Of a stretch of DNA of 64,000 bases, positions 1 through 64,000 are shown one piece after another. The notes under the pieces are model-generated. The model was given only the letters and a program-made list of their open reading frames with translations. It ran no database searches and had not been told where the DNA came from. The stretch spans positions 66,621 to 130,620 of the forward strand of contig JACKFI010000002.1 in NCBI GenBank assembly GCA_020632555.1, in the 5' to 3' direction. Made by a program: the position numbers and the translations under genes. Source of the DNA: Candidatus Omnitrophota bacterium (GTDB lineage: Bacteria > Omnitrophota > Gorgyraeia > Zapsychrales > JANLHA01). Within the stretch, counting starts at the first letter, position 1. The number at the start of each line of letters is the position of its first letter.

Positions 1-2917
1 GAATTGCCGCCATCGGTGTACGCAATTCATGCGAAACAATAGAAACAAATTTTGATTTAGCTTCCATCGCATTAATCAACTGACGCTGAGATTCTTTTAA
101 ATTAGCTTCTGCTATTTTGCGCGCCGTAATATCAAAACGAAGCGCCATATACTGATAGGGCTTTTCTTCATCATTGAGAAATGGAATAATGGTGGCATCA
201 ACCCAGTAAAATGTTCCATCTTTGGCTTTATTTTTAATTTCACCTTTCCAAACTTTTCCTTGCGCAATGGTTCGCCACAATTCACGAAAGAACTCCGGAG
301 AATGTTCATCCGACTTAATCATGCGATGATTCTGTCCTATCAACTCCCCGCGAGTATATTGTGAAATTTGACAGAAAGCATCATTGACATACGTGATATT
401 ACCTTGGACATCTGTCATCGCAACAATCGAACTCTGATCCAAGGCATACTGCTGGTCTAAAGCACGCTGTTCAACCTGACGTCTTTCCGTTGTGTCCCAA
501 CTCACGCCAATCATTCGTAAAGCTTTGCCAGCATCATCCCGCTGCACCAAAGCCCGCGCCTTAATATAACGAACTGTTTTATTCGGCCAAATGATCTTAA
601 ATTCAGTATCAAAATCTCTGACACCCTTAAGCGCCATATCAATCTCTAAATTTACTCTTTGGCGATCTTTAGGATGAAGTATTTGTATCCACGTTTCAAA
701 AACACGAAAAAAACTTTCTTTTTTAACACCATAAATCCGATACATCTGTTCATCCCACAACAAAACATCATTGACCACATCCCAGTCCCAAACACCCATC
801 TTGGCCGCTTGAGTAGCCAACTCAATGCGTTCCGTCAAAATCCTGGCCACCGCCTGCTGCGCCTGAACATCAGCTAAAGTCAATTCTAATTGTTTGCTGA
901 TCCCTTCATTTTCTTCCGTCCGTTGCCGCAAATCATGAGTCATTTCTTGGGCAATGGCTATCGCCTGAAAACGGGAAATACCCAAGAAATAAACAACCAG
1001 TGCCAACAAAAAGCCAAACATCCAGCCTCCCCAAAGCACCAGCGGAGGAAATCGCGCCTCAAAGGGGCCAATTGCCAATTCCGGACGACTATAAAAATAA
1101 AATGTCCATGAATGATTAGCAATAGCCGACGTTTTTATTTTTGTTAACCATGCTTTATTTCTGGACGCATTTTTAAGAATGTCCACCCCATGACCACCGC
1201 TATCAAATAATTGTGTTTGTTCATTCATATCCCTTTCGATTCCATCAAAAATAATAAAATCAACCCCAGAATCCTTATTCCCCAATATCCCCGCCATCAG
1301 ATCGTTCATACGAAAAGGACTAAACACAAAACCTTTAATTGTCTTTTGTCTTTCCTCAATGGACGAAGGCATCATTCCTTTGTCGTAAATAGGAGCATAA
1401 ATCAAAATACCCGCCTGTTTGACTTCTTCATCAGTTTCCTGAACCAAGGTCACCTTTCCAGAAAGCTGAACACGACCGCTGTCCCGAGCCGCCATCATCG
1501 CCTGACGGCGAACATGTTCAGAAAACATATCATAACCAAAAGCACGAAGATTTTTGCCCGAAAATGGCTCAATGTAAATGATAGGAACATACGCCTCTCT
1601 TTTGCCTTCCGGGAAAATTTTAAAATCGACAAATCCCTCTTGGCGGACATAGTCGATCAGCCATTGTTTTTCCTTGTCAAGCACATATTTGGCAAACCCA
1701 AAACCTTGTATTCCTGAATAATTTTTGTCCAGCTTGATCGCTGCAACAAATTTTTCCCACTCACTACGGCTCACATCTTCAGAAGCCGCAAATAACCCTC
1801 GGCCTGACCTTAAAACATTCAAATAAATTGCTAAACGATTAACAATATCACTTTGCAAATTATTCGCGATGACTTCAAATCTATTGCGAATTCGCAATTC
1901 AAGATTGGACTGAAAATGTCGCCATGCCCCCGTTGCAATCATCCCCACTAAAAGGAAAATAACTATTGGCAAAGCTAACGATCTGAATTTCAATAAATCA
2001 TTCCCACCTGTCGGAGATAATCGTTGATCGTATCCTGCCAACAACTGCTTTGAATCCTTTTGTTGCCCCTTTTTAACACAGCGCGCAAACCACAACAATA
2101 ACAACACCATTAACAAAATAACGACGGGAATAACTCGCTGAATCAATAGGATTTTATATTTCTCATATTTTGCCAATTCAACCTGATAGGCCACACTCAC
2201 ATCGGTCAAAACATTGCTAAAACGATTCCACGGATTTAATTTCTCTCCTGTTTCTTTATTATAAAAATACGCCAATGATTCATCATTATAATTAACCATC
2301 CTGCCGCTGACTGGCTCCACCCAAAGCGTCAAATAAACATCAACTTTCACGCCTCGTTCTTTAGGAACACCAGGTAAATAAGTTAAGTTATCTGTTTGGT
2401 CCACCGTGTAATAACAATCATACCGATACAGATTCAAACCAGCCAATTTCTCCTGACCGCGGTATTTCATCAAGGCGGGAGCATCATAATTAACATGCCA
2501 ATAAACAAAATCCTTTTTGTCCAAATTGCGCGGAGCAAATAAATATCCATTGCGATTTGAACCGTCTACCCCTTTGACATGACGACCCGTGACAGGATCA
2601 ATCGCATACAAACGTTGAACTTTGAAAATTCGCTCCCCATTTAATTTCCGTACGTCAAAATAATTCCAAACTTGCAAGACACCATTCCTATAGCCGTCGG
2701 CAGCATACCAAAATTTTGTTTTGGACGGCATATCCCCGGTAAATTCACCCGTTATTTCATTAAAAATATTATCGGTCGATTGAACATCTGCTTCAAAAGC
2801 AAAATCTTGCGGCAATTTCAGGATTTGGGGAGAGAGAAAAAGAATCCAGAAAAACAGCAGGGCAACACCAGCGACAGCGGAATAAATCAAAGATTGGTAT
2901 AAACGTTCTTTTCTCAT
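1..2917 (-). CDS. Multi-sensor histidine kinase, 3'-truncated by the window edge. Order: TM, DUF3068/PorA-like extracytoplasmic domain, TM, TM, CHASE domain, TM, two PAS domains, start of HisKA
   Basis: Absent from the ORF track because it runs off the left edge. Manual reverse translation from the ATG at 2917..2915 (MRKERLYQSLIYSAVAGVALLFFW...) stays open to base 2; I spot-checked the frame near 250, 1000, 1700 and 2050. CHASE-like stretch: YSGIQGFGFAKYV...YVPIIYIEPFSGKNLRAFGYDMFSEHVRRQAMMAARDSG. PAS stretches: VWDWDVVNDVLLWDEQMYRIYG and SIVAMTDVQGNITYVNDAFCQISQYTRGELIGQNHRMIKS. HisKA H-box at the very edge: SKFVSIVSHELRTPMAAI. The DUF3068 assignment of the first ~290 aa is tentative. Confidence 0.85.
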   Translation of the reverse strand, partial: MRKERLYQSLIYSAVAGVALLFFWILFLSPQILKLPQDFAFEADVQSTDNIFNEITGEFTGDMPSKTKFWYAADGYRNGVLQVWNYFDVRKLNGERIFKVQRLYAIDPVTGRHVKGVDGSNRNGYLFAPRNLDKKDFVYWHVNYDAPALMKYRGQEKLAGLNLYRYDCYYTVDQTDNLTYLPGVPKERGVKVDVYLTLWVEPVSGRMVNYNDESLAYFYNKETGEKLNPWNRFSNVLTDVSVAYQVELAKYEKYKILLIQRVIPVVILLMVLLLLWFARCVKKGQQKDSKQLLAGYDQRLSPTGGNDLLKFRSLALPIVIFLLVGMIATGAWRHFQSNLELRIRNRFEVIANNLQSDIVNRLAIYLNVLRSGRGLFAASEDVSRSEWEKFVAAIKLDKNYSGIQGFGFAKYVLDKEKQWLIDYVRQEGFVDFKIFPEGKREAYVPIIYIEPFSGKNLRAFGYDMFSEHVRRQAMMAARDSGRVQLSGKVTLVQETDEEVKQAGILIYAPIYDKGMMPSSIEERQKTIKGFVFSPFRMNDLMAGILGNKDSGVDFIIFDGIERDMNEQTQLFDSGGHGVDILKNASRNKAWLTKIKTSAIANHSWTFYFYSRPELAIGPFEARFPPLVLWGGWMFGFLLALVVYFLGISRFQAIAIAQEMTHDLRQRTEENEGISKQLELTLADVQAQQAVARILTERIELATQAAKMGVWDWDVVNDVLLWDEQMYRIYGVKKESFFRVFETWIQILHPKDRQRVNLEIDMALKGVRDFDTEFKIIWPNKTVRYIKARALVQRDDAGKALRMIGVSWDTTERRQVEQRALDQQYALDQSSIVAMTDVQGNITYVNDAFCQISQYTRGELIGQNHRMIKSDEHSPEFFRELWRTIAQGKVWKGEIKNKAKDGTFYWVDATIIPFLNDEEKPYQYMALRFDITARKIAEANLKESQRQLINAMEAKSKFVSIVSHELRTPMAAI

Positions 2918-3062
2918 TTTACAAGAAGAGCAATCATTTTTATGAACTTGCCCTTTGCATTTTACTCAAGGCACAAAAAAATCAAAGCGCATAAACACTT
3001 ATTTTACTAAGCTTATAAATCGTTAATTATCGATGTCTGTTCGGACAATGTTAGGGGAGAAA

Positions 3063-3092
3063 TCTTGGGCGGGCATAAAACCCCGCCCAAGA
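3063..3092 (-). terminator. Probable intrinsic terminator downstream of ppiC
   Basis: Perfect 11-bp inverted repeat tcttgggcggg (3063-3073) / cccgcccaaga (3082-3092) with an 8-nt loop, 13 nt past the ppiC stop. On the minus strand it is followed by ATTTCT. Confidence 0.55.
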
Positions 3093-3104
3093 CCAAAATG
3101 CTGT

Positions 3105-3386
3105 TTAATCAACACGATTGGTCACTTCAACCAAATGATATCCAAATTGTGTCTTAATCGGGCCATGAACCTTGCCAACTTCATTATTAAAAACCACAGT
3201 ATCAAATTCCGGCACCATTTGTCCTGGGCCAAATTCTCCCAAAGCGCCGCCTTGTTTGCCCGACGGACATTTTGAATGTTTCTTAGCAATCTCTGCAAAA
3301 TCTTTGCCGCCTTCAATTTCACCTTTTAATGTCTTGCATTCTGCTTCTGTTGCGACAAGAATATGCCGCGCGCTTGCTCTGGCCAT
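3105..3386 (-). CDS. ppiC: Parvulin-type peptidyl-prolyl cis-trans isomerase (PpiC-like, 93 aa)
   Basis: ARHILV...FAEIAKKHSKCPSGKQGGALGEFGPGQMVPEFDTVVF...GPIKTQFGYHLVEV matches the single-domain parvulin/rotamase signature. Confidence 0.9.
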   Translation of the reverse strand: MARASARHILVATEAECKTLKGEIEGGKDFAEIAKKHSKCPSGKQGGALGEFGPGQMVPEFDTVVFNNEVGKVHGPIKTQFGYHLVEVTNRVD

Positions 3387-3415
3387 GCCATCTCCCTTTC
3401 GTTAACACCTATTGA

Positions 3416-3634
3416 TTATTTTCGTTTCTTACTCGCCGCTTTTCGACGTAATCTTAAATTCTCTGCCATACGTTTCTTAGCAGCAATACCTTCTTTGGTC
3501 GCGAAATACTCCTGCATAATCTTACGTTTGCAAGGGCGGCAATAATGATTTAAACCGTCACGACTTTTATTATTTTTAACAAATTGCTCCAGCGGCTTTC
3601 GATTACGACAGCGTGAACAGCGTTTAGTGGTCAT
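3416..3634 (-). CDS. Small basic zinc-ribbon protein (72 aa), function unknown
   Basis: CSRC...x27...CRPC four-cysteine arrangement followed by a Lys/Arg-rich tail (RLRRKAASKKRK). The N-terminal pattern KRCSRC..KPLEQF...DGLNHYCRPC resembles the Cys4 module found at the N-termini of some phage and homing-endonuclease-like proteins. Confidence 0.55.
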   Translation of the reverse strand: MTTKRCSRCRNRKPLEQFVKNNKSRDGLNHYCRPCKRKIMQEYFATKEGIAAKKRMAENLRLRRKAASKKRK

Positions 3635-3658
3635 GAAGTCTCCTTTGTAGAAAGAACA

Positions 3659-4684
3659 TTAACCCTTTTGAATTAGAAAAATCATATAACCAATATAAGT
3701 CATGAACATGAAAGTCCCTTCCCAACGTGAAATTCTATTTTGAGAACGAAAAACTGGATAACACATCAATGCCACAACACACATAAAAGGAATATCAAAA
3801 ACTAAAGCAGATGGACTAATCAAAAACCCGCGCGCGGGAATAATCCCCAAAACACCGCCGACCAATAAGATATTGTAAATATTGCTGCCGACAACATTGC
3901 CAATGGCAATGTCCCGTTCACCTTTTAAAGTCGCGCTAATTGAAGTGGCCATTTCTGGCAAAGATGTGCCAACCGCAATAATCGTAACACCGATGACCAT
4001 TTCGCTCATACCCCAAGCTCGAGCAATCACAACCCCAGACTCGACTAACCACTTTGCACCAAAACTCAATAATCCTAGTCCCGCCACAATCATTAAACCA
4101 TGAATCATCATCAGCAGTGGTTTGCGCAAAGTCTTGATATCGCCGCCAAACTCTTGATCATATTCCTCAATGACCACCTTAGGCTCAGTTTTCCCAAGAA
4201 CAAAAGAATAATACACATATAGTAAAATCAAAGAAAGAAAAATCAATCCTTCAACCCGGGAAATTTTTAAATCTAAACAAAAAACATACATCAACCCTGA
4301 AGCAAAAATCATGACCGGGACATCCAATTTCACCAACTTGGGCACAACTTTCAAAGGCAAAATCACAGCACAAATCCCGAGAATAAATAAAACATTCAAA
4401 ATATTGCTGCCAATGATATTTCCTAAAGCAATATCATCTTTGCCAACCATGATCGCTTGTGCATTAACCAATAACTCCGGAGCACTGGTCCCAAAAGCAA
4501 CAATGGTCAAACCAATCGCTAATGGTGAAACACCCCAAGCTCTCGCCAGCTTCGACGCTCCACGAACCAAAATTTCAGCTCCGATAGCCAAAAACCCGAA
4601 ACCACAAAATAAAAAAACCCAAGCTTGCGTCAGGAAAATCTCCCTTGCCTTAAATGTTTGGCCGATACCGATCAGGGGCACCAT
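3659..4684 (-). CDS. Ca2+/Na+ antiporter, CaCA family (YrbG-like)
   Basis: Two alpha-repeat signatures, GTSAPELLVN and GTSLPEMATS, in a ~10-TM hydrophobic protein of 341 aa. The start codon is uncertain because the ORF overlaps the upstream small ORF by 35 nt. Confidence 0.85.
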   Translation of the reverse strand: MVPLIGIGQTFKAREIFLTQAWVFLFCGFGFLAIGAEILVRGASKLARAWGVSPLAIGLTIVAFGTSAPELLVNAQAIMVGKDDIALGNIIGSNILNVLFILGICAVILPLKVVPKLVKLDVPVMIFASGLMYVFCLDLKISRVEGLIFLSLILLYVYYSFVLGKTEPKVVIEEYDQEFGGDIKTLRKPLLMMIHGLMIVAGLGLLSFGAKWLVESGVVIARAWGMSEMVIGVTIIAVGTSLPEMATSISATLKGERDIAIGNVVGSNIYNILLVGGVLGIIPARGFLISPSALVFDIPFMCVVALMCYPVFRSQNRISRWEGTFMFMTYIGYMIFLIQKG

Positions 4685-4871
4685 TCACTGCTTGTAAAAA
4701 AGCTGGAAATATTCGAGCAGGAACCACCATTTCCGTCACTTTTTCATGTGTCACATCTTCAAAGATCAAGGTCATGCCTTTGTGCCCATCATCGTCGATG
4801 TAATGTTTCACATAAACACTATAATGCGAACCCAAATAATCCCATTCAATCAAATTTTTCATTCTTGCCAC
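4650..4871 (-). CDS. Hypothetical small protein (73 aa)
   Basis: The ORF fills the gap between two minus-strand genes. I recognised no motif. Confidence 0.35.
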   Translation of the reverse strand: MARMKNLIEWDYLGSHYSVYVKHYIDDDGHKGMTLIFEDVTHEKVTEMVVPARIFPAFLQAVNGAPDRYRPNI

Positions 4872-4883
4872 AAAACACTCCGA

Positions 4884-5606
4884 TCATTTGCTGCGCAATT
4901 TAGATAATAATCGTAAAATTTCCATATACAACCAGATCAAGGTCACCATCAAACCAAAAGCCGCATACCATTCCATGTATTTGGGCGCTCCGGATCTGGT
5001 GGCGTTTTCAATAAAATCAAAATCAAGAATCAAGTTAAAAGCAGCAATTCCAACAATAATCAAACTAAATCCAATTCCCAGCAAACTATTGCTACTGATA
5101 ATACCAACATTAACACCAAAAAACCCCAGAACCATCGTCACCATATAAAACACAAAAACTCCGCCCGTCGCGGCAATAATACAAGAACGAAACCGCTCTG
5201 TCACTTTAATGAGCCCCGCTTTATATGCTGCCAATAAGGCAAACATTGTTCCAAAAGTCAAACCCACCGCTTGCATCACAATGCCTGGATAGGTTTTTTC
5301 AAACATCGCGCTAAGGCCGCCTAAAACCACGCCCTGAATCAAGGCATAAACCGGCGCCGTAAACATTGCCCATTCCTTTTTAAATATCGTCACCATGCCA
5401 ACAATCAAACCCACAATCAAAGCCGGCATATAATACATCGCTAACTTTGCGGGATCACTCCAAACCCATGACGCGCTCAATAAAATCAAACCAAAAAGCG
5501 CAAACGCTTTATTGGTCGTGCCTTGAACGGTCATGGCATTACTGGCATCATAAATTGCGACATTACCAAAAGCTTTTTCACTAAATACGGGATTTCCTGT
5601 ACGCAT
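4884..5606 (-). CDS. Bax inhibitor-1/YccA-like membrane protein
   Basis: 240 aa with ~7 TM segments. N-terminal NPVFSEKAFG... and a C-terminal charged tail (LRLLSKLRSK) are typical of the BI-1-like family. Confidence 0.7.
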   Translation of the reverse strand: MRTGNPVFSEKAFGNVAIYDASNAMTVQGTTNKAFALFGLILLSASWVWSDPAKLAMYYMPALIVGLIVGMVTIFKKEWAMFTAPVYALIQGVVLGGLSAMFEKTYPGIVMQAVGLTFGTMFALLAAYKAGLIKVTERFRSCIIAATGGVFVFYMVTMVLGFFGVNVGIISSNSLLGIGFSLIIVGIAAFNLILDFDFIENATRSGAPKYMEWYAAFGLMVTLIWLYMEILRLLSKLRSK

Positions 5607-5643
5607 CTGCTCATCTCCTTTTTAATATATGTTAATACCTTCT

Positions 5644-6078
5644 TTAACTGATCAACCACTCCACAGGTAATGGTTTGCGATTTTGATATCCATCATCAAT
5701 ACTATGATACCAATTGATATCACTTTCATCGCTGCGCCAACACAATAAAACATTCTGACCATCAACAATCGCCGGAAAATCAACCAAGCCATACTCAAAC
5801 TGCCAATCTTTGTAATAGCACCCCATGCGCTCAAGTTCCACGATTAATGTTTCTATTTCTTCAAAAATCCGCCGTGCCGCGATCGGAATATCTTTACCCG
5901 AATGCGCCGCGATAAGCTGTTTCATCATTTGACCACGCATTAGAATATCGTCAACAATCGTTTTAACCAGAGTCAATTGCTGTCGAGCTTCACTCAATGT
6001 AAAATATTTCTTAAACACCTTAGCTTCCCCAATTAATGCAATATGAACCATCGAATTAAACCATTGCGAAATATTCAA
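5644..6078 (-). CDS. DUF2203 family protein
   Basis: FTLSEARQQL...ELERMGCYYKDWQFEYGLVDFPAIVDGQNVLLCWRSDESDINWYHSIDDGYQNRKPL matches my recollection of the DUF2203 pattern (G.vDFP....LCW..gE..i.yWH). Confidence 0.6.
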   Translation of the reverse strand: MNISQWFNSMVHIALIGEAKVFKKYFTLSEARQQLTLVKTIVDDILMRGQMMKQLIAAHSGKDIPIAARRIFEEIETLIVELERMGCYYKDWQFEYGLVDFPAIVDGQNVLLCWRSDESDINWYHSIDDGYQNRKPLPVEWLIS

Positions 6079-6445
6079 ATTCTAACATTCCTTACCAAAA
6101 AGCATTACCTAGATTGACAGTATAAACGATAATTTTAAAATTTCACAAAAAATTGAAATTATCCATCACGCCCGTGATCACAACCAAAAAGAAAAATTTT
6201 TTCAAAATTATTTCATTAACTTAGCAAGTTTGAATTTTAGCATAAAAAATTATATTTTCTTATTTTCATTGCATCTCAAGCCTTATCTCGCTCCTAACTC
6301 ATTGCGCGGCTTAATAATAAGTCTAAGAAAGCCCTTTCCGGCCAAGAACAACTACCGCAACATTTGGCCCTAAATATGTGGCATACTTAGCTAGGGAGTG
6401 GTGTTCCAATACGCATCAGGCTGCCAAGGAGCCGCCTATAGGAAT

Positions 6446-7495
6446 ATGAAAAACATACGCACAAGAAGATATTTTCTAATTATCGTTTTAATGCTTTGGA
6501 TGAATCCTAAGGCATTGGCCGATACGCTTGAGTTTGTCAACGGACAAACCATGCAAACAGAACATATCAACCCAGCCGAAACTGCAAATAATTTTCAATA
6601 CGGAATCGTTAAAATCAATTATACTTCCGCAGCAGTAAAGAAATTAGCTTTGCCACAAAAAGAAAACTTACAAATTGTTCCTGATGCTTTATTTGCAACT
6701 GAAGCGCATGCCTCACCTACCCCCGTTGATCAAAATATTTTGACCTTTGGCCTGCGCGCTCATGAAGCTTTACGAACAGCTTTAAGACTAGAAGATATTC
6801 GTCCATTTTTAACCACACAAGCCTACCAAGAGCTCGTTAACAAACGTAACGCAGGATCAAAAGAATTATTGATATTACAATTATTAAAGTCATCAATCCC
6901 GGAAGATATTACTGTTATTCAAACACAACTCAACGACAAAACAGCTACTGTACTGGCTAGAGGAAAAATGAACGGAGAAGATTTTTGGGGGACCTTATCA
7001 CTGGCGAAAGAAGATGGGCAATGGAAATTATCGCAAGAAACATGGTACGGAAATCAAAATACTCCAATTATCGTTGAAAATGTGGCCAAAGCTGAAAATT
7101 TCTTAAATCAAATCAATGATCGGCCAGCGAATAACTTTATTACCTGGGCGGAAGCGGTCGGTCGTCCTAAAAGCACACTTCCGCTTGAGTATGGCAGGAT
7201 AAGAACACCCAAGAAATCTTTCTGTTTGTTTTTCTTTATTGACCCCGAAAAATCTAAGAAAAAAAATACCAACGATCTTGCTCCTGTTGTGACGGCAACA
7301 CCCTCACCTGATCTGCATATCGTTTGGCCATCAAACGTACGCCATGACCCCAAAGTTTATGAAGGCGACAATGATGAGGGATTTGATGTTTCCGTCGCGG
7401 CAGACAAAGACGGGTATTACCCCAACAAAATTAATCTGCGCCTGCCCAAAGGCAAACCCCGAGAAATTTATGTCGGCATTCTCATGGCTTTCTAA
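6446..7495 (+). CDS. Hypothetical secreted protein
   Basis: The ORF track starts at 6398. An internal ATG at 6446 gives a signal-peptide-like N-terminus, MKNIRTRRYFLIIVLMLWMNPKALA. No domain recognised. Confidence 0.6.
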   Translation: MKNIRTRRYFLIIVLMLWMNPKALADTLEFVNGQTMQTEHINPAETANNFQYGIVKINYTSAAVKKLALPQKENLQIVPDALFATEAHASPTPVDQNILTFGLRAHEALRTALRLEDIRPFLTTQAYQELVNKRNAGSKELLILQLLKSSIPEDITVIQTQLNDKTATVLARGKMNGEDFWGTLSLAKEDGQWKLSQETWYGNQNTPIIVENVAKAENFLNQINDRPANNFITWAEAVGRPKSTLPLEYGRIRTPKKSFCLFFFIDPEKSKKKNTNDLAPVVTATPSPDLHIVWPSNVRHDPKVYEGDNDEGFDVSVAADKDGYYPNKINLRLPKGKPREIYVGILMAF

Positions 7496-7634
7496 TTGCA
7501 GAATCAAAACAAAAAAAATAAAGCATTTGTTTTATAATTAATTTCCAAGGTGTATCATACGTTGAGAAAATTAATACCTGTTATTAAAGTATTTCAAATG
7601 ACAAGAACCACACCTTCATAACTGAAGATATTTC

Positions 7635-9614
7635 ATGACCAGACTACTGCTAGCATTCCTGCAAAAATTTTCCAAACAAACACTTGCGCGTCAACCTGAA
7701 ATGGACATTTTGATGCTAGACCGCTCGCAGAATGAACAATACACACGAGACGGAGAAACTGGCAGTCTCGCTATTATCGGAGATTTAATTATAAATGCAA
7801 TACTCCGCTTATCCCCCCCAACTGGAAAAGCTTTGGATATTTGTTGCGGCTCAGCATCGCTTTTATGCAAATTAGCCAGTGCTATGCCGCAAATGCAATT
7901 TCTAGGAGTTGATCTTTCCCAAAACATGCTCGAATATGCCCAAGAACACCGCGATCAATATGGACTTAAAAACCTCACTTTTAAACAAGCCGACATGTAC
8001 AAATTAAACGACTTTATTGAACCACCCTATGACCTGATTACATGGCACATGGCCATGCATCATTGCAATGACCAAGAAGCCGTCTTGCGTGTTTTAAATC
8101 AAATCCCTCAACTCTTAAAACCCAATGGAACACTGTTCGTTTTTGATATCAACCGTCCCAAGACCAGCGCTTTGGCCTTAATGATGGCTGATACCTATAA
8201 CCGTACCCAAGGTAATTGGTATTATCAAGATAGTCTTGACTCTTATAAAGCTGCTTTTAGTTTTCAAGAAGTCGAAGATATTCTAAAGCGTTCTCATTTA
8301 AAAAATGTTCATCACATTGAACCTGCTTTTATGAATATGTTTCAAGCTTTTTATATTTCACAAACCGATAAGCCTCAAGCTTCTCGAGTCGCTAACCTCT
8401 CGTATTTATGGCAGAAAATAGATTATCATATGCTAAAAATGAGTTTCTCTGTTTTACCGCTGGCAAAAGGAAATCAACAAGAACCTGCCCGACAAGCTGC
8501 CGCACATAGTTATGCTAACCTTGAGCAACCCTATTTTAACCAAATCAATAGTGACATTTTGGATATTTTAAATATCGGGATGCGAGCCATGAGTGCCTAT
8601 AATCTTCAACCTTGGCGATTCCGTGTCAATGGGGATCAAATATTTATTCATTTGATTCGTCACAAAAACTTTTTCCTCAAATTAGAAGGCGTTAATTATA
8701 TTACGCTCGGTCATCTTCTGGCAAATATTCTAGAAGGCGCCAAGGCAAAAAGTTACACCGTCACTTACGAAATCCTTTCAGAAGAATTGAGCTTAGATAT
8801 TCCTTGCGTTAAATTGAATTTTCACAAAAACAATAACCCCCCAGAAAGCATTTCCCATGTCTTAAACCGTACGACCAATCGCTATAATTATTCAAACCAA
8901 AAATTAAGTACACAGTTAAAAGAAGAATTGCTCAGTCTTTGCGATGATTCAAACATAAAAATTCATTTTAGCGAAGACGAAGAAAAATATAAACTCGCAG
9001 ATATCTTGCTCGATTTAGATAAAATTCGCATTAATAATAAACGTTTGGCCTTAGAGGCCACCGAATATATTCGCATGGGACAAATACAAAACGAAATGCA
9101 TGGCAACGGTTTAGAAGCATCCAGCATAGGAATAGGCTCCAAAGAAATTCTTATTTTCAAAACCATTCATAAATTTTCATGGTTGTTCGGGATTCTGCAA
9201 ATAGCTGGAGCAGCAAACCCAATTTCCCAGAGACAAAGAAATATTCTAAATAATAATGGAGCCTTAATATCCTTTGTCATTTACAAACGTTCCTATCAAA
9301 ATTACATCAAACTCGGCATGCTTGTTCAAGCCATAGCAAATAAATTAGCGGAACATGAGCTGGCTTCTATGCCTTTGCTCAGCGGATTATATCTTTACGA
9401 TGTGCTCAATGAAAACAGTGAGATTCTCTCTTCCAAAGAAAAGAAAACCATTCTTGATTCCCATAATAAAATGAACGAACTCTTGCACATCGATAACCAA
9501 CGCATCGCTTATGTTATACGCGCGGGATACTCAGACAAATCAAATCCTCCAACGATACGCCGAAATATACGCGAAATGATTTATTGTGCCCATCAAAAAA
9601 TCAATCCTTTTTAA
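7635..9614 (+). CDS. Fusion protein: class I SAM-dependent methyltransferase (N-terminal) + nitroreductase-fold domain (C-terminal, Acg/TM1586-like)
   Basis: Methyltransferase motif I LDICCGSASL, then GVDLSQNMLEYAQ and LKPNGTLFVFD. The C-terminal half begins MRAMSAYNLQPWRFRV and contains LNRTTNRYNYS. It is paralogous to the 15765..16817 product. Confidence 0.7.
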   Translation: MTRLLLAFLQKFSKQTLARQPEMDILMLDRSQNEQYTRDGETGSLAIIGDLIINAILRLSPPTGKALDICCGSASLLCKLASAMPQMQFLGVDLSQNMLEYAQEHRDQYGLKNLTFKQADMYKLNDFIEPPYDLITWHMAMHHCNDQEAVLRVLNQIPQLLKPNGTLFVFDINRPKTSALALMMADTYNRTQGNWYYQDSLDSYKAAFSFQEVEDILKRSHLKNVHHIEPAFMNMFQAFYISQTDKPQASRVANLSYLWQKIDYHMLKMSFSVLPLAKGNQQEPARQAAAHSYANLEQPYFNQINSDILDILNIGMRAMSAYNLQPWRFRVNGDQIFIHLIRHKNFFLKLEGVNYITLGHLLANILEGAKAKSYTVTYEILSEELSLDIPCVKLNFHKNNNPPESISHVLNRTTNRYNYSNQKLSTQLKEELLSLCDDSNIKIHFSEDEEKYKLADILLDLDKIRINNKRLALEATEYIRMGQIQNEMHGNGLEASSIGIGSKEILIFKTIHKFSWLFGILQIAGAANPISQRQRNILNNNGALISFVIYKRSYQNYIKLGMLVQAIANKLAEHELASMPLLSGLYLYDVLNENSEILSSKEKKTILDSHNKMNELLHIDNQRIAYVIRAGYSDKSNPPTIRRNIREMIYCAHQKINPF

Positions 9615-9710
9615 AAAATTTTTGACCCCAAACCCGAACATTTCCACTGCTTTGAAAAAATTTAAAATTTCTATTCCATTTAATACCTACTATTGTAAAA
9701 TAAACTAAAT

Positions 9711-11396
9711 ATGAAATTCTCTTTCCCAACTTTATTAAAATTCTTCCCTGCGATTATTCTTGCAACATTTACTTTCTCTTTATTAGCGGTCAATGCAGCT
9801 GCTTTTCAATTTCAATACAAAGAGATTTCTGGTTTTGTGGATTCAACCATTTCATCCGGGACGTCCATACGACTAGAAGAAAGAGATCCAAGATTTATTG
9901 GACGCGCCAATGGCGGAACAGCCTACTCTGTTAATGGCGATGATGGAGATCGCAACTTCTCTAAAGGGACGCTGATTTCTTCAACCAATAAAATGACCCA
10001 TGACATAGGCGCATCTTATCAAAATTTCAGCACCTTTGTTCGCATGTCTTATTTCTTTGACCCAGTCAATCGATACAAAAAAGAACTGACGCCCTACCAA
10101 CGTGACCTTTCTGGTCGAGGGTTTAATCTTCTCGACGCCTACATTGAGGGAAAATTTAAACCGATTGACAAAGATTTAAATATCCGCGTAGGAAAACAAG
10201 TTTTAAATTGGGGAGAAAGCACTTTTATTCCCGGCGGCTTAAGCGTCATCAATGCCATAAACATTGCTGACCTGCGTCGGCCGGGATCAGAAATCCGCGA
10301 AGCTTTTGTTCCAACACCCATGATTTCTGACTCTTTACAATTGACTAATAAACTTAGTCTTTCAAACTTTTATCTTTTCAAGTACGACCGCAGTAAATCC
10401 GACGTCTGCGGTACATTTTTTTCTACCAGTGATTCAACCTGCGAAGGCGGAAATGGTTATCTCACCTCTGGATATGGACTTTATCCCGAAGGAACACCCA
10501 GTCTAATCATTGCCCGTGTCCCAGATAAAGAGCCTTCAAACAGCGGTCAATACGGAGCGGCTGTTCGATATTTATCCGAAGAATTAAATAATTCTGAATT
10601 TGGTTTTTATTTTATCAATTATCATAGCCGCGTTGGTGTAGGTTCTGCCATTGCTTCAACCCCCGGGAAATTACCTTCGTTCAGAGTTGAGTACCCAGAA
10701 AACCTGCAAGTTCTTGGCTTCACGGCCAGCACAGATTTTGCAGGTTTGGCGCTGCAAGGTGAATATACTTACCGTCCGGACTATCCTTTTCAAATCGAAA
10801 CAACTGAAGTTTTTGCTGCCGCGCAATATTTCCCCTCTGCGCAAGTCTCCGCAGCTACCGCGCCGGGAGATATAATTAAAGGTTGGCATGAAATGCCAGT
10901 CAATCAACTCCAAGGGACTGTGACAAAAGCCTTTGGACGCGAAAATCCTTTTTTCGCTGATGAGTGGATTATTTCTACAGAAGCGGCTATGATTTATATT
11001 TCCCATTTCCCAGAAAAAAATGATTTGCGTTTTGAAGCGCCTGGAACCGATTTTCCAGCTTATAGTGGTTTAAGTTCTCCAGAAATACAAAGATCTGGTT
11101 GGGCTGACCGTTTTTCTTGGGGATATGTTATCGGATCATCCTGGACCTACAATCAGGTTCTTAAAAACATCGACCTTATTCCCCGTTTTGCTTTTTCACA
11201 TAATGTCAACGGAACAACACCGGCTCCGTTAAGTCAATTTGTCAAAGAACGCTTAAGTTTTAATTTATCTTTAACCGCGCTTTATTCCCAAGCTTGGTCA
11301 GTTGACTTAAGCTACACAAACTACTGTGGCGCTTCTATTAGAAACAGTTTTCAAGACCGTGATTTTGCCAGTGTGACCGTTAAACATTGGTTTTAA
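9711..11396 (+). CDS. DUF1302 family outer-membrane protein
   Basis: Signal peptide, then GFVDSTISSGTSIRLEERDP...NGDDGDRNFSKGTLISS, and a C-terminal aromatic residue (..VKHWF), consistent with a beta-barrel DUF1302 protein. Confidence 0.7.
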   Translation: MKFSFPTLLKFFPAIILATFTFSLLAVNAAAFQFQYKEISGFVDSTISSGTSIRLEERDPRFIGRANGGTAYSVNGDDGDRNFSKGTLISSTNKMTHDIGASYQNFSTFVRMSYFFDPVNRYKKELTPYQRDLSGRGFNLLDAYIEGKFKPIDKDLNIRVGKQVLNWGESTFIPGGLSVINAINIADLRRPGSEIREAFVPTPMISDSLQLTNKLSLSNFYLFKYDRSKSDVCGTFFSTSDSTCEGGNGYLTSGYGLYPEGTPSLIIARVPDKEPSNSGQYGAAVRYLSEELNNSEFGFYFINYHSRVGVGSAIASTPGKLPSFRVEYPENLQVLGFTASTDFAGLALQGEYTYRPDYPFQIETTEVFAAAQYFPSAQVSAATAPGDIIKGWHEMPVNQLQGTVTKAFGRENPFFADEWIISTEAAMIYISHFPEKNDLRFEAPGTDFPAYSGLSSPEIQRSGWADRFSWGYVIGSSWTYNQVLKNIDLIPRFAFSHNVNGTTPAPLSQFVKERLSFNLSLTALYSQAWSVDLSYTNYCGASIRNSFQDRDFASVTVKHWF

Positions 11397-11411
11397 ATAA
11401 GGAGGACTTCC

Positions 11412-12737
11412 GTGCAAAAGTTCGTAACTTTGCTCATTGCTGCTATTTTTCTTTCACCGTTTCCTGCTCTAGCTGGCGATGCCTTAAGTGATTCATTAAC
11501 CAGTGTTGGAGCCGAACAAGCAGGAAACAATTCCGGGACTATCCCTGCATGGAGTCAAGGCATAACAACACCCCCCGCCAGTTATAAAACAGGCGGATTT
11601 CATCCTGATCCTTTCGCTGATGATAAACCTTTATTTACAATCACGTCTGAAAACTGGACGCAGTACAAAGACAAATTATCAGACGCACATCAACTGATGT
11701 TTCAAAAATATCCGGATTATCAAATACCGGTCTATCCAACCCGACGCAGTGCCTCCTATCCTGATTTTGTATATAAAGCTATTGCGCAAAATGCAACAAC
11801 CGCCCAATTAACTCACGATGGCAATACCATCATTGGCGGTCGCATCGCTAGTCCGTTTCCAGTCCCCGCTAATGGACTTGAAGCTATTTGGAATCATTTG
11901 CTTAGATACCGAGGGCAAACCCTGGAGCGGTTAGAAGAAGCCGTGGCTATCACTCCTCCAAACCATTTCATTGTCACAACAGCACATAGTTCTATTTTAT
12001 TTCCTTTAAGCTTCCCCCAAAGCAGCTTTGATTCATCGGAAAAAACTCTTGTCTATTTTAAACAAAAAATTTCCACGCCACCACGTTCAGCTGGGACACT
12101 TCTCTTAGTCCATGAAATGTTAGATAAATTCAAAGAAAATCGCCAGTCATGGCTCTATAATCCCGGCCAAAGACGAGTTAACCGGGCTCCCTTTATTGCC
12201 TACGACACCTACGCGCAATCAAGCGAAGGGCTTAGGACATACGATCAATTTGACATGTTTAACGGAGCGCCTGATTATTATGAATGGACTCTGGAAGGCA
12301 AAAAAGAACTTTATGTCCCGTATAATACGTACCAATTAGCAAATAAAAAACTGGATAGAAAAGATATCCTCGGGCCTTCTTTTCTAAACCCAGATTATAC
12401 CCGCTATGAGCTGCATCGCGTTTGGAAAGTCACCGCAAAACTCAAAGAAAACAAACATCATATTTATCCCCGCAGAGTGTTTTATCTTGATGAAGATAGC
12501 TGGCAAATACTTGTTTCCGAAGAATACGACGGTCGCCAAGACCTCTGGCGGTTTTCAGAAGCCCATGTGATTAATTATTATGAAGTTCCCGCAATAATAC
12601 CTACAGCAGAGGTCCGTTATGATTTCAAGTCAAACCGATATCTGGTGGAATGGCAAATCGAACCGACCAAGTTTTCCACAAAATTGACCGTTGATGATTT
12701 TGCTCCCGCAGCTATCCGACGAGAAGGAATACGGTAA
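11412..12737 (+). CDS. DUF1329 family (LolA-like) periplasmic protein
   Basis: Signal peptide; IPAW...GGFHPDPFADDKPLFTIT; YPTRRSASYP; GLEAIWNHLLRYRG. This is the usual partner directly downstream of DUF1302. Confidence 0.7.
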   Translation: MQKFVTLLIAAIFLSPFPALAGDALSDSLTSVGAEQAGNNSGTIPAWSQGITTPPASYKTGGFHPDPFADDKPLFTITSENWTQYKDKLSDAHQLMFQKYPDYQIPVYPTRRSASYPDFVYKAIAQNATTAQLTHDGNTIIGGRIASPFPVPANGLEAIWNHLLRYRGQTLERLEEAVAITPPNHFIVTTAHSSILFPLSFPQSSFDSSEKTLVYFKQKISTPPRSAGTLLLVHEMLDKFKENRQSWLYNPGQRRVNRAPFIAYDTYAQSSEGLRTYDQFDMFNGAPDYYEWTLEGKKELYVPYNTYQLANKKLDRKDILGPSFLNPDYTRYELHRVWKVTAKLKENKHHIYPRRVFYLDEDSWQILVSEEYDGRQDLWRFSEAHVINYYEVPAIIPTAEVRYDFKSNRYLVEWQIEPTKFSTKLTVDDFAPAAIRREGIR

Positions 12738-12748
12738 CACATATTTTC

Positions 12749-13753
12749 ATGGGTAAAAATCATCACCCCACTAAAACGATTACTAATAACTTTCTCTCCC
12801 TCTCGTTCTGTGGCAGTATTATTTTTCTAACAACAACTTTCTTGCTTTGGAATCCCCACAACGACCTCCAAAAAACAGACTTTCAATCCCTGAAGAATTC
12901 AAATACGCGTACTCAATTACCCCGCGGCACTTTCTTTGATATTACAAAAACAGAGAAAACCATTGTCGCCGTCGGCGAACATGGGCAAGTTTTTTACTCA
13001 CGCAATGAAGGAAAAACCTGGAGCAAGGGGGAAACACCCATTGATTTATCGCTGACCAGTGTTTATCTTCTCAATGACAATTTGGGGTGGGCTGCAGGTT
13101 ACGACGGAGTTATTTTGAAAACCGTCGATGGCGGGGCAAACTGGGAAATTCTGAAAAACCCATCCTTGCTCAATCCTCCGCTTTTTTCAATTTGGTTTAA
13201 AAATGAAATGACTGGACTTGCTGTTGGAGCTGATAGCCTCATCTACCGTACTATCGACGGTGGAATCAATTGGAATCTATTCAAATTAGATATTCAAACC
13301 CACCTCTATTCACTGGTTGAAACCAATGACGGCACACTTTGGGTAGCAGGTGATAATCATGCACTTTTTTTAAGCCATGATCTGGGTCTCACTTGGAAAA
13401 AAATACAACCCCCTTTCCTAACCTCATTCTTTAAAGTAATTCCCCTGTCTGACAAAGTCATTACCTGCGGACTGCGAGGACGATTCTCTGTATGGAATTC
13501 TTCAGGGCTCATTGAAACTCACATCGTCAGCGATGAAAACATCTTAAGTGCACTACAATTAAAAAACGGACAAATCATTTTGGCCGGTCAAAGAGGACGA
13601 ATCTTAAGTACGCCAGCAAATCAATGGTTATTTCGTGCTTCCAAAATACCGCCCGAACAAGATATATCCTCGCTGATTGAAGTGTCTGACGCACTTATTT
13701 TTGTAGGAGAATTTGGTATTATTCATATCCTTAAAACCGACTTGGAACTTTAA
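12749..13753 (+). CDS. BNR/Ycf48-like beta-propeller protein
   Basis: Repeated Asp-box-like motifs: SRNEGKTWSKG, TVDGGANWEIL, TIDGGINWNLF, SHDLGLTWKKI. Confidence 0.7.
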   Translation: MGKNHHPTKTITNNFLSLSFCGSIIFLTTTFLLWNPHNDLQKTDFQSLKNSNTRTQLPRGTFFDITKTEKTIVAVGEHGQVFYSRNEGKTWSKGETPIDLSLTSVYLLNDNLGWAAGYDGVILKTVDGGANWEILKNPSLLNPPLFSIWFKNEMTGLAVGADSLIYRTIDGGINWNLFKLDIQTHLYSLVETNDGTLWVAGDNHALFLSHDLGLTWKKIQPPFLTSFFKVIPLSDKVITCGLRGRFSVWNSSGLIETHIVSDENILSALQLKNGQIILAGQRGRILSTPANQWLFRASKIPPEQDISSLIEVSDALIFVGEFGIIHILKTDLEL

Positions 13754-15817
13754 ATGTTTAAAAAATTTCTTCCCCCATCTCTTCTGCTCCTTGTCTGTGT
13801 CATCATCCTGTATTTTTGTCCATTACAGATTGAAGAAAACCCCGCCGCATTAATTTCCGCAAAGAATATTCGCGAAAAATTTATCCAATATAAAAACTTT
13901 AACCATCAGAAAAAAATTTCTATCATCCTAACAAGCTCTCAAACCGATATTTTCAATCCCGATTTTATGAAAGTTTTGCAGAAGTTAACTGTAGACATTT
14001 TTTATCTGCCGGGAGTCGACCGCGCCAATATCACCTCTCTCTTTACAAACAATACTCTTTTTCGTGATGTCATTGAAGATGGCTTTGAAGGCGCAGTCCT
14101 AATCCCTAAAGATTTTTCCTATACCGATGCTGAATGCGCTCAAGTCAAAAAAAATGTTTTAAAATCTCCCTACCTTGGAAAACTGGTTTCTTATGATTAT
14201 AAAAGTGCCGTTATTTCTGTTCCTTTCATCAATACAAAAGACGGTCTTAAATTAACACAACAGATCCAAAGCCTTGTGCCAAATAATAATGAGATTCATT
14301 CTTTAGTTTTGGGACAAGCCCCTTTTCTAATACAATTACACAACGAATTCAAACGATCATTGATCGCATTATTTTTATCCTGGTTGATTGGCGCAGTTTT
14401 TCTCTTCATCCTGACCCGAAGATTAACGATTTTTCTTATTTTTTTGTTTGTCCCTTTGATAACCATCGTCTTACAAACTGCGCTCATCAGCCTCGGGACC
14501 TTTCCCATTCATCCTCAAATTTTTAGCATTATTATTTTTACATTCATCTTGTCGATCTTCGACACCACTTGGATCATTTTAAACACTCCAAACAGCAATA
14601 TCCCAATACCCCCTTGGACAATACTGCTGTCCACAATAAGCCTCTGTTTCTTGGGATCACTGGTAAGTTTTCAAATGACAGGACTGGCATTAGCAGGTGC
14701 AATTTCATTAGTAATAACTCATCACCTTTTTTTAGAAATTGCCGCATTGCTACCAAAGCGCCAACACGCATCTTGGATTTGGCCAATATTCTCCTGCCCC
14801 CTTTGGATAAAAAACGTGCTCCTTATGATTTTGCTATTATCTGGACTCCTTTGTGCTTCCACTATTTCCATTGGAAATCCGGCAGTTGGGCCATCTATGC
14901 TTAAAGAGAACTTTTCTTATTGGAACAAACAACAATTAGCAACAAACCACTTTGCTTTCTCCTTAAACTCCATTTTAGTCTTAGCTATTTCTCCCGACAA
15001 AAACTGCACTGATCCCGCCACAGTTAGTGCTCTTGAAAGATTCCATTGGTCTTTAACTGCATTGCCTTCGATCAAATCTATTTGGAGCCTTGCCGATGCG
15101 GTCAAGAAATTGAATGCTTTCTTTCATGAAAACAATATCAAATGGCAATCTATCCCTCGAGAAAAACAAACTTTGATTGCCACCACCAATGTTATCCCCC
15201 TAGCTAGCGGCTTACTCAATAATGAATGTTCCCTTATGCCCGTCACAATCTTTTTAAATAATTATCCCCCCGCGACACTGGCAGAAATCTACCAAACAAT
15301 CAAAAACTTACAAGCCTCAAACACTTTATTATCTTTAGAAATTATTGGTGGATCGGCAGGATTAGAAGCTATTCTTAATGAGGAACTTGCAAAATCGATC
15401 AAAATAATAGGTCTAATATTCTTTATTATTCTCTATATCTCGACGGGGAAGACTCATTTAGCACAAGAGAGAAGAGCTCTTTATTTCCTATTTTTTGTTA
15501 TCTTATCCTTAACGCTAGGATTTCTTAGCTTACTGCAAGTCCACATATCCCTAAGCACACTTGCCGCACTCATCCTAAGTTCAAACCTTTGCCTGCAATT
15601 TTTGCGTATTCTTCAAGATAAACCTCAAAGCAAAAATGAACTAGGGACCATCCTTATTTTGATTTGTATTATTTTAGCGGGAGGACTTTTTTCTGCAATA
15701 CACTTCATTTATTATACGGCACTCATTACCGAAAGCATGCTGATCCTGACAGGTCTGGTGGGCTTCACTTATTTTCCGGTAACAACAAATCTTCCGGATT
15801 CATCCGCAGAGACTTAA
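13754..15817 (+). CDS. RND/MMPL-superfamily-like membrane protein (~12 TM)
   Basis: 687 aa with two hydrophobic blocks separated by soluble loops. It sits where the RND transporter lies in the recurrent DUF1302-DUF1329-BNR-RND cluster. At 687 aa it is shorter than the ~780-800 aa I expect for those transporters. Assigned mainly by context. Confidence 0.55.
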   Translation: MFKKFLPPSLLLLVCVIILYFCPLQIEENPAALISAKNIREKFIQYKNFNHQKKISIILTSSQTDIFNPDFMKVLQKLTVDIFYLPGVDRANITSLFTNNTLFRDVIEDGFEGAVLIPKDFSYTDAECAQVKKNVLKSPYLGKLVSYDYKSAVISVPFINTKDGLKLTQQIQSLVPNNNEIHSLVLGQAPFLIQLHNEFKRSLIALFLSWLIGAVFLFILTRRLTIFLIFLFVPLITIVLQTALISLGTFPIHPQIFSIIIFTFILSIFDTTWIILNTPNSNIPIPPWTILLSTISLCFLGSLVSFQMTGLALAGAISLVITHHLFLEIAALLPKRQHASWIWPIFSCPLWIKNVLLMILLLSGLLCASTISIGNPAVGPSMLKENFSYWNKQQLATNHFAFSLNSILVLAISPDKNCTDPATVSALERFHWSLTALPSIKSIWSLADAVKKLNAFFHENNIKWQSIPREKQTLIATTNVIPLASGLLNNECSLMPVTIFLNNYPPATLAEIYQTIKNLQASNTLLSLEIIGGSAGLEAILNEELAKSIKIIGLIFFIILYISTGKTHLAQERRALYFLFFVILSLTLGFLSLLQVHISLSTLAALILSSNLCLQFLRILQDKPQSKNELGTILILICIILAGGLFSAIHFIYYTALITESMLILTGLVGFTYFPVTTNLPDSSAET

Positions 15818-16817
15818 CCAGACATTCTTTTGCATAACCGACGCGCAATAAAGTTAGTATTTTCTTTAAGGAAATTCCCATTTTGTTTTGAACATTGCTC
15901 TGCGCCAAATCTAAGATTGTGTTTTCTTTTGCGCTAAAAAATGCAGGATCCATTTTGGTCAAGTCAACGCCGCTGGCAATCAAATGAGAACTCAATCCCT
16001 CTCGATGCAAATCATTGATAATTCTCTGAATATCCATCCAATCACGAACCAAAGATTCTGAGGTTGAATCCTCTTCTTCAAAAGCTAACAACAAAGGAGT
16101 CTGCCGAAACCAATTGACATAAATACTTTTGGTAACAAATTGACTTAAATAACTTCCGCCAACGATCTGTCTAAAATACTTGTTCTTCTCCAACCATAAA
16201 AAGCTAAGTTGCCACAATGGCACGCCTAAAACTCGAGCATCAAACCCTTGCCGACACCCTGGATCCTGAGATGAACCAAAAGAAATACACTCTATAAATT
16301 CACTGTTTAATTCAAAATTCGCAGCACGAATTTTCTCCAGCGCAGAACAATTGTCAATAATCGTATGATTATTTGTAATAGCCCGAACTCGGCGGGTATT
16401 GCCTTGAAAAAGAGTATTGATTTTTGCTAAAACGCTTGGGTCGACATTCTTTTTAGAATAAACCTTTCGGTTGGTATATCGCGTTAACACATGTTTAATA
16501 TCATAATCTTGAACATCTGTTGTTTTTTGAAAAGATACCTCACACAAAGGTTTTGTTTTATCAAAGCTTTTATCCGCTAATAAACGATACGTCATTTCAT
16601 AATGATAATGCTTGGCTCCTTGCGACAAATTCTCCAGCAAAGCACCCAAAGAATATAAAACACACTCCTGGAAATGATGAAAGAATCCAGTCTCACCATA
16701 TTTCGCAAATATTAAAAGTCTTTCATTTTTAAATTCAAATTGCCAGGGCTGCAGATTATAGGGCGAAGCCGCTTGCAGTCCAACTCTTAAGATTTCTATT
16801 AACTCTTTGCGGTCCAT
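15765..16817 (-). CDS. Nitroreductase-fold protein (Acg/TM1586-like), paralog of the C-terminal half of 7635..9614
   Basis: LQAASPYNLQPWQFEF...LTRYTNRKVYS parallels MSAYNLQPWRFRV...LNRTTNRYNYS. It converges on the RND-like gene with a 53-nt overlap. Confidence 0.65.
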   Translation of the reverse strand: MDRKELIEILRVGLQAASPYNLQPWQFEFKNERLLIFAKYGETGFFHHFQECVLYSLGALLENLSQGAKHYHYEMTYRLLADKSFDKTKPLCEVSFQKTTDVQDYDIKHVLTRYTNRKVYSKKNVDPSVLAKINTLFQGNTRRVRAITNNHTIIDNCSALEKIRAANFELNSEFIECISFGSSQDPGCRQGFDARVLGVPLWQLSFLWLEKNKYFRQIVGGSYLSQFVTKSIYVNWFRQTPLLLAFEEEDSTSESLVRDWMDIQRIINDLHREGLSSHLIASGVDLTKMDPAFFSAKENTILDLAQSNVQNKMGISLKKILTLLRVGYAKECLVKSLRMNPEDLLLPENK

Positions 16818-16832
16818 ATTGTCTCGATATTA

Positions 16833-19799
16833 TTATTTGAGAACTTTATCCAAAATCCCACCTATAATTTGTTCACCCACCGATCCTGACGTTGTTGTCT
16901 CTTGCTTCTTCGTTGAAGATGAATCCTCCTGCGGAATTCCCAAAGCTTTATCCAGAATGTGCCCCAACTGTTTTTTACCCTCATTACGAACCGCATTTTG
17001 ACCCAAATCCACAACCGATTGCTTGACCGCTATAACAGGTTTTTGACTGCCCTGACCACTCATATGTACTGGCAAACTGATATTGTTATTCGCATCATAT
17101 AAATAAGCCACTTCTTCTAAAGCCTGGCGCATGATTGCCGAAAGCTCGGCGGTAATTTTAAACGCACCATCAATCGCGTAGGACTGTTCAAGATTCGTTT
17201 GAGCTTTCCCACTAAAAACAAATTCATCACTCTCCACGTTGACGGGATCAATGCCGATATTACCGCCAATCAAAGTAAAAGTGCCAGAAACTTTGTTAAT
17301 CGCGGTGTCGGGACTATTGAGTTTTGCCTGATACTTCTCTGATAAATTCGCCGCGATACTTGACGAAAAATTGGGAATCAACGAAATCTTATCCAAAATA
17401 GTTTTAAGAACATTGAAGTCTTTTAACTTCGCGTCTTTCACTTCAAAATTGCCGTCACCGACAATCGATTTGAAATCAGCACCTTGTCCTTTGATCTTAA
17501 GACCAGCGCCCAACAAACCGGCAATTTTAACCGGAGCTTGACTTTGATCCAGAATTTCAGCCAAATCCAAGTCTTTGATTTGTGCTGATAAAAGAAACTG
17601 CTGACGTTGCAAATAATCATCAACTTTTATATCTGAGACAATTTGCCCTTTTCCCAAATTCACCGCGAATTGCTCGGCTGACACTTGTTTTTCAGTGACC
17701 TTGAAATTAGCAGCCACTCCTCGAATGGGAACAGCCAACTCTTTAAGTTTAACGTCCCAATCTTTTAACACAAGATCACTGTCTAAAGATAAAAGACCAG
17801 CTGCCCCGACGCTAGCCTTAGCAATGGTCCCATTGAAATCCCCTTTTAAATATTCAGGCAAAGAAATCTCTTTAAGTGCCGCGATTTTAGTTCTAATTCT
17901 TGCTAATGACAACTTCGCCAGATCTGCTTTGATCACAGTATCATTTAAAAATAATTTCTGTGCCGCTAAATCCAACATCATCTGGCCAGCAAAAGAAAGA
18001 TTTGGCTCCTCACTTTCATACCCCAAGGAAGCATCAAAAGCAAAAGACTTGGTCAAAGAAAAATCTTTAACCTTAAGATTAATCCGATCAGCCGCCAGCG
18101 AAACGCCGGGCACAATATCAACAAAAACAATCCTGCCGTTTTTCCATTTAACGTCAACTTTCATGTCACCCAAACCTTGCGGTGAAGCCGTCAATTCATC
18201 CATTTGAATTTGAAAAACACCAGACAACTCTTGCGGCAAAACAACACCTTCCGGCACCAAACCAGAACGCTGAAATTGTTTTAAATCAAAACCATTCAAA
18301 TTTATATCGGCCAATCCATTTTGAATGGCAACCGTTTGTGTCTTCGGATCAAAAGCAATGGCTCCACCAAAAGAGATATTTTGTATTGCGCTCAAATAAG
18401 CTGTTTTAAAAGATACGGCAAATTGTTTGCCTAATGAAAAATTGCTGATTTCCATATCGGTTTTAGCTAAAGCCAAAGAAACACCCGGAATCATATCATC
18501 AAGGACAACAGCTCCATCGTTTAATTTCGCATCCAAAAGCAATGTTTGTAAACCAGCATCAGAGACAATAGCTTCTTTAATTGTTGTTTGTACTTTACCG
18601 GACAAATTCTCTGGCAGCGATAAATCCTTAAGCGGCGCGATATCTTCCTTAAGCTTGGCTATCGGCCACAATGCCAGATCGGTCACAAATTCTCCACCGG
18701 CAATTCGCGCTTGCGCTTTTTTCAAATCAAGGAAAACCTTTGTCTTCAAATCAACATTGATATCATCTTGATACAATGCCGCCTTGACCATAAGCTGTGC
18801 CGCCTGCGTTGAATCCAAAGTACAGTTTTCCAAATTCAAATCCAAACGCCGAGCTTCTAAAGAAATTCCCGGAGCAATATTTTCCACAACAACCTTGGCA
18901 TTGTTTAAAGCGATATCCAAATTCAAGTTGTCCACGCCTCGACTTGAAACCTGAGCTTGATGAATCTTGACTTTCAACTGCCCATCCAAAATCCGCGGTA
19001 AAGCAACGGCTGTTAACTCAGGCAAAGTTTTTAATTCTGCTATCGGCAACTGCCCTAAATTCAAAACAATATCAGCGTCGGTAACTTTAATGCCAAAGTC
19101 TGACAATACCGGCTGAATCGTGGCGCTTAAACTAAAATTTTTTTCTGCGGCGAGAATCGCGGCTTCCAGAGAAACAACAAACGATTGATTCAATGAAAAT
19201 TTCTTAACATCCACAGTCAATTGCGAAATCGAGAACTTCGCCGACGGCACAACAGATTGGTCAAGATAGGTAATCTGCGCGTTTTCAATCTTAAAAGAGT
19301 TAATAAAAAGAGCCGACAACGCTCCGGCGGAAGCACCAACAGAAACAGCTGTCCCCGACGAATCTGCCTTGGATCCAATAGTTTGCACATTAAATTGACC
19401 ATCCAGATTGCGAACAATCCTAATCTGCGGTGAACGAATACTAACGTTGGGAATTAAGATCTGTCGTTTTGTCACAAAAGCCAGAATATCAACCCTTGCA
19501 TCAATTGCTTGAACATTCGCGAATTGTTCCACACCAAATGCAGGATTTTCCGCAACAGACAATCCCGTGACATGCAGTTGTATGCCTTGATCCATTGAAA
19601 CACCCAGTTCAACATTCTCAAAATCAACAACCCGATCCAAAGCATGGCTGACCGCCTCAACAATTTGCGGCTTATATTTTTTGATATCAAAATTTTTGAG
19701 GAAAATAAACCCGCTAAACAACACAATAACCATCAAAACAAAAATAACGAAAAGCGAAATTCCTATTATCTTAAAAAACTTTTTCATAACAAAAATCAC
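16833..19799 (-). CDS. AsmA-family protein (988 aa) with internal ~127-aa repeats
   Basis: N-terminal TM anchor followed by the AsmA-like start FLKNFDIKKYKPQIVEAVSHALDRVVDFENVELGV. A recurring xxPG[VI]SLxxxxxDxxxxxF[ST]L module has PG codons near 18866, 18482 and 18105. ATG codon 5 (19787) is an alternative start. Confidence 0.75.
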   Translation of the reverse strand: MIFVMKKFFKIIGISLFVIFVLMVIVLFSGFIFLKNFDIKKYKPQIVEAVSHALDRVVDFENVELGVSMDQGIQLHVTGLSVAENPAFGVEQFANVQAIDARVDILAFVTKRQILIPNVSIRSPQIRIVRNLDGQFNVQTIGSKADSSGTAVSVGASAGALSALFINSFKIENAQITYLDQSVVPSAKFSISQLTVDVKKFSLNQSFVVSLEAAILAAEKNFSLSATIQPVLSDFGIKVTDADIVLNLGQLPIAELKTLPELTAVALPRILDGQLKVKIHQAQVSSRGVDNLNLDIALNNAKVVVENIAPGISLEARRLDLNLENCTLDSTQAAQLMVKAALYQDDINVDLKTKVFLDLKKAQARIAGGEFVTDLALWPIAKLKEDIAPLKDLSLPENLSGKVQTTIKEAIVSDAGLQTLLLDAKLNDGAVVLDDMIPGVSLALAKTDMEISNFSLGKQFAVSFKTAYLSAIQNISFGGAIAFDPKTQTVAIQNGLADINLNGFDLKQFQRSGLVPEGVVLPQELSGVFQIQMDELTASPQGLGDMKVDVKWKNGRIVFVDIVPGVSLAADRINLKVKDFSLTKSFAFDASLGYESEEPNLSFAGQMMLDLAAQKLFLNDTVIKADLAKLSLARIRTKIAALKEISLPEYLKGDFNGTIAKASVGAAGLLSLDSDLVLKDWDVKLKELAVPIRGVAANFKVTEKQVSAEQFAVNLGKGQIVSDIKVDDYLQRQQFLLSAQIKDLDLAEILDQSQAPVKIAGLLGAGLKIKGQGADFKSIVGDGNFEVKDAKLKDFNVLKTILDKISLIPNFSSSIAANLSEKYQAKLNSPDTAINKVSGTFTLIGGNIGIDPVNVESDEFVFSGKAQTNLEQSYAIDGAFKITAELSAIMRQALEEVAYLYDANNNISLPVHMSGQGSQKPVIAVKQSVVDLGQNAVRNEGKKQLGHILDKALGIPQEDSSSTKKQETTTSGSVGEQIIGGILDKVLK

Positions 19800-19813
19800 C
19801 TTTCTTTCAGAAT

Positions 19814-20398
19814 TTACCCGCAGTTATTAACCTGCCGATAACGAAAACAATCCATCGTGTGATCATTGACCATCCCCACTGCCTGCATATGCGCGTACAC
19901 AACCGTCGGGCCTAAAAACTTAAAACCGCGCTGCTTCAAATCTTTAGCCCACGCGATAGCCTCATCACTGGTGGCGACATAATCCCGACTGGATTTAAAC
20001 TTATTGATTCGGGGCTTTCCATCAACCCATGACCACATGTATTTAGAAAACGTTCCGAATTCTTTTTGCACCTGTAAAAAACATTGCGCGTTAATAATCG
20101 CAGCCTGAATCTTGGCTCGATTGCGAATAATGCCAGCATCCAAAATCAATCGTGCTTGATCAGCGGCTGTAAAGCGCGCGACTTTGCGATAATCAAACCC
20201 AATAAATGCGTGACGAAAATTCTCCCGTTTATGCAGAACCGTACGCCACGACAAACCCGCCTGAAAAGATTCCAGAATTAAAAATTCAAAAATCTTGCGA
20301 TCTTCATAAACCGGCACGCCCCATTCTTCATCATGATATTTCACATAAAGCTCATCGTCGGCAATAGGCCAAGGACAGCGACGTAAAATGTTTTTCAT
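19814..20398 (-). CDS. tag: DNA-3-methyladenine glycosylase I
   Basis: YHDEEWGVPVYEDRKIFEFLILESFQAGLSWRTVLHKRENFR...GIIRNRAKIQA...RGFKFLGPTVVYAHMQAVGMVNDH aligns along its length with E. coli Tag as I recall it. Confidence 0.92.
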   Translation of the reverse strand: MKNILRRCPWPIADDELYVKYHDEEWGVPVYEDRKIFEFLILESFQAGLSWRTVLHKRENFRHAFIGFDYRKVARFTAADQARLILDAGIIRNRAKIQAAIINAQCFLQVQKEFGTFSKYMWSWVDGKPRINKFKSSRDYVATSDEAIAWAKDLKQRGFKFLGPTVVYAHMQAVGMVNDHTMDCFRYRQVNNCG

Positions 20399-20406
20399 AC
20401 AAACCT

Positions 20407-22092
20407 CTATTGCTTGGGTACAGTTGCCTGATCTAACTGATCATTGAGATCTTCTAATGTCTCATCGGCCGGATGATCGTAGACAGTTAAAGTAAAGGCC
20501 ATCGGGACAAAACCTTGACTGGCTTGCACTTGTTGATTGCGGCCAATATACACCCGGCGCGGATCCAATCTTTCTTTCAAAATAGCGTCATAAACCACTT
20601 TCGCCCGCTGATCTGCCAGATTATTCAAAGCTTGTTTATCAGGAAAAGCATCTTCGCCCAGCTGCCGGCGCATTTGCGGATTAAGCCGTTCATAATCATA
20701 CCCGCCCTTGACACGAAACTGCCGGGTCAATTTCCACAATTCTCTGAGCCCAAAACGACGCTGATACAATGTTTGCAAAATCCAATATTCCGTCCGGCTG
20801 CTTTCTTGCTTAATCGCCGCGTACTCTTTTAGAAAACTCGCAGACTTGATCGCTTTCCAATCCGCTGTTAAATCATAACTGCCGTTGATCTCCAGCAATA
20901 ATTTCACGCGATCTTTAAGACTTTGTGCCAACACTGTCAACTTTTTGTGTTCCTCCGATGACAACTCTGCTTGACCCGGCAAGAACTTCACAGAGCCTAA
21001 TTCTTCAGTGCCGGCGTCTGAAGCCAAAATCGAACCCAACATTGAAAAAGGCTTGGTCACAAGTTTGGTAAAAAAACCTCGCACGGTTTTCCAAATCAAA
21101 TGCGTGTAATGAAATTCGGGGTTACCAATATCGCCAACAACCGGTAAAGAAATCTTAATGCGACCTTGCGAGTCCTCTAATAAAGCCAGGGCAAAACCAA
21201 CCGGAAAATTCACTGCGTCTTTACTTTCCACTTTTTCCCCAAACATAAAGCGCTGAATCAGAACATTATGCGATGCTTTCAATTGATTATTGACAATTTG
21301 ATACGTCACTGAAAAATCTAATTTTCCATCACGAACATTTCGCCCGACGTATTTTCCCGTATATGGACCAATCGTCGCCAAAGCGTAATGATCCAAACTT
21401 AAGGTTAAATCCAAATCCAAAGGTTGCACACACGGTTGTCCTTTCGCCGACGCTTGCATTATGCCACGCTCATCAATAACAGCTTTTAAAGTCAAGCTCA
21501 TCATCTCTGACGGTTGTGTCGAGAAATTTGTAACTGTCACATCAATATCACTAATCACTGTTTTAAACGGCGGCTTAACAGTATCATCATCAAACCGCAC
21601 CTGTCCCTTTTGTATCATGACCCGGTCAATAGAAAACTGAGGCACAGCGCCGGGCTTAACAGATGAAGCGGTAACAGCAACTTGCTCTGGCGCGGCAGTA
21701 GATGATGCCGGCAAAAAATCCAACAGATCTATACGCCCATTTTCCATAAGCGACACATGCACCTGCGGTTGCTCCAGATCAATCGACTCAACATGATATT
21801 TCTTTTTCAGTAAACTTAGAAAACTCACATCAACACTCAAACGTTCAAACGAAATGATTGGCTGATCAGAAGCATTTATAATTTCTAATCCCCGAACAGT
21901 CATTTGCCACAGAAAGGGATTAAAAACAATCATACGGATTTTAACAGGATGCTTAAAGATCTTTGAACCTTGCCGGCTTAACACCGTCGGCAAAAGCATA
22001 GGAACGGCAACCAAGGCACAAAAAAGATATAAAGCCATGGCGCTCAACAAGATGAAAGCCAAAAAACGAATAGAATTCTTAAGAAATTTCAT
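20407..22092 (-). CDS. DUF748 domain protein (AsmA-like superfamily)
   Basis: N-terminal TM anchor, then the repeated-strand pattern FNPFLWQMTVRGLEIINASDQPIISFERLSVDVSFLSLLKKKYHVESIDLEQPQVHV, typical of DUF748. Confidence 0.65.
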   Translation of the reverse strand: MKFLKNSIRFLAFILLSAMALYLFCALVAVPMLLPTVLSRQGSKIFKHPVKIRMIVFNPFLWQMTVRGLEIINASDQPIISFERLSVDVSFLSLLKKKYHVESIDLEQPQVHVSLMENGRIDLLDFLPASSTAAPEQVAVTASSVKPGAVPQFSIDRVMIQKGQVRFDDDTVKPPFKTVISDIDVTVTNFSTQPSEMMSLTLKAVIDERGIMQASAKGQPCVQPLDLDLTLSLDHYALATIGPYTGKYVGRNVRDGKLDFSVTYQIVNNQLKASHNVLIQRFMFGEKVESKDAVNFPVGFALALLEDSQGRIKISLPVVGDIGNPEFHYTHLIWKTVRGFFTKLVTKPFSMLGSILASDAGTEELGSVKFLPGQAELSSEEHKKLTVLAQSLKDRVKLLLEINGSYDLTADWKAIKSASFLKEYAAIKQESSRTEYWILQTLYQRRFGLRELWKLTRQFRVKGGYDYERLNPQMRRQLGEDAFPDKQALNNLADQRAKVVYDAILKERLDPRRVYIGRNQQVQASQGFVPMAFTLTVYDHPADETLEDLNDQLDQATVPKQ

Positions 22093-22154
22093 GCGGGTAT
22101 TGTAACATCATGCCCTTGCCTTGTCAGCAATGCACCAATGAATTTTGAATCAAT

Positions 22155-24053
22155 TTACTCAACAGACTCTTGTGATGCTTCCAGATATTCCCAACGCTCG
22201 TAAAGCTTTAACAACTCTTCACTAATTTCATCAGCACGCGTTTGTGCCTGAGCTACCTCTTTGGGATCTTTTTGATAAAAAGAAATATCAGCCAACTGCG
22301 CGTAAAGATTTTCTTGCTCGGTCTCAAGCTTTTGAATCTGCGAAGGAAGAAGTTCTAACTCGCGCTGCTCCTTATAAGAAAGCTTGCGCACAATAATCGG
22401 CTTCTCCTGCGCGACAGGCCGGTCGGCTTTCAGCTTCACCGCCGTCTTTTTTTCTTGCGGTTGACGCTGGGCTAGCCAATCATCATAACCACCGGCATAT
22501 TCATAAATATCTCCCGTGCCGTCTAAAACAATGGTTGATGTCACCACATTATTTAAGAACGAACGGTCATGGCTTACCAAAATCAAAGTACCGGAATAGT
22601 CCATCAATAATTCTTCCAACAATTCTTGTGTTTCAATATCCAAATCATTGGTCGGCTCATCCATAACCAAAAAATTTGACGGCATGGTAAAAAGCCGCGC
22701 TAAAAAAATCCGATTGCGTTCCCCGCCGGAGAGCACTTTCACCGGCGTCCGCGCCCGATCCGGCGTAAAGAGAAAGTCCTGCAAATACCCAATCACGTGC
22801 CGCGGCTTACCATTGATCACAATTGTATCACCGCCTTTGGTAATATTTTCAATGACGGTCTTTTCTTCATCCAACTGCTGACGCATTTGATCATAATAAG
22901 CGATTTCCAAATTCGTCCCCAGCCGGATCTTACCTTTATCCGGCGGCAATTGACCCAATAAAATACGCAATAGCGTTGTTTTTCCCGACCCATTGGCGCC
23001 AATGACCCCAATTCTATCCCCGCGCATGATTTGCGTTGAAAAATCCCGTACCAGACATTTGTCGCCGTAGCTAAAGCCAAGATTCGAAGCCTTGATCACC
23101 AAATGCCCCGACGCCTCAGCCTCATGCGAGACAATCCGCGCTTTACCAATCTGCTGACGCTGGGCCATTTTTTCCTGACGCATGCGCTCAAGCGCCTTAA
23201 CACGGCCTTCATTGCGTGTCCGACGAGCTTTGACCCCTTTGCGAATCCAAACTTCTTCTTCAGCCAATTTTTTAGCAAAATCTAACCTTTGGGCCGCTTC
23301 ATTTTCTAAAGCCATTTGCTTGCGCTGTAAAAACGTCGGATAATCACACGCCCAACTGAACAATTTACCGCGATCAAGTTCTAAAATGCGCGTCGATAAA
23401 TTTGACATGAACATCCGGTCATGCGTGACAAAAAATAAGGTGCCGGGATAATTTTTGAGAAAACCTTCGAGCCAATTGATGGTGTCGATATCCAAATGAT
23501 TAGTCGGTTCATCCAAAAGAAGTATATCGGGTTTGAGAATCAATGCTTTGGCCAAAAGCGCACGGCGCTTCTGCCCGCCGGAGAGAGTTTCAAAATCCGC
23601 TTCTCCGTCTAAATGCATTTGCGTCAGAACATTTTCAACTTCGGAATTTAAATCCCAAGCGTTGATTTTGTCTAATTCGGTCTGGACGCGGTCAAGCTCG
23701 CGCATAATTTCATCCGAATGATCGGTATGCATCCGATGCGTAACGTGATGATAATCACTCAAAACTTTCGCGCGCTCTCCCAAACCGGAAAAGACAATAT
23801 CAAAAACTGTTCCTGATAAATTGTTCGGAACTTCCTGCGGCAAGTGTGTCACGCGCACACCTTTTTGCAAAATCATCTCGCCCCCGTCGATCTCAACCTG
23901 ACCAGCCATGACTTTCATCAAGGTCGTCTTGCCGGTTCCATTGCGACCCAGCAAAGCGATGCGCTCGTTGGGTTCAACCTGCAAGCTCAACTGATCAAAC
24001 AACAAAGGCCCGCCAAAAGCGAGTGTGATTTCTTGAAGACTAATGAGTGCCAA
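22155..24053 (-). CDS. uup: ABC-F family ATPase Uup
   Basis: Two ABC cassettes (GRNGTGKTTL / LSGGQKRR / LLLDEPTNHLD and GANGSGKTTL / LSGGERNR / LVMDEPTNDLD). Linker EEVWIRKGVKARRTRNEGRV and a C-terminal coiled coil ending ERWEYLEA. Collinear with E. coli Uup. Confidence 0.9.
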   Translation of the reverse strand: MALISLQEITLAFGGPLLFDQLSLQVEPNERIALLGRNGTGKTTLMKVMAGQVEIDGGEMILQKGVRVTHLPQEVPNNLSGTVFDIVFSGLGERAKVLSDYHHVTHRMHTDHSDEIMRELDRVQTELDKINAWDLNSEVENVLTQMHLDGEADFETLSGGQKRRALLAKALILKPDILLLDEPTNHLDIDTINWLEGFLKNYPGTLFFVTHDRMFMSNLSTRILELDRGKLFSWACDYPTFLQRKQMALENEAAQRLDFAKKLAEEEVWIRKGVKARRTRNEGRVKALERMRQEKMAQRQQIGKARIVSHEAEASGHLVIKASNLGFSYGDKCLVRDFSTQIMRGDRIGVIGANGSGKTTLLRILLGQLPPDKGKIRLGTNLEIAYYDQMRQQLDEEKTVIENITKGGDTIVINGKPRHVIGYLQDFLFTPDRARTPVKVLSGGERNRIFLARLFTMPSNFLVMDEPTNDLDIETQELLEELLMDYSGTLILVSHDRSFLNNVVTSTIVLDGTGDIYEYAGGYDDWLAQRQPQEKKTAVKLKADRPVAQEKPIIVRKLSYKEQRELELLPSQIQKLETEQENLYAQLADISFYQKDPKEVAQAQTRADEISEELLKLYERWEYLEASQESVE

Positions 24054-24056
24054 GGA

Positions 24057-24692
24057 TTATTTCATTTCGGCTGTCGGCGACAAAGAATCCGCAAGCTGGT
24101 CTAATTCTTGACGAGCTTTGGCAATCTTTTGTTTAACAACTTCCGCCTGCCCTTTGGCTTTGTTCATGGATGAAGCCAAAGACTGCACTCCTAAAGAGTT
24201 TAAATCCAATGCTAAAGCTTTGCGAATTTCCAAGACATTAGTTAGTAATGGCTGATACGCTTCACGTAAGTCGTCCAATACCGAGCGGATATTCTCAAAG
24301 GAAGCGATAACTTTTTCTTTGCGTTGTTCTAAAGCCGCCTTGACATCTTCATCTTGAATTGTTTCCAATTCCATTTGCCACTTGGCCATATACTGACGAT
24401 TATTAGCCTGCAAACTGTCCCGTTGAGCTTTGTCTCTTCGGCGGGCCGCCTGAACGCTATTAACGCTCTTTGTATAATTCTTGAAGGCCATCTGCAAATC
24501 ATGGGCTACTGCTAACTCGTCCATCGCGACGATAACTTTTTCAACCTCGGCCTGCGACAAATTCAATTGTTTGGTCATTTCATTGATACCAACAACTGAT
24601 TTTGTGCTCTCAGCAACTCGACCTGTATGCGCGCAAGCGGCAGCAAATCCAACGATCAATGCAGCAAGACCAAACAATTTGAATTTTGACAT
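24057..24692 (-). CDS. Coiled-coil lipoprotein, function unknown
   Basis: Lipobox-like LIVGFAAAC after a short signal sequence. The rest is heptad-rich and helical. Confidence 0.6.
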   Translation of the reverse strand: MSKFKLFGLAALIVGFAAACAHTGRVAESTKSVVGINEMTKQLNLSQAEVEKVIVAMDELAVAHDLQMAFKNYTKSVNSVQAARRRDKAQRDSLQANNRQYMAKWQMELETIQDEDVKAALEQRKEKVIASFENIRSVLDDLREAYQPLLTNVLEIRKALALDLNSLGVQSLASSMNKAKGQAEVVKQKIAKARQELDQLADSLSPTAEMK

Positions 24693-24804
24693 TGTGAAGC
24701 TCCTTCCATCGGTTTAATAATTAACTTCACCAAAAGTGAAGTCCTAATCCAGTCAGTACATTACTATAAAATAGACATTTTTGCTAGCTTACTGAGCACA
24801 AGAT

Positions 24805-24894
24805 TTGTCCGCCAATGCTTTGTGGCGGGCTTGTCCGCCGATGCTTTGTGGCGGGCTTGTCCGCCGATGCTTTGTGGCGGGCTTATCCGTCTAT
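24805..24894. repeat. Tandem 26-bp direct repeat, 3 full copies plus a degenerate partial copy; each unit is a hairpin
   Basis: ttgtccgcc(a/g)atgctttgtggcgggc at 24805-24830, 24831-24856 and 24857-24882, then ttatccgtctat. Each unit contains gtccgcc-N10-ggcgggc. Confidence 0.9.
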
Positions 24895-24945
24895 ACTAAA
24901 GTAACAACATCATGATCAGACATAACAAAAGATTGCCAAATTAGC

Positions 24946-26130
24946 TTAAACTTTAAAATTCAGAGCAAAGTCCTTAAAAGTAATGAACTTCAATTCTGTC
25001 TGATTAAATTGCACAATCGCTGTTTGATTCTCATTGATCACATAAGCTAAAGGGGTCGAAGGATACCGGAGCAAGAACTTTTTTAAACCTTGAGGTATTT
25101 GAGGTTTGCCTAACTGACTTTTGACTTCAATCGGGATCGGGTTTCGATTTTTTAAAAGAATGAAGTCCACCTCATCGCCACCTTTTGTGCGCCAGAATTT
25201 TATCTCAATGTCCGGGCCGACCATATAAAGTAATTTCAGAAAAACGAAAGTCTCTTCTATCGCCCCTTTATCGGGCCTCTGCGACAACATTGAAAAATCC
25301 TTCAAAAGTGCATTACGAATACCAATATCATATAAATATGTCTTGCAAGATTTTTTCAATTCATTCCCAAGATTTCGCGAAAAGCTATAAACGCGATAAT
25401 TCACATACGTATGTTCGAGAATGTCCAAATAGTGACTTATCGTCACAGCACTTAACGCAACCTCTCTGGCTAAAGATTGGATGGATATCACCGAACCCTG
25501 CCGCTCTGCCAAAAGATAAAGTAAATGATTAAATGCCCGGATATTTTCTTCTTTGACCAACGAACGTATATCTTTAAGAATATAACTTGAGATCAATTCA
25601 CTAAGAATTTGTTTTTTACGTTCCGCCAGAACAGTTTGTGTCAACGCGGGCATACCACCAAAACACAAATACTCTTCTAGTTCAGCCAAAACTTCTGTTT
25701 GCGAAATCTCCTCAAAACTCAAAGGATAAATCCGATATAAAAACTTTCGCCCTGCTAAGCTTTCTTTAAGATGTTGATGAATTTGCAGCGAAGATGAACC
25801 TGTGCAAAATATTTTGGTCTTAGCTTTTGAATCATAAATACCCTTAAAAATCTTAGAAATATTCTTAAGATATTGGAATTCATCAATAAAAACTATCTGA
25901 CCCGCATTGCGAATCATCGCGGTGATATCTTTATCACTGCGATTAAATTCTGCTAATACCTGTGGTTGCTCCAGATCAAAAAAAGCACATTTTTTACCTT
26001 GAGCTTGGGCATAATCAAAAAGCGATTTGAGAATGGTCGTTTTGCCCACCTGCCGCGGCCCCAGCAAAATAATGATTTCTGGTTGGTTAATTTCGTTTTG
26101 TAAACTATTGGTAATAAGTCGCTTAATCAT
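24946..26130 (-). CDS. AAA+ ATPase, AAA_14 + DUF4143 family (copy 1)
   Basis: Walker A LLGPRQVGKTT, Walker B VFIDEFQ, and a C-terminal DUF4143-like region. I prefer the ATG at 26130 (MIKRLITNSL...) to the track start at 26169. Confidence 0.8.
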   Translation of the reverse strand: MIKRLITNSLQNEINQPEIIILLGPRQVGKTTILKSLFDYAQAQGKKCAFFDLEQPQVLAEFNRSDKDITAMIRNAGQIVFIDEFQYLKNISKIFKGIYDSKAKTKIFCTGSSSLQIHQHLKESLAGRKFLYRIYPLSFEEISQTEVLAELEEYLCFGGMPALTQTVLAERKKQILSELISSYILKDIRSLVKEENIRAFNHLLYLLAERQGSVISIQSLAREVALSAVTISHYLDILEHTYVNYRVYSFSRNLGNELKKSCKTYLYDIGIRNALLKDFSMLSQRPDKGAIEETFVFLKLLYMVGPDIEIKFWRTKGGDEVDFILLKNRNPIPIEVKSQLGKPQIPQGLKKFLLRYPSTPLAYVINENQTAIVQFNQTELKFITFKDFALNFKV

Positions 26131-26213
26131 ACGTGTGACTAATATAAACCACTTGTTTATGAAAGTCAAATCTCACTATTCCAACATACTGTCAAGAATC
26201 TTGCTGACTTTCA

Positions 26214-26477
26214 CAGAGCAAAGTCCTTAAAAGTAATGAACTTCAATTCTGTCTGATTAAATTGCACAATCGCTGTTTGATTCTCATTGATCACATAAGC
26301 TAAAGAGGTCGAAGGATACCGGAGCAAGAACTTTTTTAAACCTTGAAGTCTTGCAATATTTTCTCAATTCATTCCCAAGGTTTCGCGAAAAGCTATAAAC
26401 ACGATAATTCACATACGTATGTTCGAGAATGTCCAAATAGTGACTTATCGTCACAGCGCTTAACGCAACCTCTCTGG
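26214..26477 (-). pseudogene. Decayed partial duplicate of the DUF4143 ATPase gene 24946..26130
   Basis: 26214-26349 matches 24961-25096 and 26350-26477 matches 25341-25469, each ~97% identical by eye (about 7 mismatches in total). About 244 bp between the two segments and the whole 5' half of the gene are missing. Confidence 0.85.
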
Positions 26478-26535
26478 ATAAAAATTGACAGGAATTAGGG
26501 CTTACAATATCTTGTCAGAAATTATTCTAGAGAGA

Positions 26536-27816
26536 TCATACAAAAGAATTCTGCAAAAGCCATTGATAGACAGGCTTAACCACAATGGATTTACCGTCTT
26601 GCAAAATTTCTTCTTGTGTATCATCCGTTAAAATAAGAGCGGTCTTTAATTGCAACTCGTTCATAGCCTTTAAAAGAGCATTGATCTCTCGATTGCGTGT
26701 CTTTTCATGATCAAGATTATCCGTCACTTGGATAAGGCTTAAATTCTTTTTGCCCGACCTAATCAAAAAATCGACCTCCAGATTATTGGAAGTTTTATAG
26801 TAATAAATTTCCGGAAACTTCCTGCGAAGCTCAAGAAAAACAAGATTTTCTAAAAACTTCCCCTTGTTTCTAGAAAACGCGAACGCCACGGATTGCGCAA
26901 GGCCGTTATCAATACAATAAATTTTCTTAAGCCCAACAAACTGACTTTTAAGAGAATACGAAAACTTTCCGACGAGAAATATCAAATAACTATTTTCAAA
27001 AAAATCCGCGTAACGCTTGATGGTATTCATACTTCCCAAACCCAAAACCTTCTTTAGGTTATTATACGAAAATGTGGTGCCAAGATTGCTTAACAAATAC
27101 AGTCCAAGTTCGCGCAGGGGCTTGACTTGCTTAATTCCGTATCTGGCGACAATATCACGGTAAAGAATATCTTCATAAACACGCTTTAAAAGCAACGGCT
27201 CTTGATATTTCAAATATTCCGGCATTCCCCCATGCTCAAGATATTGGGCAAAGTACTTCTTCAAAGAAGCTCGTTCTAAAGTCAAAGACATAAAGTTTTT
27301 AGATAACTCAAAGCCTTGAAACGCCAAAAATTCGTCAAAGGAAAAAGGGAATAATTCGATATTGATATTTCTACCAGTCAGCTTTGTTCCCAATTCTCTG
27401 CTTAATAAGGAAGCGTTGGATCCAGTCAAGAAAAACTTGCAACCCTTTTCCTGCATCCGACGGACAAAAGTTTCCCACTGAGGGACGTTTTGGACCTCAT
27501 CGAAGAAAAACACTTTCCTCTCACCATACAACTCAAGAAAAACTTCATAAAGACTATTAAAATCTTCTGCAGAAAAATCCACCAAGCGCTCATCTTCAAA
27601 ATTAAAAGAGTATACGCCGGTCTTGTAATGTTTACTAAGAACTTGGCGCAACAATGTTGACTTTCCGCATCGGCGTATTCCTGAAACAACAATGGCATGA
27701 GGTAAAGAGGCATACTTTACGACCGCATCTAAAACATTGCGCGGGATTCCAGAATCAAGACCTTGTCGGTCATGTTCTTGCTCAAGCACAACTTCTTTTA
27801 GAACAGACTTTTGCAT
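26536..27816 (-). CDS. AAA+ ATPase, AAA_14 + DUF4143 family (copy 2, divergent)
   Basis: Walker A VSGIRRCGKSTLL, Walker B FFFDEVQ, 426 aa, same architecture as copies 1 and 3. Confidence 0.8.
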   Translation of the reverse strand: MQKSVLKEVVLEQEHDRQGLDSGIPRNVLDAVVKYASLPHAIVVSGIRRCGKSTLLRQVLSKHYKTGVYSFNFEDERLVDFSAEDFNSLYEVFLELYGERKVFFFDEVQNVPQWETFVRRMQEKGCKFFLTGSNASLLSRELGTKLTGRNINIELFPFSFDEFLAFQGFELSKNFMSLTLERASLKKYFAQYLEHGGMPEYLKYQEPLLLKRVYEDILYRDIVARYGIKQVKPLRELGLYLLSNLGTTFSYNNLKKVLGLGSMNTIKRYADFFENSYLIFLVGKFSYSLKSQFVGLKKIYCIDNGLAQSVAFAFSRNKGKFLENLVFLELRRKFPEIYYYKTSNNLEVDFLIRSGKKNLSLIQVTDNLDHEKTRNREINALLKAMNELQLKTALILTDDTQEEILQDGKSIVVKPVYQWLLQNSFV

Positions 27817-27898
27817 ACAATTCCCTTAAGTTCTCATTTGCAGTGAGAGAATACCATCATTTATACTCACTGTCAATGTGATTAAAAGAATTTTTGAA

Positions 27899-28015
27899 TT
27901 AATTTAAGCTGCTAACCTGCAGTTGTTTTTCCGTTTGTTTAATGCCGATGAAGACTGGTAAATTAACAATAATAAATTGAAAAACTTTTAGCAAATTATC
28001 TAACAAGATATCGTT
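27899..28015 (-). pseudogene. Relic 3' end of a gene related to the giant ORF's C-terminal tail
   Basis: Reverse translation gives ...NLLKVFQFIIVNLPVFIGIKQTEKQLQVSSLN*. The giant ORF ends ...GFSPVILQIVPTNLPLFIGVKEVEKDLQLSQLQ*. 12 of the last 21 residues are identical and the stop is at the same position. The frame is closed upstream by a TAG at 28018..28016. It contains only TTG Leu codons (27994..27992, 28006..28004), which I do not consider credible starts. Confidence 0.6.
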
Positions 28016-28409
28016 CTACAAAATCACGCGGCTTTAATACTTGAATATCCTCGTACCCAGAGACCCTAAGAAGATGCTTATCACCACTAATAATAATCTT
28101 AACCCCGACTGTCATTGCACAAGCAATAAACATATCGTCATCAGCATCTTCACAAACAGACTCAACAAGACTTTTCGATTGATATATTTCAGAATTGACA
28201 AGAACTAAATCCATGACATCGGTTGCATCAACAGCCGGATATTTATTTCTTAGGTCATTAAAAGTACCGCTATATTCTTCCAAGATTTGCGGCGAAACTA
28301 CAAGTGTCAACTTACCCGTTTTCCATCCCTGAAGAATTTGCCTTGGAGGCCCGTAAGGAAAGAATACGCCGGATATAAAAACATTTGTATCTAAAATAAT
28401 TCTCTTTAT
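27996..28409 (-). CDS. PIN-domain toxin (PIN_3-like); start codon unresolved
   Basis: The track ORF starts at TTG 28310. The same frame is open upstream to 28433 and encodes KRIILDTNVFISGVFFPYGPPRQILQGWKTGK, the conserved PIN N-terminus including the catalytic Asp. No ATG, GTG or TTG lies in that extension. C-terminal ISGDKHLL is typical of PIN_3. Confidence 0.65.
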   Translation of the reverse strand: MKRIILDTNVFISGVFFPYGPPRQILQGWKTGKLTLVVSPQILEEYSGTFNDLRNKYPAVDATDVMDLVLVNSEIYQSKSLVESVCEDADDDMFIACAMTVGVKIIISGDKHLLRVSGYEDIQVLKPRDFVERYLVR

Positions 28410-28675
28410 TTTTTGTTTGTACTGCGATAACGCTTAATTGAGGCACTGACATCCGCGGCCTTTATTCCTGATTCTTGAACCGATTGCGAAACTTTTTCTA
28501 ATATCTGGCCAAAATCTTCCATCGAAGGAGCAGCAATCGTTTTCAAAATAATGGAATCCCCTTCGCCCATAATAATAAACTGTGTCCCTTTTTTAAGTCC
28601 CAAACGATTGCGAATATCTTCCGGGATGACAATCTGTCCTTTAGAAGTTAAGCGTGTTGTTGAAAATGTAACCAT
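28406..28675 (-). CDS. AbrB/SpoVT-type antitoxin
   Basis: TRLTSKGQIVIPEDIRNRLGLKKGTQFIIMGEGDSIILK is a SpoVT-AbrB looped-hinge-helix domain. SD AGGAGG lies 8 nt upstream of the ATG. Its stop abuts or overlaps the PIN frame. Confidence 0.85.
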   Translation of the reverse strand: MVTFSTTRLTSKGQIVIPEDIRNRLGLKKGTQFIIMGEGDSIILKTIAAPSMEDFGQILEKVSQSVQESGIKAADVSASIKRYRSTNKK

Positions 28676-28704
28676 GGGGTAGCCTCCTCTTACGTTAATC
28701 TAAC

Positions 28705-28723
28705 TAGTAAGATTATCTTACTA
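28705..28723. promoter_or_regulatory. Perfect palindrome upstream of the antitoxin gene; candidate TA operator
   Basis: tagtaagat-t-atcttacta (9-bp arms), 30-48 nt upstream of the antitoxin ATG. Confidence 0.45.
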
Positions 28724-28762
28724 ATAAGACTATAGCACGCGGGAAATTTCAAAACAAGGACC

Positions 28763-31700
28763 TTATTGCAATTGACTCAACTGCAAGTCTTTCTCTACTT
28801 CTTTAACGCCGATGAACAGAGGAAGGTTGGTGGGGACAATTTGTAAAATCACCGGCGAGAAGCCGTCGATTTGAATATTCTGCAATTGCGCCGGATCAAA
28901 GGGCATGTCAAATTTGATGTCCTGCCCGCTGGTTTGCAAATCCAAAGCCTTGGAATTCATGTCGATACCACCGACGTCCTCGGGTCTGCCCGCATCCACT
29001 TGCGTTGGGGCGGAGGCGGCTGGTTGCGCGGTGATTGAACTGCTGCTTCTCAGAGAAGGGGTAAGCGTCCTCAACAACGATCTTGCGCCAAATCTTGCTT
29101 TGGAACGCAAAGTCATATAAGAAGCAACCAAATCTTTTCGATCAGCATCAGATAAAACAGCAAAGGTCGGGGATACGGCGCTTAATCCCTTCAAATACAT
29201 CAGCAGTTCTTCATTAGGCTTCAATTGACTTTGCTTAATAATTCTTAAAATATTTTTTAACTTTATTTCAATCGTGTGGTCGGAGGCGATTTCTTGTTCC
29301 AGCTCTTGTTTAATTTCATTCTTCCCGATTATTTTTACATCCAAAAAACGATTTAATAATGTCACCGCGCCGTTGGCATCTTTCGACTCTATTGAAATTA
29401 ACAAATTTAATAAGGGTTGAACATCCTCCTGGTCGATACTTCCAGCAGAGCCAAAATCAATAAGATATAACTCCTTCTTTGGGGTGATCATCGTATTCCC
29501 GTAATGCAGATCCGCATGATAAAACCCTTCGCCATAAGCTTGCTCAAAAAATTCTCTGATGATTGCATCTTTAATCTGATCAACGTCATAACTTAACAAT
29601 TCAGCTCTCTCTGATGCGGTAAAATTCTTTTCTAATTTTTGTTCAAGGCCCTTCTTTTTTTCAAGTTCTTGTCCTGTCAAAGCAGAATCATCAGTTTTAA
29701 GCAATATTAAATCGTCCAGAGTGACCCCATGCACCAATTCTTCGATAATCACATTGGCGGATTGATGAAAAATCTCTGGGGCTTTTAAAGTAAATCCGTT
29801 TCTTTGTGTCGTCGGACGGTTAGCTAGATTTTCGCGGTAACGTTGAACATTAGCTGCTTCCAACTCGAATTTTAATTCATCCAAAATCATCTTTTCCAAA
29901 TCTTCTCTCATATTAACGGGCAAACCAATATCAGGATGTTTAGCGTTAAGCATTCTTAACGTCTGCTCGACAACAAATAAGTCTTCTTTTAAAAACTTTT
30001 CTGCGGATGGCTGCAAAAACTTACCAGCGGCTTTGTCCCCGGATTGCAACAAAACACGATTGACTTGTTTAACTGATCCTTTCTGCATGCGCTCCAGAAT
30101 TTCGGCTATGACATCCCATAATTCTTCTTCCTGCGCCAGTTGGAACAATGCCTTATTGTGAAATGGCGTGGCATCTTTTTTGAGATTCTTTAATTCAATG
30201 AGAATATCTTCTGCCCCAACAAAAAGCTGAGGCTGTTCGCTCAAATATTGCGCTATTTTTACACCGACGACGCCTAATTGTTCAAGAATGGCCCGCACTT
30301 TCTTCCCACGGTTTTCACCGCGCGATTTTTCATTAGAAAAGATATCCAATAAAGAATTGAACAAAAAAATCCGTCTTTCCACAGAATACCCTTGGAATAT
30401 GCCTTCAAAAATGTCCCTCATAACACCTTGTGCATTTCCCAATTCTCCAGGCGCAAATACATTCCCAAAAAGCTGTGAAACAAAACTTCCCAGTTGATAA
30501 TTATTTTGGATATCAGCCTCAATATTTTGAATATATTCCAATGGGGACATATTATTCCCGTTAAAATTTTGTTCGGCAAAAAACTTAATCTGTTGCACGA
30601 CAGCTTTTATTTGTTCATCCTCAGCCAGACTTAACAGCCGATCAACCTGTTCAAATTTTTCTGCTGTTCCTGAAAATAGGCCAATTTTTTCAACCGCCCT
30701 GCTTAGACTTATCAAAGTGTCCAGCTCCGAGCGCATCGCTGATATGTCTTGGACAATTAATTTCATTTGCTCATAAACAGTTTTAATGCGCTCAGATTCC
30801 GCCTCAGCTTTTGATTTGATTTGACGTATTGCTTCAAGATGGGTTTTTAATTCTCCAATTTGCGCAATAATTCTGTCTAAGTTTGATAAGTCTGTGTCTT
30901 TTAAACCTTCGAAAGCCTGGATAATGTCGTTAATTAAAGGCCGAAGTTCGACAAAATTATCGGCGAGGCCCTGTAATCGCTCAATATTGCTATTAAGTGT
31001 TCGCCCTAATCCGACTTTTGAACTTATGGATAATAATTTTCTTATATCCTGCAATGTGTCCTGCAAGCTCTGAAGATCGGAAATTGCTGAAATCACCGTA
31101 TCTTGACTTTCCAGGATCGTGCTGATATCAAGCGTAGAAAGTTTGGAGATCAACGGCATGAATGCGCCTAACCCTATCATTTTCTTTGCTGTTTGTTTAC
31201 CTTTTGAGCCTCCTTGTTGCTCGATGACAGCAAAAAGTTTAGCCAAATTTTCTAAACTTTGATCAGCCGCCAAATCGTCAAAAGCAGATTGCAGTTTGCT
31301 CTGTTCAGCTTTGTTATTGCCCGTTAAAATCTCTTGAATGGTTTCGGCCCGGCGAGAAATTATTTTAGCAATGATTGTCCTGACTTCTTCGGCTGTAAAT
31401 GTATGCACATCAAATAAACCGTTATACCCTCTTAAAAAATCATAAAAGAATTTGTCCCTCTCCCCTTTTGTCAAACTAAAAATCATGCCTGGCAAGGAAT
31501 CAAAATTTATATGATGATGGGTAGCCATCTTTTGCATTGATTCCGGCATCGGGCGGCTTTTGGGGGACAATAACCATAAAATAAAATCAGCCTTTTCCTT
31601 GCGTGATGGAAATTTGTTAATTGTATTCCATAATTCATTGAGCATGGCGTCCTTAACAATTTCACTTTCTCTTGACAGCCGTTGAAGTTCCAGAATATAA

Positions 31701-34700
31701 CGGTTGACTTGCAATAATTGCGGATAAGTTCTTACCGTCCCCATGTTAATAAACTCACTTAAAACGCTATCTCTGGCCACACTGAATTTTGGAAAATTTG
31801 CAAGAATCTCTTTAAGGCCTTGTTCAAAATCGGAATACACCTCGGGGAAGAATACTTTTTGCATTTCAAATATTTTGCGGCCCAAGACTATTTGGTGTGT
31901 TCCATCCGTCATCAAGGGAATCAAACTTTTATATAATCCAATCAGGTACTTTGCTTGCTCATAAGTGAGTTTATTAATATCAATCTTATGGTTAACCACA
32001 ACTTCGTAAGGCTCATAATCCCAGCCAAAACAATTAACAAATTGGGTAATAATTGAAGGTGTTATTCCTAATAGCTGAGCTTCTTGCCTTGCAATAAGCT
32101 TATCTAATTCATTATCGCGCAATGATGTTTTATCAGGGAAAAATGCGATAACCTTCGAGACCTTGTCTGCAAAAGGAACCGTTTCATTAGATAGATATTG
32201 CTTGAGTTGTCGGTAAGTCCTCCATGCAATGGCAAGTTTCATATCTACTTTTTTGTGTCTGCCCTTGCCTTGCGTAAAATTTCTCGTGTTGAAATAATCA
32301 AATAGAGAATTATTCGGCACCAAATACTTATCAACAAAATTCATCAAAGCATTCTCAAGCTGGCCCTTGGCAATATCGGCTCTGAGTTGGTCAATGGCAG
32401 CGAAAAGCGCAGGATTGCTTTTAACATGCGCCGGTAAATGCCCCATTAATGCATTAATAATTTTTTCCGGATGATTTGAATATGGTTCACTATTTTCATC
32501 ACGACCATAACTATCAATTTTTATTTCCATAAATCCCGCAATATATTCCATATCAATAGTTGGATATGTGAACCCGAAAAAATCCACCAATTTAGGCAGT
32601 TCTCCGTCATCTTCGATTTCTGTAAATCCCTCGAGCAAAGCCGCCACTTGCGTCTCTGGCAAACTTATGGGTAATAAATCTTGAATGATTTTATCTCTCT
32701 CTTTTGACTTTGGCAAAAATTCAAACACGAGAGAAATACTTTCCTCAAAACTCAATCCATTGAAGATGGATTGTTCGCCTTTGAGAAAGGCAGAAAAATA
32801 TTTTGTGAAATCTGTTGCGTCGTGCATAGCTTCTTGATAAGGATTAACAGATATTGTCCCTCTCTGGCCTTTTCCATCGTCCCTATAATAATTATTGTTT
32901 GTGCTAAAATTAGCTAACATAAAAGTAGGGGTGCCGTTTCTCAATTTTGAAAGGGCGATTGTCCCCAATGCAAAATGGTATTCCTGGTATCCTTTCTGAG
33001 AATTCTTAACAACTCTCATAATCGCTCTCATATCGTCCAACGTCGCTTCTTTCCATTCATTCTGATTATCCACGATAAGATCAAACTGAGTAACAACGGC
33101 GCCGACTTCATCCATTTTCTTCACTAATTCCGGCAATCGTATTCCAGTCGCTTTAAGCAGTTGCATATAATCACGTGATAAAGTTTGATGAAGCGATTGC
33201 TCATTTTGGTTTATCCCCGACAAATAGACTTTATCCGTTAAAAAGAAGGGAAGAATCCCCTCAAGAAAAACTTTCTTAGACGCATCATTCATCCCCGCAT
33301 AATCAACCAATTTAAAGAGTTGATACAATATTTTATTACGTGCTTTACTGGCTTTTGGCATAAGACGTGCAACAACGTCAATTTTTGCCTGGTCATCGTT
33401 ATTAGCAAAATAGGTGTTAATAAAATAATTTAAAGCCGCATGAGTTAAGTCTTCATCGTGAAACCCTTCCACGGCGATATAGATTGATTTCAAAACCTCC
33501 GGTGATCTTTCTTGAGCAAGTTGGGAAATAATAAATCCAACAAGTTCATTAAACTGGTCTGAGTTGCTTTCATTCTCTAGACGGACTTCCAGAACTTGTT
33601 TTAACTGCATCACTTTATCCAGGTCAGATAAATCTATTTTTGCACTTTCCGTTTTCTTTTTAAGCATCCGAGATAAAATTTGATAAGAATATTTTGCGTA
33701 ATTCTCTTGTACAGTTTTATTAAACTCTCCAAACTTTAACATGCTTTGAATATTATCCGGCATGCTTGTCATATAAAGCGAAGGTGATTCAAGCATGATA
33801 GCCATAACTGCCTCAAGTTGCTTTTGACCTAACCTCTGGATCAAAGCCTCGATCTGGCCATCAATATTGGCATTAAAGCCGCGAAAGAAGGACATATAAC
33901 GCACCATGGCCAACAATTCGATCTGGTCTTCATCAAGATTCTTATTTGCAAATTGATTTCGTGTCATTTGCATGAATTTCGACTTTAGACGGGTCAAATG
34001 ACTCTCATTCATAGGGAAGGACTTATTTATGGAACTACCAAAAGCCCCGACATTGTTGTTTAAGAAATAAAAAGCTAAAGCGCGCAGATAAAGCGGCAAA
34101 AATTCAGACCTCCCTTGTTCAATTTCTTGTTTCTTTTGTACATCCTCTATATCTCCCTGACTATCTGATTTAATGTCTGCAAGAATAGGCGGCAACTCTA
34201 ATTTTCCATAACGACGCTTTTTCATCCAATCTTTCAGTCCCAGCATAGCGAACCGTGTCGCAGCGCGGAGCTGATCCTCTTTACGCCCATTGAGCGACCG
34301 ATCGTATTCAAAGTAAAAAAATTCCCAAAATTTCTCCATATTTTGCAAAAATTGTTCGCCGTCTATATATTCAACCAAATAACTGCCGTTGGGATTCTTT
34401 TGAGAATTGATGATCATATCTTTGCCGACTTTTCCTTCTGCCGCTTCCAACGAAGGGAATACCTGTCTTTGAATAAAATTAGCCTCCCCATTCAAATTTT
34501 GAGTACGATTGATCGGCAGATCTTGAGATCTCTGCAACAAATTTGACATGTTCTGCTTCATAAATTGCAAAGCACTAATAATTTGCTCTCTATCTTTGTT
34601 TTGTATCCCTCTACCATTACGTATTTGATCTAAGGCATCATCAATTTCCTTTAATAAACCATCCATAATTTCCTTGCGCGATAATCCAATCTCACTTCCC

Positions 34701-37246
34701 AAGACTGATATCTCAGCAATCGCCGCCCCCTTCCCCCCCTGTTGATAAAAATATTGGAATAATTTGCTAATTGTCAGCGGTATTCCCCACTGACCTGCAA
34801 ATGTCCCGATTGTTGTGCCAGGTAAACTGCTGCTATGTCGCCAATCCTCGATATAAACAGCGATGTTATTAGCTGTTAAGGCAAAGGAAAAATATTTCTG
34901 AAAATCTGCCGACTGCGCTACTCCCGCCGAGAAATCGTAAAGCATCCTAAAATAATAATGCGTTAAGAATTCCTCTAATTTGACCGGATCATCAATGGCG
35001 TCTAACTGTGCCATCAACGCATCTAAACTATCAGCCTCAAGCATTTGTTCATGAAAAGTTGTTGATTGTGTCGCATTATTCATAAGTCGATCAGCTAGAA
35101 ACGGTTGGCTAAAGTCCTGATAAGATTTATTGATGTTTGGCACGGCGACATCAGGACTTTGAAGAATTTGCTGAACTTCGCCTATCCGATTGTCAGATTT
35201 AGGATGCGATCCCATAAAAGGAATATCGCCGAGATTATCCAAAAACTCCAAAACATCTACCGCGGCTCTAGGATTAAAACCAGCAACAGCGGAAAGGAAT
35301 AATCCGCCCGTATCCGCATCGTATTCCATATTTTGACGAATCGTTCTTTCGTTTTTGGATTCATCTTCTGTGATTTTATCTTTGCCTTGAAGATGTTGCT
35401 CGCGATGGCGCTGCTCGTGACCGATAATCCAAGCAATATGATCTTGCGTTAATTTCTTACCCTTAGACTCTAAAAAATTCTTTAACGCTTTAATGATGCC
35501 TGTTGTAATAAAAAATTCCCCACTGTCAGTCATCCAATAAGCATCGATATTATCACTGTTTATGATTCGTAAAGTAAGAATGTCCTCCCGCCCCGTTGCT
35601 TTTCTAACTTTCTGAAAAATTTGATTAACCTCTATAAAAACCGGGTGCGTCTCATCCACAAAACCAAAAAGCATTTGATTCGTTTCAATTTCATTTCTAA
35701 TAAAGAAATCATACTTACTAACCGGGGCACTGCCGGACTTCGACTGATTTTCGGGTACTCCTGATATATTTACTGGTGCTAAAGCTGATGAAACAGTGAC
35801 TAATTTACCAACCTTACTACTGGTAACATCTCTAGATAATTGGGCAGGTGTACTGGCGACGGCAAATACAGTCGAAGACGCAACCGCTTTCCCGCCCATC
35901 ACCCCGCCGGAGAAGTATTTGCGGGGGACTGTTTCTTGTGTTTTTTCGTCGAATTCTTCTTTAATGTAGTTATAAACGCCTTTCTTAAACGCGGCAAGAT
36001 ACTGTTGGTAGATCAATTCTTTGTCATTACGAAGCTGCGGGGTTGTCGAACTTTTGTCAATAACAGAGGCAGTGTATTCGACTCCGGCGACTTTATTGGC
36101 GCCCACATAAATTTTGTCTAACATGCCATTCTTTAATTTGCGCTTAAACCAGGTGGCCATAATCATGGCGTGATAGACTTGCCGCAACTTGGCAAAATTC
36201 TTGCCTTCATTGACTTCTTTTTCGATTTCAGGCAGGACGATCTCGCGGATGACTGAGGACGCAATGTCCGAAGGAATGCCGAGGCCATCCGGACGAGGCG
36301 GACTAGAGGACGCAATGTCCGAAGGAATGCCGAGGCCATCCGGACGAGGCGGACTAGAGGACGCAATGTCCGAAGGAATACGGCTTCGCTCTAGCTCGCT
36401 GTATTTCCTCGTCCGCTTGAAAGCTCCCGCAAATTCCGCGGACTCAGTCATGCCGAGGCCATCCGGACGAGGCGGACTAGAAGAACTTATGTCATTGCGA
36501 GGAGCCGAAGGCGACGAAGCAATCTTTGTTCTCGAGATTGCCGCGTCGCCCTGCGGGCTCCTCGCAATGACACTATTTTTTTGTAAAGCAACGTAATCTT
36601 CTGCCAACATCACTTTCAAATGGCTTTCGGTAATAAACGCCATCGTTCCGCTTTCATACACTTTGGCATGATCGGGCATAATCCAAACTTTATTAAACGT
36701 GCTGACCGGAATATCGACATTGCCGTATTTTTCATAGGCTTTTTTGTGCACGCGCTGCCAAAACTTTTTTCCCAATTCCTGCTCAGGATAAATCAGCGAT
36801 GCGGTCAATTGCTTGAGCAAGTAATCCTGCGCCAAAAGATCGCGCCCCATTTCAGTCACACCAAATTCCTGCGGGATCACGCGGTCTTTTTCATACGGCG
36901 ACAAATTGACCCATTGATCATCATCGGGAACGGTTAAAGCGGCGAGAAAATACTTGATCAAAAGACTGGTCTCATCCTGCAGTTTTTGACCTTGCAACTG
37001 CGAATTGCCGGTATCGAGAATGAAATCAAAACGAAACGGATTGTCCGGATAGACTTTTAGCCCTTTAATTGCCAACGGTACATAGCTGGGACTGATGCCC
37101 ACCATGGCACCTGGTATCGGAAGGCTAAGCCCGGCAACACTTTGTGCCCCAGCCAAAGACGGCGTCCAAATCTGACCGGTTAAAAAACACAGCAGAATCA
37201 ATAGGCTGGTTGTTTTGCGAAAATGGGATTTTTTAATCTTTTTCAT
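28763..37246 (-). CDS. Giant multidomain protein (2827 aa): signal-peptide-like N-terminus, conserved N-domain with repeat insertions, M48-like metalloprotease region, ~1600-aa helical region, UbiB/ABC1 kinase-like domain, family-specific C-terminal tail
   Basis: Single uninterrupted ORF. N-terminus MKKIKKSHFRKTTSLLILLCFLTGQIWTPSLAGAQS. HEQRH at aa 610-614. LGVVGVKIAQYLSEQ...HADLHYGN...IDFGSAG at aa ~2310-2600. The sub-features are listed separately below. Confidence 0.85.
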   Translation of the reverse strand: MKKIKKSHFRKTTSLLILLCFLTGQIWTPSLAGAQSVAGLSLPIPGAMVGISPSYVPLAIKGLKVYPDNPFRFDFILDTGNSQLQGQKLQDETSLLIKYFLAALTVPDDDQWVNLSPYEKDRVIPQEFGVTEMGRDLLAQDYLLKQLTASLIYPEQELGKKFWQRVHKKAYEKYGNVDIPVSTFNKVWIMPDHAKVYESGTMAFITESHLKVMLAEDYVALQKNSVIARSPQGDAAISRTKIASSPSAPRNDISSSSPPRPDGLGMTESAEFAGAFKRTRKYSELERSRIPSDIASSSPPRPDGLGIPSDIASSSPPRPDGLGIPSDIASSVIREIVLPEIEKEVNEGKNFAKLRQVYHAMIMATWFKRKLKNGMLDKIYVGANKVAGVEYTASVIDKSSTTPQLRNDKELIYQQYLAAFKKGVYNYIKEEFDEKTQETVPRKYFSGGVMGGKAVASSTVFAVASTPAQLSRDVTSSKVGKLVTVSSALAPVNISGVPENQSKSGSAPVSKYDFFIRNEIETNQMLFGFVDETHPVFIEVNQIFQKVRKATGREDILTLRIINSDNIDAYWMTDSGEFFITTGIIKALKNFLESKGKKLTQDHIAWIIGHEQRHREQHLQGKDKITEDESKNERTIRQNMEYDADTGGLFLSAVAGFNPRAAVDVLEFLDNLGDIPFMGSHPKSDNRIGEVQQILQSPDVAVPNINKSYQDFSQPFLADRLMNNATQSTTFHEQMLEADSLDALMAQLDAIDDPVKLEEFLTHYYFRMLYDFSAGVAQSADFQKYFSFALTANNIAVYIEDWRHSSSLPGTTIGTFAGQWGIPLTISKLFQYFYQQGGKGAAIAEISVLGSEIGLSRKEIMDGLLKEIDDALDQIRNGRGIQNKDREQIISALQFMKQNMSNLLQRSQDLPINRTQNLNGEANFIQRQVFPSLEAAEGKVGKDMIINSQKNPNGSYLVEYIDGEQFLQNMEKFWEFFYFEYDRSLNGRKEDQLRAATRFAMLGLKDWMKKRRYGKLELPPILADIKSDSQGDIEDVQKKQEIEQGRSEFLPLYLRALAFYFLNNNVGAFGSSINKSFPMNESHLTRLKSKFMQMTRNQFANKNLDEDQIELLAMVRYMSFFRGFNANIDGQIEALIQRLGQKQLEAVMAIMLESPSLYMTSMPDNIQSMLKFGEFNKTVQENYAKYSYQILSRMLKKKTESAKIDLSDLDKVMQLKQVLEVRLENESNSDQFNELVGFIISQLAQERSPEVLKSIYIAVEGFHDEDLTHAALNYFINTYFANNDDQAKIDVVARLMPKASKARNKILYQLFKLVDYAGMNDASKKVFLEGILPFFLTDKVYLSGINQNEQSLHQTLSRDYMQLLKATGIRLPELVKKMDEVGAVVTQFDLIVDNQNEWKEATLDDMRAIMRVVKNSQKGYQEYHFALGTIALSKLRNGTPTFMLANFSTNNNYYRDDGKGQRGTISVNPYQEAMHDATDFTKYFSAFLKGEQSIFNGLSFEESISLVFEFLPKSKERDKIIQDLLPISLPETQVAALLEGFTEIEDDGELPKLVDFFGFTYPTIDMEYIAGFMEIKIDSYGRDENSEPYSNHPEKIINALMGHLPAHVKSNPALFAAIDQLRADIAKGQLENALMNFVDKYLVPNNSLFDYFNTRNFTQGKGRHKKVDMKLAIAWRTYRQLKQYLSNETVPFADKVSKVIAFFPDKTSLRDNELDKLIARQEAQLLGITPSIITQFVNCFGWDYEPYEVVVNHKIDINKLTYEQAKYLIGLYKSLIPLMTDGTHQIVLGRKIFEMQKVFFPEVYSDFEQGLKEILANFPKFSVARDSVLSEFINMGTVRTYPQLLQVNRYILELQRLSRESEIVKDAMLNELWNTINKFPSRKEKADFILWLLSPKSRPMPESMQKMATHHHINFDSLPGMIFSLTKGERDKFFYDFLRGYNGLFDVHTFTAEEVRTIIAKIISRRAETIQEILTGNNKAEQSKLQSAFDDLAADQSLENLAKLFAVIEQQGGSKGKQTAKKMIGLGAFMPLISKLSTLDISTILESQDTVISAISDLQSLQDTLQDIRKLLSISSKVGLGRTLNSNIERLQGLADNFVELRPLINDIIQAFEGLKDTDLSNLDRIIAQIGELKTHLEAIRQIKSKAEAESERIKTVYEQMKLIVQDISAMRSELDTLISLSRAVEKIGLFSGTAEKFEQVDRLLSLAEDEQIKAVVQQIKFFAEQNFNGNNMSPLEYIQNIEADIQNNYQLGSFVSQLFGNVFAPGELGNAQGVMRDIFEGIFQGYSVERRIFLFNSLLDIFSNEKSRGENRGKKVRAILEQLGVVGVKIAQYLSEQPQLFVGAEDILIELKNLKKDATPFHNKALFQLAQEEELWDVIAEILERMQKGSVKQVNRVLLQSGDKAAGKFLQPSAEKFLKEDLFVVEQTLRMLNAKHPDIGLPVNMREDLEKMILDELKFELEAANVQRYRENLANRPTTQRNGFTLKAPEIFHQSANVIIEELVHGVTLDDLILLKTDDSALTGQELEKKKGLEQKLEKNFTASERAELLSYDVDQIKDAIIREFFEQAYGEGFYHADLHYGNTMITPKKELYLIDFGSAGSIDQEDVQPLLNLLISIESKDANGAVTLLNRFLDVKIIGKNEIKQELEQEIASDHTIEIKLKNILRIIKQSQLKPNEELLMYLKGLSAVSPTFAVLSDADRKDLVASYMTLRSKARFGARSLLRTLTPSLRSSSSITAQPAASAPTQVDAGRPEDVGGIDMNSKALDLQTSGQDIKFDMPFDPAQLQNIQIDGFSPVILQIVPTNLPLFIGVKEVEKDLQLSQLQ
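28766..28975 (-). other. C-terminal tail module of the giant protein (GGIDMN...GFSPVILQIVPTNLPLFIGVKEVEKDLQLSQLQ)
   Basis: Distinct ~70-aa tail after a Ser/Ala/Pro-rich linker. A diverged relic copy of its last ~30 codons lies at 27899..28015. Confidence 0.5.
29266..30316 (-). other. UbiB/ABC1/ADCK atypical-kinase-like domain within the giant ORF
   Basis: RAILEQLGVVGVKIAQYLSEQPQLF...LKKDATPF (the KxGQ-like N-lobe extension), FYHADLHYGNTMI (HxDxHxGN catalytic loop at 29501-29518) and LYLIDFGSAGSI (DFG). Confidence 0.7.
35146..35626 (-). other. M48/Ste24-like zinc-metalloprotease region within the giant ORF
   Basis: AWIIGHEQRHREQH (HExxH encoded at 35405-35419), then NMEYDADTGGLFLSAVAGFNP and FMGSHPKSDNRIGEV. 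This is the HExxH...E..AD...HP...R order seen in M48 peptidases. Confidence 0.55.
36255..36481. repeat. In-frame 51-bp tandem repeat (17-aa unit IPSDIASSSPPRPDGLG); the third copy is split by a 72-bp insert
   Basis: 36255-36305 and 36306-36356 are identical. The third copy runs 36357-36379 and resumes at 36451-36481, after 72 nt that encode MTESAEFAGAFKRTRKYSELERSR. Confidence 0.9.
36491..36571. repeat. 81-bp REP/MITE-like palindromic element inserted in frame in the giant ORF
   Basis: gtcattgcgaggagcc...ggctcctcgcaatgac has terminal inverted repeats of at least 16 bp, plus inner arms cgaagcaatct / agattgccgcg. It is exactly 27 codons (VIARSPQGDAAISRTKIASSPSAPRND). It belongs to the same family as the long palindrome in the 44.4-44.75 kb repeats. 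Confidence 0.85.
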
Positions 37247-37434
37247 AAGTAAAGTTAACCGTCAATCCCCGACATACAGAAAAGCTTCTCAAGCAGACGC
37301 TTAAAGAACGCTCCCCCAGTTGGCGGGTCCAAAATACAAAAATTTTAAGAATTGAGAACGTTTTGATGAATAAACTATTATGGCAAGAACACAGAACAAT
37401 AATACCATTTATCGGGGAGAAAGGCAAAAATTTC

Positions 37435-38622
37435 TTACCCCCATTTGCCATCCGGGCGGGGTGAAATGAGGACCTTAAAATAAGCGGTTAAATACAGCCC
37501 AAAAGCGATCATCCATAAAATCTGGCTGATGCCAATGGCCACTGCAAACCACGCACCGGGCAACAGCGGCGAACCAACGCGAAGCATAGCGCTAAGAATA
37601 ATAGGCAGAAACATCAGTGGTAAAATAGCCGGCGGCTCGGCTATGCTGCGACCGGTATGTCCCCACGCCACACGCGCCATCATGCCCAGCGTAAAAGCAC
37701 CGATGCCACCAGCCGTCCACGCATGCAAAGCCGCATCATCTGGATAATTATTTAAAACCGAAAAAATTTTCAACAAGAATCCCAAAATAATAAACCCATA
37801 TCCCATGAAAAGAATCCACAAAAGAGGTTTTTTCCAAATTCCCGCCGTGTACCAACCCGCCAAACGCAAGCTGTGTACAATAACTAATAAAGCACAAATT
37901 ATCGCGACCACCATCGGCCAAGAACAAAACACATCAATGATCGAAAACGCTAATATGAGAACCAAGCTGGCCATATCCAAAAATCGGCTATTGCGCAAAG
38001 TCACCGCATAACCCACGCCGCGTTCAATAAAAAAAGGCATCACCCGTCGGCCAACTGTCAAAATCAAACTCACAATCATATACAGCGAAAAGCGCAAAGC
38101 TTTTCGCTCGATGATCAAATTCGCGTGCAACAACGCGGCATAAAACACACCGCCGCTGAGCAAAAGCATGATCAATTTGGAGAATACGGCGGATTGTTTC
38201 CACTGCTTGACCGCGGCAATCGGCCGAATCACGGCAAAAGATAAAAAAACCAAAAAAGCACTGTCGCACACAATCAAGGGCCACAACGGAAAAGACGCCG
38301 GCATAAACGCCAAACCCCGCGCCAGCGCCCAAAGTATAAATAAAATCAACAGTGGTGTACTACTTAATGTCGGCTGGCCTGTCCAATTCATCACCGCGGT
38401 TAATAAGAATCCAGCAACCACCGCCATTGTAAAACCAAAAATCATTTCATGCCCATGCCAGACAGTCAACGGCATCGCGACAAAAATGTTTGCGGCTAAA
38501 ACATAAAAGATCAGCCAAAACACCATCGACACGACGGTATAAACCGCCGCGCCCAAAAAGAAAATGCGAAATCCCGTCTGTAAAACAACCGGGCACTGTG
38601 TCTTTGAATGATTCATAAACAA
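37435..38622 (-). CDS. nnrS: NnrS family membrane protein
   Basis: TGFRIFFLGAAVY...WHGHEMIFGF near the N-terminus and ~12 TM segments, as in NnrS. Confidence 0.8.
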   Translation of the reverse strand: MFMNHSKTQCPVVLQTGFRIFFLGAAVYTVVSMVFWLIFYVLAANIFVAMPLTVWHGHEMIFGFTMAVVAGFLLTAVMNWTGQPTLSSTPLLILFILWALARGLAFMPASFPLWPLIVCDSAFLVFLSFAVIRPIAAVKQWKQSAVFSKLIMLLLSGGVFYAALLHANLIIERKALRFSLYMIVSLILTVGRRVMPFFIERGVGYAVTLRNSRFLDMASLVLILAFSIIDVFCSWPMVVAIICALLVIVHSLRLAGWYTAGIWKKPLLWILFMGYGFIILGFLLKIFSVLNNYPDDAALHAWTAGGIGAFTLGMMARVAWGHTGRSIAEPPAILPLMFLPIILSAMLRVGSPLLPGAWFAVAIGISQILWMIAFGLYLTAYFKVLISPRPDGKWG

Positions 38623-38670
38623 CTCACTTCACAATTATATTTCTAAGGGCACCACCCTCAAAGCCATCGT

Positions 38671-39801
38671 TTAATCTGCAATAAAATTAAGATAATTATC
38701 TTGATTGATCGTTTCAAAAAAAGCATCTGGATATGTTTGTTGCCATTGTTTGGGAGACTTGGCTTGAGTTTGACCCCACTTAAATTCATAGGCAAATAAT
38801 TTCCCTTCCCGCTCTTCAATCAAATCAATTTCTTGCTTCTCCCAAGTCCGCCAAAAGTAAACATTCGCGTAAAGACTTTGATACGCACGTTTTTTAAGCC
38901 GTTCCATAAAAAGAAAATTCTCCCACAACTCCCCAACATCATTACGCAGTCGCAAAGAATTAAAGTTTGAAATCACAGCATTACGAATACCGACATCATA
39001 AAAATAATATTTTCCTTTTTTGGCTATTTCTGATCGAAGATTACGGCTAAACCCCCGGACAGAATAAATAACAAATGTCTTTTCAAAAAGATCCAAGTAT
39101 CGACCAACCGTTTTATGATCAATCCCAACCTGTTGACCTAACTCAGCGAGGGACACTTCCTTCCCAATTTGAAAAGCTAACAATCGCAATAAATCCATGA
39201 TAAGCTTAGCACTTTTAACACGGTCAAATTCCAGAATATCTTTCAGTAAATAAGCCTGTGCAAGCTCCTCGAGCCAACGAATTTTCTCCGCAGAAACATC
39301 CGTTGCCACAATCTCCGGATAACCACCAAAAATCAAAGAATGTTCCAATCGATTTTTTAATTCATACGGATTATAAAGTTTTTGCAACTCCAACTGAGCC
39401 ACCGGATATAAAGTTAACGTCACCTTGCGACCTGTTAACGGTTCACCAATTTGTCCGGCTAGATCAAAAGACGAAGAACCTGTGGCAATCACTTTAAGAT
39501 TGGGAATATTATCAATCAAAAGCTTGATCGTTTGGCCGATGTTTTGGATTTTCTGCGCCTCATCGATAACGAGCAAATCATAACCTTGAGCATATTCTTT
39601 AAGCGCCGCAAGATCTTGCGAACTTAAAATTGACTGAATACTAATATTATCGCCCGTATCAAATTTGTATTTACCTTGATAAGTGGCCAAAAAGTTTTTA
39701 ACAAGAGTCGTTTTGCCCGCCTGCCGCGGACCATAAATAATTAAGGCTTTATTAGGCTTAAGATACAATGCGAGATTTTGATAAAAACGAGGAATTTGCA
39801 T
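38671..39801 (-). CDS. AAA+ ATPase, AAA_14 + DUF4143 family (copy 3)
   Basis: Walker A IYGPRQAGKTTL, Walker B LVIDEAQ. The C-terminal half parallels copy 1 (FVIYSVRGFSRNLRSEI... versus YVNYRVYSFSRNLGNEL...). Confidence 0.8.
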   Translation of the reverse strand: MQIPRFYQNLALYLKPNKALIIYGPRQAGKTTLVKNFLATYQGKYKFDTGDNISIQSILSSQDLAALKEYAQGYDLLVIDEAQKIQNIGQTIKLLIDNIPNLKVIATGSSSFDLAGQIGEPLTGRKVTLTLYPVAQLELQKLYNPYELKNRLEHSLIFGGYPEIVATDVSAEKIRWLEELAQAYLLKDILEFDRVKSAKLIMDLLRLLAFQIGKEVSLAELGQQVGIDHKTVGRYLDLFEKTFVIYSVRGFSRNLRSEIAKKGKYYFYDVGIRNAVISNFNSLRLRNDVGELWENFLFMERLKKRAYQSLYANVYFWRTWEKQEIDLIEEREGKLFAYEFKWGQTQAKSPKQWQQTYPDAFFETINQDNYLNFIAD

Positions 39802-39926
39802 GAGTAAATAATATCATAATCCCTAAAATAAGTCAATTTTGGGGAGAGGCACTCCCTGAAATTGTACGATTATAGGGAATTAAGATCCCTGAAATTGGCA
39901 AATTCTAGGAATATGCGAAAAGGAGG

Positions 39927-40373
39927 CTAGGCAATTGTAATATTCTCTCCAACTTTCAAAATCCCCTCCCGAATCACTTTGGCATACATTCCATGCCGGT
40001 TGAGCGCGTCGGTTTTTAATTGCGGTGAAATCGCGTCCATCACGTAACAAGGTTTGCGCACTTTGGAAATTTCTAAAACAACACCGCCAGACAGTTTCAG
40101 CTGCGTCCCCAAAGGCAAACTGTTGACATTCAAATTCTCGACAGTTAAATTCTCACCGGCATCTCCCGGCCCCAAAGTGTAACCAACCTCATTGAGTTCT
40201 TGCAATTTTTCAATATCCTGCAAACACACCGCTTGAATCGGCGAATTGTGTTTTTCATGATTATGCCCATCACCGACTAAACCGTTAACCGTCAACTCAA
40301 CAAAAGGTATCGGTCGTTTGGGAATGCCACCATCAGAAATATTAATCGAAACAATACGCGCAACATCTTTCAT
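39927..40373 (-). CDS. MOSC domain protein
   Basis: GLVGDGHNH...QAVCLQDIE...GDAGENLTVENL...LEISKVRKPCYVMD matches the MOSC beta-barrel with its conserved Cys. Confidence 0.75.
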   Translation of the reverse strand: MKDVARIVSINISDGGIPKRPIPFVELTVNGLVGDGHNHEKHNSPIQAVCLQDIEKLQELNEVGYTLGPGDAGENLTVENLNVNSLPLGTQLKLSGGVVLEISKVRKPCYVMDAISPQLKTDALNRHGMYAKVIREGILKVGENITIA

Positions 40374-40391
40374 TTGACTCTTTCCTAATCT

Positions 40392-41987
40392 TTAACATTG
40401 AATGCCGGAATTTTTCCGATCATAATAATACCAATTCAAAACCAAACAAATCACATAATAGACGGTAAATCCATACAGTGCGTATTCGGCATGCCCAGCC
40501 TTAATCTGCTGACCAAAAACAATAGGAATAATAAAAGCGCCGTAAGCGGCAATCGCCGAAATCCAGCCGAGAACCGGACCCGCCTGCTCTTTGGGAAAAA
40601 TATACGCGACGCTGCGAAAAGTCGAACCATTGCCGACACCCGTCGCTAAAAACAAAATCATAAACAGCGCGAAAAACGGCCACCAATACACTTCCGGCGT
40701 TCCCAACGATTTGGCTTTCACAATAAAATACGCCACCCCCAAAGCAGCCACCACCTGAGCCAACGTACTCCACGCTGTCACCTTCGACCCACTATTAATT
40801 TTATCAGCCAACCAGCCGCCGACGGGGCGAATCAAAGCGCCAACCATTGGACCAATAAAAGCCCACACCATTGGATTGGGCGCATTGGGATTAACCACGC
40901 CACCGGGCAAATATCCAAAAACATCCTGAATCAATTTCGGAAAGGACGCGCAATACCCAATATACGAACCAAAAGTCATCACGTACAAAATGGTCATCAC
41001 CCAGTTGTGATGATTCTTAAAAATCACAAATTGCCGTTGCAAGTTTTGCTTAACCGCTTGCGGCGAAAATGTGTTCATCAAAAACAAAGCGGTTAAAATC
41101 GTTACCGGTAAAACAATCCATATATTCAATTTTAAAACAGTCAACAAATAAGCCCCAATTCCAGCGGCAATCAAACCAAACAACAACAATAAAGCAATTT
41201 TGGCAAACTCCACCAAAGAATTCCCTAATTCCGGCGTCGCCGTTTTTAAATTATTCATCCCGAAAAAAGCAGCTAGCGCAGAAATCAGTAAAAACGGCAC
41301 CCACACCCAACCGGCGTTTTGAATAAATACCAGCGTCCCGACGGCCTTAGCACCATCAGCTTCCACCAAAGGCAAACCGGCACCGGCAAAACTTCCAAAT
41401 AATCCAAACGTGATCACAACCGGAATCACAAACTGCATGACACTGACACCCAAATTCCCCAAGCCCGCGTTTAAACCCAGCGCTGTTCCTTGCATACGCT
41501 TGGGAAAGAAGAACGAAATATTAGACATCGACGAAGCAAAATTACCGCCGCCAAACCCTGACAAAACCGCCAAAATCGCGAACACCGCATAAGACGTTGT
41601 TATATTTTGCAAAGCCATCCCCGCGCCAACCGCCGGAATCAACAATAATAAGGTTGAAAGAAAAATAACATTTCGTCCGCCGCCAATGGCAATCAAAAAA
41701 GAATTGGGAATACGCAGCGTCGCCCCCGCCAAACCGGCAATCGCCGGCAAAGTCCATAATAATTCATTATAAATTTTTAGATCTTCCGGCGACTGATGCG
41801 GCACCCCGAGAGTAAATCCCAGCTTTTTCATCTGTACGATAATCATGCCCCACATAATCCAAATCGAGAAGGATTGCAAAAGCGATGATATTGATATCCA
41901 CAGATTGCGAAAAGCCACACCTTTACCGCTCTGATCCCAGAACTTCATGTCTTCAACATTCCAGCTTTGAATATTAATCTGTGTCAT
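40392..41987 (-). CDS. narK: MFS nitrate/nitrite transporter (NarK/NNP family, long form)
   Basis: N-terminal WNVEDMKFWDQSGKGVAFRNLWISISSLL, and two NNP-type glycine/asparagine signatures (GFGGGNFASS and ATGVGNGSTF). Confidence 0.8.
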   Translation of the reverse strand: MTQINIQSWNVEDMKFWDQSGKGVAFRNLWISISSLLQSFSIWIMWGMIIVQMKKLGFTLGVPHQSPEDLKIYNELLWTLPAIAGLAGATLRIPNSFLIAIGGGRNVIFLSTLLLLIPAVGAGMALQNITTSYAVFAILAVLSGFGGGNFASSMSNISFFFPKRMQGTALGLNAGLGNLGVSVMQFVIPVVITFGLFGSFAGAGLPLVEADGAKAVGTLVFIQNAGWVWVPFLLISALAAFFGMNNLKTATPELGNSLVEFAKIALLLLFGLIAAGIGAYLLTVLKLNIWIVLPVTILTALFLMNTFSPQAVKQNLQRQFVIFKNHHNWVMTILYVMTFGSYIGYCASFPKLIQDVFGYLPGGVVNPNAPNPMVWAFIGPMVGALIRPVGGWLADKINSGSKVTAWSTLAQVVAALGVAYFIVKAKSLGTPEVYWWPFFALFMILFLATGVGNGSTFRSVAYIFPKEQAGPVLGWISAIAAYGAFIIPIVFGQQIKAGHAEYALYGFTVYYVICLVLNWYYYDRKNSGIQC

Positions 41988-42024
41988 TTTTGGTCCTTAA
42001 TCTTAAGTGTTTTTTAAATTTAAC

Positions 42025-43512
42025 TCAGTGATCAATCAGCTGAGCTGACTCTGGATGTTTGGCTCGCATCATGTGAACAATCACAGTATGCATCCACCAT
42101 AAACATCCCGCCGATAAAACAAACATCAACATCCAACAGCTGGTCCACAAGCCGGTGCCTTTGAGCAAATACCCAAAAAGAATCGGACAAACAAAACCGC
42201 CCAAGCCGCCTAAAACCCCGACCATACCGCCAACTACGCCCACTTCTTCCGGAAAATAATCCGCGATATGTTTGTACACCGCGGCTTTCCCGATGCCCCA
42301 GACCGCGCCCAACACAAAAACTAAAAACGCGAAAATCCAAACATTCGCCTGAAAGAAAATACGTGTGACCCCTTTAGCTAATAATTCTTTTTGCCCAACT
42401 TTTTGTCCGACTTTGACCACTGGTTCCTGCCAAATTTCTTTCGACGGAAACACTAAAAGTTTTTCATCAAAGTTTTTGAGCTGCGCGCTTTTTTCAATCA
42501 AAATGTATGATTTATTGCCCACCACAATGCTATGCGCGTCCACCGCGGTCACAATACCCGGCTTTTGCGCCATAATGCCTTGCCCGGGAGAATAAATATC
42601 CATCTTGGGAATAATCAACATAAAGCTGACCACCACCGATAAACCCAAAACCCAATACATCACTTTGCGCGCGCCCCAATGGTCCGACATCCATCCGCCG
42701 ACGGCACGAATCACGCCCGACGGAAAACTAAAGCAAGACGCCAAAATCCCGGCGGTAACCAAAGGCATATAATACGCGCTGACGAAATACGGCACCAACC
42801 ATTGTGAAAAAGCGACAAAACAACCGAACACCAGAAAATAATACAAACCCAAACGCCACACGCGAATATCTTCTAAAGGCCGCAGCATAGCACCCCAACT
42901 TTTGCCGCTGGACAAAGGTTTTTTATTAACCGAGAAAATAAACATAATCGCGCCCATGACCACCAACATCGCCGCGTAATACTTAGGCAACATTCGCCAA
43001 CCTTGCGGATACGCCCCGTGAGCCGTAAACATATTTAAAAGTTTTGGCGCGCACAATGTGGTCAAAGCGGCGCCCGCATTGCCAGCTCCAAAAATCCCCA
43101 AAGCTGTACCCTGAAATTTTTTCGGATACCACACCGATGAGAATGCAATGCCGATGGAAAAACTCACCCCCACTAATCCAAAACCAAAACTGCACAAAGC
43201 AAATTCAAAGAAATTGTTGGCCCTCGACAAAAAATACATTGGAATCGCGCACAATATTAACAAAGTTCCAAAAACCGGCTTGCCGCCGAATTTATCGGTC
43301 AGCATGCCAGCAGGCAAACGAAACACAGAACCAGTCAAAACCGGAATGCCCAACAACCAACCAATCTCGACAGGTCCCCAATCAAAAATTTGATTGGTTG
43401 CTAAAAACGTCACCAAGACACCATTAAGCATCCACGCCGCAAAACAAATGGTGAAGGCTAAAGTATTAAGGAAGAGAACTCGATGAGAAGCTGCCGTCGC
43501 TTGTTCTTGCAT
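42025..43512 (-). CDS. narK: MFS nitrate/nitrite transporter (NarK/NNP family) with a ~90-aa soluble insertion
   Basis: FRLPAGMLTDKFGGKP, GIFGAGNAGAALT, GVLGGLGGFVCP. The inserted hydrophilic segment is PGQGIMAQKPGIVTAVDAHSIVVGNKSYILIEK... Confidence 0.75.
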   Translation of the reverse strand: MQEQATAASHRVLFLNTLAFTICFAAWMLNGVLVTFLATNQIFDWGPVEIGWLLGIPVLTGSVFRLPAGMLTDKFGGKPVFGTLLILCAIPMYFLSRANNFFEFALCSFGFGLVGVSFSIGIAFSSVWYPKKFQGTALGIFGAGNAGAALTTLCAPKLLNMFTAHGAYPQGWRMLPKYYAAMLVVMGAIMFIFSVNKKPLSSGKSWGAMLRPLEDIRVWRLGLYYFLVFGCFVAFSQWLVPYFVSAYYMPLVTAGILASCFSFPSGVIRAVGGWMSDHWGARKVMYWVLGLSVVVSFMLIIPKMDIYSPGQGIMAQKPGIVTAVDAHSIVVGNKSYILIEKSAQLKNFDEKLLVFPSKEIWQEPVVKVGQKVGQKELLAKGVTRIFFQANVWIFAFLVFVLGAVWGIGKAAVYKHIADYFPEEVGVVGGMVGVLGGLGGFVCPILFGYLLKGTGLWTSCWMLMFVLSAGCLWWMHTVIVHMMRAKHPESAQLIDH

Positions 43513-43534
43513 AAAAAATCCTGAAAATGATTAG

Positions 43535-43807
43535 TTAAGAAGTTTTGTTTTGGTAAGTCTCGCTGCGGCCATCCGCGGCACCTTTTAAAAATTTTATTTT
43601 TGTCAGATAAACACTTACGCCGCACGCTAATAAAGCCGCGGCACTTAAAATCACGCTGGGCAGCAAATGGTCATATTCTTTTTCAAAATACATTTCCAGC
43701 GCCGAGATTAAGACCCAAATCTGCAAAAACACCGCGCCCAAACTGATCACTAAAGCCACCCCCTCGACCATATTGACAAATTCTTCCTTTTTATTCGAAA
43801 ATCTCAT
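43535..43807 (-). CDS. Small 2-TM membrane protein, function unknown
   Basis: 90 aa with two hydrophobic helices. The ATGA overlap with the upstream Rieske gene suggests translational coupling. Confidence 0.5.
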   Translation of the reverse strand: MRFSNKKEEFVNMVEGVALVISLGAVFLQIWVLISALEMYFEKEYDHLLPSVILSAAALLACGVSVYLTKIKFLKGAADGRSETYQNKTS

Positions 43808-44343
43808 ACCAAATCTCCTCGTTCCATACCAACAAAATAAACTCCGTCGGATCGCAGCTCAATTTTTAATTTGGGCAAAGCGCGTTCCGGCGGCCCGTAC
43901 AAAACATTGCCTGTGGTGCCATCAAAAGCACCTTTGTGACAGGGACAAAAAAGGATTTTTTCTGTTTTCTTCCAAATCACCGGACATTGCAAATGTGTAC
44001 ACTTTTGCCCAAACGCAACAAACTCTTCTGGTCCCAAACGCAGCAAAATCGCCGGCTCGCGAAGATGCGGAATTTCAAAAACATAGGCTTCGCCAATTTG
44101 CAAGTCTTCCTGATCAACAATTTTCATTGGTGCGTAATGATGTATCTGCTGAGATTTAACCCACGATTTAACCCACACGCCAGCTGTTCCCGCAAAAAAA
44201 CCCAGAGACACCAAACTCAAATAACGAATAAAATCCCGGCGAGAAACATGAGTATCCCGATTCTGATCCAGCGGAAAATCTTCCGCCCACTTGGGAACTT
44301 GCCGATATTGATCCTTTAATCGTTTTTCAATCGGATCTGTCAT
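43804..44343 (-). CDS. Rieske [2Fe-2S] protein with Tat-like/TM N-terminus
   Basis: CTHLQCPV...CPCHKGAF Rieske boxes. N-terminal SRRDFIRYLSLVSLGFFAGTAG resembles a twin-arginine signal or anchor. Confidence 0.85.
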   Translation of the reverse strand: MTDPIEKRLKDQYRQVPKWAEDFPLDQNRDTHVSRRDFIRYLSLVSLGFFAGTAGVWVKSWVKSQQIHHYAPMKIVDQEDLQIGEAYVFEIPHLREPAILLRLGPEEFVAFGQKCTHLQCPVIWKKTEKILFCPCHKGAFDGTTGNVLYGPPERALPKLKIELRSDGVYFVGMERGDLV

Positions 44344-44435
44344 AACCTGTCCTTTTCTTTAAATCCGTACTGTCAAAAGTCTTTCTTCACTGTGTCGCTA
44401 CCAACCCTGTCATCCCTAAATTCTTTGCCAACCCT

Positions 44436-44590
44436 ATCATCCCCGAGTAGCTTCTATCGGGGATCCATTCATAGTGTCTTTGCGAACCCCGTAGGGGCGC
44501 GACAATCTTGTTGATCTGAGATTGCTTCACTTCGTTCGCAATGACACGACAGGTATGTCTTTATCAATAAATAGGAGCTGTCCCACCTTT
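44436..44590. repeat. Composite palindromic repeat, copy A (short hairpin + ~70-nt long palindrome + conserved tail)
   Basis: atccccga-gtagcttcta-tcggggat hairpin, then gtctttgcgaac...gttcgcaatgac long imperfect palindrome, then ...aataaataggagctgtcccacc. About 97% identical to copy B at a 162-bp period. Confidence 0.9.
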
Positions 44591-44597
44591 CTACTCT

Positions 44598-44752
44598 GTC
44601 ATCCCCGAGTAGCTTCTGTCGGGGATCCATTCAGAGTGTCTTTGCGAGCCCCGTAGGGGCGCGGCAATCTTGTTGATCTGAGATTGCTTCACTTCGTTCG
44701 CAATGACACGACAGGTATGTCTTTATCAATAAATAGGAGCTGTCCCACCTTT
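44598..44752. repeat. Composite palindromic repeat, copy B
   Basis: Same structure as copy A, with about 4 mismatches by eye. It ends at the stop codon of the 4Fe-4S subunit gene. Confidence 0.9.
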
Positions 44753-45363
44753 TAAATCACCCACGGTTGGCTGTCTTCAATGGTGGTGCTGATAAAATTC
44801 ACAATATCCATCTCCACCGGTTTTTGCTCAGTATCCACCATCAAGTGAACCTTGGTTCTAATGGTTTGACGGCCAAAAATAAAATGATTATTCGCTTTAT
44901 TCTTGCGTTGGGATTCAATCACCGACTTGGGCCCAAAAAAAATCGCTTCCGATGGACAAACGGTGGCGCACATCGGTTTTAAGCCAATGGCCGTCCGGTC
45001 ATAACACATATCGCATTTATTCATTTGCGCGCGCTCTGGATAAATTTTGGGAACACCAAACGGACAGGCAATTTGACAATTTGAACAACCGATACACCGC
45101 GGCTTTAACGACGATTGCACCACGCCATCATCGGTGCGTTTGATCGCATCTGCCGGACATACCGCGGCACACGCCGGATCATCACAATGCATGCACAAGG
45201 TCGGTCCGGTCTTAACGGAATCCGGGCGATTCAAAGGTTCCAAATGAATCATCGCCACCCCCCGATGAGTGCCGCATTCAGCGCACGCCGCTTCGCAGGC
45301 GCGACAACCAATGCAGCGCTGTGGGTCAATAAATAAATCGTTTTCTTCCAACCATGTGCTCAT
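44752..45363 (-). CDS. 4Fe-4S ferredoxin-type subunit (four-cluster, DmsB/NarH-lite type)
   Basis: Four Cys groups: [39 protein letters not shown] and CDMCYDR...[13 protein letters not shown] overlap with the upstream catalytic-subunit gene. Confidence 0.85.
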
Positions 45364-47549
45364 AAATTCTTCTCGACTACCTTTTCAATTCGTACCGCGC
45401 TCATTTTGAATTCCGGAATTTTTGAAACCGGATCCAACGCCCGCTGTGTCAGACGATTAATGGATTGTTTGCCCGCCCAATGATAAGGAACAAAAACCGT
45501 GTCAGGCCGAATGGTCTTGACCACCCGCGCTTTAAGCTGTACAGAATCTCGACGCGACGTGATCTTAACCAAATCGCCTTCGGCAATGCCATATTTCTCG
45601 GCCAAAAGCGGATGAATTTCCAGATACGGTTTAGGACATTGATCATTTAAAAACCCAATACGGCGGGTTTGTGTGCCCGAAAGATAATGATAAATCACCC
45701 GCCCGGTTGTTAAATAAATGGGATACTCTTCATTAATCGCATCCGCTGAAGGTTTATACGTAACCACATTAAAACGCGCCTTCCCGTCGGGATAATAAAA
45801 CTTCCCGCCTTCAAACAAACGTGGTGTTCCCGGATGCCCAATCTCAGGGCACGGCCAAAACACACCCATTTCTTTTTCAATACGGTCATAGGTGATACCA
45901 TAATAATCCGCGGTTCCACCCTTGGAAGCCACGCGCAATTCTTCAAACATCGATTCGGAATCCTTAAAATCAAAATATTTTTCTTTGCCCAACCGTCGGG
46001 CGATCTCCAAAAGAATTTCCCAATCAACTTTCGCTTCTGCTGGAGGATTAACAGACTTTTGCAGCCGAATCACCCGCCCCTCAGCGGAGGTGGACGTTCC
46101 CTCATCTTCTTCATGCAAAGAACCGGGCAAAATCACATCCGCGTAACGGGCTGTCTCGCTCATAAAAAAATCAATATTGGCGTAAAACTCTAACTTTTCT
46201 AAAGCCTCGCGGGTAAAACCACTATCCGGCAAACTGACCAGCGGATTAAAACAAATGCTCAACAACCCCCTGATTTTGCCGGCGTGAATTTCATTCATAA
46301 TTTCCTGCGCGGACAATCCTTTGCCGGGCAAATCTTTCTCGTCGATGCCCCAAACTTTTGAAATATACTGACGATGCTCGGGATTGGTGATGTCGCGGTT
46401 GCCGGGCAGTTGATCGCATTTGTGCCCGTGCTCACGGCCGCCCTGCCCATTGCCCTGACCGGTGATGGTCGCGTAACCACAGCCGACTTTGCCGATTCTT
46501 CCCGTCGCTAAAACCATATTGATGCACGAAAGCACATTATCCACACCCTTGGTGTGATGTTCAATCCCGCGAGCATGAAGAAGAAAACTCCGCTTGGCCT
46601 TGCCCCACCACAGCGCGGCGGTCTTAATGCTTTGCGCCGGAACTCCGGTCACCTTCTCACATTCATCGACGGTATAACCTGCCACCGTTTTTTTGACTTC
46701 TTCAAAACCGACCGTATGCGCATCAATAAACGCTTGGTCAATATCACCTGCCTGAATCATCAAATTTAAAAGAGTATTAAACAAAAAGGAATCTGTTCCC
46801 GGGCGAACCGGTAAAATCAAATCCGCGGTACGCGCAATAGGGGTGATACGCGGATCCACCACAATCAATTTGGCTCCACGAGTATCCCGAGCCTTCCAAA
46901 TGTAATCGGTGGTGATGGGCGCGCATTCGCTAACATTGGTGCCGGCGCATAAAATCACATCAGTTTCCAAAATATCCGCCCACGAATTGGCGGCACGATC
47001 AATGCCAAACGCTTTTTTATTGCCCGCGCCCGCCGAGACCATACACAGCCGGCCGTTATAATCCAAGTTCGCGGTTTGAAGAGCAACTCGAGCAAATTTC
47101 CCGACCAGATAAGACTTTTCATTGGACAACGAGACGCCAGACAACATCGCGAAACTGTCTTTGCCGTATTGGCTTTGAATACGCTCAATCTCGGAGGTAA
47201 CCCGACTATAAGCCGCCTCCCACGAAACCGGTTCATAACCTTTGCCACGGCGATTTTCCAACGGATGCAACAGCCGGTCAGGATGACTGCCCTGCATGTA
47301 ACGTTTAACTCCTTTGGGACACAGCTTGCCTTTATTAAAGGGAAAGGCTTCCCACGGGTCAAAACCAATAATGGCATTGTCTTTGACTTTTAAAATAATG
47401 CCGCATTGCTGACCGCAAAAACAACAATGAGTTTTGACCCGACGATCCGGCTGACTGTCGGTTTGATCCCAGCCGCCGGGGGGAACATGCTTGGAATGCG
47501 GACCAAATTGTTCAATAATCAATTCTTCCGAGATCGGTAATTTTGCCAT
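45360..47549 (-). CDS. Molybdopterin oxidoreductase catalytic subunit (729 aa, Nas/Nap/Fdh-size class); probable nitrate reductase by context
   Basis: N-terminal FeS motif [10 protein letters not shown]...x27...CPKG, and C-terminal [39 protein letters not shown]. It has no Tat signal of its own. Confidence 0.75.
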
Positions 47550-47566
47550 AAAACTCCTTGCGCGGC

Positions 47567-48619
47567 TTATTGGCCGCTGATATCAAATTTTCCCTTTAAA
47601 CGCTGGTGTTGCGTGGTCATCAAAAGTTGTCGTCGAGCTGCTGGACTTAGATCTTGGACGGAAATCTTTTGATCATCTGGTTCAAATTGAAAACCCAATT
47701 CCCGCAAAATCGTTTTCACATCACCTTTCTGAACTTGACTAGTAAAACCTTCACCTGTCTTCGGACAAATGGCTAATGAGCCTTCTTGCTTTTCCTTAAT
47801 ATACAGTTGGGCGCCCATTTGCGAAGCTCGTTGAAAAATATGAAAGAATTTTCCAAACGGCAAATACACCAAGAAGGAAACAACTGTCCAACAATGCACC
47901 GTCGATAAAATCCGATAATGCTGGCCGCCCAAATAATGCGTGCTAAAGGTCAAACACAAACCCGAAAGGGCCACCGCCATCAGAATCAACAACGGCAGAA
48001 TATCATTAGCAAATGTTTGTGTGGTCATTTCTCCCGGGTGAATCAAGCGCCGCGCGAAAGCCATGCTGCAGCCGACGATAATCATCACAGAACAGAAATT
48101 TAGCGAATTAAAAAACAGATAGCCAATAAAACCGTAAGGATCAAAAATCATGGTGGCAAAGCCAAAGACGTGCAATTGATACATATACGCATCGCCTGTC
48201 GGATGAGCAAAATGCAACCAGCCAAAAACCAATGGGAAGGTGATCGCAAAACCCATCACGCAGCCCCATGCCAAAAGAAAATGCATCACCCAGCGATAGG
48301 CACTGCGCCGGCCAATGAATTTTTGTAAAACCATATTTTCAAAAACCGCCTTAAAAACTAAAGCCGTATTTGCAAAAAAGTTTTTATTAAACACCAAGGC
48401 TAAACTGCGCTGCCACAAGACGCGCGTCGGCGGGCGGGACAACCAAACGGAGTAACGATACACACTGCCAAAAACCGCGAACACAGTCGCAATTAAGTAG
48501 GGAACCAAGGCGGCATCAAAATAAATCAATTTACGGGAACCCAAAACCACCAAGGCTGACAAAATCGCTACGCCCAAAAGGCCCCGTAAGATTCCAGCTG
48601 GATATAATCGCATTAACAC
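47567..48619 (-). CDS. NarI/HdrE/DsrM-like membrane subunit (putative dihaem b) with a soluble C-terminal extension
   Basis: About 6 TM segments, conserved His residues in the helices, and [13 protein letters not shown] (the PFxKxxH motif of the nitrate-reductase-gamma family). GTG start lies 9 nt after AGGAGA. Confidence 0.6.
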
Positions 48620-48710
48620 GAAATCATTTCTCCTAAAAAAGTATGAGTTAATTATCTCACAGAATTTTTTTCATTAAAGTGAAAAAGCTTTTCTTATAAA
48701 ACACATCCCT

Positions 48711-50267
48711 TTACCAATCTACGGGGAAATAATCTTTAAGGAATTTGCCGCACCAATGTTTGCCGGTTAAGATGCCGTGAAAAAACGGGTCACACACCCG
48801 CGCGGCTCCGTCGACAATATCCAAAGGCGGCTGAAAGTCGTGCATGTTTTGTTTGCGTTGCGACAGCACCAGCGGATCTTCATCAGTCACCCAACCGGTA
48901 TCCACTGCGTTCATAAAAATACCATATTTCGCCAAATCGCTGGCGGAGGTGTGCGTCAACATATTCAAGGCCGCCTTGGCCATATTGGTGTGCGGATGAC
49001 GATCGGTCTTGGTAAAACGATGAAACTTGCCTTCCATCGCCGAGACATTGACGATATGCTTTTGGCCGGTATTGTCCCGCTTCATCATCACGGATAATTT
49101 ATTGCACAAAACAAAAGGCGCGATCGCATTGACCAATTGCAACTCAATCATCTCGGCAGTGGGAATATCGCCCAAACGCAAACGCCAGCTGTTCATTTCC
49201 CGCAAATCGACTTGCTGCAAATCGGCATCCAATTGACCTTGGGGAAAAATTGTTTCTGCTGACAAAGCCGTATCGTGTGTGTAGGGAATTTGTGATAATT
49301 TGGCCGACGAGCTCAACCCAATCCCAATCATTTCACCATTCCAACCCAGAGCCGGCATCGTTTCATCAGCCCGCGAATCCGAAGCATTGGGCAATAACTT
49401 GGTTTTGCATTCTTCAAAAGGCCGCAATAGCGCCTGCACAGACGCCGACAATTCAGAGAACTTTAACATTTCATTGGTTAGCAAATGACTATAAAACCCC
49501 GGCGGGCGCCGAACCGTTTGCGCGGCATTATTAATCAACAGATCCAAACGATCATATTTTTGTTCAACGTAGCGGCAAAAAAGCTCGACGCTGGGCGTAT
49601 GCCGCAAGTCCAAACCATAAATATGCAAACGATCTTTCCAATCAGAAAAATCTTTTTCGCGCTCATACCTCAAGGCGCTGTCAACGGGGAATCTCGTCGT
49701 TGCAATCACGGTGGCCCCGGCGCGCAACATCATCAAGGCGGATTGATAACCGATCTTTAAGCGCGATCCGGTAATCAAAGCCACTTGTCCTTTTAAAGAC
49801 GCGGTTTGAAAACGCTTGGCATAATTAAGCTCCGCGCACGCTGGGCACATCGCATCATAAAAGAAATGCAGGCGGGTAAATTCCGCTTTACAAACATAAC
49901 AAGCCCGCGGATTGACCAAGGTCATCTCTTGCGAAGCTTCCTCGGCGGCGACGTGAGTGATTTGCAAAGGGGCAACAAAAACCGCATCCTTGCGCGCACT
50001 GCGTATGCCGGTTAAAGCGCGAGCATTGCGCTCATGATCGTCAATCTTTTGCCGTTTTAACCGATCGCGATCACGATGACGTTTGCGCAATTCGTATTTA
50101 TCCGGCCGGGAAATCTCACCCGCCGCCCGCAACAGGGCAACTTTCTGTTGGCTGGACAAATGCGCCAACTCAACGCTATTTTCAGCCAGATAGCGCAAAG
50201 TCAAAATACAATTCTGGACATCTTCCGGAGAAACTTTAGGCAATGCTATCCGCTCTGTGTTGTGCAT
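48711..50267 (-). CDS. SDR-family oxidoreductase with N-terminal extension and Cys4 zinc-ribbon
   Basis: [30 protein letters not shown] (TGxxxxxG), LINNAAQ (NNAA), and upstream CYVCK...x17...CPAC. Confidence 0.7.
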
Positions 50268-50275
50268 ATCACCCT

Positions 50276-51649
50276 TCAGGTAAGAATCACTTTATCCGCG
50301 TCAAACTCATTGACTTTTTCTCGCAATAAAGCAAAAGGACCCGGATCGTTTTCTAATTCATCGGAAAACGTAACCCATCCCGACTGGGAACCACCGTGAA
50401 TTTCCGCAACTGGTTGGCGCTTATTATCGAACAATTTTTTAACCTCTACATCAATGGTCTGCTCGGGCAAACACATTTCATACTTCCCGCCGACTTTAAT
50501 CAAATTCCGTGCCAAAATCCTAGCTGACTTTTTAGAAACATCGTACTCGTCTACTAACCCAGTAAACCGATACGCACTGTATTGCGAGCAACTGCTATCG
50601 TATTCCTGACCGGCTTGACCGGGATTGCCGTGCAAAAATCCGCTGATAAACCCACGATTCGACGTCGCAAAAATATCGCGCAAATGCTGGGGATTAAATG
50701 GTCGGCCTGCCGCCAAATCATCAATCGCCCGACGATAAGCCCGGGTAATCATCGACAAATAATAAACCGATTTGGATCGCCCCTCGACTTTAAACGAACA
50801 GACCCCGGCATCGCGCAACTGCGCTAAAGAATCAATCGCGCACAAATCTTTGGAGTTCATCAAATAACTGCCGTTTTCATCTTCGTCTAATTCAAACAAT
50901 TCATCCGGCCGCTCGGACTCCTTAATATAATATTGCCCGTCGGGCGCGGTGTATTTTGTTTCCGGCGCTGCGTCGAGACTTTTAGCTTTTTCATCCTGAC
51001 AACACGCCGAAGGTTCTTCGCCTTTTTTATAAACTTTATACTCCCAGCGGCACGAATTGGTGCACGCACCTTGATTACCGTCGCGGCTGCTCAAATAATT
51101 GGAAATCAAACAGCGCCCTGAATACGCCATACAAATCGCGCCGTGCACAAAAGATTCCAATTCCATCTCTGGACAAGCCTCATGAATCTCCTGCATTTCT
51201 TTAATACTAATCTCGCGCGAGACAATAATCCGTTTAGCGCCATTTTTCTGCCAAAATTTGACTGCCGCATAATTGATGGTATTGGCTTGCACAGAAATAT
51301 GAATGGTCTCCTCAGGAAAGCTTTCCATCATCAACATAATCAGCCCCGGGTCAGACATAATCCACGCGTCCGGCCGACACAGCGCCAAAAGCTCAGCAAT
51401 GTATTTGGCAAACGACGGCAGTTTGTGATTATGAGGAAAAATATTAGCGGTTACGTAAGCTTTCTTACCTCGATCGTGGACATAGTTGACCGCTTGCGCG
51501 ACTTGCTCAAAACTTTTAAACCCATTCTCCCTGGAGCGCAATGAAAATCGGGGAATACCCAAATACACCGCGTCGGCGCCAAAAGCGCAAGCAAATTGCA
51601 CTTTTTGAAAATCCCCGCCGGGCATTAAAAGTTCTGGTTTAACCATCAA
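50276..51649 (-). CDS. yegQ: Peptidase U32 family protein, YegQ/TrhP-like (tRNA hydroxylation-associated)
   Basis: [28 protein letters not shown]...[10 protein letters not shown]...[16 protein letters not shown]...[19 protein letters not shown]...[13 protein letters not shown] is collinear with E. coli YegQ as I recall it. Confidence 0.8.
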
Positions 51650-52014
51650 GACATTCTCTTTTTATGTAAAAAATAAATGATAACAAATAATGCCTCTGCC
51701 GCGAATGCCCCCACGCCCAATGGTTCTAACCACGCATCTGGTTCCGGAGCAATCAAAGGCAAGCCGATGGTGCGGCTGGCCGCATAGGCCGCCAGTGATC
51801 CGACGGCAATAACCATTCCAAGGTTCCAGCCCCAATCTTTCTGCTGTAAAATACCCCAGGCGGCCAACAATGAGCCCAAAGCATTAGCATAAAAAAGCCA
51901 GCCTTTATAAGCCGCTTCTGTAAAACCATCAGGAGCTTCGATACCGTGAATCAAACCCGTGATACTCATCGCGCCAATAGCCAGCCACATTAAAAGCCGT
52001 GCCGTTCTCCTCAT
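51646..52014 (-). CDS. Small 4-TM membrane protein, function unknown
   Basis: 122 aa and hydrophobic. 4-nt overlap with the downstream U32 gene. Confidence 0.5.
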   Translation of the reverse strand: MRRTARLLMWLAIGAMSITGLIHGIEAPDGFTEAAYKGWLFYANALGSLLAAWGILQQKDWGWNLGMVIAVGSLAAYAASRTIGLPLIAPEPDAWLEPLGVGAFAAEALFVIIYFLHKKRMS

Positions 52015-52017
52015 GAT

Positions 52018-53124
52018 TTACTCCTTTTCTAAAAAGCGCACCATTGTTGGATTTGTCCGCACACTGCCATAATAAAAAATCGCGCACGTACCTTCGTACA
52101 CTTCACAACTCAAAAACTCTTTCTCAAAATCTTGCGGCGCATTCGCGAATTTATACGTTCCGACGCCAATCTTAACTTTGCTGAAATCTTTGACTTGATT
52201 TTTAATCGCCTGATTCCACTGCGCAAATTCCACCGGATCCGGCGAGTAATTCATGATCGTCACAAAATCAATGAGCCCGCTGTCAATCCACGCAGCCCAA
52301 CTTTGAAAAGCTTCCGCGTACGCCCGTGAATAAGGCATGCACCCGGTGGTCGAAATTTGAATATCCGGTCGTATTGCTCTCGCCTTTTTGATCAACATCG
52401 TCAGCAATTCAGTGACTTGCGTGCGCTGCCAATCTTTCCACTGAAAACTATTTTCATCAATTTCTTTAAGTCCCGACGCTGTTTTAAAACGTTGTCGGTT
52501 GACAGCGGTTTGCCCATAATGCGGCTGCCAATCGGGATAACGAATATAATCGAACTGAATGCCGTCAAGCTCTGGATAAGCCCCAACCAAATCTGCAACA
52601 ATCACAGCCAAATCGGCACGGACCCGAGGATCGCCCGGTTCTAGAAAATACTGGCTATCAATCTTATAATCTTCAATGACCTTCTTACGACCCAAGTTAC
52701 GCGTTAAAACATCTGCCCCATATTTTTGCAGAATAGGGGCATCTGTATTAATGCCTAAACTTAATAGATTCATCCACGCGTGCACCTGTATCCCTTGGGC
52801 GTGCGCTTTCGAAATCAACAAAGCCAATGAATCCTGACCAACACTCTTTAAATTCTGCTGATACGGTTGGCTATCCGCTACTTGCGACGGAAACCAGCTT
52901 TGATTGGATCGATATACCTGCACAAAAAGAGTATTGATGCGCGTTTTCTTGGCAAAATCAATCAAGGTGTCAATTTCCTGGCCACTGGACAAAACTTGCT
53001 GATCTTCAATCACCGACACAAACAACGCGCGTTTCGACCCATCTTCTGCCCAAGTCAAAGAACTCTGAGCAAAATACAAGCACATTAAAAACACAATACC
53101 CAGCTGATATTTTTTAACTCTCAT
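52018..53124 (-). CDS. Glycoside-hydrolase-like GHL10 (DUF187/YngK-like) protein
   Basis: Signal peptide; LFVQVYRSNQSWFPS; HAWMNLL; DGIQFDYIRYPD. Confidence 0.7.
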   Translation of the reverse strand: MRVKKYQLGIVFLMCLYFAQSSLTWAEDGSKRALFVSVIEDQQVLSSGQEIDTLIDFAKKTRINTLFVQVYRSNQSWFPSQVADSQPYQQNLKSVGQDSLALLISKAHAQGIQVHAWMNLLSLGINTDAPILQKYGADVLTRNLGRKKVIEDYKIDSQYFLEPGDPRVRADLAVIVADLVGAYPELDGIQFDYIRYPDWQPHYGQTAVNRQRFKTASGLKEIDENSFQWKDWQRTQVTELLTMLIKKARAIRPDIQISTTGCMPYSRAYAEAFQSWAAWIDSGLIDFVTIMNYSPDPVEFAQWNQAIKNQVKDFSKVKIGVGTYKFANAPQDFEKEFLSCEVYEGTCAIFYYGSVRTNPTMVRFLEKE

Positions 53125-54737
53125 GGCACAAACGGTGAATCCGCAAGCTTAATCTCAGGATGGTTCCCGACATAATAGCGAAAATACCATTCCGTGGTAA
53201 AAAGCACAACGCGCCGACCTTGATCATCCGCCGCCACTGACGAACCTTGCGGCAAGGTTGCCAATAAATCTTCATTGCTCAAAGACGACTGCACCCAACG
53301 CAGAATTTTCCACGGCATCGTATCCAAATCAGTCGGCGATCCATATTCATCTTTCAAACGATACTGCAAAACCTCAAATTGCAAAGGTCCCACCGCCCCT
53401 AAGAGGGGGGTGTTCTGACGAGAGTTGTGCAATGAGAACGACTGCACAATATCCTCCGCCAAAAGATGGTCCAATCCTTTGCGAAACGATTTGGCTGTCG
53501 CCGATGAAGAATTTTGCAAATACGCGAAACATTCGGGCGCAAAACGCGGAATTTCAGAATATGTCAATTTGGCGTCAGTGCTGATCGTATCGCCAATACG
53601 AAAATCCAATTTTGTAACAAAACCAACAATGTCGCCGGGATACGCTTGATTCATAATTTCCCGATCGCGTCCAAAAAGATTAAACGAATCCGACAAACGA
53701 ATCTGACGCTGGCTGCGGGCGTGATACACGCTCATGTCCCGATAAAACTGACCAGAACAAACGCGGGCAAAAACCACGCGATCTCGATGCAAGGGATTCA
53801 TATTGGTTTGCACTTTGAAAATGAACGCCGAAAAATGCTGATAATCCAAAGGCACCACACCCACAGTCGATTTGCGCGGCGACGGCGGGACAGAGTATTC
53901 CAGAAATCCTTTGAGCAAAAGCTCGACCCCAAAATTATTGGACGCGCTGCCGAAAAAAACCGGCGTTGTTGTTCCAGCCAAAACAGCCGCGGCATCAAAT
54001 CCACCGTGCGCGCCTTCTAGCATCGCCAATTCTTCAATAACCTCGTCATACACTGGCTCATCGAGAATATCTTTAACCAAAGGATCATTCAAGTCGTGAA
54101 TGGATACCGGCGCGCGATACGCCCCCCCGGGAACCCGCTCAAACAAATGCACCGCTTTTTTCAACCGGTCATAGATGCCTTTGAATTGTTGACCATTGCC
54201 CAGCGGCCAATTGATCGGAAACGCGTGCAAATTCAAGACCTTCTCCAACTCATCAATCAGCTCCAAAGGCGACTTAGACGGACGATCCATTTTGTTCATA
54301 AACGTAAAAATCGGTATCGCCCGTTTACGGCAAATCTCAAACAATTTCTGCGTCTGGCTTTGAATCCCTTTGCCGGCATCAATAACCATAACAACCGCGT
54401 CAACGGCCATCAAAACACGATACGTATCCTCGGAAAAATCTTTGTGTCCCGGAGTGTCCAATAAATTCAAGCGATAATTTTCATAATCAAACTGTAAAAC
54501 CGTCGAGGAAATCGAAATCCCACGCTTTTTTTCCAGCTCCATCCAGTCGGACGCTGTTTCACGCTGTTTCTTTTTGGCAGTCACTGAACCAGCCAAATCC
54601 AAAGCGCCGCCGTACAATAGCAATTTCTCGGTTAAAGTTGTTTTACCGGCATCAGGATGTGAAATAATCGCAAACGTGCGCCGGCGGGCTATTTCTTTTT
54701 GCAATTCGTCATTCATAATTTCTACATTTCTCTCCAA
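53121..54737 (-). CDS. prfC: Peptide chain release factor 3
   Basis: RRRTFAIISHPDAGKTTLTEKLLLYGGA...DWMELEKKRGISISS...LNLLDTPGHKDFSEDTYR. The ATG at 54716 (MNDELQ...) is the more likely start and removes the overlap with the upstream gene. Confidence 0.92.
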   Translation of the reverse strand: MERNVEIMNDELQKEIARRRTFAIISHPDAGKTTLTEKLLLYGGALDLAGSVTAKKKQRETASDWMELEKKRGISISSTVLQFDYENYRLNLLDTPGHKDFSEDTYRVLMAVDAVVMVIDAGKGIQSQTQKLFEICRKRAIPIFTFMNKMDRPSKSPLELIDELEKVLNLHAFPINWPLGNGQQFKGIYDRLKKAVHLFERVPGGAYRAPVSIHDLNDPLVKDILDEPVYDEVIEELAMLEGAHGGFDAAAVLAGTTTPVFFGSASNNFGVELLLKGFLEYSVPPSPRKSTVGVVPLDYQHFSAFIFKVQTNMNPLHRDRVVFARVCSGQFYRDMSVYHARSQRQIRLSDSFNLFGRDREIMNQAYPGDIVGFVTKLDFRIGDTISTDAKLTYSEIPRFAPECFAYLQNSSSATAKSFRKGLDHLLAEDIVQSFSLHNSRQNTPLLGAVGPLQFEVLQYRLKDEYGSPTDLDTMPWKILRWVQSSLSNEDLLATLPQGSSVAADDQGRRVVLFTTEWYFRYYVGNHPEIKLADSPFVP

Positions 54738-54940
54738 GTGACCACATACAATTTTTCAACCGCTTTGCGCGCCCACGGAGTCCGGCGCAAAAAATGCAAA
54801 CTTGATTTGATGCTGGGTTCATGATTAAAACAGCGAATGTCTACGGCGCGGCCCATTTCTGACCAACCGCAATGTTGCACCAAAAATTCTAAAATCATCA
54901 GCAAAGTCACGCCGTGCAATGGATCTTTATTTTTTTCCAT
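54722..54940 (-). CDS. VF530/DUF2132 family protein
   Basis: DPLHGVTLLMILEFLVQHCGWSEMG...IRCFNHEPSIKSSLHFLRRTPWARKAVEKLY matches the DUF2132 pattern. Confidence 0.75.
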   Translation of the reverse strand: MEKNKDPLHGVTLLMILEFLVQHCGWSEMGRAVDIRCFNHEPSIKSSLHFLRRTPWARKAVEKLYVVTWREM

Positions 54941-54963
54941 GGGAAAAATGTTATTGTTTAATC

Positions 54964-55977
54964 TTAGCGGTGTTGCTCTGCGTAGCAGATGATTTTATTC
55001 ATCATATCGACGCACTCAACCGGATACGCGCCGACAGCCGTCTCGCCAGAGAGCATCACATAATTGGTGCCGTCTAGAATCGCATTGGCGACATCTGACA
55101 CTTCAGCGCGGGTTGGCCGCAAATTCTCGGTCATGCTTTCTAACATTTGTGTGGCCGTCATCACAATTTTCCAAGAACGATTGCATTGGCGAATAATTTG
55201 TTTTTGAATAATGGGGACCTCATACAAAGGAACAGAAACACCCAAATCCCCTCGCGCGATCAGAATTCCGGCGCAAGCATCCATAATGGAGGTCAGATTG
55301 CGAACACCTTCACGATCTTCAACTTTCGCAATCAATAAAGGTTGATGACCATTCTTGGGGATATGCTTTTTTAAATTGGCAATATCTTTCTTGCTACGCA
55401 CAAACGATTGCGCCACAAAATCAATTTTATTCTTCAAGCTAAACTTCAAATTGATCAAATCTTTGTCCGCAAAACCCTTAAATTGCAAATGCACATCTGG
55501 AATATTAATCCCCTTGCCCTGTTTAACCACGCCGCCAACAAAAACCTTGGCGCGTAAAGTATTTTTGCTATGCCCCTGAACAATCAAGGCAATATTGCCA
55601 TCATCAATAAAGATATAACTTCCCTTTTTAATCTGCCCCAACGGGCCATCATAATCAAAAGGCAAAATGCTGCTCTGACCAACAACATTTTTATTGGTCA
55701 ACAAAACTTCTTGTCCTTTTTTGATCATAATCCCTTGCGGATCTTTGAGCTGACCAATACGCACACGATAACCTTCCAAATCGCCTAAGATCTTAATATC
55801 CCGACGATATTTTTGATTAAGCTCCCGGATAATGTCAATCTTTTCTTGATGTTCAGCTAATGTGCCATGCGAAAAGTTTAACCGCACCACATCCATGCCG
55901 GCACGCATCATTTTTAATAAAACAGACCGCCCGGCTGAGGCTGGTCCTAGGGTACACACGATTTTGGTTTTGGGCAT
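54964..55977 (-). CDS. pyk: Pyruvate kinase, short form (337 aa; no C-terminal regulatory domain)
   Basis: [14 protein letters not shown]...[11 protein letters not shown]...IAKVEDREG...[10 protein letters not shown]...[12 protein letters not shown]. The ORF ends shortly after the A-domain. Confidence 0.85.
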
Positions 55978-56108
55978 AAACAGCTCTTGTCTAATATAGT
56001 CTTTGGGAACATTCGGTCATGCGATGATTGTGCAATTGTACCACTATCACTGATTTTGTCCACTTTACAAAATCGAGGCTATAAAACCTACGAAAAAGTA
56101 GCCAGCCG

Positions 56109-58040
56109 CTATTTCTTTAAAAAAAGCGGACCAATAACAATGCTGGATTGCTCTTGCAAACGCGGCTGAACTTTTAAAAGCATTGGCAAAGGTTTATCTG
56201 AATTTTGCGGGTCGACCTTGACCCAAAACAATTGATAGGATTGACCATAGGTTTGCTCCATCGTGCTCGAATTGGATCCAAACTGCAAAATAAAGTCGGA
56301 CTGCCCTTTGATAAAGAAAATCAAATCCCCACCATTAAACGCATCCAAATCTTGTGAAAACTCTTGCCAATTTTTTCCTGCAACAAGATGAACAGCACTC
56401 TGAGCAAGCCCGTAATGTTCTTTCAAGAACTTCAAATCAACCGATTGACGCGTGACAATATCATAAAAGGACTTCGCTTTGAGCAGTTCATTCTGATCAA
56501 AGAATGTCCCCCCAAGCGGTATATTTTCCAAAGAGGTAATCACTTGCTGCTGCTGAAGTTGTGGCAAGAACATGGTTAGAAGATAGGCGGTATATACCGA
56601 CCATTCTGCGTCAAAACCAAAGCGACCATCAACGGGATTATCATTGCCGACAGGTGACGAGACATAAACCGGCTGACGCTTTTTTTGCGCGAGAACCTTT
56701 TTAAATTCCTGAATATTGGCAAAAAGCTTTTTGCGCTCCACTGTCTCCAGCTGATGAAATTGCAAAGCACTGTCGATGCTGTGCGGCGCATGCGAAACAT
56801 TGCTAGCGCTGATCACAACCACCGCAATCATAATCAAAGCCAGCACCCGCCAATTGTCCTGATAAGCAAAAAGCCAAAACATTAAAACTAAAATCAATAA
56901 AACACTTTCAACATAAACGTAATAATAAGGAAAATACAACATACTGGGAAACACCGTATCCGTCGGCATCAAATACGGGTGAACTCTCATATGCGGCAAC
57001 AATAAAGCTTTGCTCAAAATCACCAACAGAATCGTCAAGGCAAACAATTTATTCTTGGCCGCGGGTTTGCCTCGAAACACCAAAATCAAAAGGCCAAGAC
57101 AAGCGATTAAAGCCATACTGCCCAGCAGAGTCAAATCCCAATGGCCAAAATTGCGCTGAACAAAAAAACCAAACGAACGAACAAGATCTTTAATCGTCGA
57201 TAAATTAGAAAAATATTGCGCATAATGGTGCCAATAAGCCTGATGCCAATGATTGTTCCCATCAAATTGCCGTGAATAAAAATAAAAAATCGTGCCCAAT
57301 GTCAAAAGAATCCCTAATGTCGCTAAAGTGTATTTACGCAATCTCTGGCTGAACACAATTTCTCGTCCTTGATAAAACCACAAATACAGAATATAAATGG
57401 GAAATAAGAACACAGCCGATTCATCCGTAAAGAATCCACACAATAAAATCAGACAAAACAAAATCAAAACAGACAGTTTAACCTGATCAAAACGATTCTT
57501 ACTGGCCGCCAAAATATTAAAGCCAGACAAGAAAAATGTGATGACCAAAATTTTGGCAATGCGAAATGGAAACAACATCGTCGCTAATGACGCCCCCGCG
57601 TTGAGCATCAACATCGCGGCAATACTCGCTAACAAGAAATTACCCGACAGCCTCCAAACCAAAAGCCCCAGCAAAAACACGTTTAACAAATGCAAAAAAA
57701 TTAAGAAATAATCCCGTAAAAAATCTGCGCCCCACATTTGTCCGATCTTAAACGTCATCATTTCGCATAAATTTGAAACTTGCCGCGGACGAAAAGCTCC
57801 TACGGTGTAACGGCTGACCAATGGTTTTTTAAAATCTGCTGCGGTAAACCCTGTGTGCAGAGTCAATTTTTCGACATCATCCATACACCAGAAAAACCGA
57901 TACGACGATATTTCATCCTGCAGCCAAGAAATCGGCCGCGTATTGGCATAGGCGAAAAGGATAATATTAATTAAAATAAACAGAAAAACACCAAGGAAGG
58001 TTTTGTTACTAAAAGCAGCCTTTAAATTCGCAGAGAACAT
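56109..58040 (-). CDS. Polytopic membrane protein with C-terminal soluble domain; possibly GT-C-fold glycosyltransferase-like
   Basis: About 12 TM segments in the first ~430 aa, an acidic first loop (WCMDDVEK), and a soluble ~200-aa C-terminus. The family assignment is a guess. Confidence 0.5.
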   Translation of the reverse strand: MFSANLKAAFSNKTFLGVFLFILINIILFAYANTRPISWLQDEISSYRFFWCMDDVEKLTLHTGFTAADFKKPLVSRYTVGAFRPRQVSNLCEMMTFKIGQMWGADFLRDYFLIFLHLLNVFLLGLLVWRLSGNFLLASIAAMLMLNAGASLATMLFPFRIAKILVITFFLSGFNILAASKNRFDQVKLSVLILFCLILLCGFFTDESAVFLFPIYILYLWFYQGREIVFSQRLRKYTLATLGILLTLGTIFYFYSRQFDGNNHWHQAYWHHYAQYFSNLSTIKDLVRSFGFFVQRNFGHWDLTLLGSMALIACLGLLILVFRGKPAAKNKLFALTILLVILSKALLLPHMRVHPYLMPTDTVFPSMLYFPYYYVYVESVLLILVLMFWLFAYQDNWRVLALIMIAVVVISASNVSHAPHSIDSALQFHQLETVERKKLFANIQEFKKVLAQKKRQPVYVSSPVGNDNPVDGRFGFDAEWSVYTAYLLTMFLPQLQQQQVITSLENIPLGGTFFDQNELLKAKSFYDIVTRQSVDLKFLKEHYGLAQSAVHLVAGKNWQEFSQDLDAFNGGDLIFFIKGQSDFILQFGSNSSTMEQTYGQSYQLFWVKVDPQNSDKPLPMLLKVQPRLQEQSSIVIGPLFLKK

Positions 58041-58077
58041 AGGACAAATTTCTAATTACTTCTTTATTACCAGAATT

Positions 58078-58938
58078 TTATTCAATCCGACCATTGATGC
58101 GCAGGCAATCCAGTGCCAGTTTTTGAGCGATGATATTTTGAACATCTTGATTGTCAAAATACCGCGTGTGAGAAACGCCAAATCCGCCGGTATTGACTTC
58201 TTGGTCAACATGCACCACCGCGTCATATGCTTCATTAAGGTTTTTTAACGGATAGGCAATCGGATCGTCGAGATCAAAAATATTGATCCATTGGCCGTGT
58301 TTGTATTCTAACGGAACGGGACTTTTAAAAAGCTCGACCCCATATTGCAAAGCAAACAGGGCCATCGGCGAGCCTAATGTAAAGAAATTGCTAAAAAGAA
58401 ACCATTTATGAAATATATGGTGAGCTTTAAGCTGATCATAAACAAAATCGGAAGCGATGACCGTCCCCAAACTGTGCGCGATAATCGACATGTATTGTTT
58501 CTCGCCGGGCATCGCGCTGGAATCTTCCATCGAACTGAGCACCTTCTTAATTCGCTCTTGAATTTTAGGATACGCCTCGCTATTTTTATAGCCAATAATA
58601 TCGCTGATGGATTCGGCGGCGAAATCGGTGCGCAAACGAAAAATAGGACGGGTCACAAACGAAAACATCTTGGACGCAAACGCGCGAAAACCTTTGGGCC
58701 GATGCTCGACAAAACCTTTCTTTAAAAGCGCAGCCAATTTATCCTGATTGACTGCCAAAACATCATCCCAAATAATTTCGCGAATCACAATATTATAGCT
58801 CTGGTTTTCTGTCGTTCTTAATCTTTCCTGCAAAGCGAGATTAAACTTTTCGGTCAAACCTTTAATCAGCTTCTGGGCATACCCCGGCGACGGCTTGCCT
58901 ATCCCGTGGACAATAATGACATTGATTTTCTTTCTCAT
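58078..58938 (-). CDS. Alpha/beta-hydrolase-like protein (putative lipase/esterase)
   Basis: VIIVHGIG near the N-terminus and a nucleophile-elbow-like IIAHSLGTV; FTLGSPMAL; later DLDDPIAYP. Confidence 0.55.
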   Translation of the reverse strand: MRKKINVIIVHGIGKPSPGYAQKLIKGLTEKFNLALQERLRTTENQSYNIVIREIIWDDVLAVNQDKLAALLKKGFVEHRPKGFRAFASKMFSFVTRPIFRLRTDFAAESISDIIGYKNSEAYPKIQERIKKVLSSMEDSSAMPGEKQYMSIIAHSLGTVIASDFVYDQLKAHHIFHKWFLFSNFFTLGSPMALFALQYGVELFKSPVPLEYKHGQWINIFDLDDPIAYPLKNLNEAYDAVVHVDQEVNTGGFGVSHTRYFDNQDVQNIIAQKLALDCLRINGRIE

Positions 58939-58951
58939 AATGGTAAAAACT

Positions 58952-59002
58952 CCTCAAAAATAAGCAGGGACAGACCTTAAGAAAAACTCCAGCCTGTCCC
59001 TG
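58952..59002 (-). terminator. Possible terminator/attenuator hairpin between the small ORF and the hydrolase gene
   Basis: cagggacag (58965-58973) / ctgtccctg (58994-59002): a 9-bp perfect stem with a 20-nt loop. On the minus strand it is followed by CTTATTTTTGAGGAG. The loop is large for an intrinsic terminator. Confidence 0.3.
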
Positions 59003-59009
59003 TTCTAAT

Positions 59010-59075
59010 TTACTTTTTCTTATCTTTTTTTTGCTTACCGCTTTTGCCCTTGTTCTTTGGGTTGGTATCGCCCAT
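59010..59075 (-). CDS. Candidate 21-aa lysine-rich peptide (MGDTNPKNKGKSGKQKKDKKK)
   Basis: The ATG is preceded by TAGGAG at ~7 nt, and the hairpin above follows the ORF. It is too short for any compositional support. Confidence 0.3.
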   Translation of the reverse strand: MGDTNPKNKGKSGKQKKDKKK

Positions 59076-59246
59076 TTTGAAACTCCTATGTTAGAAATAG
59101 TTGCAAGAAAGCCCAATCGCCTTCTCATCGTTTGCTATTGTACCACCAGCTGGAAATAAGCAATGCCGTTTCTTTAAAAAAACAGATCAATCCCAACTTT
59201 TCTACCCGCTTTTGTAAGTTTTTTTAATTATTTTCGACGGACCCCC

Positions 59247-59275
59247 TTGCCACGCAGTGTTCTATGTGATATATA
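59247..59275 (+). promoter_or_regulatory. Sigma70-like promoter for the GntR-ABC operon
   Basis: TTGCCA (59247-59252), 17-nt spacer, TATATA (59270-59275), about 45 nt upstream of the ATG at 59320. Confidence 0.4.
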
Positions 59276-59319
59276 ACAGTCATGGGGTATCGATCGTCAG
59301 CCAAGAAAGGGTCACACAC

Positions 59320-59697
59320 ATGTTGAGTTTTTCGGTCACATTTAAACCAGGGGCATCGATTTACGAGCAGATTATTTATGCTGTCAAAAAAGCTATCGTC
59401 ACCGGCCAGCTAAAGCCTGGGGAAGCTTTTCCTTCCGTGCGGGAATTAAGCCGCGAACTTAAAGTCAACCCCAACACCGCCCTGAAAGTCATCAACCTGC
59501 TGGTGCAAGAAAATATTCTCGAAATCCATCCCGGAATTGGCAGCGTGATCACTCAGCTACCGCAAGCCAATCAAAAACAACGTGATCAAATCCTAAAGAC
59601 TGAGGTTGAGCGCTTAATCATCGAAGCCCGCCGTTTATCTATAAAGAAGAAAGAGCTTTTCGATGCTATCTCAGAAAATTGGCAAATAGAACCCTAG
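59320..59697 (+). CDS. GntR-family transcriptional regulator, YtrA subfamily
   Basis: IYEQIIYAVKKAIVTGQLKPGEAFPSVRELSRELKVNPNTALKVINLLVQENILEIHPGIGSVI followed by a short C-terminal helical tail. I prefer the ATG at 59320 to the track start at 59257. Confidence 0.85.
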   Translation: MLSFSVTFKPGASIYEQIIYAVKKAIVTGQLKPGEAFPSVRELSRELKVNPNTALKVINLLVQENILEIHPGIGSVITQLPQANQKQRDQILKTEVERLIIEARRLSIKKKELFDAISENWQIEP

Positions 59698-59709
59698 GAG
59701 GAAATACCC

Positions 59710-60630
59710 ATGGACTATATGATTGAAACACAACAATTAACCAAATGCTTTAAACGCAAAACTGCAGTGAATCAGCTAAACCTGAAAGTTCCCAAAGGGT
59801 CTATCTTTGCCTTTTTGGGAGCCAATGGCGCCGGTAAAACCACAACCATCAAAATGATTATGAATATCATCGCTCCTACCAGCGGCAGGGCGACGGTCTG
59901 CGGCGTCGATTCGCTGCAATTATCTCCCAGCCAATTGCAAAGCATTGGTTATGTTTCTGAAAGTCAAGAATTGCCCGAATGGATGAGCTGTCAACAACTG
60001 CTCGATTATTGCAAGCCGATGTATCCGTCGTGGGATGATAATTTTTGCCAAGCCTTGATTAAGCAATTTGATTTGCCTTTAACAGAGAAACTGCGTCATT
60101 TTTCGCGCGGCATGAAAATGAAGGCTGCCTTAATCTGCGCGATGGCGTTTCGACCACAACTTTTGATCTTAGACGAACCTTTTAGCGGTTTGGATCCTCT
60201 GGTTCGTGAAGAACTCATCGACGGATTATTAGAAATCACATCCAGCGAGAGTTGGACGATTTTTGTTTCTTCTCACGATATCAATGAGGTCGAACGTTTA
60301 GCCGACTGGGTGGGAATCCTCCACGCTGGCGAAGAAAAGATCACCGAAGGTGTTGAATCTTTGCAGAACCGCTTTAAACACATCGAAATTTTGCTGGGCG
60401 ATGATTCGACTCAGAGCACCAAGCTTCCCGAGAATTTTATCTCGTGTCAACAAAAAGGCCGTGTGCTGCGATTAATCCACGATGCTTATCAGCCCGGCCG
60501 CACAGATGAAGAAATCAAATGTTTGTTCCCAACAACCACCGATATCAAGGTGCAGGGCATGACTTTGCGCGAAATATTTATTGTTTTAGCAAAGCAATAC
60601 CGACTCACCAGTGGCCGAGGAGGTGTTTGA
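59710..60630 (+). CDS. ABC transporter ATP-binding protein
   Basis: GANGAGKTTTIKM (Walker A), FSRGMKMK (signature variant), LLILDEPFSGLD (Walker B). Confidence 0.9.
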   Translation: MDYMIETQQLTKCFKRKTAVNQLNLKVPKGSIFAFLGANGAGKTTTIKMIMNIIAPTSGRATVCGVDSLQLSPSQLQSIGYVSESQELPEWMSCQQLLDYCKPMYPSWDDNFCQALIKQFDLPLTEKLRHFSRGMKMKAALICAMAFRPQLLILDEPFSGLDPLVREELIDGLLEITSSESWTIFVSSHDINEVERLADWVGILHAGEEKITEGVESLQNRFKHIEILLGDDSTQSTKLPENFISCQQKGRVLRLIHDAYQPGRTDEEIKCLFPTTTDIKVQGMTLREIFIVLAKQYRLTSGRGGV

Positions 60631-60631
60631 T

Positions 60632-62326
60632 ATGAACACCATTCAACTTATCTTTAAAAAAGACGTTTTGAGATTGCGCTGGCTCTTGGTGTGCTGGGTG
60701 GGAATCATCGCTCTGCGCTGTGTCATCAGTTCAAGTTTCTTCCTTGATAATATTGAAACACAAACACGCATGCTGCAGTCCTCTCAATGGATTTTTTCAT
60801 TGATGGTCTTTATGCTCTTTGTTCTGATCCCGCTCTTGGTTCACGACGACAGCTTGATCGGATCCACGGCGTTTTGGATGGGCAAACCTTTATCGAGAAA
60901 AGCCTTGTTGATTTCAAAAACCATTTTTATTTTATCTTTCTTTATTGTGTTGCCAACCACGGCGGAGCTTTTGACTTTAGCCGAGAATGGTATTACGGCG
61001 CATTATCTCTGGCTGGCTATGCCGCAAATTCTCTCAACATGGGGCGGCATTGCTTTACCCGTCTTTCTTTTAGCGTCGATGACGAAAAAGTTTAGTCATT
61101 TTGCGATTGCTTTATTTGGAATCGGTGTTTTTTGTATTGCCGCAAGTCTTGTAGAGAAAAATGCCTTTAATTTTATTATGAGTCATGGTGAACAAACACC
61201 TGATAATTATTTCTTCTTCATTGAATCCATAAATATTACTATCTGCATCGTTAATGCAATCATTGTCGGTTTAAGTGCCCTGACGCTCATCACCTATCAA
61301 TACTTAACTGGCGATACGCGCAAAACAACATCTTTAACAATCATGTTCTCAATCGTTCTAATAATCGTCAATTATTTCTGGTGTTGGGATTTTATGAAAA
61401 CCTTTTCAACTCACGATAAACTTTTATCCTCACCGCCCAAAACACAAATTCAACTACTTTTACAAACAACTAATCAACAGTCTCAACCAGAAATTGTTAA
61501 ATTCGCCAATGCCAGTAACCCTTTTACCGTAGAAGTGAACTATTATCTTGATCTTGCCCCGGATCAATTTGTCGTTAACATATTCCATGAACATTATCAA
61601 ATTGACTCAACAGCTGGCCTTATTCCCTACGACTGGAGAAAGGAATCAAACGAAAATAATGATTATGTTAATAAAGAACCCTATCTAATTTCCTTAATCA
61701 ATCTTTTTAAGGGGTACCATGTGATCCCCTCCATTGAACAAAGTTCGAAAAGAAAACCAAGTTACCAATACACTATTGACGGCGAGGAAAGTTTTGAATA
61801 TCCTCTGGCTCATCGACAGTTAGGCGCAAGAATGTTTTGGCAAATTTATCGATACCAAATCACATCTACTGTCCCATTTAGAGAAAATGCTCACGATAAA
61901 TTCTTCTCTCAGCAATTTATCGTTAAAAACATCGAAAAATCAACCGATGAGATAACCGCAATCATCTTGGAAAAACAAGCTGTACTTAAATATGACTTAT
62001 TAGCTACACGAGATATCAATAATATCGATGACTATGATTCTAGTATCCAATGGAATAATGCCATCTACCTCTTAAGAAATAATCAAACACAGGAAATTGT
62101 TTTTCCTTCTTTTGATTCTGATCAAAGAAACAAATCCGTTGGTGGTCCATTTCGCATATTAGAAGGCCGCGTCAGATATATTCATTTCTTTGGTAATGAC
62201 AACGCTCCCCTAAATGATGACTGGCTCAAGGATGCGGAGTTGATCAGAGTGGATGCCATTGCGGAAGGACGACATCTGTACACTCACGGATTCTATGCGG
62301 AAACAACCGAACTTCCCGAGGAGTAA
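60632..62326 (+). CDS. Membrane protein, paralog 1: ~6-TM N-terminal module + ~300-aa soluble C-terminal domain
   Basis: The ATG at 60632 is preceded by GAGGAGG and overlaps the ATPase stop. Nt 60632-61083 are nearly identical to 62345-62796. Confidence 0.75.
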   Translation: MNTIQLIFKKDVLRLRWLLVCWVGIIALRCVISSSFFLDNIETQTRMLQSSQWIFSLMVFMLFVLIPLLVHDDSLIGSTAFWMGKPLSRKALLISKTIFILSFFIVLPTTAELLTLAENGITAHYLWLAMPQILSTWGGIALPVFLLASMTKKFSHFAIALFGIGVFCIAASLVEKNAFNFIMSHGEQTPDNYFFFIESINITICIVNAIIVGLSALTLITYQYLTGDTRKTTSLTIMFSIVLIIVNYFWCWDFMKTFSTHDKLLSSPPKTQIQLLLQTTNQQSQPEIVKFANASNPFTVEVNYYLDLAPDQFVVNIFHEHYQIDSTAGLIPYDWRKESNENNDYVNKEPYLISLINLFKGYHVIPSIEQSSKRKPSYQYTIDGEESFEYPLAHRQLGARMFWQIYRYQITSTVPFRENAHDKFFSQQFIVKNIEKSTDEITAIILEKQAVLKYDLLATRDINNIDDYDSSIQWNNAIYLLRNNQTQEIVFPSFDSDQRNKSVGGPFRILEGRVRYIHFFGNDNAPLNDDWLKDAELIRVDAIAEGRHLYTHGFYAETTELPEE

Positions 62327-62344
62327 AAAAAGGAGACTCTTACC

Positions 62345-64000
62345 ATGAATACTATTCAACTTATCTTTAAAAAAGACGTTTTGAGATTGCGCTGGCTCTT
62401 GGTGTGCTGGGTGGGCATCATCGCTCTGCGCTGTGTCATTAGTTCAAGTTTCTTCCTTGATAATATTGAAACACAAACACGCATGCTGCAGTCCTCTCAA
62501 TGGATTTTTTCATTGATGGTCTTTATGCTCTTTGTTCTGATCCCGCTCTTGGTTCACGACGACAGCTTGATTGGATCCACGGCGTTTTGGATGGGCAAAC
62601 CTTTATCTAGAAAAGCCTTGTTGATTTCAAAAACCATTTTTATTTTATCTTTCTTTATTGTGTTGCCAACCACGGCGGAGCTTTTGACTTTAGCCGAGAA
62701 TGGTATTACGGCGCATTATCTCTGGCTGGCTGTGCCGCAAATTCTCTCAACATGGGGCGGCATTGCTTTACCCGTCTTTCTTTTAGCGTCGATGACACAA
62801 AGATTCAATCACTTTGCAATTGTTTTATTGAGCATCGGAGTTGTTCTCATTATCATCAACAACATACTAAATCTTCCTGTCAACTCGCTACTCTCTGGCA
62901 ACTATATCCCCGACTACCATAATTTTCACTACACCTTAGGGTCACTTGAAATTTCCAAATTAATTATCACCAACATCATTACCATCTTCGGATCAATACT
63001 ATTAATTACCCATCAATATTTAACTGGGAAAACTCGTAGAACAATTTTATTGTCCATTCTCATTTTACTCATCGTACCTGTTGCAAACTGGCATTGGTCT
63101 TGGGATTATTTAAAATCGTACACGGCTTATGACAAAGATTGGTCACATGAAAAGAACATCCGATATCAACTGCATTTGCATAAAACCGATCCTCAGCCAC
63201 AAACAAAGATTGCCGAATCCACGGCGCAAAGTAATCCGTTTACCATTACAATCGACTATTATCTTGATATCGACCCCGCACAATTTCTGGCCGCAAAATT
63301 TAGCGAAGATTACCAATATAACAGACTAACGAAATTTTGGAATCACGCCAGCAGCTTAAGTTCATTGTCCCTAGGGAACAACTATGTCGAGACTGAGCCC
63401 TATATCATTTCCCTTATTAATCTTTTTGAAGGATACGACTTGATTCCCTCTGTAAAGAACACATCAAACTCAAGACCAAATTATCAACATTTGATTGATG
63501 AATTTACTGAAAATCATACGCATTCCTTAACTGATTGGCAATTTAAAAATAAAATGTTCTGGCAAATTTATCGTTTTCGAATCACCTCAACCATTCCGTT
63601 TAAGAAAAATGCCAAAAACACATTATTTGCACAACAATATATCGTTAAAGATATTAAGAAAGCCCCACAAAAAGCAATAGCAACGATTCTCGAGAAAGAT
63701 AGCGTATTGACATATGACCTTTCCGCTACAAAGAAAATCTATTACCACACCGATTATTATTCAAAGAAATCCGAGTGGAAAGAGGGAATTTATATCTTAA
63801 GAAATAATAAGACTCAAGAAATTGTCTTCCCCTCTTTTGATAATGACCCAAACAATAAAAGATTTAATGATCCCGGTCAAATATTACAGGGCAATATCCG
63901 ACATATTCATTTCTTGGGCAATGATAATACTCCATTAGATGAGCAATGGCTAGCTGATGCAGAGTTGCTTCGTGTGGATGCGATTCCTGAGGGGCATTAT
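62345..64000 (+). CDS. Membrane protein, paralog 2 (3'-truncated by the window edge)
   Basis: Absent from the ORF track because there is no stop in the window. The ATG at 62345 follows AAGGAG. Manual translation (MNTIQLIFKKDVLRLRWLL...) stays open to base 64000, exactly 552 codons. The C-terminal part parallels paralog 1 (IYILRNNKTQEIVFPSFDND... versus IYLLRNNQTQEIVFPSFDSD...). Confidence 0.8.
   Translation, partial: MNTIQLIFKKDVLRLRWLLVCWVGIIALRCVISSSFFLDNIETQTRMLQSSQWIFSLMVFMLFVLIPLLVHDDSLIGSTAFWMGKPLSRKALLISKTIFILSFFIVLPTTAELLTLAENGITAHYLWLAVPQILSTWGGIALPVFLLASMTQRFNHFAIVLLSIGVVLIIINNILNLPVNSLLSGNYIPDYHNFHYTLGSLEISKLIITNIITIFGSILLITHQYLTGKTRRTILLSILILLIVPVANWHWSWDYLKSYTAYDKDWSHEKNIRYQLHLHKTDPQPQTKIAESTAQSNPFTITIDYYLDIDPAQFLAAKFSEDYQYNRLTKFWNHASSLSSLSLGNNYVETEPYIISLINLFEGYDLIPSVKNTSNSRPNYQHLIDEFTENHTHSLTDWQFKNKMFWQIYRFRITSTIPFKKNAKNTLFAQQYIVKDIKKAPQKAIATILEKDSVLTYDLSATKKIYYHTDYYSKKSEWKEGIYILRNNKTQEIVFPSFDNDPNNKRFNDPGQILQGNIRHIHFLGNDNTPLDEQWLADAELLRVDAIPEGHY

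Follow-up and report, generated by a model that had tools for sequence, protein, structure and literature searches.

The gene for a secreted giant protein of 2827 amino acids (28763..37246, minus strand; defined by the ORF list and its translation) carries several kinds of repeat within the coding region of its N-domain, which raises the question of how such repeats came to lie inside an open reading frame. The gene is located in a window of 64,000 nucleotides from a Candidatus Omnitrophota bacterium, which is the whole stretch of DNA analysed here. In the encoded protein, a signal peptide and an N-domain found throughout Omnitrophota are combined with a peptidase M48 motif (Pfam Peptidase_M48, E 2.3e-8) and an ABC1 kinase-like domain (Pfam ABC1, E 3.6e-28). 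More than 1362 homologs of the N-domain were found, and those carrying a source name belong mostly to Omnitrophica/Omnitrophota. The insert comprises an 81-bp near-perfect hairpin, three 51-bp units and a 72-bp piece splitting one of these units. All of these parts had been recognized in a sequence-only reading of the window, and only their boundaries had to be refined slightly; as had also been observed there, the element lengths of 81, 51 and 72 bp are multiples of three and the 2827-aa ORF remains open. The GC content is 0.55-0.62 in the insert versus 0.40-0.44 in its flanks. Very probably, the segment is a mosaic that was assembled stepwise, in a surface loop of the N-domain that is disordered and tolerates extra residues, from an Ssn-type hairpin dimer, an amplified 51-bp unit and a dispersed 72-bp piece. 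The case clearly illustrates a phenomenon that is already known and does not represent a new type of system.

In the protein, the insert is flanked by ...ALQKNS on one side and VIREIV on the other. The earlier estimate of about 105 additional residues was too high, since the terminal IPSDIASS is native loop sequence (family motif x[ND][VI]S[ST]x[IV][IV][RK]E[IV]), and the net gain relative to the closest plain ortholog is therefore about 85 aa. Measured between identical anchors, the loop spans 120 aa in the window, whereas the median in the family (90 members) is 38 aa and the longest loop there has 79 aa. The presumed disorder of this loop agrees with its AlphaFold model, in which residues 227-324 reach a pLDDT of only 31-42 and are devoid of secondary structure, with well-predicted helices on either side.

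The 81-bp element (27 codons, VIARSPQGDAAISRTKIASSPSAPRND; 36571..36491, minus strand) consists of a left arm, a spacer and a right arm. The left arm (37 nt, GTCATTGCGAG-GAGCCCGCAGGGCGACG-CGGCAATCT; 36535..36571, minus strand), which was delimited by the family consensus and has sharp boundaries, contains a tGTC tag, an ATTGC/GCAAT stem, an inner mini-hairpin GCCC-GCA-GGGC and a C after the palindrome. It is followed by the 9-nt spacer cgagaacaa (36526..36534, minus strand) and by the inverted right arm (35 nt, AGATTGCTTCGTCGCCTTCGGCTCCTCGCAATGAC; 36491..36525, minus strand), which matches a half-element pattern and has its own mini-hairpin GCC-GAA-GGC on the opposite strand. Directly after the element, the gene strand reads ataagttct (36490..36482, minus strand). 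The 81-bp sequence folds with -58.3 kcal/mol versus -25.1 +/- 2.9 kcal/mol for shuffled sequences (z = -11.4), and none of 200 shuffles equalled this value. The antisense strand folds slightly less well (-55.9 kcal/mol), G-U pairs being present on the sense strand. This difference, together with the argument of Di Nocera 2013 (PMC3733652) that many REPs function as RNA after transcription, would be in line with a hairpin that is kept for a role in the mRNA, such as a translational pause, an RNase III site or a stabilizer tuning expression of the giant gene, and not as selfish DNA. Such a role is unlikely, as ATTGC-type elements elsewhere are mostly intergenic and occur in both orientations, nothing about them is specific to the host gene, and the hairpin matched no Rfam family. 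Furthermore, the nuclease SsnA, which cuts single-stranded DNA beside such hairpins, is inactive on RNA (Chenal 2025, PMC11893778).

Intergenic kin of the hairpin had been proposed at 44.4-44.75 kb, and they are real. Two two-arm elements of the ATTGC subclass are located at 44476..44545 (plus strand; left arm 44476-44508, right arm 44519-44545) and at 44638..44707 (plus strand), both within a 162-bp tandem duplication (44431..44752). They have GTC(A/T)TTGCGA, CAATCT/AGATTGC and TCGCAATGAC in common with the element in the gene, which covers the termini and inner arms. A single arm of a sister subclass (tcATCCCCGA-gtagcttcta-TCGGGGAT-CC; 44437..44466, plus strand) has a second copy at 44598..44628 and a truncated start at 44409..44419, and its architecture is that of arms flanking ssn homologs in Rhizobium and Spirosoma.

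In other genomes, the half-element pattern was found in at least 153 arms at at least 120 loci. Among the matches listed, these arms belong to Chloroflexota, Patescibacteria, Omnitrophota, Planctomycetota, Bacteroidota, Proteobacteria, Cyanobacteria and others, and 79 of the 153 have an inverted partner, mostly at a distance of 0-50 nt. Some copies lie in-frame in genes, namely in guaA and in genes for an ATP-dependent DNA ligase and a PfkB kinase. At two loci (L033 and L090), a 95-aa GIY-YIG ORF is bracketed by two arms. When 80 metagenome loci were chosen solely by similarity to this bracketed protein, a left arm was present upstream of the gene in 59 and a right arm downstream in 66; arms were found on at least one side in 72 loci and on both sides in 53, the latter being the arrangement of SRM repeats around genes of the Ssn family (cd10448 GIY-YIG). 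The bracketed protein aligns with the product of a Neisseria gonorrhoeae gene situated amid canonical NTS repeats (hhalign probability 99.8%, E = 1e-28, 44% identity) and is, judging from its sequence, a homolog of Ssn, the family described in Chenal 2025 (PMC11893778).

The 80 protein-selected loci contain 358 arms, in which G, T and C of the tag are conserved at 93-99%, with conservation ending right after the tag; the pyrimidine before GTC is conserved at about 91% and the C directly after the palindrome at 96%. The stems covary between subclasses (ATTGC:GCAAT versus ATCCC:GGGAT). The inner cores contain 48 distinct compensated stems, and end stems of at least 3 bp are present in 29-35% of them versus 1-2% of shuffles. 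The published SRM search string HGTCWYN(0-2)YYVSBRHN(0-5)WNVSBRGN(0-2)RNCYNB matched none of the arms in the window and occurs in only 1 of the 80 ssn-homolog loci; arms from Rhizobium and Neisseria do match it. ATTGC arms are missed by this string because their interior is too long and their stem letters differ. Within the 64-kb window, there is no ssn gene that the arms could flank. At the level of sequence, the membership of the ATTGC arms in the family is shown by their architecture and by the ssn genes that they accompany in other genomes. An identity as a MITE was also considered and rejected: although the arms are inverted, the flanks of 139 two-arm elements revealed no direct repeats above chance that would represent a target-site duplication. 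A search for filled and empty sites within one species yielded no pair.

Downstream of the hairpin, the gene strand has the order A-[72 nt]-B-A-B-A-B (36481..36257), in which A comprises 30 nt encoding SSPPRPDGLG and B comprises 21 nt encoding IPSDIAS. Part A of the first unit (30 nt; 36452..36481, minus strand), which shows 100% identity with its two counterparts, is cut off from its B by the 72-bp insert (MTESAEFAGAFKRTRKYSELERSR; 36380..36451, minus strand), a member of a second dispersed element designated E2. The remainder of the array, B-A-B-A-B (36257..36379, minus strand), was delimited by TRF, repeat search and the family motif, and its last B is the native copy, IPSDIAS, to which the S at 36254-36256 is added. 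TRF reports a period of 51 bp with 2.5 copies and 98% matches. According to repeat search and blastn, the three B parts are as identical among each other as the three A parts. Therefore, not only two of the 51-bp copies are identical, as had been stated correctly; the third is also identical apart from its interruption by the 72-bp insert.

For the 72-bp element, a homolog of 75 nt with 92% identity is present in another genome (L202, GCA_020049755.1; window side 36383..36457). At locus L211, which encodes the nearest relative of the host protein (P0007), the 51-bp unit is contiguous without a 72-bp insert and is present in one copy (94% identical) versus three in the window, part A being common to both. 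Thus, the suspected length variability of the site exists between relatives. An exact scan of metagenome contigs for a 26-mer of the 51-bp unit gave no match. The unit is a tandemly amplified local sequence, in part native and in part common to P0007, and no selfish element. Accordingly, the proposal that selfish or structured repeats invaded a coding region applies to the 81-bp element, whose arms are found in many phyla, and to the 72-bp piece with its copy elsewhere, but not to the 51-bp unit. The native sequence in this unit, its local amplification and the unmatched 26-mer would also suit an origin of the whole segment from local duplication and inversion of native sequence, without any dispersed element. 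This origin is very unlikely for the segment as a whole, because the arm consensus is common to hundreds of copies in unrelated phyla, the 72-bp piece has its 92% identical copy in another genome, and the GC content jumps at the insert. A local origin is contradicted for the 81-bp and 72-bp parts and stands only for the 51-bp unit.

Further evidence comes from the relatives of the host protein. The closest repeat-free homolog (P0001, 78% identical outside the loop) has a loop of 22 aa, the DNA of which is AT-rich, unstructured and without a trace of any repeat, so that the segment is absent from an ortholog as had been anticipated. The nearest relative P0007 (82% identical) carries an SRM dimer of a different subclass at the identical site. 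In these comparisons, P0001, P0007 and the window form a stepwise series of loops. The 72-bp insert and the triplication are absent from P0001 and P0007 and are therefore specific to the lineage of the window.

Among homologs with about 60% identity, P0097 contains a full dimer of the same subclass, at the same site and in the same frame as the window, followed by the same ATAAGT, and P0046 and P0067 contain a left arm of this subclass in-frame at the same site. The spacers are also alike, with cgagaacaa in the window and ctaaaagaacaac in a homolog. Other homologs have unrelated GC-rich hairpins at the loop site. Across homologs, the insert peptides vary freely, while the DNA hairpins are retained. 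As arms are found at the same position in relatives with about 60% and 82% identity, the mosaic is either old in part or located at a hot spot. The invasion of the loop, which is supported by the plain loop of P0001, is thus not new in this genome alone, and the arms in the ~60% identical homologs could go back to one ancient insertion instead of repeated invasion. It is possible, though rather doubtful, that the segment does not stem from a recent or ongoing invasion; the repeats would then have been inherited vertically with the loop for a long time and kept as a functional linker by exaptation, and the 51-bp amplification and the 72-bp insertion would be the sole recent events. This would account for the same-subclass arms in P0097, P0046 and P0067, for the similar spacers and for the SSPPRPDGLG unit shared with P0007, but it is at odds with the repeat-free P0001, with the different arm subclasses in the window and P0007, with the unrelated hairpins in other homologs, with the freely varying peptides and with the very low pLDDT. 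The independent assemblies of these relatives, in which the same site architecture recurs, also bear on the extremely unlikely case of an assembly artefact due to a repeat-induced mis-join or collapsed reads: hairpins and identical tandem copies are difficult to assemble, but the frame is intact over all junctions of the 2827-aa ORF.

For the stepwise mosaic, the following course of events is suggested. The 81-bp palindrome is a dimer of two inverted hairpins of the type flanking genes for Ssn, a minimal GIY-YIG site-specific ssDNA nuclease, which have been published as SRM/NTS or as CGTC-tagged REP. Each arm combines a YGTC tag with a stem starting with AT, an inner mini-hairpin that varies, and a C that immediately follows the palindrome. 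Such hairpins, which are presumably mobile, would multiply within genomes and cluster side by side, and an Ssn-type nuclease or ssDNA intermediates may have driven their insertion. Copies in genes would persist only if the frame is kept, if they are free of stop codons and if the site tolerates added residues; the extra peptide is probably neutral. The 51-bp unit, composed of 21 nt of native loop and 30 nt common to the nearest relative, has increased from one to three copies, most likely by replication slippage, and the 72-bp piece from a second dispersed element would then have entered one of the units, this order being the probable one.

The SRM/NTS hairpins are among the closest known systems. 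SsnA requires a GTC (tag HGTC) directly upstream of the palindrome in order to cleave, and for its binding no base is more crucial than the C that follows the palindrome (Chenal 2025, PMC11893778). Both arms in the gene start with tGTC-ATTGC and have a C directly after GCAAT, and thus share with SRM/NTS the YGTC tag 5' of a palindrome starting with AT and the C directly 3' of it. Further similarities are the occurrence of arms singly, as inverted dimers and in clusters, and their position on both sides of single-domain GIY-YIG genes of about 95 aa encoding Ssn homologs. In contrast to SRM/NTS, the arms have an ATTGC/GCAAT stem, an interior of 10-30 nt with its own mini-hairpin and a length of 27-50 nt versus about 28 nt; the window arms and 79 of the 80 ssn-homolog loci deviate from the published search string, and the host phylum here is Omnitrophota. 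A term search of the main text of the same study revealed no description of in-frame genic copies; transposition was not shown, and in Neisseria, Ssn was demonstrated to cut incoming ssDNA (Chenal 2025, PMC11893778).

CGTC-tagged REPs, which include dRS3 of Neisseria and RPE-4 and RPE-6 of Rickettsia and for which no dedicated enzyme was found, can encode 20-30 aa when located in-frame within genes, RPE-4 and RPE-6 being among these cases (Di Nocera 2013, PMC3733652). The dimer in the window encodes 27 aa, and the gene copy and the intergenic copies start with TGTC-AT, corresponding to the CGTC/TGTC tag and to A-T as the first two stem pairs; both groups occur mostly as dimers and in several phyla. 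However, CGTC REPs are defined by an uninterrupted stem of 8-9 bp, a loop of 4-5 nt and a CCA tail, whereas in ATTGC arms an outer stem of 5 bp encloses a purine-rich interior of 10-30 nt, and the tail is CT. In the sister arm at 44437-44466, the 8-bp stem and the CCA tail agree with this definition, while the loop of 10 nt exceeds it. The Rickettsia RPEs resemble the element in the gene in behaviour: according to Ogata et al. 2000, as summarized in PMC10969869, the first-reported RPEs are palindromes of about 150 bp that lie in-frame in unrelated genes and encode fold-compatible peptides. REP/REPIN elements with their RAYT transposases are also short hairpins, often in inverted doublets, that flank the single-copy gene of an enzyme presumed to use them as ssDNA substrates; they differ by a GTAG tag and by an enzyme with the HUH tyrosine transposase fold instead of GIY-YIG. 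Finally, the three identical head-to-tail 51-bp units, a multiple of three in length and variable in copy number between relatives, are similar to VNTR-like repeats of surface proteins, from which they are distinguished by the dispersed element that interrupts one unit and by the hairpin dimer that adjoins the array.

The loop mosaic (36571..36257) lies within a minus-strand gene (28763..37246) that encodes a giant protein of 2827 aa. In this protein, a signal peptide and an N-terminal domain are combined with a peptidase M48 motif and an ABC1 kinase-like domain. Read along the minus strand, the mosaic begins with a left arm of 37 nt (36571-36535), a spacer of 9 nt (36534-36526), and a right arm of 35 nt (36525-36491), which together form an almost perfect 81-bp hairpin (-58.3 kcal/mol, z = -11.4). 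The 9 nt ataagttct (36490-36482) follow, and then a stretch of the form A-[72 nt]-B-A-B-A-B (36481-36257), in which the 51-bp tandem unit consists of part A (30 nt, SSPPRPDGLG) and part B (21 nt, IPSDIAS). The three copies of A are identical to one another, and so are those of B. The G+C content of the mosaic segment is 55-62% versus about 42% for the giant gene. The hairpin, the 51-bp units, and the 72-bp insert had been described in the sequence-only reading and are confirmed by coordinates, repeat identity, and fold energy. Intergenic relatives, which had been claimed at 44.4-44.75 kb, are present as two 70-bp elements (44476-44545 and 44638-44707), both located inside one 162-bp tandem duplication. 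An arm of the sister type with an ATCCC-like stem occurs at 44437-44466, with a second copy at 44598-44628. With a relaxed arm pattern, which is too noisy for the purpose, no extra degenerate copies were discernible in the window.

The window also contains repeats of other kinds. A 26-bp GC-rich tandem repeat (TTGTCCGCCGATGCTTTGTGGCGGGC) is present in 3.3 copies with 96% matches at 24805-24889, and each unit can form a CCGCC/GGCGG hairpin. Long direct repeats with 95-98% identity, 1.0-1.7 kb apart, are found at 60632-60931 and 62345-62644, at 24961-25099 and 26214-26352, and at 25340-25479 and 26348-26487; these probably mark recently duplicated neighboring genes.

The N-terminal domain of the giant protein (35882-37246, minus strand) has no Pfam match, and its AlphaFold model has no fold match in the PDB. 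It belongs to a family of more than 1362 proteins, the named sources of which are mostly labelled Omnitrophica or Omnitrophota. In the architecture of this family, the domain is joined to very different C-terminal parts from protein to protein. A C-terminal motif of the giant protein, GGID(L/M)...DLQT.G...(S/T)PVI..I.P (28763-28950, minus strand), is common to the otherwise different family members P0009, P0031, P0066, and P0099 and may serve in sorting or anchoring.

An alignment of 18 family members places the insert in a variable loop flanked by two conserved blocks. The median length of this loop in 90 members is 38 aa and the longest has 79 aa, versus 120 aa between the same anchors in the window. 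Outside the loop, the closest relatives are P0007 (81.6% identity) and P0001 (78.4%), while every other member shows 57-65%. P0001, the nearest relative with a plain loop, has only 22 aa at this position, encoded by DNA with 36% G+C that folds no better than shuffled sequences. The disorder that had been proposed for the insert agrees with the AlphaFold model based on the family alignment, in which pLDDT is 70-86 in the domain core versus 31-42 at residues 227-324, where no secondary structure is predicted.

Several relatives carry hairpins in the same loop. The gene of P0007 (L211) has a canonical ATCCC-type dimer of the published ssn-associated SRM hairpins exactly at the site of the ATTGC dimer in the window, together with a remnant of a further arm. 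P0097 (L212) carries a complete ATTGC dimer that is read in the frame of the window's dimer and, as there, precedes ATAAGT; P0046 (L213) and P0067 (L214) have a left arm each. Other GC-rich hairpins are found in the loops of P0022, P0043, P0064, and P0119 (G+C 0.53-0.60, fold z -2.5 to -4.4). The loop is either a hot spot or the site of an old insertion that is being overwritten via recombination with other copies. At its edges, native codons resemble the arm terminus: the codons gtcatccgcgag (VIRE; 36242-36253, minus strand) just after the array resemble gtcattgcgag, and the ND codons of the family (AAT GAC) coincide with the right arm terminus ...AATGAC at 36491-36496. These edge codons may have served as a target for insertion, or the likeness may be coincidental.

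The tandem unit has a different origin. The P0007 gene contains one contiguous 51-bp unit with 94% identity, which is directly followed by the conserved VIREIVL codons. The unit is thus older than the split of the two lineages and was amplified to three copies in the lineage of the window; relative to the single-copy state, the 72 nt were inserted. The relatives form a stepwise series of three loop states, from a plain loop to one unit to three units plus insert, from which the order of events can be read. Part B bears the native family motif x[ND][VI]S[ST]. When metagenome contigs were scanned for an exact 26-mer of the 51-bp unit, none matched, and a protein search with the 106-aa insert gave low-complexity matches only, apart from P0124, a DUF1016-type ORF reading into a repeat, which matched the 72-bp part. 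Accordingly, a dispersed repeat was rejected in favor of a local unit. According to the main rival explanation, the repeats are a long-standing linker that has become fixed and may be of use; this is partly compatible with the spread of hairpins proposed below, and we consider it rather unlikely.

The 72-bp piece is not unique to the giant gene. The DNA of P0124, from another genome (L202, assembly GCA_020049755.1), matches 36383-36457 of the window over 75 nt with 92% identity. In both genomes, the homology starts 6 nt ahead of the insert boundary (CTCGGC|ATGAC), which may reflect a preferred target or the true element end. A consensus fold of the two copies showed no covariation. Directly downstream of the copy in L202, at 2430-2650, there is a tandem array of about 115-bp units with at least three units and an assembly gap. 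Part A and the 72-bp piece were also considered as degenerate arms; there is some resemblance (GTCATGCCGAGG...), yet they form no palindrome and do not match the SRM string.

The ATTGC arms are widespread. A half-element scan with AGATTGCTTC-N(4-30)-TCGCAATGAC, using one genome per species, found at least 120 loci with at least 153 arms. The matches listed belong to Chloroflexota, Patescibacteria, Omnitrophota, Nitrospirota, Planctomycetota, Bacteroidota (including cultured Pedobacter and Flavobacterium), Proteobacteria, Cyanobacteria, and Firmicutes, and half of the arms among them have an inverted partner, usually at a distance of 0-50 nt. From 358 arms in the best 80 protein-selected loci, the consensus Y-GTC-ATTGC-GAG...-GCAAT-C-Y was derived, the conservation of which ends sharply at the outer GTC. 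Inside the arm there is a variable mini-hairpin whose stems show many compensatory changes, with 48 distinct stems; in 29-35% of arm cores, versus 1-2% of shuffles, the ends pair over at least 3 bp, and the inner loops are mostly G-N-A on the purine-rich strand. In Rfam, no family reached the gathering score, and the only candidates were miRNA-hairpin look-alikes below threshold.

Ssn proteins are small GIY-YIG proteins (cd10448) acting as site-specific ssDNA nucleases, and their genes are flanked by hairpins, called NTS in Neisseria and SRM in general (Chenal et al. 2025, PMC11893778). Cleavage by SsnA is governed by GTC upstream of the palindrome and binding by the C just after it, and the NTS-ssnA-NTS layout resembles an insertion sequence (PMC11893778). 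For 29% of ssn homologs, the survey in that paper reported no SRMs. The ATTGC arms show the same association in other genomes, while the 64-kb window contains no ssn gene. At two loci, arm partners about 305 nt apart enclose a 95-aa GIY-YIG ORF. When the best 80 metagenome loci were selected by similarity to this protein alone, a left arm was found at most 130 nt upstream of the gene in 59 and a right arm at most 130 nt downstream in 66, with arms on both sides in 53 of the 80. Replicons of Planktothrix, Spirosoma, and Rhizobium carry more distant homologs, and the arms on either side of these share the build but have different stems, such as ATCCC...GGGAT; these stem differences are covariation at the subclass level. 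The tblastn match of the GIY-YIG query in N. gonorrhoeae stands among canonical NTS copies, and the respective protein matches the GIY-YIG profile with a probability of 99.8% (E = 1e-28, 44% identity). The published SRM string matches the Rhizobium arms, but neither the ATTGC arms of the window nor 79 of the 80 ssn-homolog loci. The ATTGC arms thus constitute a divergent subclass, which keeps the functional landmarks but has a long interior, and surveys that use the string under-count these repeats, since it misses the commonest arm type found here. The only match to the string in the window (43556-43585, plus strand, AGTCTCGCTGCGGCCATCCGCGGCACCTTT; 0.2 expected from shuffles) lies within a 90-aa minus-strand ORF. 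On plasmid p1 of Planktothrix agardhii (L203, 18847-19131), the arm-flanked ssn homolog is located within a defense island, between an MmeI-type restriction-modification gene and the DISARM gene drmA.

Of 161 elements at the genome loci listed, at least three are clear in-frame genic copies. In the GMP synthase gene guaA of a Gammaproteobacterium (L043, 4466-4543), a 78-nt dimer is read as VIARPRSGAAISKNSEIASEGAPRND, in the frame that is also used in the window; in-frame arms are also present in the ATP-dependent DNA ligase of a Curtissbacteria MAG (L075, 2016-2051) and in a PfkB kinase of a third genome (L091, 946-977). Element length modulo three shows no overall bias across the arm family (52/52/35), and 139 two-arm elements show no target-site duplication, that is, no flanking direct repeats beyond chance; the frame is thus kept in genes by a filter and not by a property of the element. 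As a practical caution, gene callers mistake arms for N-termini or small ORFs, as at L209 501-530 (P0064) and at ORF starts in L002 and L005, with translations such as MFIASEAKQSFF... and ...DCFASLAMK..., and arm arrays in L006, L096, and L112 are called as false ORFs of 100-180 aa.

These results support the proposal of the sequence-only reading that repeats invaded a coding region and that frame-preserving events survived, and we hold it probable that hairpins spread, in-frame copies were filtered, and the 51-bp unit was amplified. The hairpins would spread by events at the level of ssDNA, with or without Ssn; in genes, selection would retain only those copies that preserve the frame, contain no stop, and fall in tolerant loops, and slippage would have multiplied the 51-bp unit. 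A more far-reaching reading with three joint parts can be put forward only tentatively. According to its first part, the ATTGC arms, which lie outside the published SRM string and, in the available text of its description, would be uncatalogued so far, might be a major Ssn-associated class that brackets most of a large ssn clade and is spread over many phyla, with CPR, Chloroflexota, and Omnitrophota among them. In the second part, hairpin dimers would be a pan-bacterial source of in-frame peptides, with the RPE of Rickettsia as one example; the copies in guaA, DNA ligase, and PfkB kinase point in this direction. The third part assumes a site-directed insertion beside mimics of the arm terminus, here the native AATGAC and GTCAT codons at both loop edges, which, if true, would explain the repeated colonization of one Omnitrophota protein loop.

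The case reveals no new mechanism. CGTC-tagged REPs, characterized by a CGTC/TGTC tag, A-T at the stem start, and a short tail, have been described from five phyla, with dimers predominating and intragenic in-frame copies encoding 20-30 aa (Di Nocera et al. 2013, PMC3733652). Neisseria dRS3 and Rickettsia RPE-4 and RPE-6 belong to this class, for which no dedicated enzyme was known at that time (PMC3733652). An interpretation of the arm/GIY-YIG association as a new mobile element was dropped, as Chenal et al. (2025) and Di Nocera et al. (2013) had already described systems of this kind. Modestly new are the ATTGC subclass missed by the published string, its presence in Omnitrophota, and the reuse of one protein loop. 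Hairpin repeats recently tied to ssDNA-specific nucleases here build protein sequence in a phylum from which such repeats had not been described. ATTGC arms and SRM have the functional landmarks in common, whereas the interior of the former is long and falls outside the published string. In terms of known systems, the feature in the window joins a tandem repeat to an RPE-type, in-frame insertion of CGTC-REP/SRM hairpins.

Follow-up and report, generated by a model that had tools for sequence, protein, structure and literature searches.

In a 64,000-nucleotide stretch of DNA from a Candidatus Omnitrophota bacterium (the window), a set of five genes probably encodes a hybrid enzyme, a membrane-bound quinol:nitrate oxidoreductase of five subunits in which a small catalytic subunit of assimilatory type is joined to a membrane electron-transfer chain with a Rieske protein. 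Its active site would be cytoplasmic, its Rieske domain periplasmic, and its role dissimilatory. The gene set is a conserved five-gene operon and not a chance neighbourhood. The operon is widespread, uncharacterised, and not annotated as a nitrate reductase; a survey of the literature found no description of such an architecture and no experiment on the enzyme.

On the minus strand of the window, the operon consists of the genes for a membrane protein of 350 aa (47567-48619), a molybdopterin (Mo) subunit of 729 aa (45360-47549; Pfam Molybdop_Fe4S4, Molybdopterin, and Molydop_binding), an FeS protein of 203 aa (44752-45363), a Rieske protein of 179 aa (43804-44343), and a 2-TM protein of 90 aa (43535-43807), with two tandem repeat units (44431-44752) between the FeS and Rieske genes. 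The FeS gene overlaps the Mo gene by 4 nt (ATGA), and the 2-TM gene is translationally coupled to the Rieske gene by a 4-nt overlap of the same kind. These genes are followed, also on the minus strand, by those for a NarK-family MFS transporter of 495 aa (42025-43512; MFS_1), a NarK/NarU-type transporter of 531 aa (40392-41987), and a MOSC-domain protein of 148 aa (39927-40373; Pfam MOSC). This order, both couplings, and the repeat units had been described in an earlier sequence-only reading of the DNA, and every ORF was found where that reading had placed it. NnrS, which it put just beyond the MOSC gene, is indeed there (395 aa, 37435-38622, minus strand; Pfam NnrS, 315 bits) but is not adjacent, as an AAA_14/DUF4143 ATPase gene (38671-39801) lies between the two. 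NnrS, a nitrosative-stress/denitrification-associated membrane protein, is a neighbour of the operon rather than a subunit.

The two repeat units, each of ~160 nt and 96% identical to one another, fill the 409-bp gap between the FeS and Rieske genes. The repeat has a strong predicted fold (z = -4.5) and no match in Rfam, and at least 120 metagenome contigs contain its 28-nt core, with unrelated flanks around it. In the orthologous operon of the nearest relative, also from Omnitrophota (L005), the repeat is absent and the gap is 22 bp; in most loci, it is 10-100 bp. The tandem repeat is an insertion and lies outside the conserved module.

Relatives of the membrane subunit are encoded in at least 565 species genomes, and the co-occurrence counts rest on the best 80 loci among them. 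The membrane, Mo, FeS, and Rieske genes lie together in 69 of these 80 loci; the complete loci come from about ten phyla, among them Omnitrophota, Bacteroidota, and Acidobacteriota, so that the co-occurrence of the Rieske and NarI-like genes with the Mo gene, suggested earlier as a check, is borne out. Among the 11 incomplete loci, eight end at a contig end, two are from Armatimonadota and are truncated on the flank that holds the FeS and Rieske genes in their relatives, and one (L075) is the only true exception. Nearly all complete loci have the order membrane-Mo-FeS-Rieske; the two complete ones from Armatimonadota have their FeS and Rieske genes upstream of that for the membrane subunit.

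The Mo subunit has the N-terminal Cys4 [4Fe-4S] motif noted in the earlier reading and a conserved N-terminal extension (MAKLP...FGPH). Its best score to a curated NCBIfam family was that for NasC (847 bits, under the cutoff of 1100), compared to 600 bits for Fdh-alpha, 291 for NapA, 166 for arsenite_ox_L (cutoff 359), and 52 for NarG (cutoff 1084). Alignment with E. coli NapA and FdhF identified C169-M170, T363, and R372 in the Mo subunit, a Cys-Met/Thr/Arg signature that is common to NapA, whereas FdhF differs by Sec-His and Arg333. The Nap/Nas residues (Cys-Met, Thr, and the Arg in GGREHG) were invariant in all 16 module sequences examined, and the Fdh signature residues (the Sec/Cys-His pair and Arg333) were absent. 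In an NJ tree, the module clade was nested among representatives with the same signature, including NAD(P)H-Nas fusions and one Nas-MFS fusion. A Tat motif was seen in none of the 72 Mo orthologues, in keeping with the small, Nas/Nap-size catalytic subunit lacking a Tat signal that had been proposed. These results place the Mo subunit in the Nas/NarB nitrate-reductase clade by sequence, and not with the formate dehydrogenases, a clustering that would have spoken against the earlier reading; Cys169 is the putative Mo ligand.

For the membrane subunit, ~six TM helices are predicted, followed by a soluble C-terminal part of ~90 aa, which makes it larger than NarI; in some orthologues, this C-terminal domain is zinc-ribbon-like. 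The window copy has no Pfam match, and its NCBIfam matches to TcuB, QmoC, and NarI are weak (NarI, 20 bits against a cutoff of 105.55). Orthologues match Pfam Nitrate_red_gam below the threshold, and the database names vary from 'MFS transporter' (NCBI) to 'nitrate reductase gamma subunit' (JGI). Profile alignment (hhalign) with E. coli NarI gave an E value of 2.8e-4 and aligned H242 and H260 with the NarI haem ligands H187 and H205, as well as a PF..H motif, and NarI was the only meaningful PDB match by sequence. H113, H242, and H260 were invariant in all 76 membrane-subunit sequences, and H136 was found in 75 of the 76. The AF2 model (pLDDT 84) gave only noise in a Foldseek search of the PDB, with NarI not among the matches. 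By the positive-inside rule, the C-terminal domain and the large loops, which carry positive charge, are predicted to be cytoplasmic. The sequence comparisons identify the membrane subunit as a distant relative of NarI in which four histidines are conserved, in line with the NarI-like protein first noticed, and suggest a putative di-haem b, NarI-like fold.

The FeS subunit has matches to Pfam Fer4_11 and related families and four Cys motifs. Its best NCBIfam matches, DmsB, HybA, and FdnH, are all far under their cutoffs, it has no signal peptide, and none of 52 FeS orthologues has a Tat motif. It is predicted to be a four-cluster [4Fe-4S] electron-transfer subunit, translationally coupled to the catalytic gene.

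For the Rieske protein (Pfam Rieske), a conserved N-tail (P.W..DFP) precedes the SRRDFIR motif at residues 34-40, one hydrophobic TM helix, and the Rieske domain (CTHLQC...CPCHKG). The Tat-type character assigned to it earlier extends to its orthologues: an S/T-R-R-x-F motif followed by a TM helix was found in 55/55, with the RR motif and W19 invariant across every phylum sampled. The closest solved relatives are the Rieske protein of the Thermus bc complex, which comes first, that of b6f, and AioB. From the hydropathy of the protein, the Rieske domain is predicted to be periplasmic and the N-tail cytoplasmic. The 2-TM protein of the window scores weakly against DUF6755 (19 bits, Pfam), whereas its orthologues in other phyla exceed the Pfam cutoff (33-95 bits). 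This 90-aa DUF6755-family protein carries a Q-I-W-x-L motif, and in 53 of 55 loci the next gene after that for the Rieske protein is an ORF with the QxW motif.

The nitrate context noticed in the window recurs across loci. NarK-type genes were found within 10 kb of the module in 57 of the 69 complete loci, and genes for Moco biosynthesis, an Rrf2 regulator, RIC/ScdA, NirK, and NnrS also recur near it. The 495-aa MFS protein scores 163 bits, under the cutoff, against the NarK family TIGR00886 (NCBIfam), and its orthologues (55-71% identity) adjoin the module in many loci. The 531-aa transporter, with NCBIfam scores of 308 bits for NarU and 271 bits for TIGR00886, is also kept beside the module. 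The MOSC gene, an accessory one, has an orthologue (71% identical) next to the module in L005, from Omnitrophota, and NnrS adjoins the module in L002, L003, and L005. A tblastn search with E. coli NarJ found none. A canonical NarG lies 5-8 kb from the module in L003, L039, L043, L060, and L072, and the module is therefore not simply the sole nitrate reductase available. In L003, a NarC-like cytochrome c gene, with homologues in three further loci, is located directly upstream of this canonical narG and just downstream of the module.

We suggest that the two NarK-family transporters would import nitrate and that the Nas/NarB-type subunit would convert it to nitrite at a cytoplasmic Mo-bisPGD site, with Cys169 as the putative ligand. 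Electrons would come from the quinol pool, probably from menaquinol because of the host phyla. Quinol would be oxidised at the periplasmic face of the NarI-like di-haem b subunit, with release of protons outside. The two haems would carry the electrons across the membrane to the ferredoxin subunit, whose four [4Fe-4S] clusters would pass them on to the [4Fe-4S] cluster at the N-terminus of the catalytic subunit and from there to molybdenum. The Rieske protein would be inserted by Tat, with its N-tail in the cytoplasm and its [2Fe-2S] domain in the periplasm beside the distal haem, where it may either be part of the quinol-oxidising site or form a periplasmic electron branch. A linear, NarGHI-like path needs no Rieske centre, so that the most unusual of the subunits has no essential function in this scheme. 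The DUF6755 2-TM protein would be a fifth, structural subunit. We infer the single complex from synteny only, and the electron path, quinol donor, topology, and physiological role are likewise inferred. The sequence-only reading had left a choice between a quinol-linked nitrate reductase whose catalytic subunit is small and an enzyme of different specificity; the clade of the Mo subunit, the co-occurrence in 69/80 loci, and the nitrate context favour the former.

The role of the complex would be respiration or redox balancing at low oxygen. The same complex and chemistry could also supply nitrite for ammonium assimilation in those aerobic heterotrophs that have no Nas partner dependent on ferredoxin or NADH. 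The catalytic subunit does belong to the Nas/NarB clade, many hosts are aerobic heterotrophs of soil and water (Flavobacterium, Chitinophaga, Niastella, and Acidobacteriaceae), and six Flavobacterium loci have a gene for a uroporphyrinogen methyltransferase (CobA/CysG-like) in the vicinity. Such an assimilatory role is unlikely, however. Within 10 kb of the 80 loci and in the window, tblastn with E. coli NirB and NirD found a single weak NirB match (48 bits, L073), and clustering of the neighbours revealed no conserved family of nitrite-reductase size. Paired transporters of the NarK1/NarK2 type are a typical feature of respiratory nar clusters. The recurring NirK, NnrS, Rrf2, and RIC genes relate to denitrification and NO stress, and the Omnitrophota relative has an anaerobic ribonucleotide reductase (NrdD) and a NarL-type two-component system near the module. 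In Apibacter, a preprint labelled the cluster that corresponds to locus L009 as NarGH, with a Rieske protein replacing NarI, proposed nitrate respiration, and noted that nitrite-detoxification genes are lacking. Flavobacterium columnare, in which the module is putatively present, reportedly has a 'soluble cytoplasmic' nitrate reductase and no other, yet nitrate improves its anaerobic growth. These neighbours, the scarcity of NirBD near the module, and the two reports together suggest a dissimilatory role rather than nitrogen assimilation.

The other main question is on which side of the membrane nitrate is reduced. In an arsenite-oxidase-like, periplasmic arrangement, the Mo and FeS subunits would hitch-hike on the Tat signal of the Rieske protein, and electrons would pass from the membrane subunit through the Rieske/FeS chain to nitrate outside. 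The twin-arginine motif is indeed on the Rieske protein alone and universally conserved there, AioB scores nearly equal to the bc-type Rieske proteins among the solved relatives, and AioA is exported by hitch-hiking on AioB. A Tat-type Rieske protein with a Nas-related Mo subunit is exactly the arrangement of arsenite oxidase, whose large subunit is exported. The origin of AioA is reported to lie inside the NasC/NasA lineage (PMC7331816). Nevertheless, this topology is improbable. A periplasmic enzyme would need no nitrate importers, which argues against it given the NarK linkage, and a catalytic domain related to that of the module sits fused to the N-terminus of an MFS transporter (protein P0245) whose MFS half is 36% identical to the 495-aa protein. 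Both putative haem-ligand pairs are kept, which implies that electrons would cross the membrane; their retention would otherwise make no sense, and such transfer is needless with donor and acceptor both outside. The large conserved soluble parts of the membrane subunit are on the predicted cytoplasmic side, the strongly conserved Rieske N-tail before the RR motif would stay in the cytoplasm, and, to our knowledge, all known NarI/HdrE/DsrM/QmoC-type subunits serve cytoplasmic partners. We favour a cytoplasmic active site with the Rieske domain alone outside, as suggested by the Mo and FeS subunits without Tat motifs, the cytoplasmic loops, the four histidines, the NarK linkage, and the Mo-domain-MFS fusion. 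Although the topology had been considered undecidable from sequence, it can be argued from the Tat distribution, the loops, and NarK.

A different substrate, such as chlorate, selenate, arsenite, or formate, with the nitrate genes as mere neighbours, is very improbable: substrate specificity in the superfamily is hard to read from sequence, the NasC score is under its curated cutoff, and formate dehydrogenases are nearest in sequence among the solved structures (HDCR FdhF, 487 bits, vs D. desulfuricans NapA, 343 bits), but the Fdh signature is absent while the Nap/Nas residues are invariant, the Cys4 [4Fe-4S] motif and putative Cys ligand set the subunit apart from AioA, and the NarK linkage is conserved across phyla. 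It is equally hard to credit that a membrane-Mo-FeS enzyme is merely accompanied by a separate Rieske/DUF6755 pair, as the repeat-filled gap of the window and the different arrangement of the FeS-Rieske and membrane-Mo pairs in Armatimonadota (L052 and L062) might suggest, since the Rieske gene stays beside the FeS gene even there, the gap is short in most loci and in the nearest relative, and all 69 complete loci carry the Rieske gene.

Compared with known systems, the proposed enzyme shares with E. coli NarGHI the logic of Mo-bisPGD, a four-cluster FeS protein, and a di-haem b membrane subunit with aligned haem ligands, and, with the proposed topology, the cytoplasm-facing site and quinol oxidation at the outer face (redox loop), along with narK linkage. 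However, NarG has ~1246 aa and an Asp ligand, whereas the Mo subunit of the module has 729 aa, a putative Cys ligand, and belongs to the Nas clade; NarH has 512 aa compared to 203 aa; and the module has no detected NarJ, a membrane subunit of 350 aa with ~six TM helices and a C-terminal soluble domain, and two extra subunits, the Rieske and DUF6755 proteins.

The catalytic subunit resembles NasC, NarB, and NasA in clade, size, cofactor motifs, the Cys-Met/Thr/Arg signature, and the lack of a Tat signal. Known Nas enzymes are soluble, receive electrons from ferredoxin/flavodoxin or an NAD(P)H flavoprotein, and are encoded beside assimilatory nitrite reductase. Wells et al. 2020 state that the canonical four-cluster and membrane-anchor subunits accompany none of the members of the Fdh/Nas/Aio/Nap clade (PMC7331816). 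In contrast, the module has both, and E. coli-type NirBD was not detected nearby.

In Thermus thermophilus NarCGHI, a cytoplasm-facing nitrate reductase, NarI has an added periplasmic redox subunit, which is proposed to branch electrons to periplasmic nitrite/NO reductases, replacing complex III (PMC7694296). The module likewise has an extra, predicted periplasmic redox subunit, but this is a di-haem cytochrome c in NarCGHI and a Rieske protein here, and the catalytic core is NarGH there and Nas-type here. The pNar nitrate reductase genes of haloarchaea and Methanoperedens are clustered with those for a Rieske protein and a b-type cytochrome (PMC4683180), as in the module, whereas pNar has an outward-facing, NarG-type catalytic subunit with the Tat signal on NarG and a cytochrome b of the bc1/b6f type rather than a NarI-like one.

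AioAB also combines a Nas-related Mo subunit without a signal peptide and a Rieske subunit with a Tat signal, but AioA is periplasmic, oxidises its substrate, and contains a [3Fe-4S] cluster and a Mo without a ligand from the protein, and AioAB lacks the four-cluster and membrane subunits that the module has. Finally, the module shares with bc1/b6f a Tat-inserted, N-terminally anchored Rieske protein and a membrane protein that is, putatively here, di-haem b. Conversely, its haem b subunit is NarI-like and not a cytochrome b, no cytochrome c1 or f is present, and the inner end of its haem chain would lead to the FeS/Mo enzyme instead of a Qi site.

The operon lies on the minus strand and begins with the gene for a membrane protein of 350 aa (47567-48619), which has no Pfam domain and shows weak NCBIfam similarity to TcuB, QmoC, and NarI. 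It is followed by the genes for a 729-aa Mo subunit (45360-47549), in which the Pfam domains Molybdop_Fe4S4, Molybdopterin, and Molydop_binding are found, a 203-aa FeS protein with four Cys motifs (44752-45363), which overlaps the Mo gene in an ATGA, a 179-aa Rieske protein (43804-44343), in which SRRDFIR immediately precedes a hydrophobic helix, and a 90-aa 2-TM protein (43535-43807), whose gene overlaps the Rieske gene by four bases. Two NarK-family MFS transporters of 495 and 531 aa (42025-43512 and 40392-41987, respectively) and a MOSC protein of 148 aa (39927-40373) are encoded next on the same strand, and every ORF named by the sequence-only reading was found on the minus strand. NnrS, which that reading placed just beyond MOSC, is indeed nearby (37435-38622), but the gene for an AAA_14/DUF4143 ATPase (38671-39801) intervenes. 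The operon contains no cytochrome c gene, the remainder of the 64,000-nt window contains no other nitrogen-cycle gene, and an Rfam scan of positions 37000-51000 (E <= 1) gave no match, Moco riboswitch included.

The ATPase gene that splits the MOSC-NnrS neighbourhood is one of three paralogous AAA_14/DUF4143 genes in the window. Direct repeats of 139-140 nt with 95-98% identity (24961-25099/26214-26352 and 25340-25479/26348-26487) accompany the first two (24946-26169 and 26536-27816), and all three genes may be mobile or recently duplicated. Between them and NnrS lies an ORF of 2827 aa (28763-37246), whose Pfam matches are limited to an ABC1 atypical-kinase domain close to the C-terminus and, weakly, M48 peptidase, and which contains 51-nt tandem repeats at 36255-36479. 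A further direct repeat of 300 nt, 98% identical (60632-60931 and 62345-62644), flanks the ORF region 60611-62326.

The repeat units described earlier between the FeS and Rieske genes were also confirmed: two tandem units of ~160 nt (44431-44752), 96% identical, occupy the 409-bp gap. They are absent from the orthologous operon of the nearest Omnitrophota relative (locus L005). One of the units is predicted to fold strongly (-57.4 kcal/mol, z = -4.5) and has no Rfam match. Exact copies of its 28-nt hairpin core, GTCATTGCGAACGAAGTGAAGCAATCTC, are present in at least 120 metagenome contigs, where the flanks are unrelated (median identity 38%); the core therefore looks like a widespread, short palindromic module inside different repeats. 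The ~160-nt repeat is an insertion specific to the window genome and lies outside the conserved module.

In the public records, the module is unannotated or wrongly annotated. The five proteins from the 2-TM protein to the membrane protein are identical to GenBank MCB9757067-MCB9757071, from a Candidatus Omnitrophota metagenome-assembled genome. These entries are labelled, in order, 'hypothetical protein', 'ubiquinol-cytochrome c reductase iron-sulfur subunit', '4Fe-4S dicluster domain-containing protein', 'molybdopterin oxidoreductase family protein', and 'MFS transporter', and none of the five bears the label 'nitrate reductase'. Close relatives of the membrane protein are labelled 'nitrate reductase gamma subunit' by JGI.

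For the Mo subunit, the best curated model was NCBIfam NasC, with 847 bits (equivalog cutoff 1100), followed by Fdh-alpha (600 bits) and haloarchaeal NasA (369 bits). The scores for the NapA (291 bits against a cutoff of 904), arsenite_ox_L (165.6 against 359), and narG (52.3 against 1084) models were far lower, and those for narG and NapA rule out a NarG-type or Nap-type enzyme. The nearest solved structures by sequence were formate dehydrogenases (487 bits) and then D. desulfuricans NapA (343 bits), with no Nas-type structure among the matches.

In an alignment of the Mo subunit with E. coli NapA and E. coli FdhF, the Mo-ligand position is occupied by Cys169, followed by Met as in NapA, where FdhF has Sec-His (U140-H141). 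Thr363 stands at the position of FdhF Arg333, and Arg372, in the sequence GGREHG, is the counterpart of the NapA Arg. The Cys169-Met/Thr363/Arg372 combination was common to all 16 module sequences compared (the window protein and 15 orthologues). Besides Cys169, the protein contains a Cys4 motif ([10 protein letters not shown]...CPKG).

Relatives were sought among 1.84 billion representatives, and the next ones outside the module were at most 52% identical to the Mo subunit. In a neighbour-joining tree of 50 representatives and the module orthologues, calculated without bootstrap and with E. coli NapA and FdhF as the sole named references, the module formed a tight clade inside a group in which every member has the C-M/T/R signature. 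The Nap-like group and the group with the C-H/R signature of formate dehydrogenases were both separate from it. The surrounding group includes fusions with a pyridine-nucleotide oxidoreductase domain, an arrangement known from NAD(P)H-dependent Nas enzymes, and a 1158-aa protein (P0245) that combines a Nas-type catalytic domain with a C-terminal MFS transporter. The MFS part of P0245 is 36% identical to the 495-aa MFS of the window (E 1e-55), and the fusion ties this MFS subtype to nitrate reductases. A formate dehydrogenase is thus ruled out by the active-site residues (C-M and Thr) together with the tree; the clustering with formate dehydrogenases that would have told against the earlier proposal was not seen. 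The position outside the C-H/R clade and the C-M/T/R residues argue for a nitrate reductase that descends from the Nas lineage, in line with the first of the two options raised by the sequence-only reading.

With the membrane protein as query, 3004 homologues were retrieved, and a scan of one genome per species found a relative encoded in at least 565 genomes. The window proteins were mapped by tblastn onto the best 80 loci, and the membrane, Mo, FeS, and Rieske genes occurred together in 69 of them; the association of the Rieske and NarI-like genes with the catalytic gene, on which the sequence-only reading depended, is therefore retained in related genomes. The gene content of a complex iron-sulfur molybdoenzyme, i.e., Mo-bisPGD catalytic, four-cluster, and membrane-anchor genes encoded together, is present, with synteny kept in these 69 loci. 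The gene order was that of the window in nearly all complete loci, except for two from Armatimonadota (L052 and L062), which have the FeS and Rieske genes upstream of the membrane gene. Of the 11 incomplete loci, eight run into a contig end, two (both from Armatimonadota) are truncated on the flank that bears the FeS and Rieske genes in their sister loci, and one (L075), in which unrelated small genes break up the operon, is a genuine exception.

Judged by their record titles, the hosts belong to Omnitrophota, Planctomycetota, Bacteroidota (~36 loci), Acidobacteriota (~24 loci), Verrucomicrobiota, Ignavibacteria, Armatimonadota, Actinomycetota, Chloroflexota, and Sumerlaeota; the Bacteroidota include Algoriphagus, Chitinophaga, Niastella, Apibacter, and Flavobacterium, in which the module is common. 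Flavobacterium chungangensis carries two copies of the entire module on different contigs (L041 and L044). Identities to the window proteins were 58-87% for Mo, 47-87% for FeS, 39-78% for membrane, and 32-70% for Rieske proteins, and 57 of the 69 complete loci had NarK-type genes at a distance of no more than 10 kb. Since the four core genes co-occur and both the DUF6755 ORF that follows the Rieske gene and the NarK genes recur, the module is taken to consist of five genes in the company of nitrate transporters. These results indicate that the finding is real, conserved, and widespread.

Recurrent neighbours were defined by clustering the ORFs from all loci, with family names assigned by eye from representative sequences and, for L005 and L003, confirmed by Pfam. 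Genes for Moco biosynthesis (MoaA, MoeA, MobA, MoeB, MoaE, and MoaC/B) were recurrent, and the module was accompanied by an Rrf2-family regulator in 13 loci, RIC/ScdA in 12, and NnrS and CobA in six each. NirK-like copper nitrite reductases were found in four Flavobacterium loci, where the representative bears a C-terminal cytochrome c domain, and in L005. In L005, the order is an Rrf2 regulator, anaerobic ribonucleotide reductase with its activase, the NirK-like protein, NnrS, the module, NarK, MOSC, and a PAS histidine kinase paired with a response regulator of the LuxR type.

In five loci (L003, L039, L043, L060, and L072), a canonical NarG gene (46% identical to E. coli NarG) lies 5-8 kb from the module, so that some genomes hold both types of nitrate reductase side by side; in L003 (16406-20873), narG is preceded by a gene for a membrane-anchored cytochrome c, as in Thermus narC. 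With E. coli NirB and NirD as the sole tblastn queries for assimilatory nitrite reductases, a single weak NirB match was obtained in the 80 loci (L073, 48 bits) and none in the window, and neighbour clustering of the loci revealed no conserved family of nitrite-reductase size. No NarI match was found in the loci by tblastn (E < 1e-6), nor any match to E. coli NarJ in the window or the 80 loci, the latter being a weak negative for a protein as short and divergent as NarJ. Overall, the context is one of denitrification and NO stress, not of assimilation.

For the membrane subunit, hydropathy indicates about six TM helices. A positively charged loop at 50-113 (10 Lys/Arg) and the last 95 residues of the protein (14 Lys/Arg) lie on the same side of the membrane, opposite a 31-residue loop without Lys/Arg, which places both termini and the large soluble parts in the cytoplasm by the positive-inside rule. 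H113, H242, and H260 are invariant in 76 homologues, and H136 is found in 75 of the 76. With the family profile, E. coli NarI was the sole meaningful sequence match in the PDB (E 0.016), and hhalign against NarI (E 2.8e-4) aligned H242 and H260 with NarI H187 and H205, and PFGKFFH with PFSRLIH. In the NarGHI structure, H187 and H205 are the helix-5 ligands of the distal and proximal haems.

The similarity is nevertheless remote, since the narI model of NCBIfam scored 20 bits against a cutoff of 105.55, and the Pfam model Nitrate_red_gam scored 16.6-19.3 bits against a threshold of 22.9 in three of the four orthologues tested, while the window protein had no Pfam match. Other remote similarity was limited to QmoC and TcuB, and the Pfam cytochrome b families (Cytochrom_B_N/C, bc1/b6f fold) did not match. 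An AF2 model (pLDDT 84) contains a small beta element in the outer loop at 133-160 and an alpha/beta C-terminal domain; some orthologues have a CxxC...CxxC arrangement in this domain, of which the window protein retains C285 only. The Foldseek search of this model against the PDB returned GPCR-type noise only (best E 0.05, NarI not among the matches) and is uninformative either way. The membrane subunit thus appears to be a remote NarI/HdrE-type, putative di-haem b protein outside the NarI family proper. The 203-aa FeS subunit likewise scored low against NCBIfam narH (44.5 bits, cutoff 524).

For the Rieske subunit, (S/T)RRxF followed by a hydrophobic helix was present in all 55 orthologues and conforms to the Tat consensus, like the signals of AioB and of bc-complex Rieske proteins. 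A P.W..DFP motif is conserved N-terminal of the twin arginines. The n-regions of ordinary Tat signals are not conserved, and this difference suggests that the N-tail may remain in the cytoplasm and bind something there. The cluster boxes are CTHLxC and CPCHxGxF, and the nearest solved relatives are the Rieske proteins of the Thermus bc complex (68.7 bits), b6f (66.6 bits), and AioB (62.8 bits), indicating a Rieske protein of the respiratory type and not of the dioxygenase or NirD type; the arsenite_ox_S model scored 37.6 bits against a cutoff of 95.65. A cytoplasmic, NirD-type Rieske protein is ruled out by the twin-arginine motif, the TM helix, and the bc/Aio-type similarity. Gly and Phe occupy the two positions at which Ser and Tyr form hydrogen bonds to the cluster in bc1 Rieske proteins. 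From established mutagenesis work, the Gly/Phe pair may be expected to lower the potential, as is seen in menaquinol-oxidising complexes.

In 53 of 55 loci, the Rieske gene is followed by a small 2-TM ORF that contains a Q-x-W-x-L motif. Its positional orthologues from other phyla scored 33-95 bits for DUF6755, above the Pfam gathering threshold of 27, whereas the window protein scored 19.2 bits. The QxW motif and 2-TM layout that it shares with the orthologues identify it as a probable divergent DUF6755 member. In a Verrucomicrobium MAG (L070:14314-15846), the DUF6755 ORF reads without a stop into a NarK-type MFS gene. This ORF is possibly a natural fusion of the small subunit with a nitrate transporter and, if so, would suggest a physical association of the transporter with the reductase.

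Given these subunits, we lean towards a redox-loop enzyme like NarGHI that reduces nitrate inside the cell. Quinol would be oxidised at the outer face, electrons would traverse the membrane via the two b haems to the four [4Fe-4S] clusters, the N-terminal cluster, and molybdenum, and nitrate brought in by NarK would be reduced in the cytoplasm. The redox-loop model gives no reason for the universal retention of a periplasmic Rieske centre. This centre could belong to the quinol site and act as the first acceptor of electrons, or it could lead electrons out to periplasmic acceptors, the role proposed for Thermus NarC.

A further possibility is a Qo-type, electron-bifurcating site of quinol oxidation formed by the Rieske and NarI-like subunits together. 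One electron per quinol would pass via the two b haems and the FeS chain to cytoplasmic nitrate, and the other via the Rieske centre to a periplasmic cytochrome c, NirK, Nor, or a high-affinity oxidase. A single machine would thereby combine a nitrate reductase and a complex III substitute. Electrons would be shared 1:1 by the cytoplasmic and the periplasmic steps of denitrification, in keeping with the 2 + 1 + 1 electrons consumed on the way from nitrate via nitrite and NO to half an N2O. Such an enzyme would also be a present-day representative of the Nas-plus-Rieske pairing that may have given rise to arsenite oxidase. We regard bifurcation as unlikely.

Both the redox loop and bifurcation place nitrate reduction in the cytoplasm, and the sequence features lead us to position the Mo and FeS subunits there, with only the Rieske domain outside, because the Tat motif is found on the Rieske protein only (0 of 72 Mo and 0 of 52 FeS orthologues), the membrane subunit is oriented as described, both haem sites are retained, NarK is linked, and the fusion of the Nas-type domain with an MFS transporter in P0245 implies a cytoplasmic catalytic domain. 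The topology had been left open earlier, the other choice being that the Mo and FeS subunits are exported together with the Rieske protein and hitch-hike on its Tat signal, as in arsenite oxidase; the Tat-type Rieske partner speaks for such export, and the features just listed make it quite improbable. Reverse running as a nitrite oxidoreductase that feeds the Rieske centre is thermodynamically implausible from the potential of the nitrate/nitrite couple.

The usual scheme of prokaryotic nitrate reductases has three types (Nar, Nap, and Nas), and the module would be a fourth architecture, present in at least 565 species genomes that include abundant Acidobacteriota and Bacteroidota of soil and water. 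Gene surveys of the nitrogen cycle probably score its catalytic gene as assimilatory nasA/narB and, if the enzyme is dissimilatory, they would misjudge the potential for nitrate respiration. Two families would also gain a function from the module, namely Pfam DUF6755 and that of the membrane protein, which has no Pfam model.

In Thermus, NarI bears a periplasmic cytochrome c subunit, NarC, proposed as an electron path to nitrite and NO reductases that replaces complex III (PMC7694296), and nitrate reductase genes of haloarchaea and Methanoperedens are clustered with Rieske/cytochrome b genes (PMC4683180). A preprint on Apibacter describes a NAR pathway with the subunits NarG and NarH, in which narI is missing and a Rieske protein is found instead, and contains no nitrate-reduction experiment (10.1101/2020.09.30.321786). 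Our locus from Apibacter mensalis (L009) agrees with it in the three NarK genes and the Moco genes next to them, and the preprint cluster is clearly the module; its authors overlooked the membrane gene, which carries the NCBI name 'MFS transporter'. For Flavobacterium columnare, a knock-out study of denitrification genes was reportedly published by Abdelhamed et al. in J Appl Microbiol around 2021. According to a genome paper, a strain of this species encodes a 'soluble cytoplasmic nitrate reductase' and grows better anaerobically with nitrate (PMC5395568); if the species has the module, this would account for the nitrate-aided growth despite that annotation. Full-text literature searches revealed no description of the module architecture and, as far as found, the module is uncharacterised.

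Compared with the known systems, the module is a predicted complex iron-sulfur molybdoenzyme for nitrate, in which a Nas-clade catalytic subunit is combined with a Nar-like membrane chain, a Tat-type Rieske protein, and DUF6755. NarG is ~1200 aa long with an Asp ligand to Mo, and NarH is ~500 aa; in contrast, the catalytic subunit here has 729 aa with Cys169 at the ligand position, and the FeS subunit has 203 aa. The module resembles Nas/NarB in its clade, Cys ligand, and nitrate-type active site, and it nests with NAD(P)H-Nas fusions. However, Nas and NarB are soluble, take electrons from ferredoxin/flavodoxin or an NAD(P)H-flavoprotein, and have an assimilatory nitrite reductase nearby, whereas the partners in the module are the four-cluster FeS, membrane, and Rieske proteins.

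In Nap, the Tat signal is on NapA, accompanied by NapB/NapC/NapD, while the Mo subunit of the module has no Tat motif and the operon no cytochrome c gene. Formate dehydrogenases have a Sec/Cys-His pair and an Arg (FdhF U140-H141 and R333), where the window protein has C-M and Thr. Rieske/cytochrome b complexes have a bc1/b6f cytochrome b beside the Rieske gene, a domain that the membrane subunit here does not have. AioA carries a [3Fe-4S] cluster and Mo without a protein ligand, unlike the Cys4 motif and Cys169 of the module; conversely, AioAB shares a Rieske subunit with a twin-arginine signal, and AioB is among the best PDB matches of the module Rieske protein.

Members of the Fdh/Nas/Aio/Nap clade were stated never to occur with canonical subunits of the four-cluster or membrane-anchor kind (Wells et al., 2020; PMC7331816), a generalisation that does not hold for the module. 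Since AioA probably arose from within NasC/NasA (PMC7331816), the Nas-plus-Rieske pairing of the module is of interest for the origin of arsenite oxidase.
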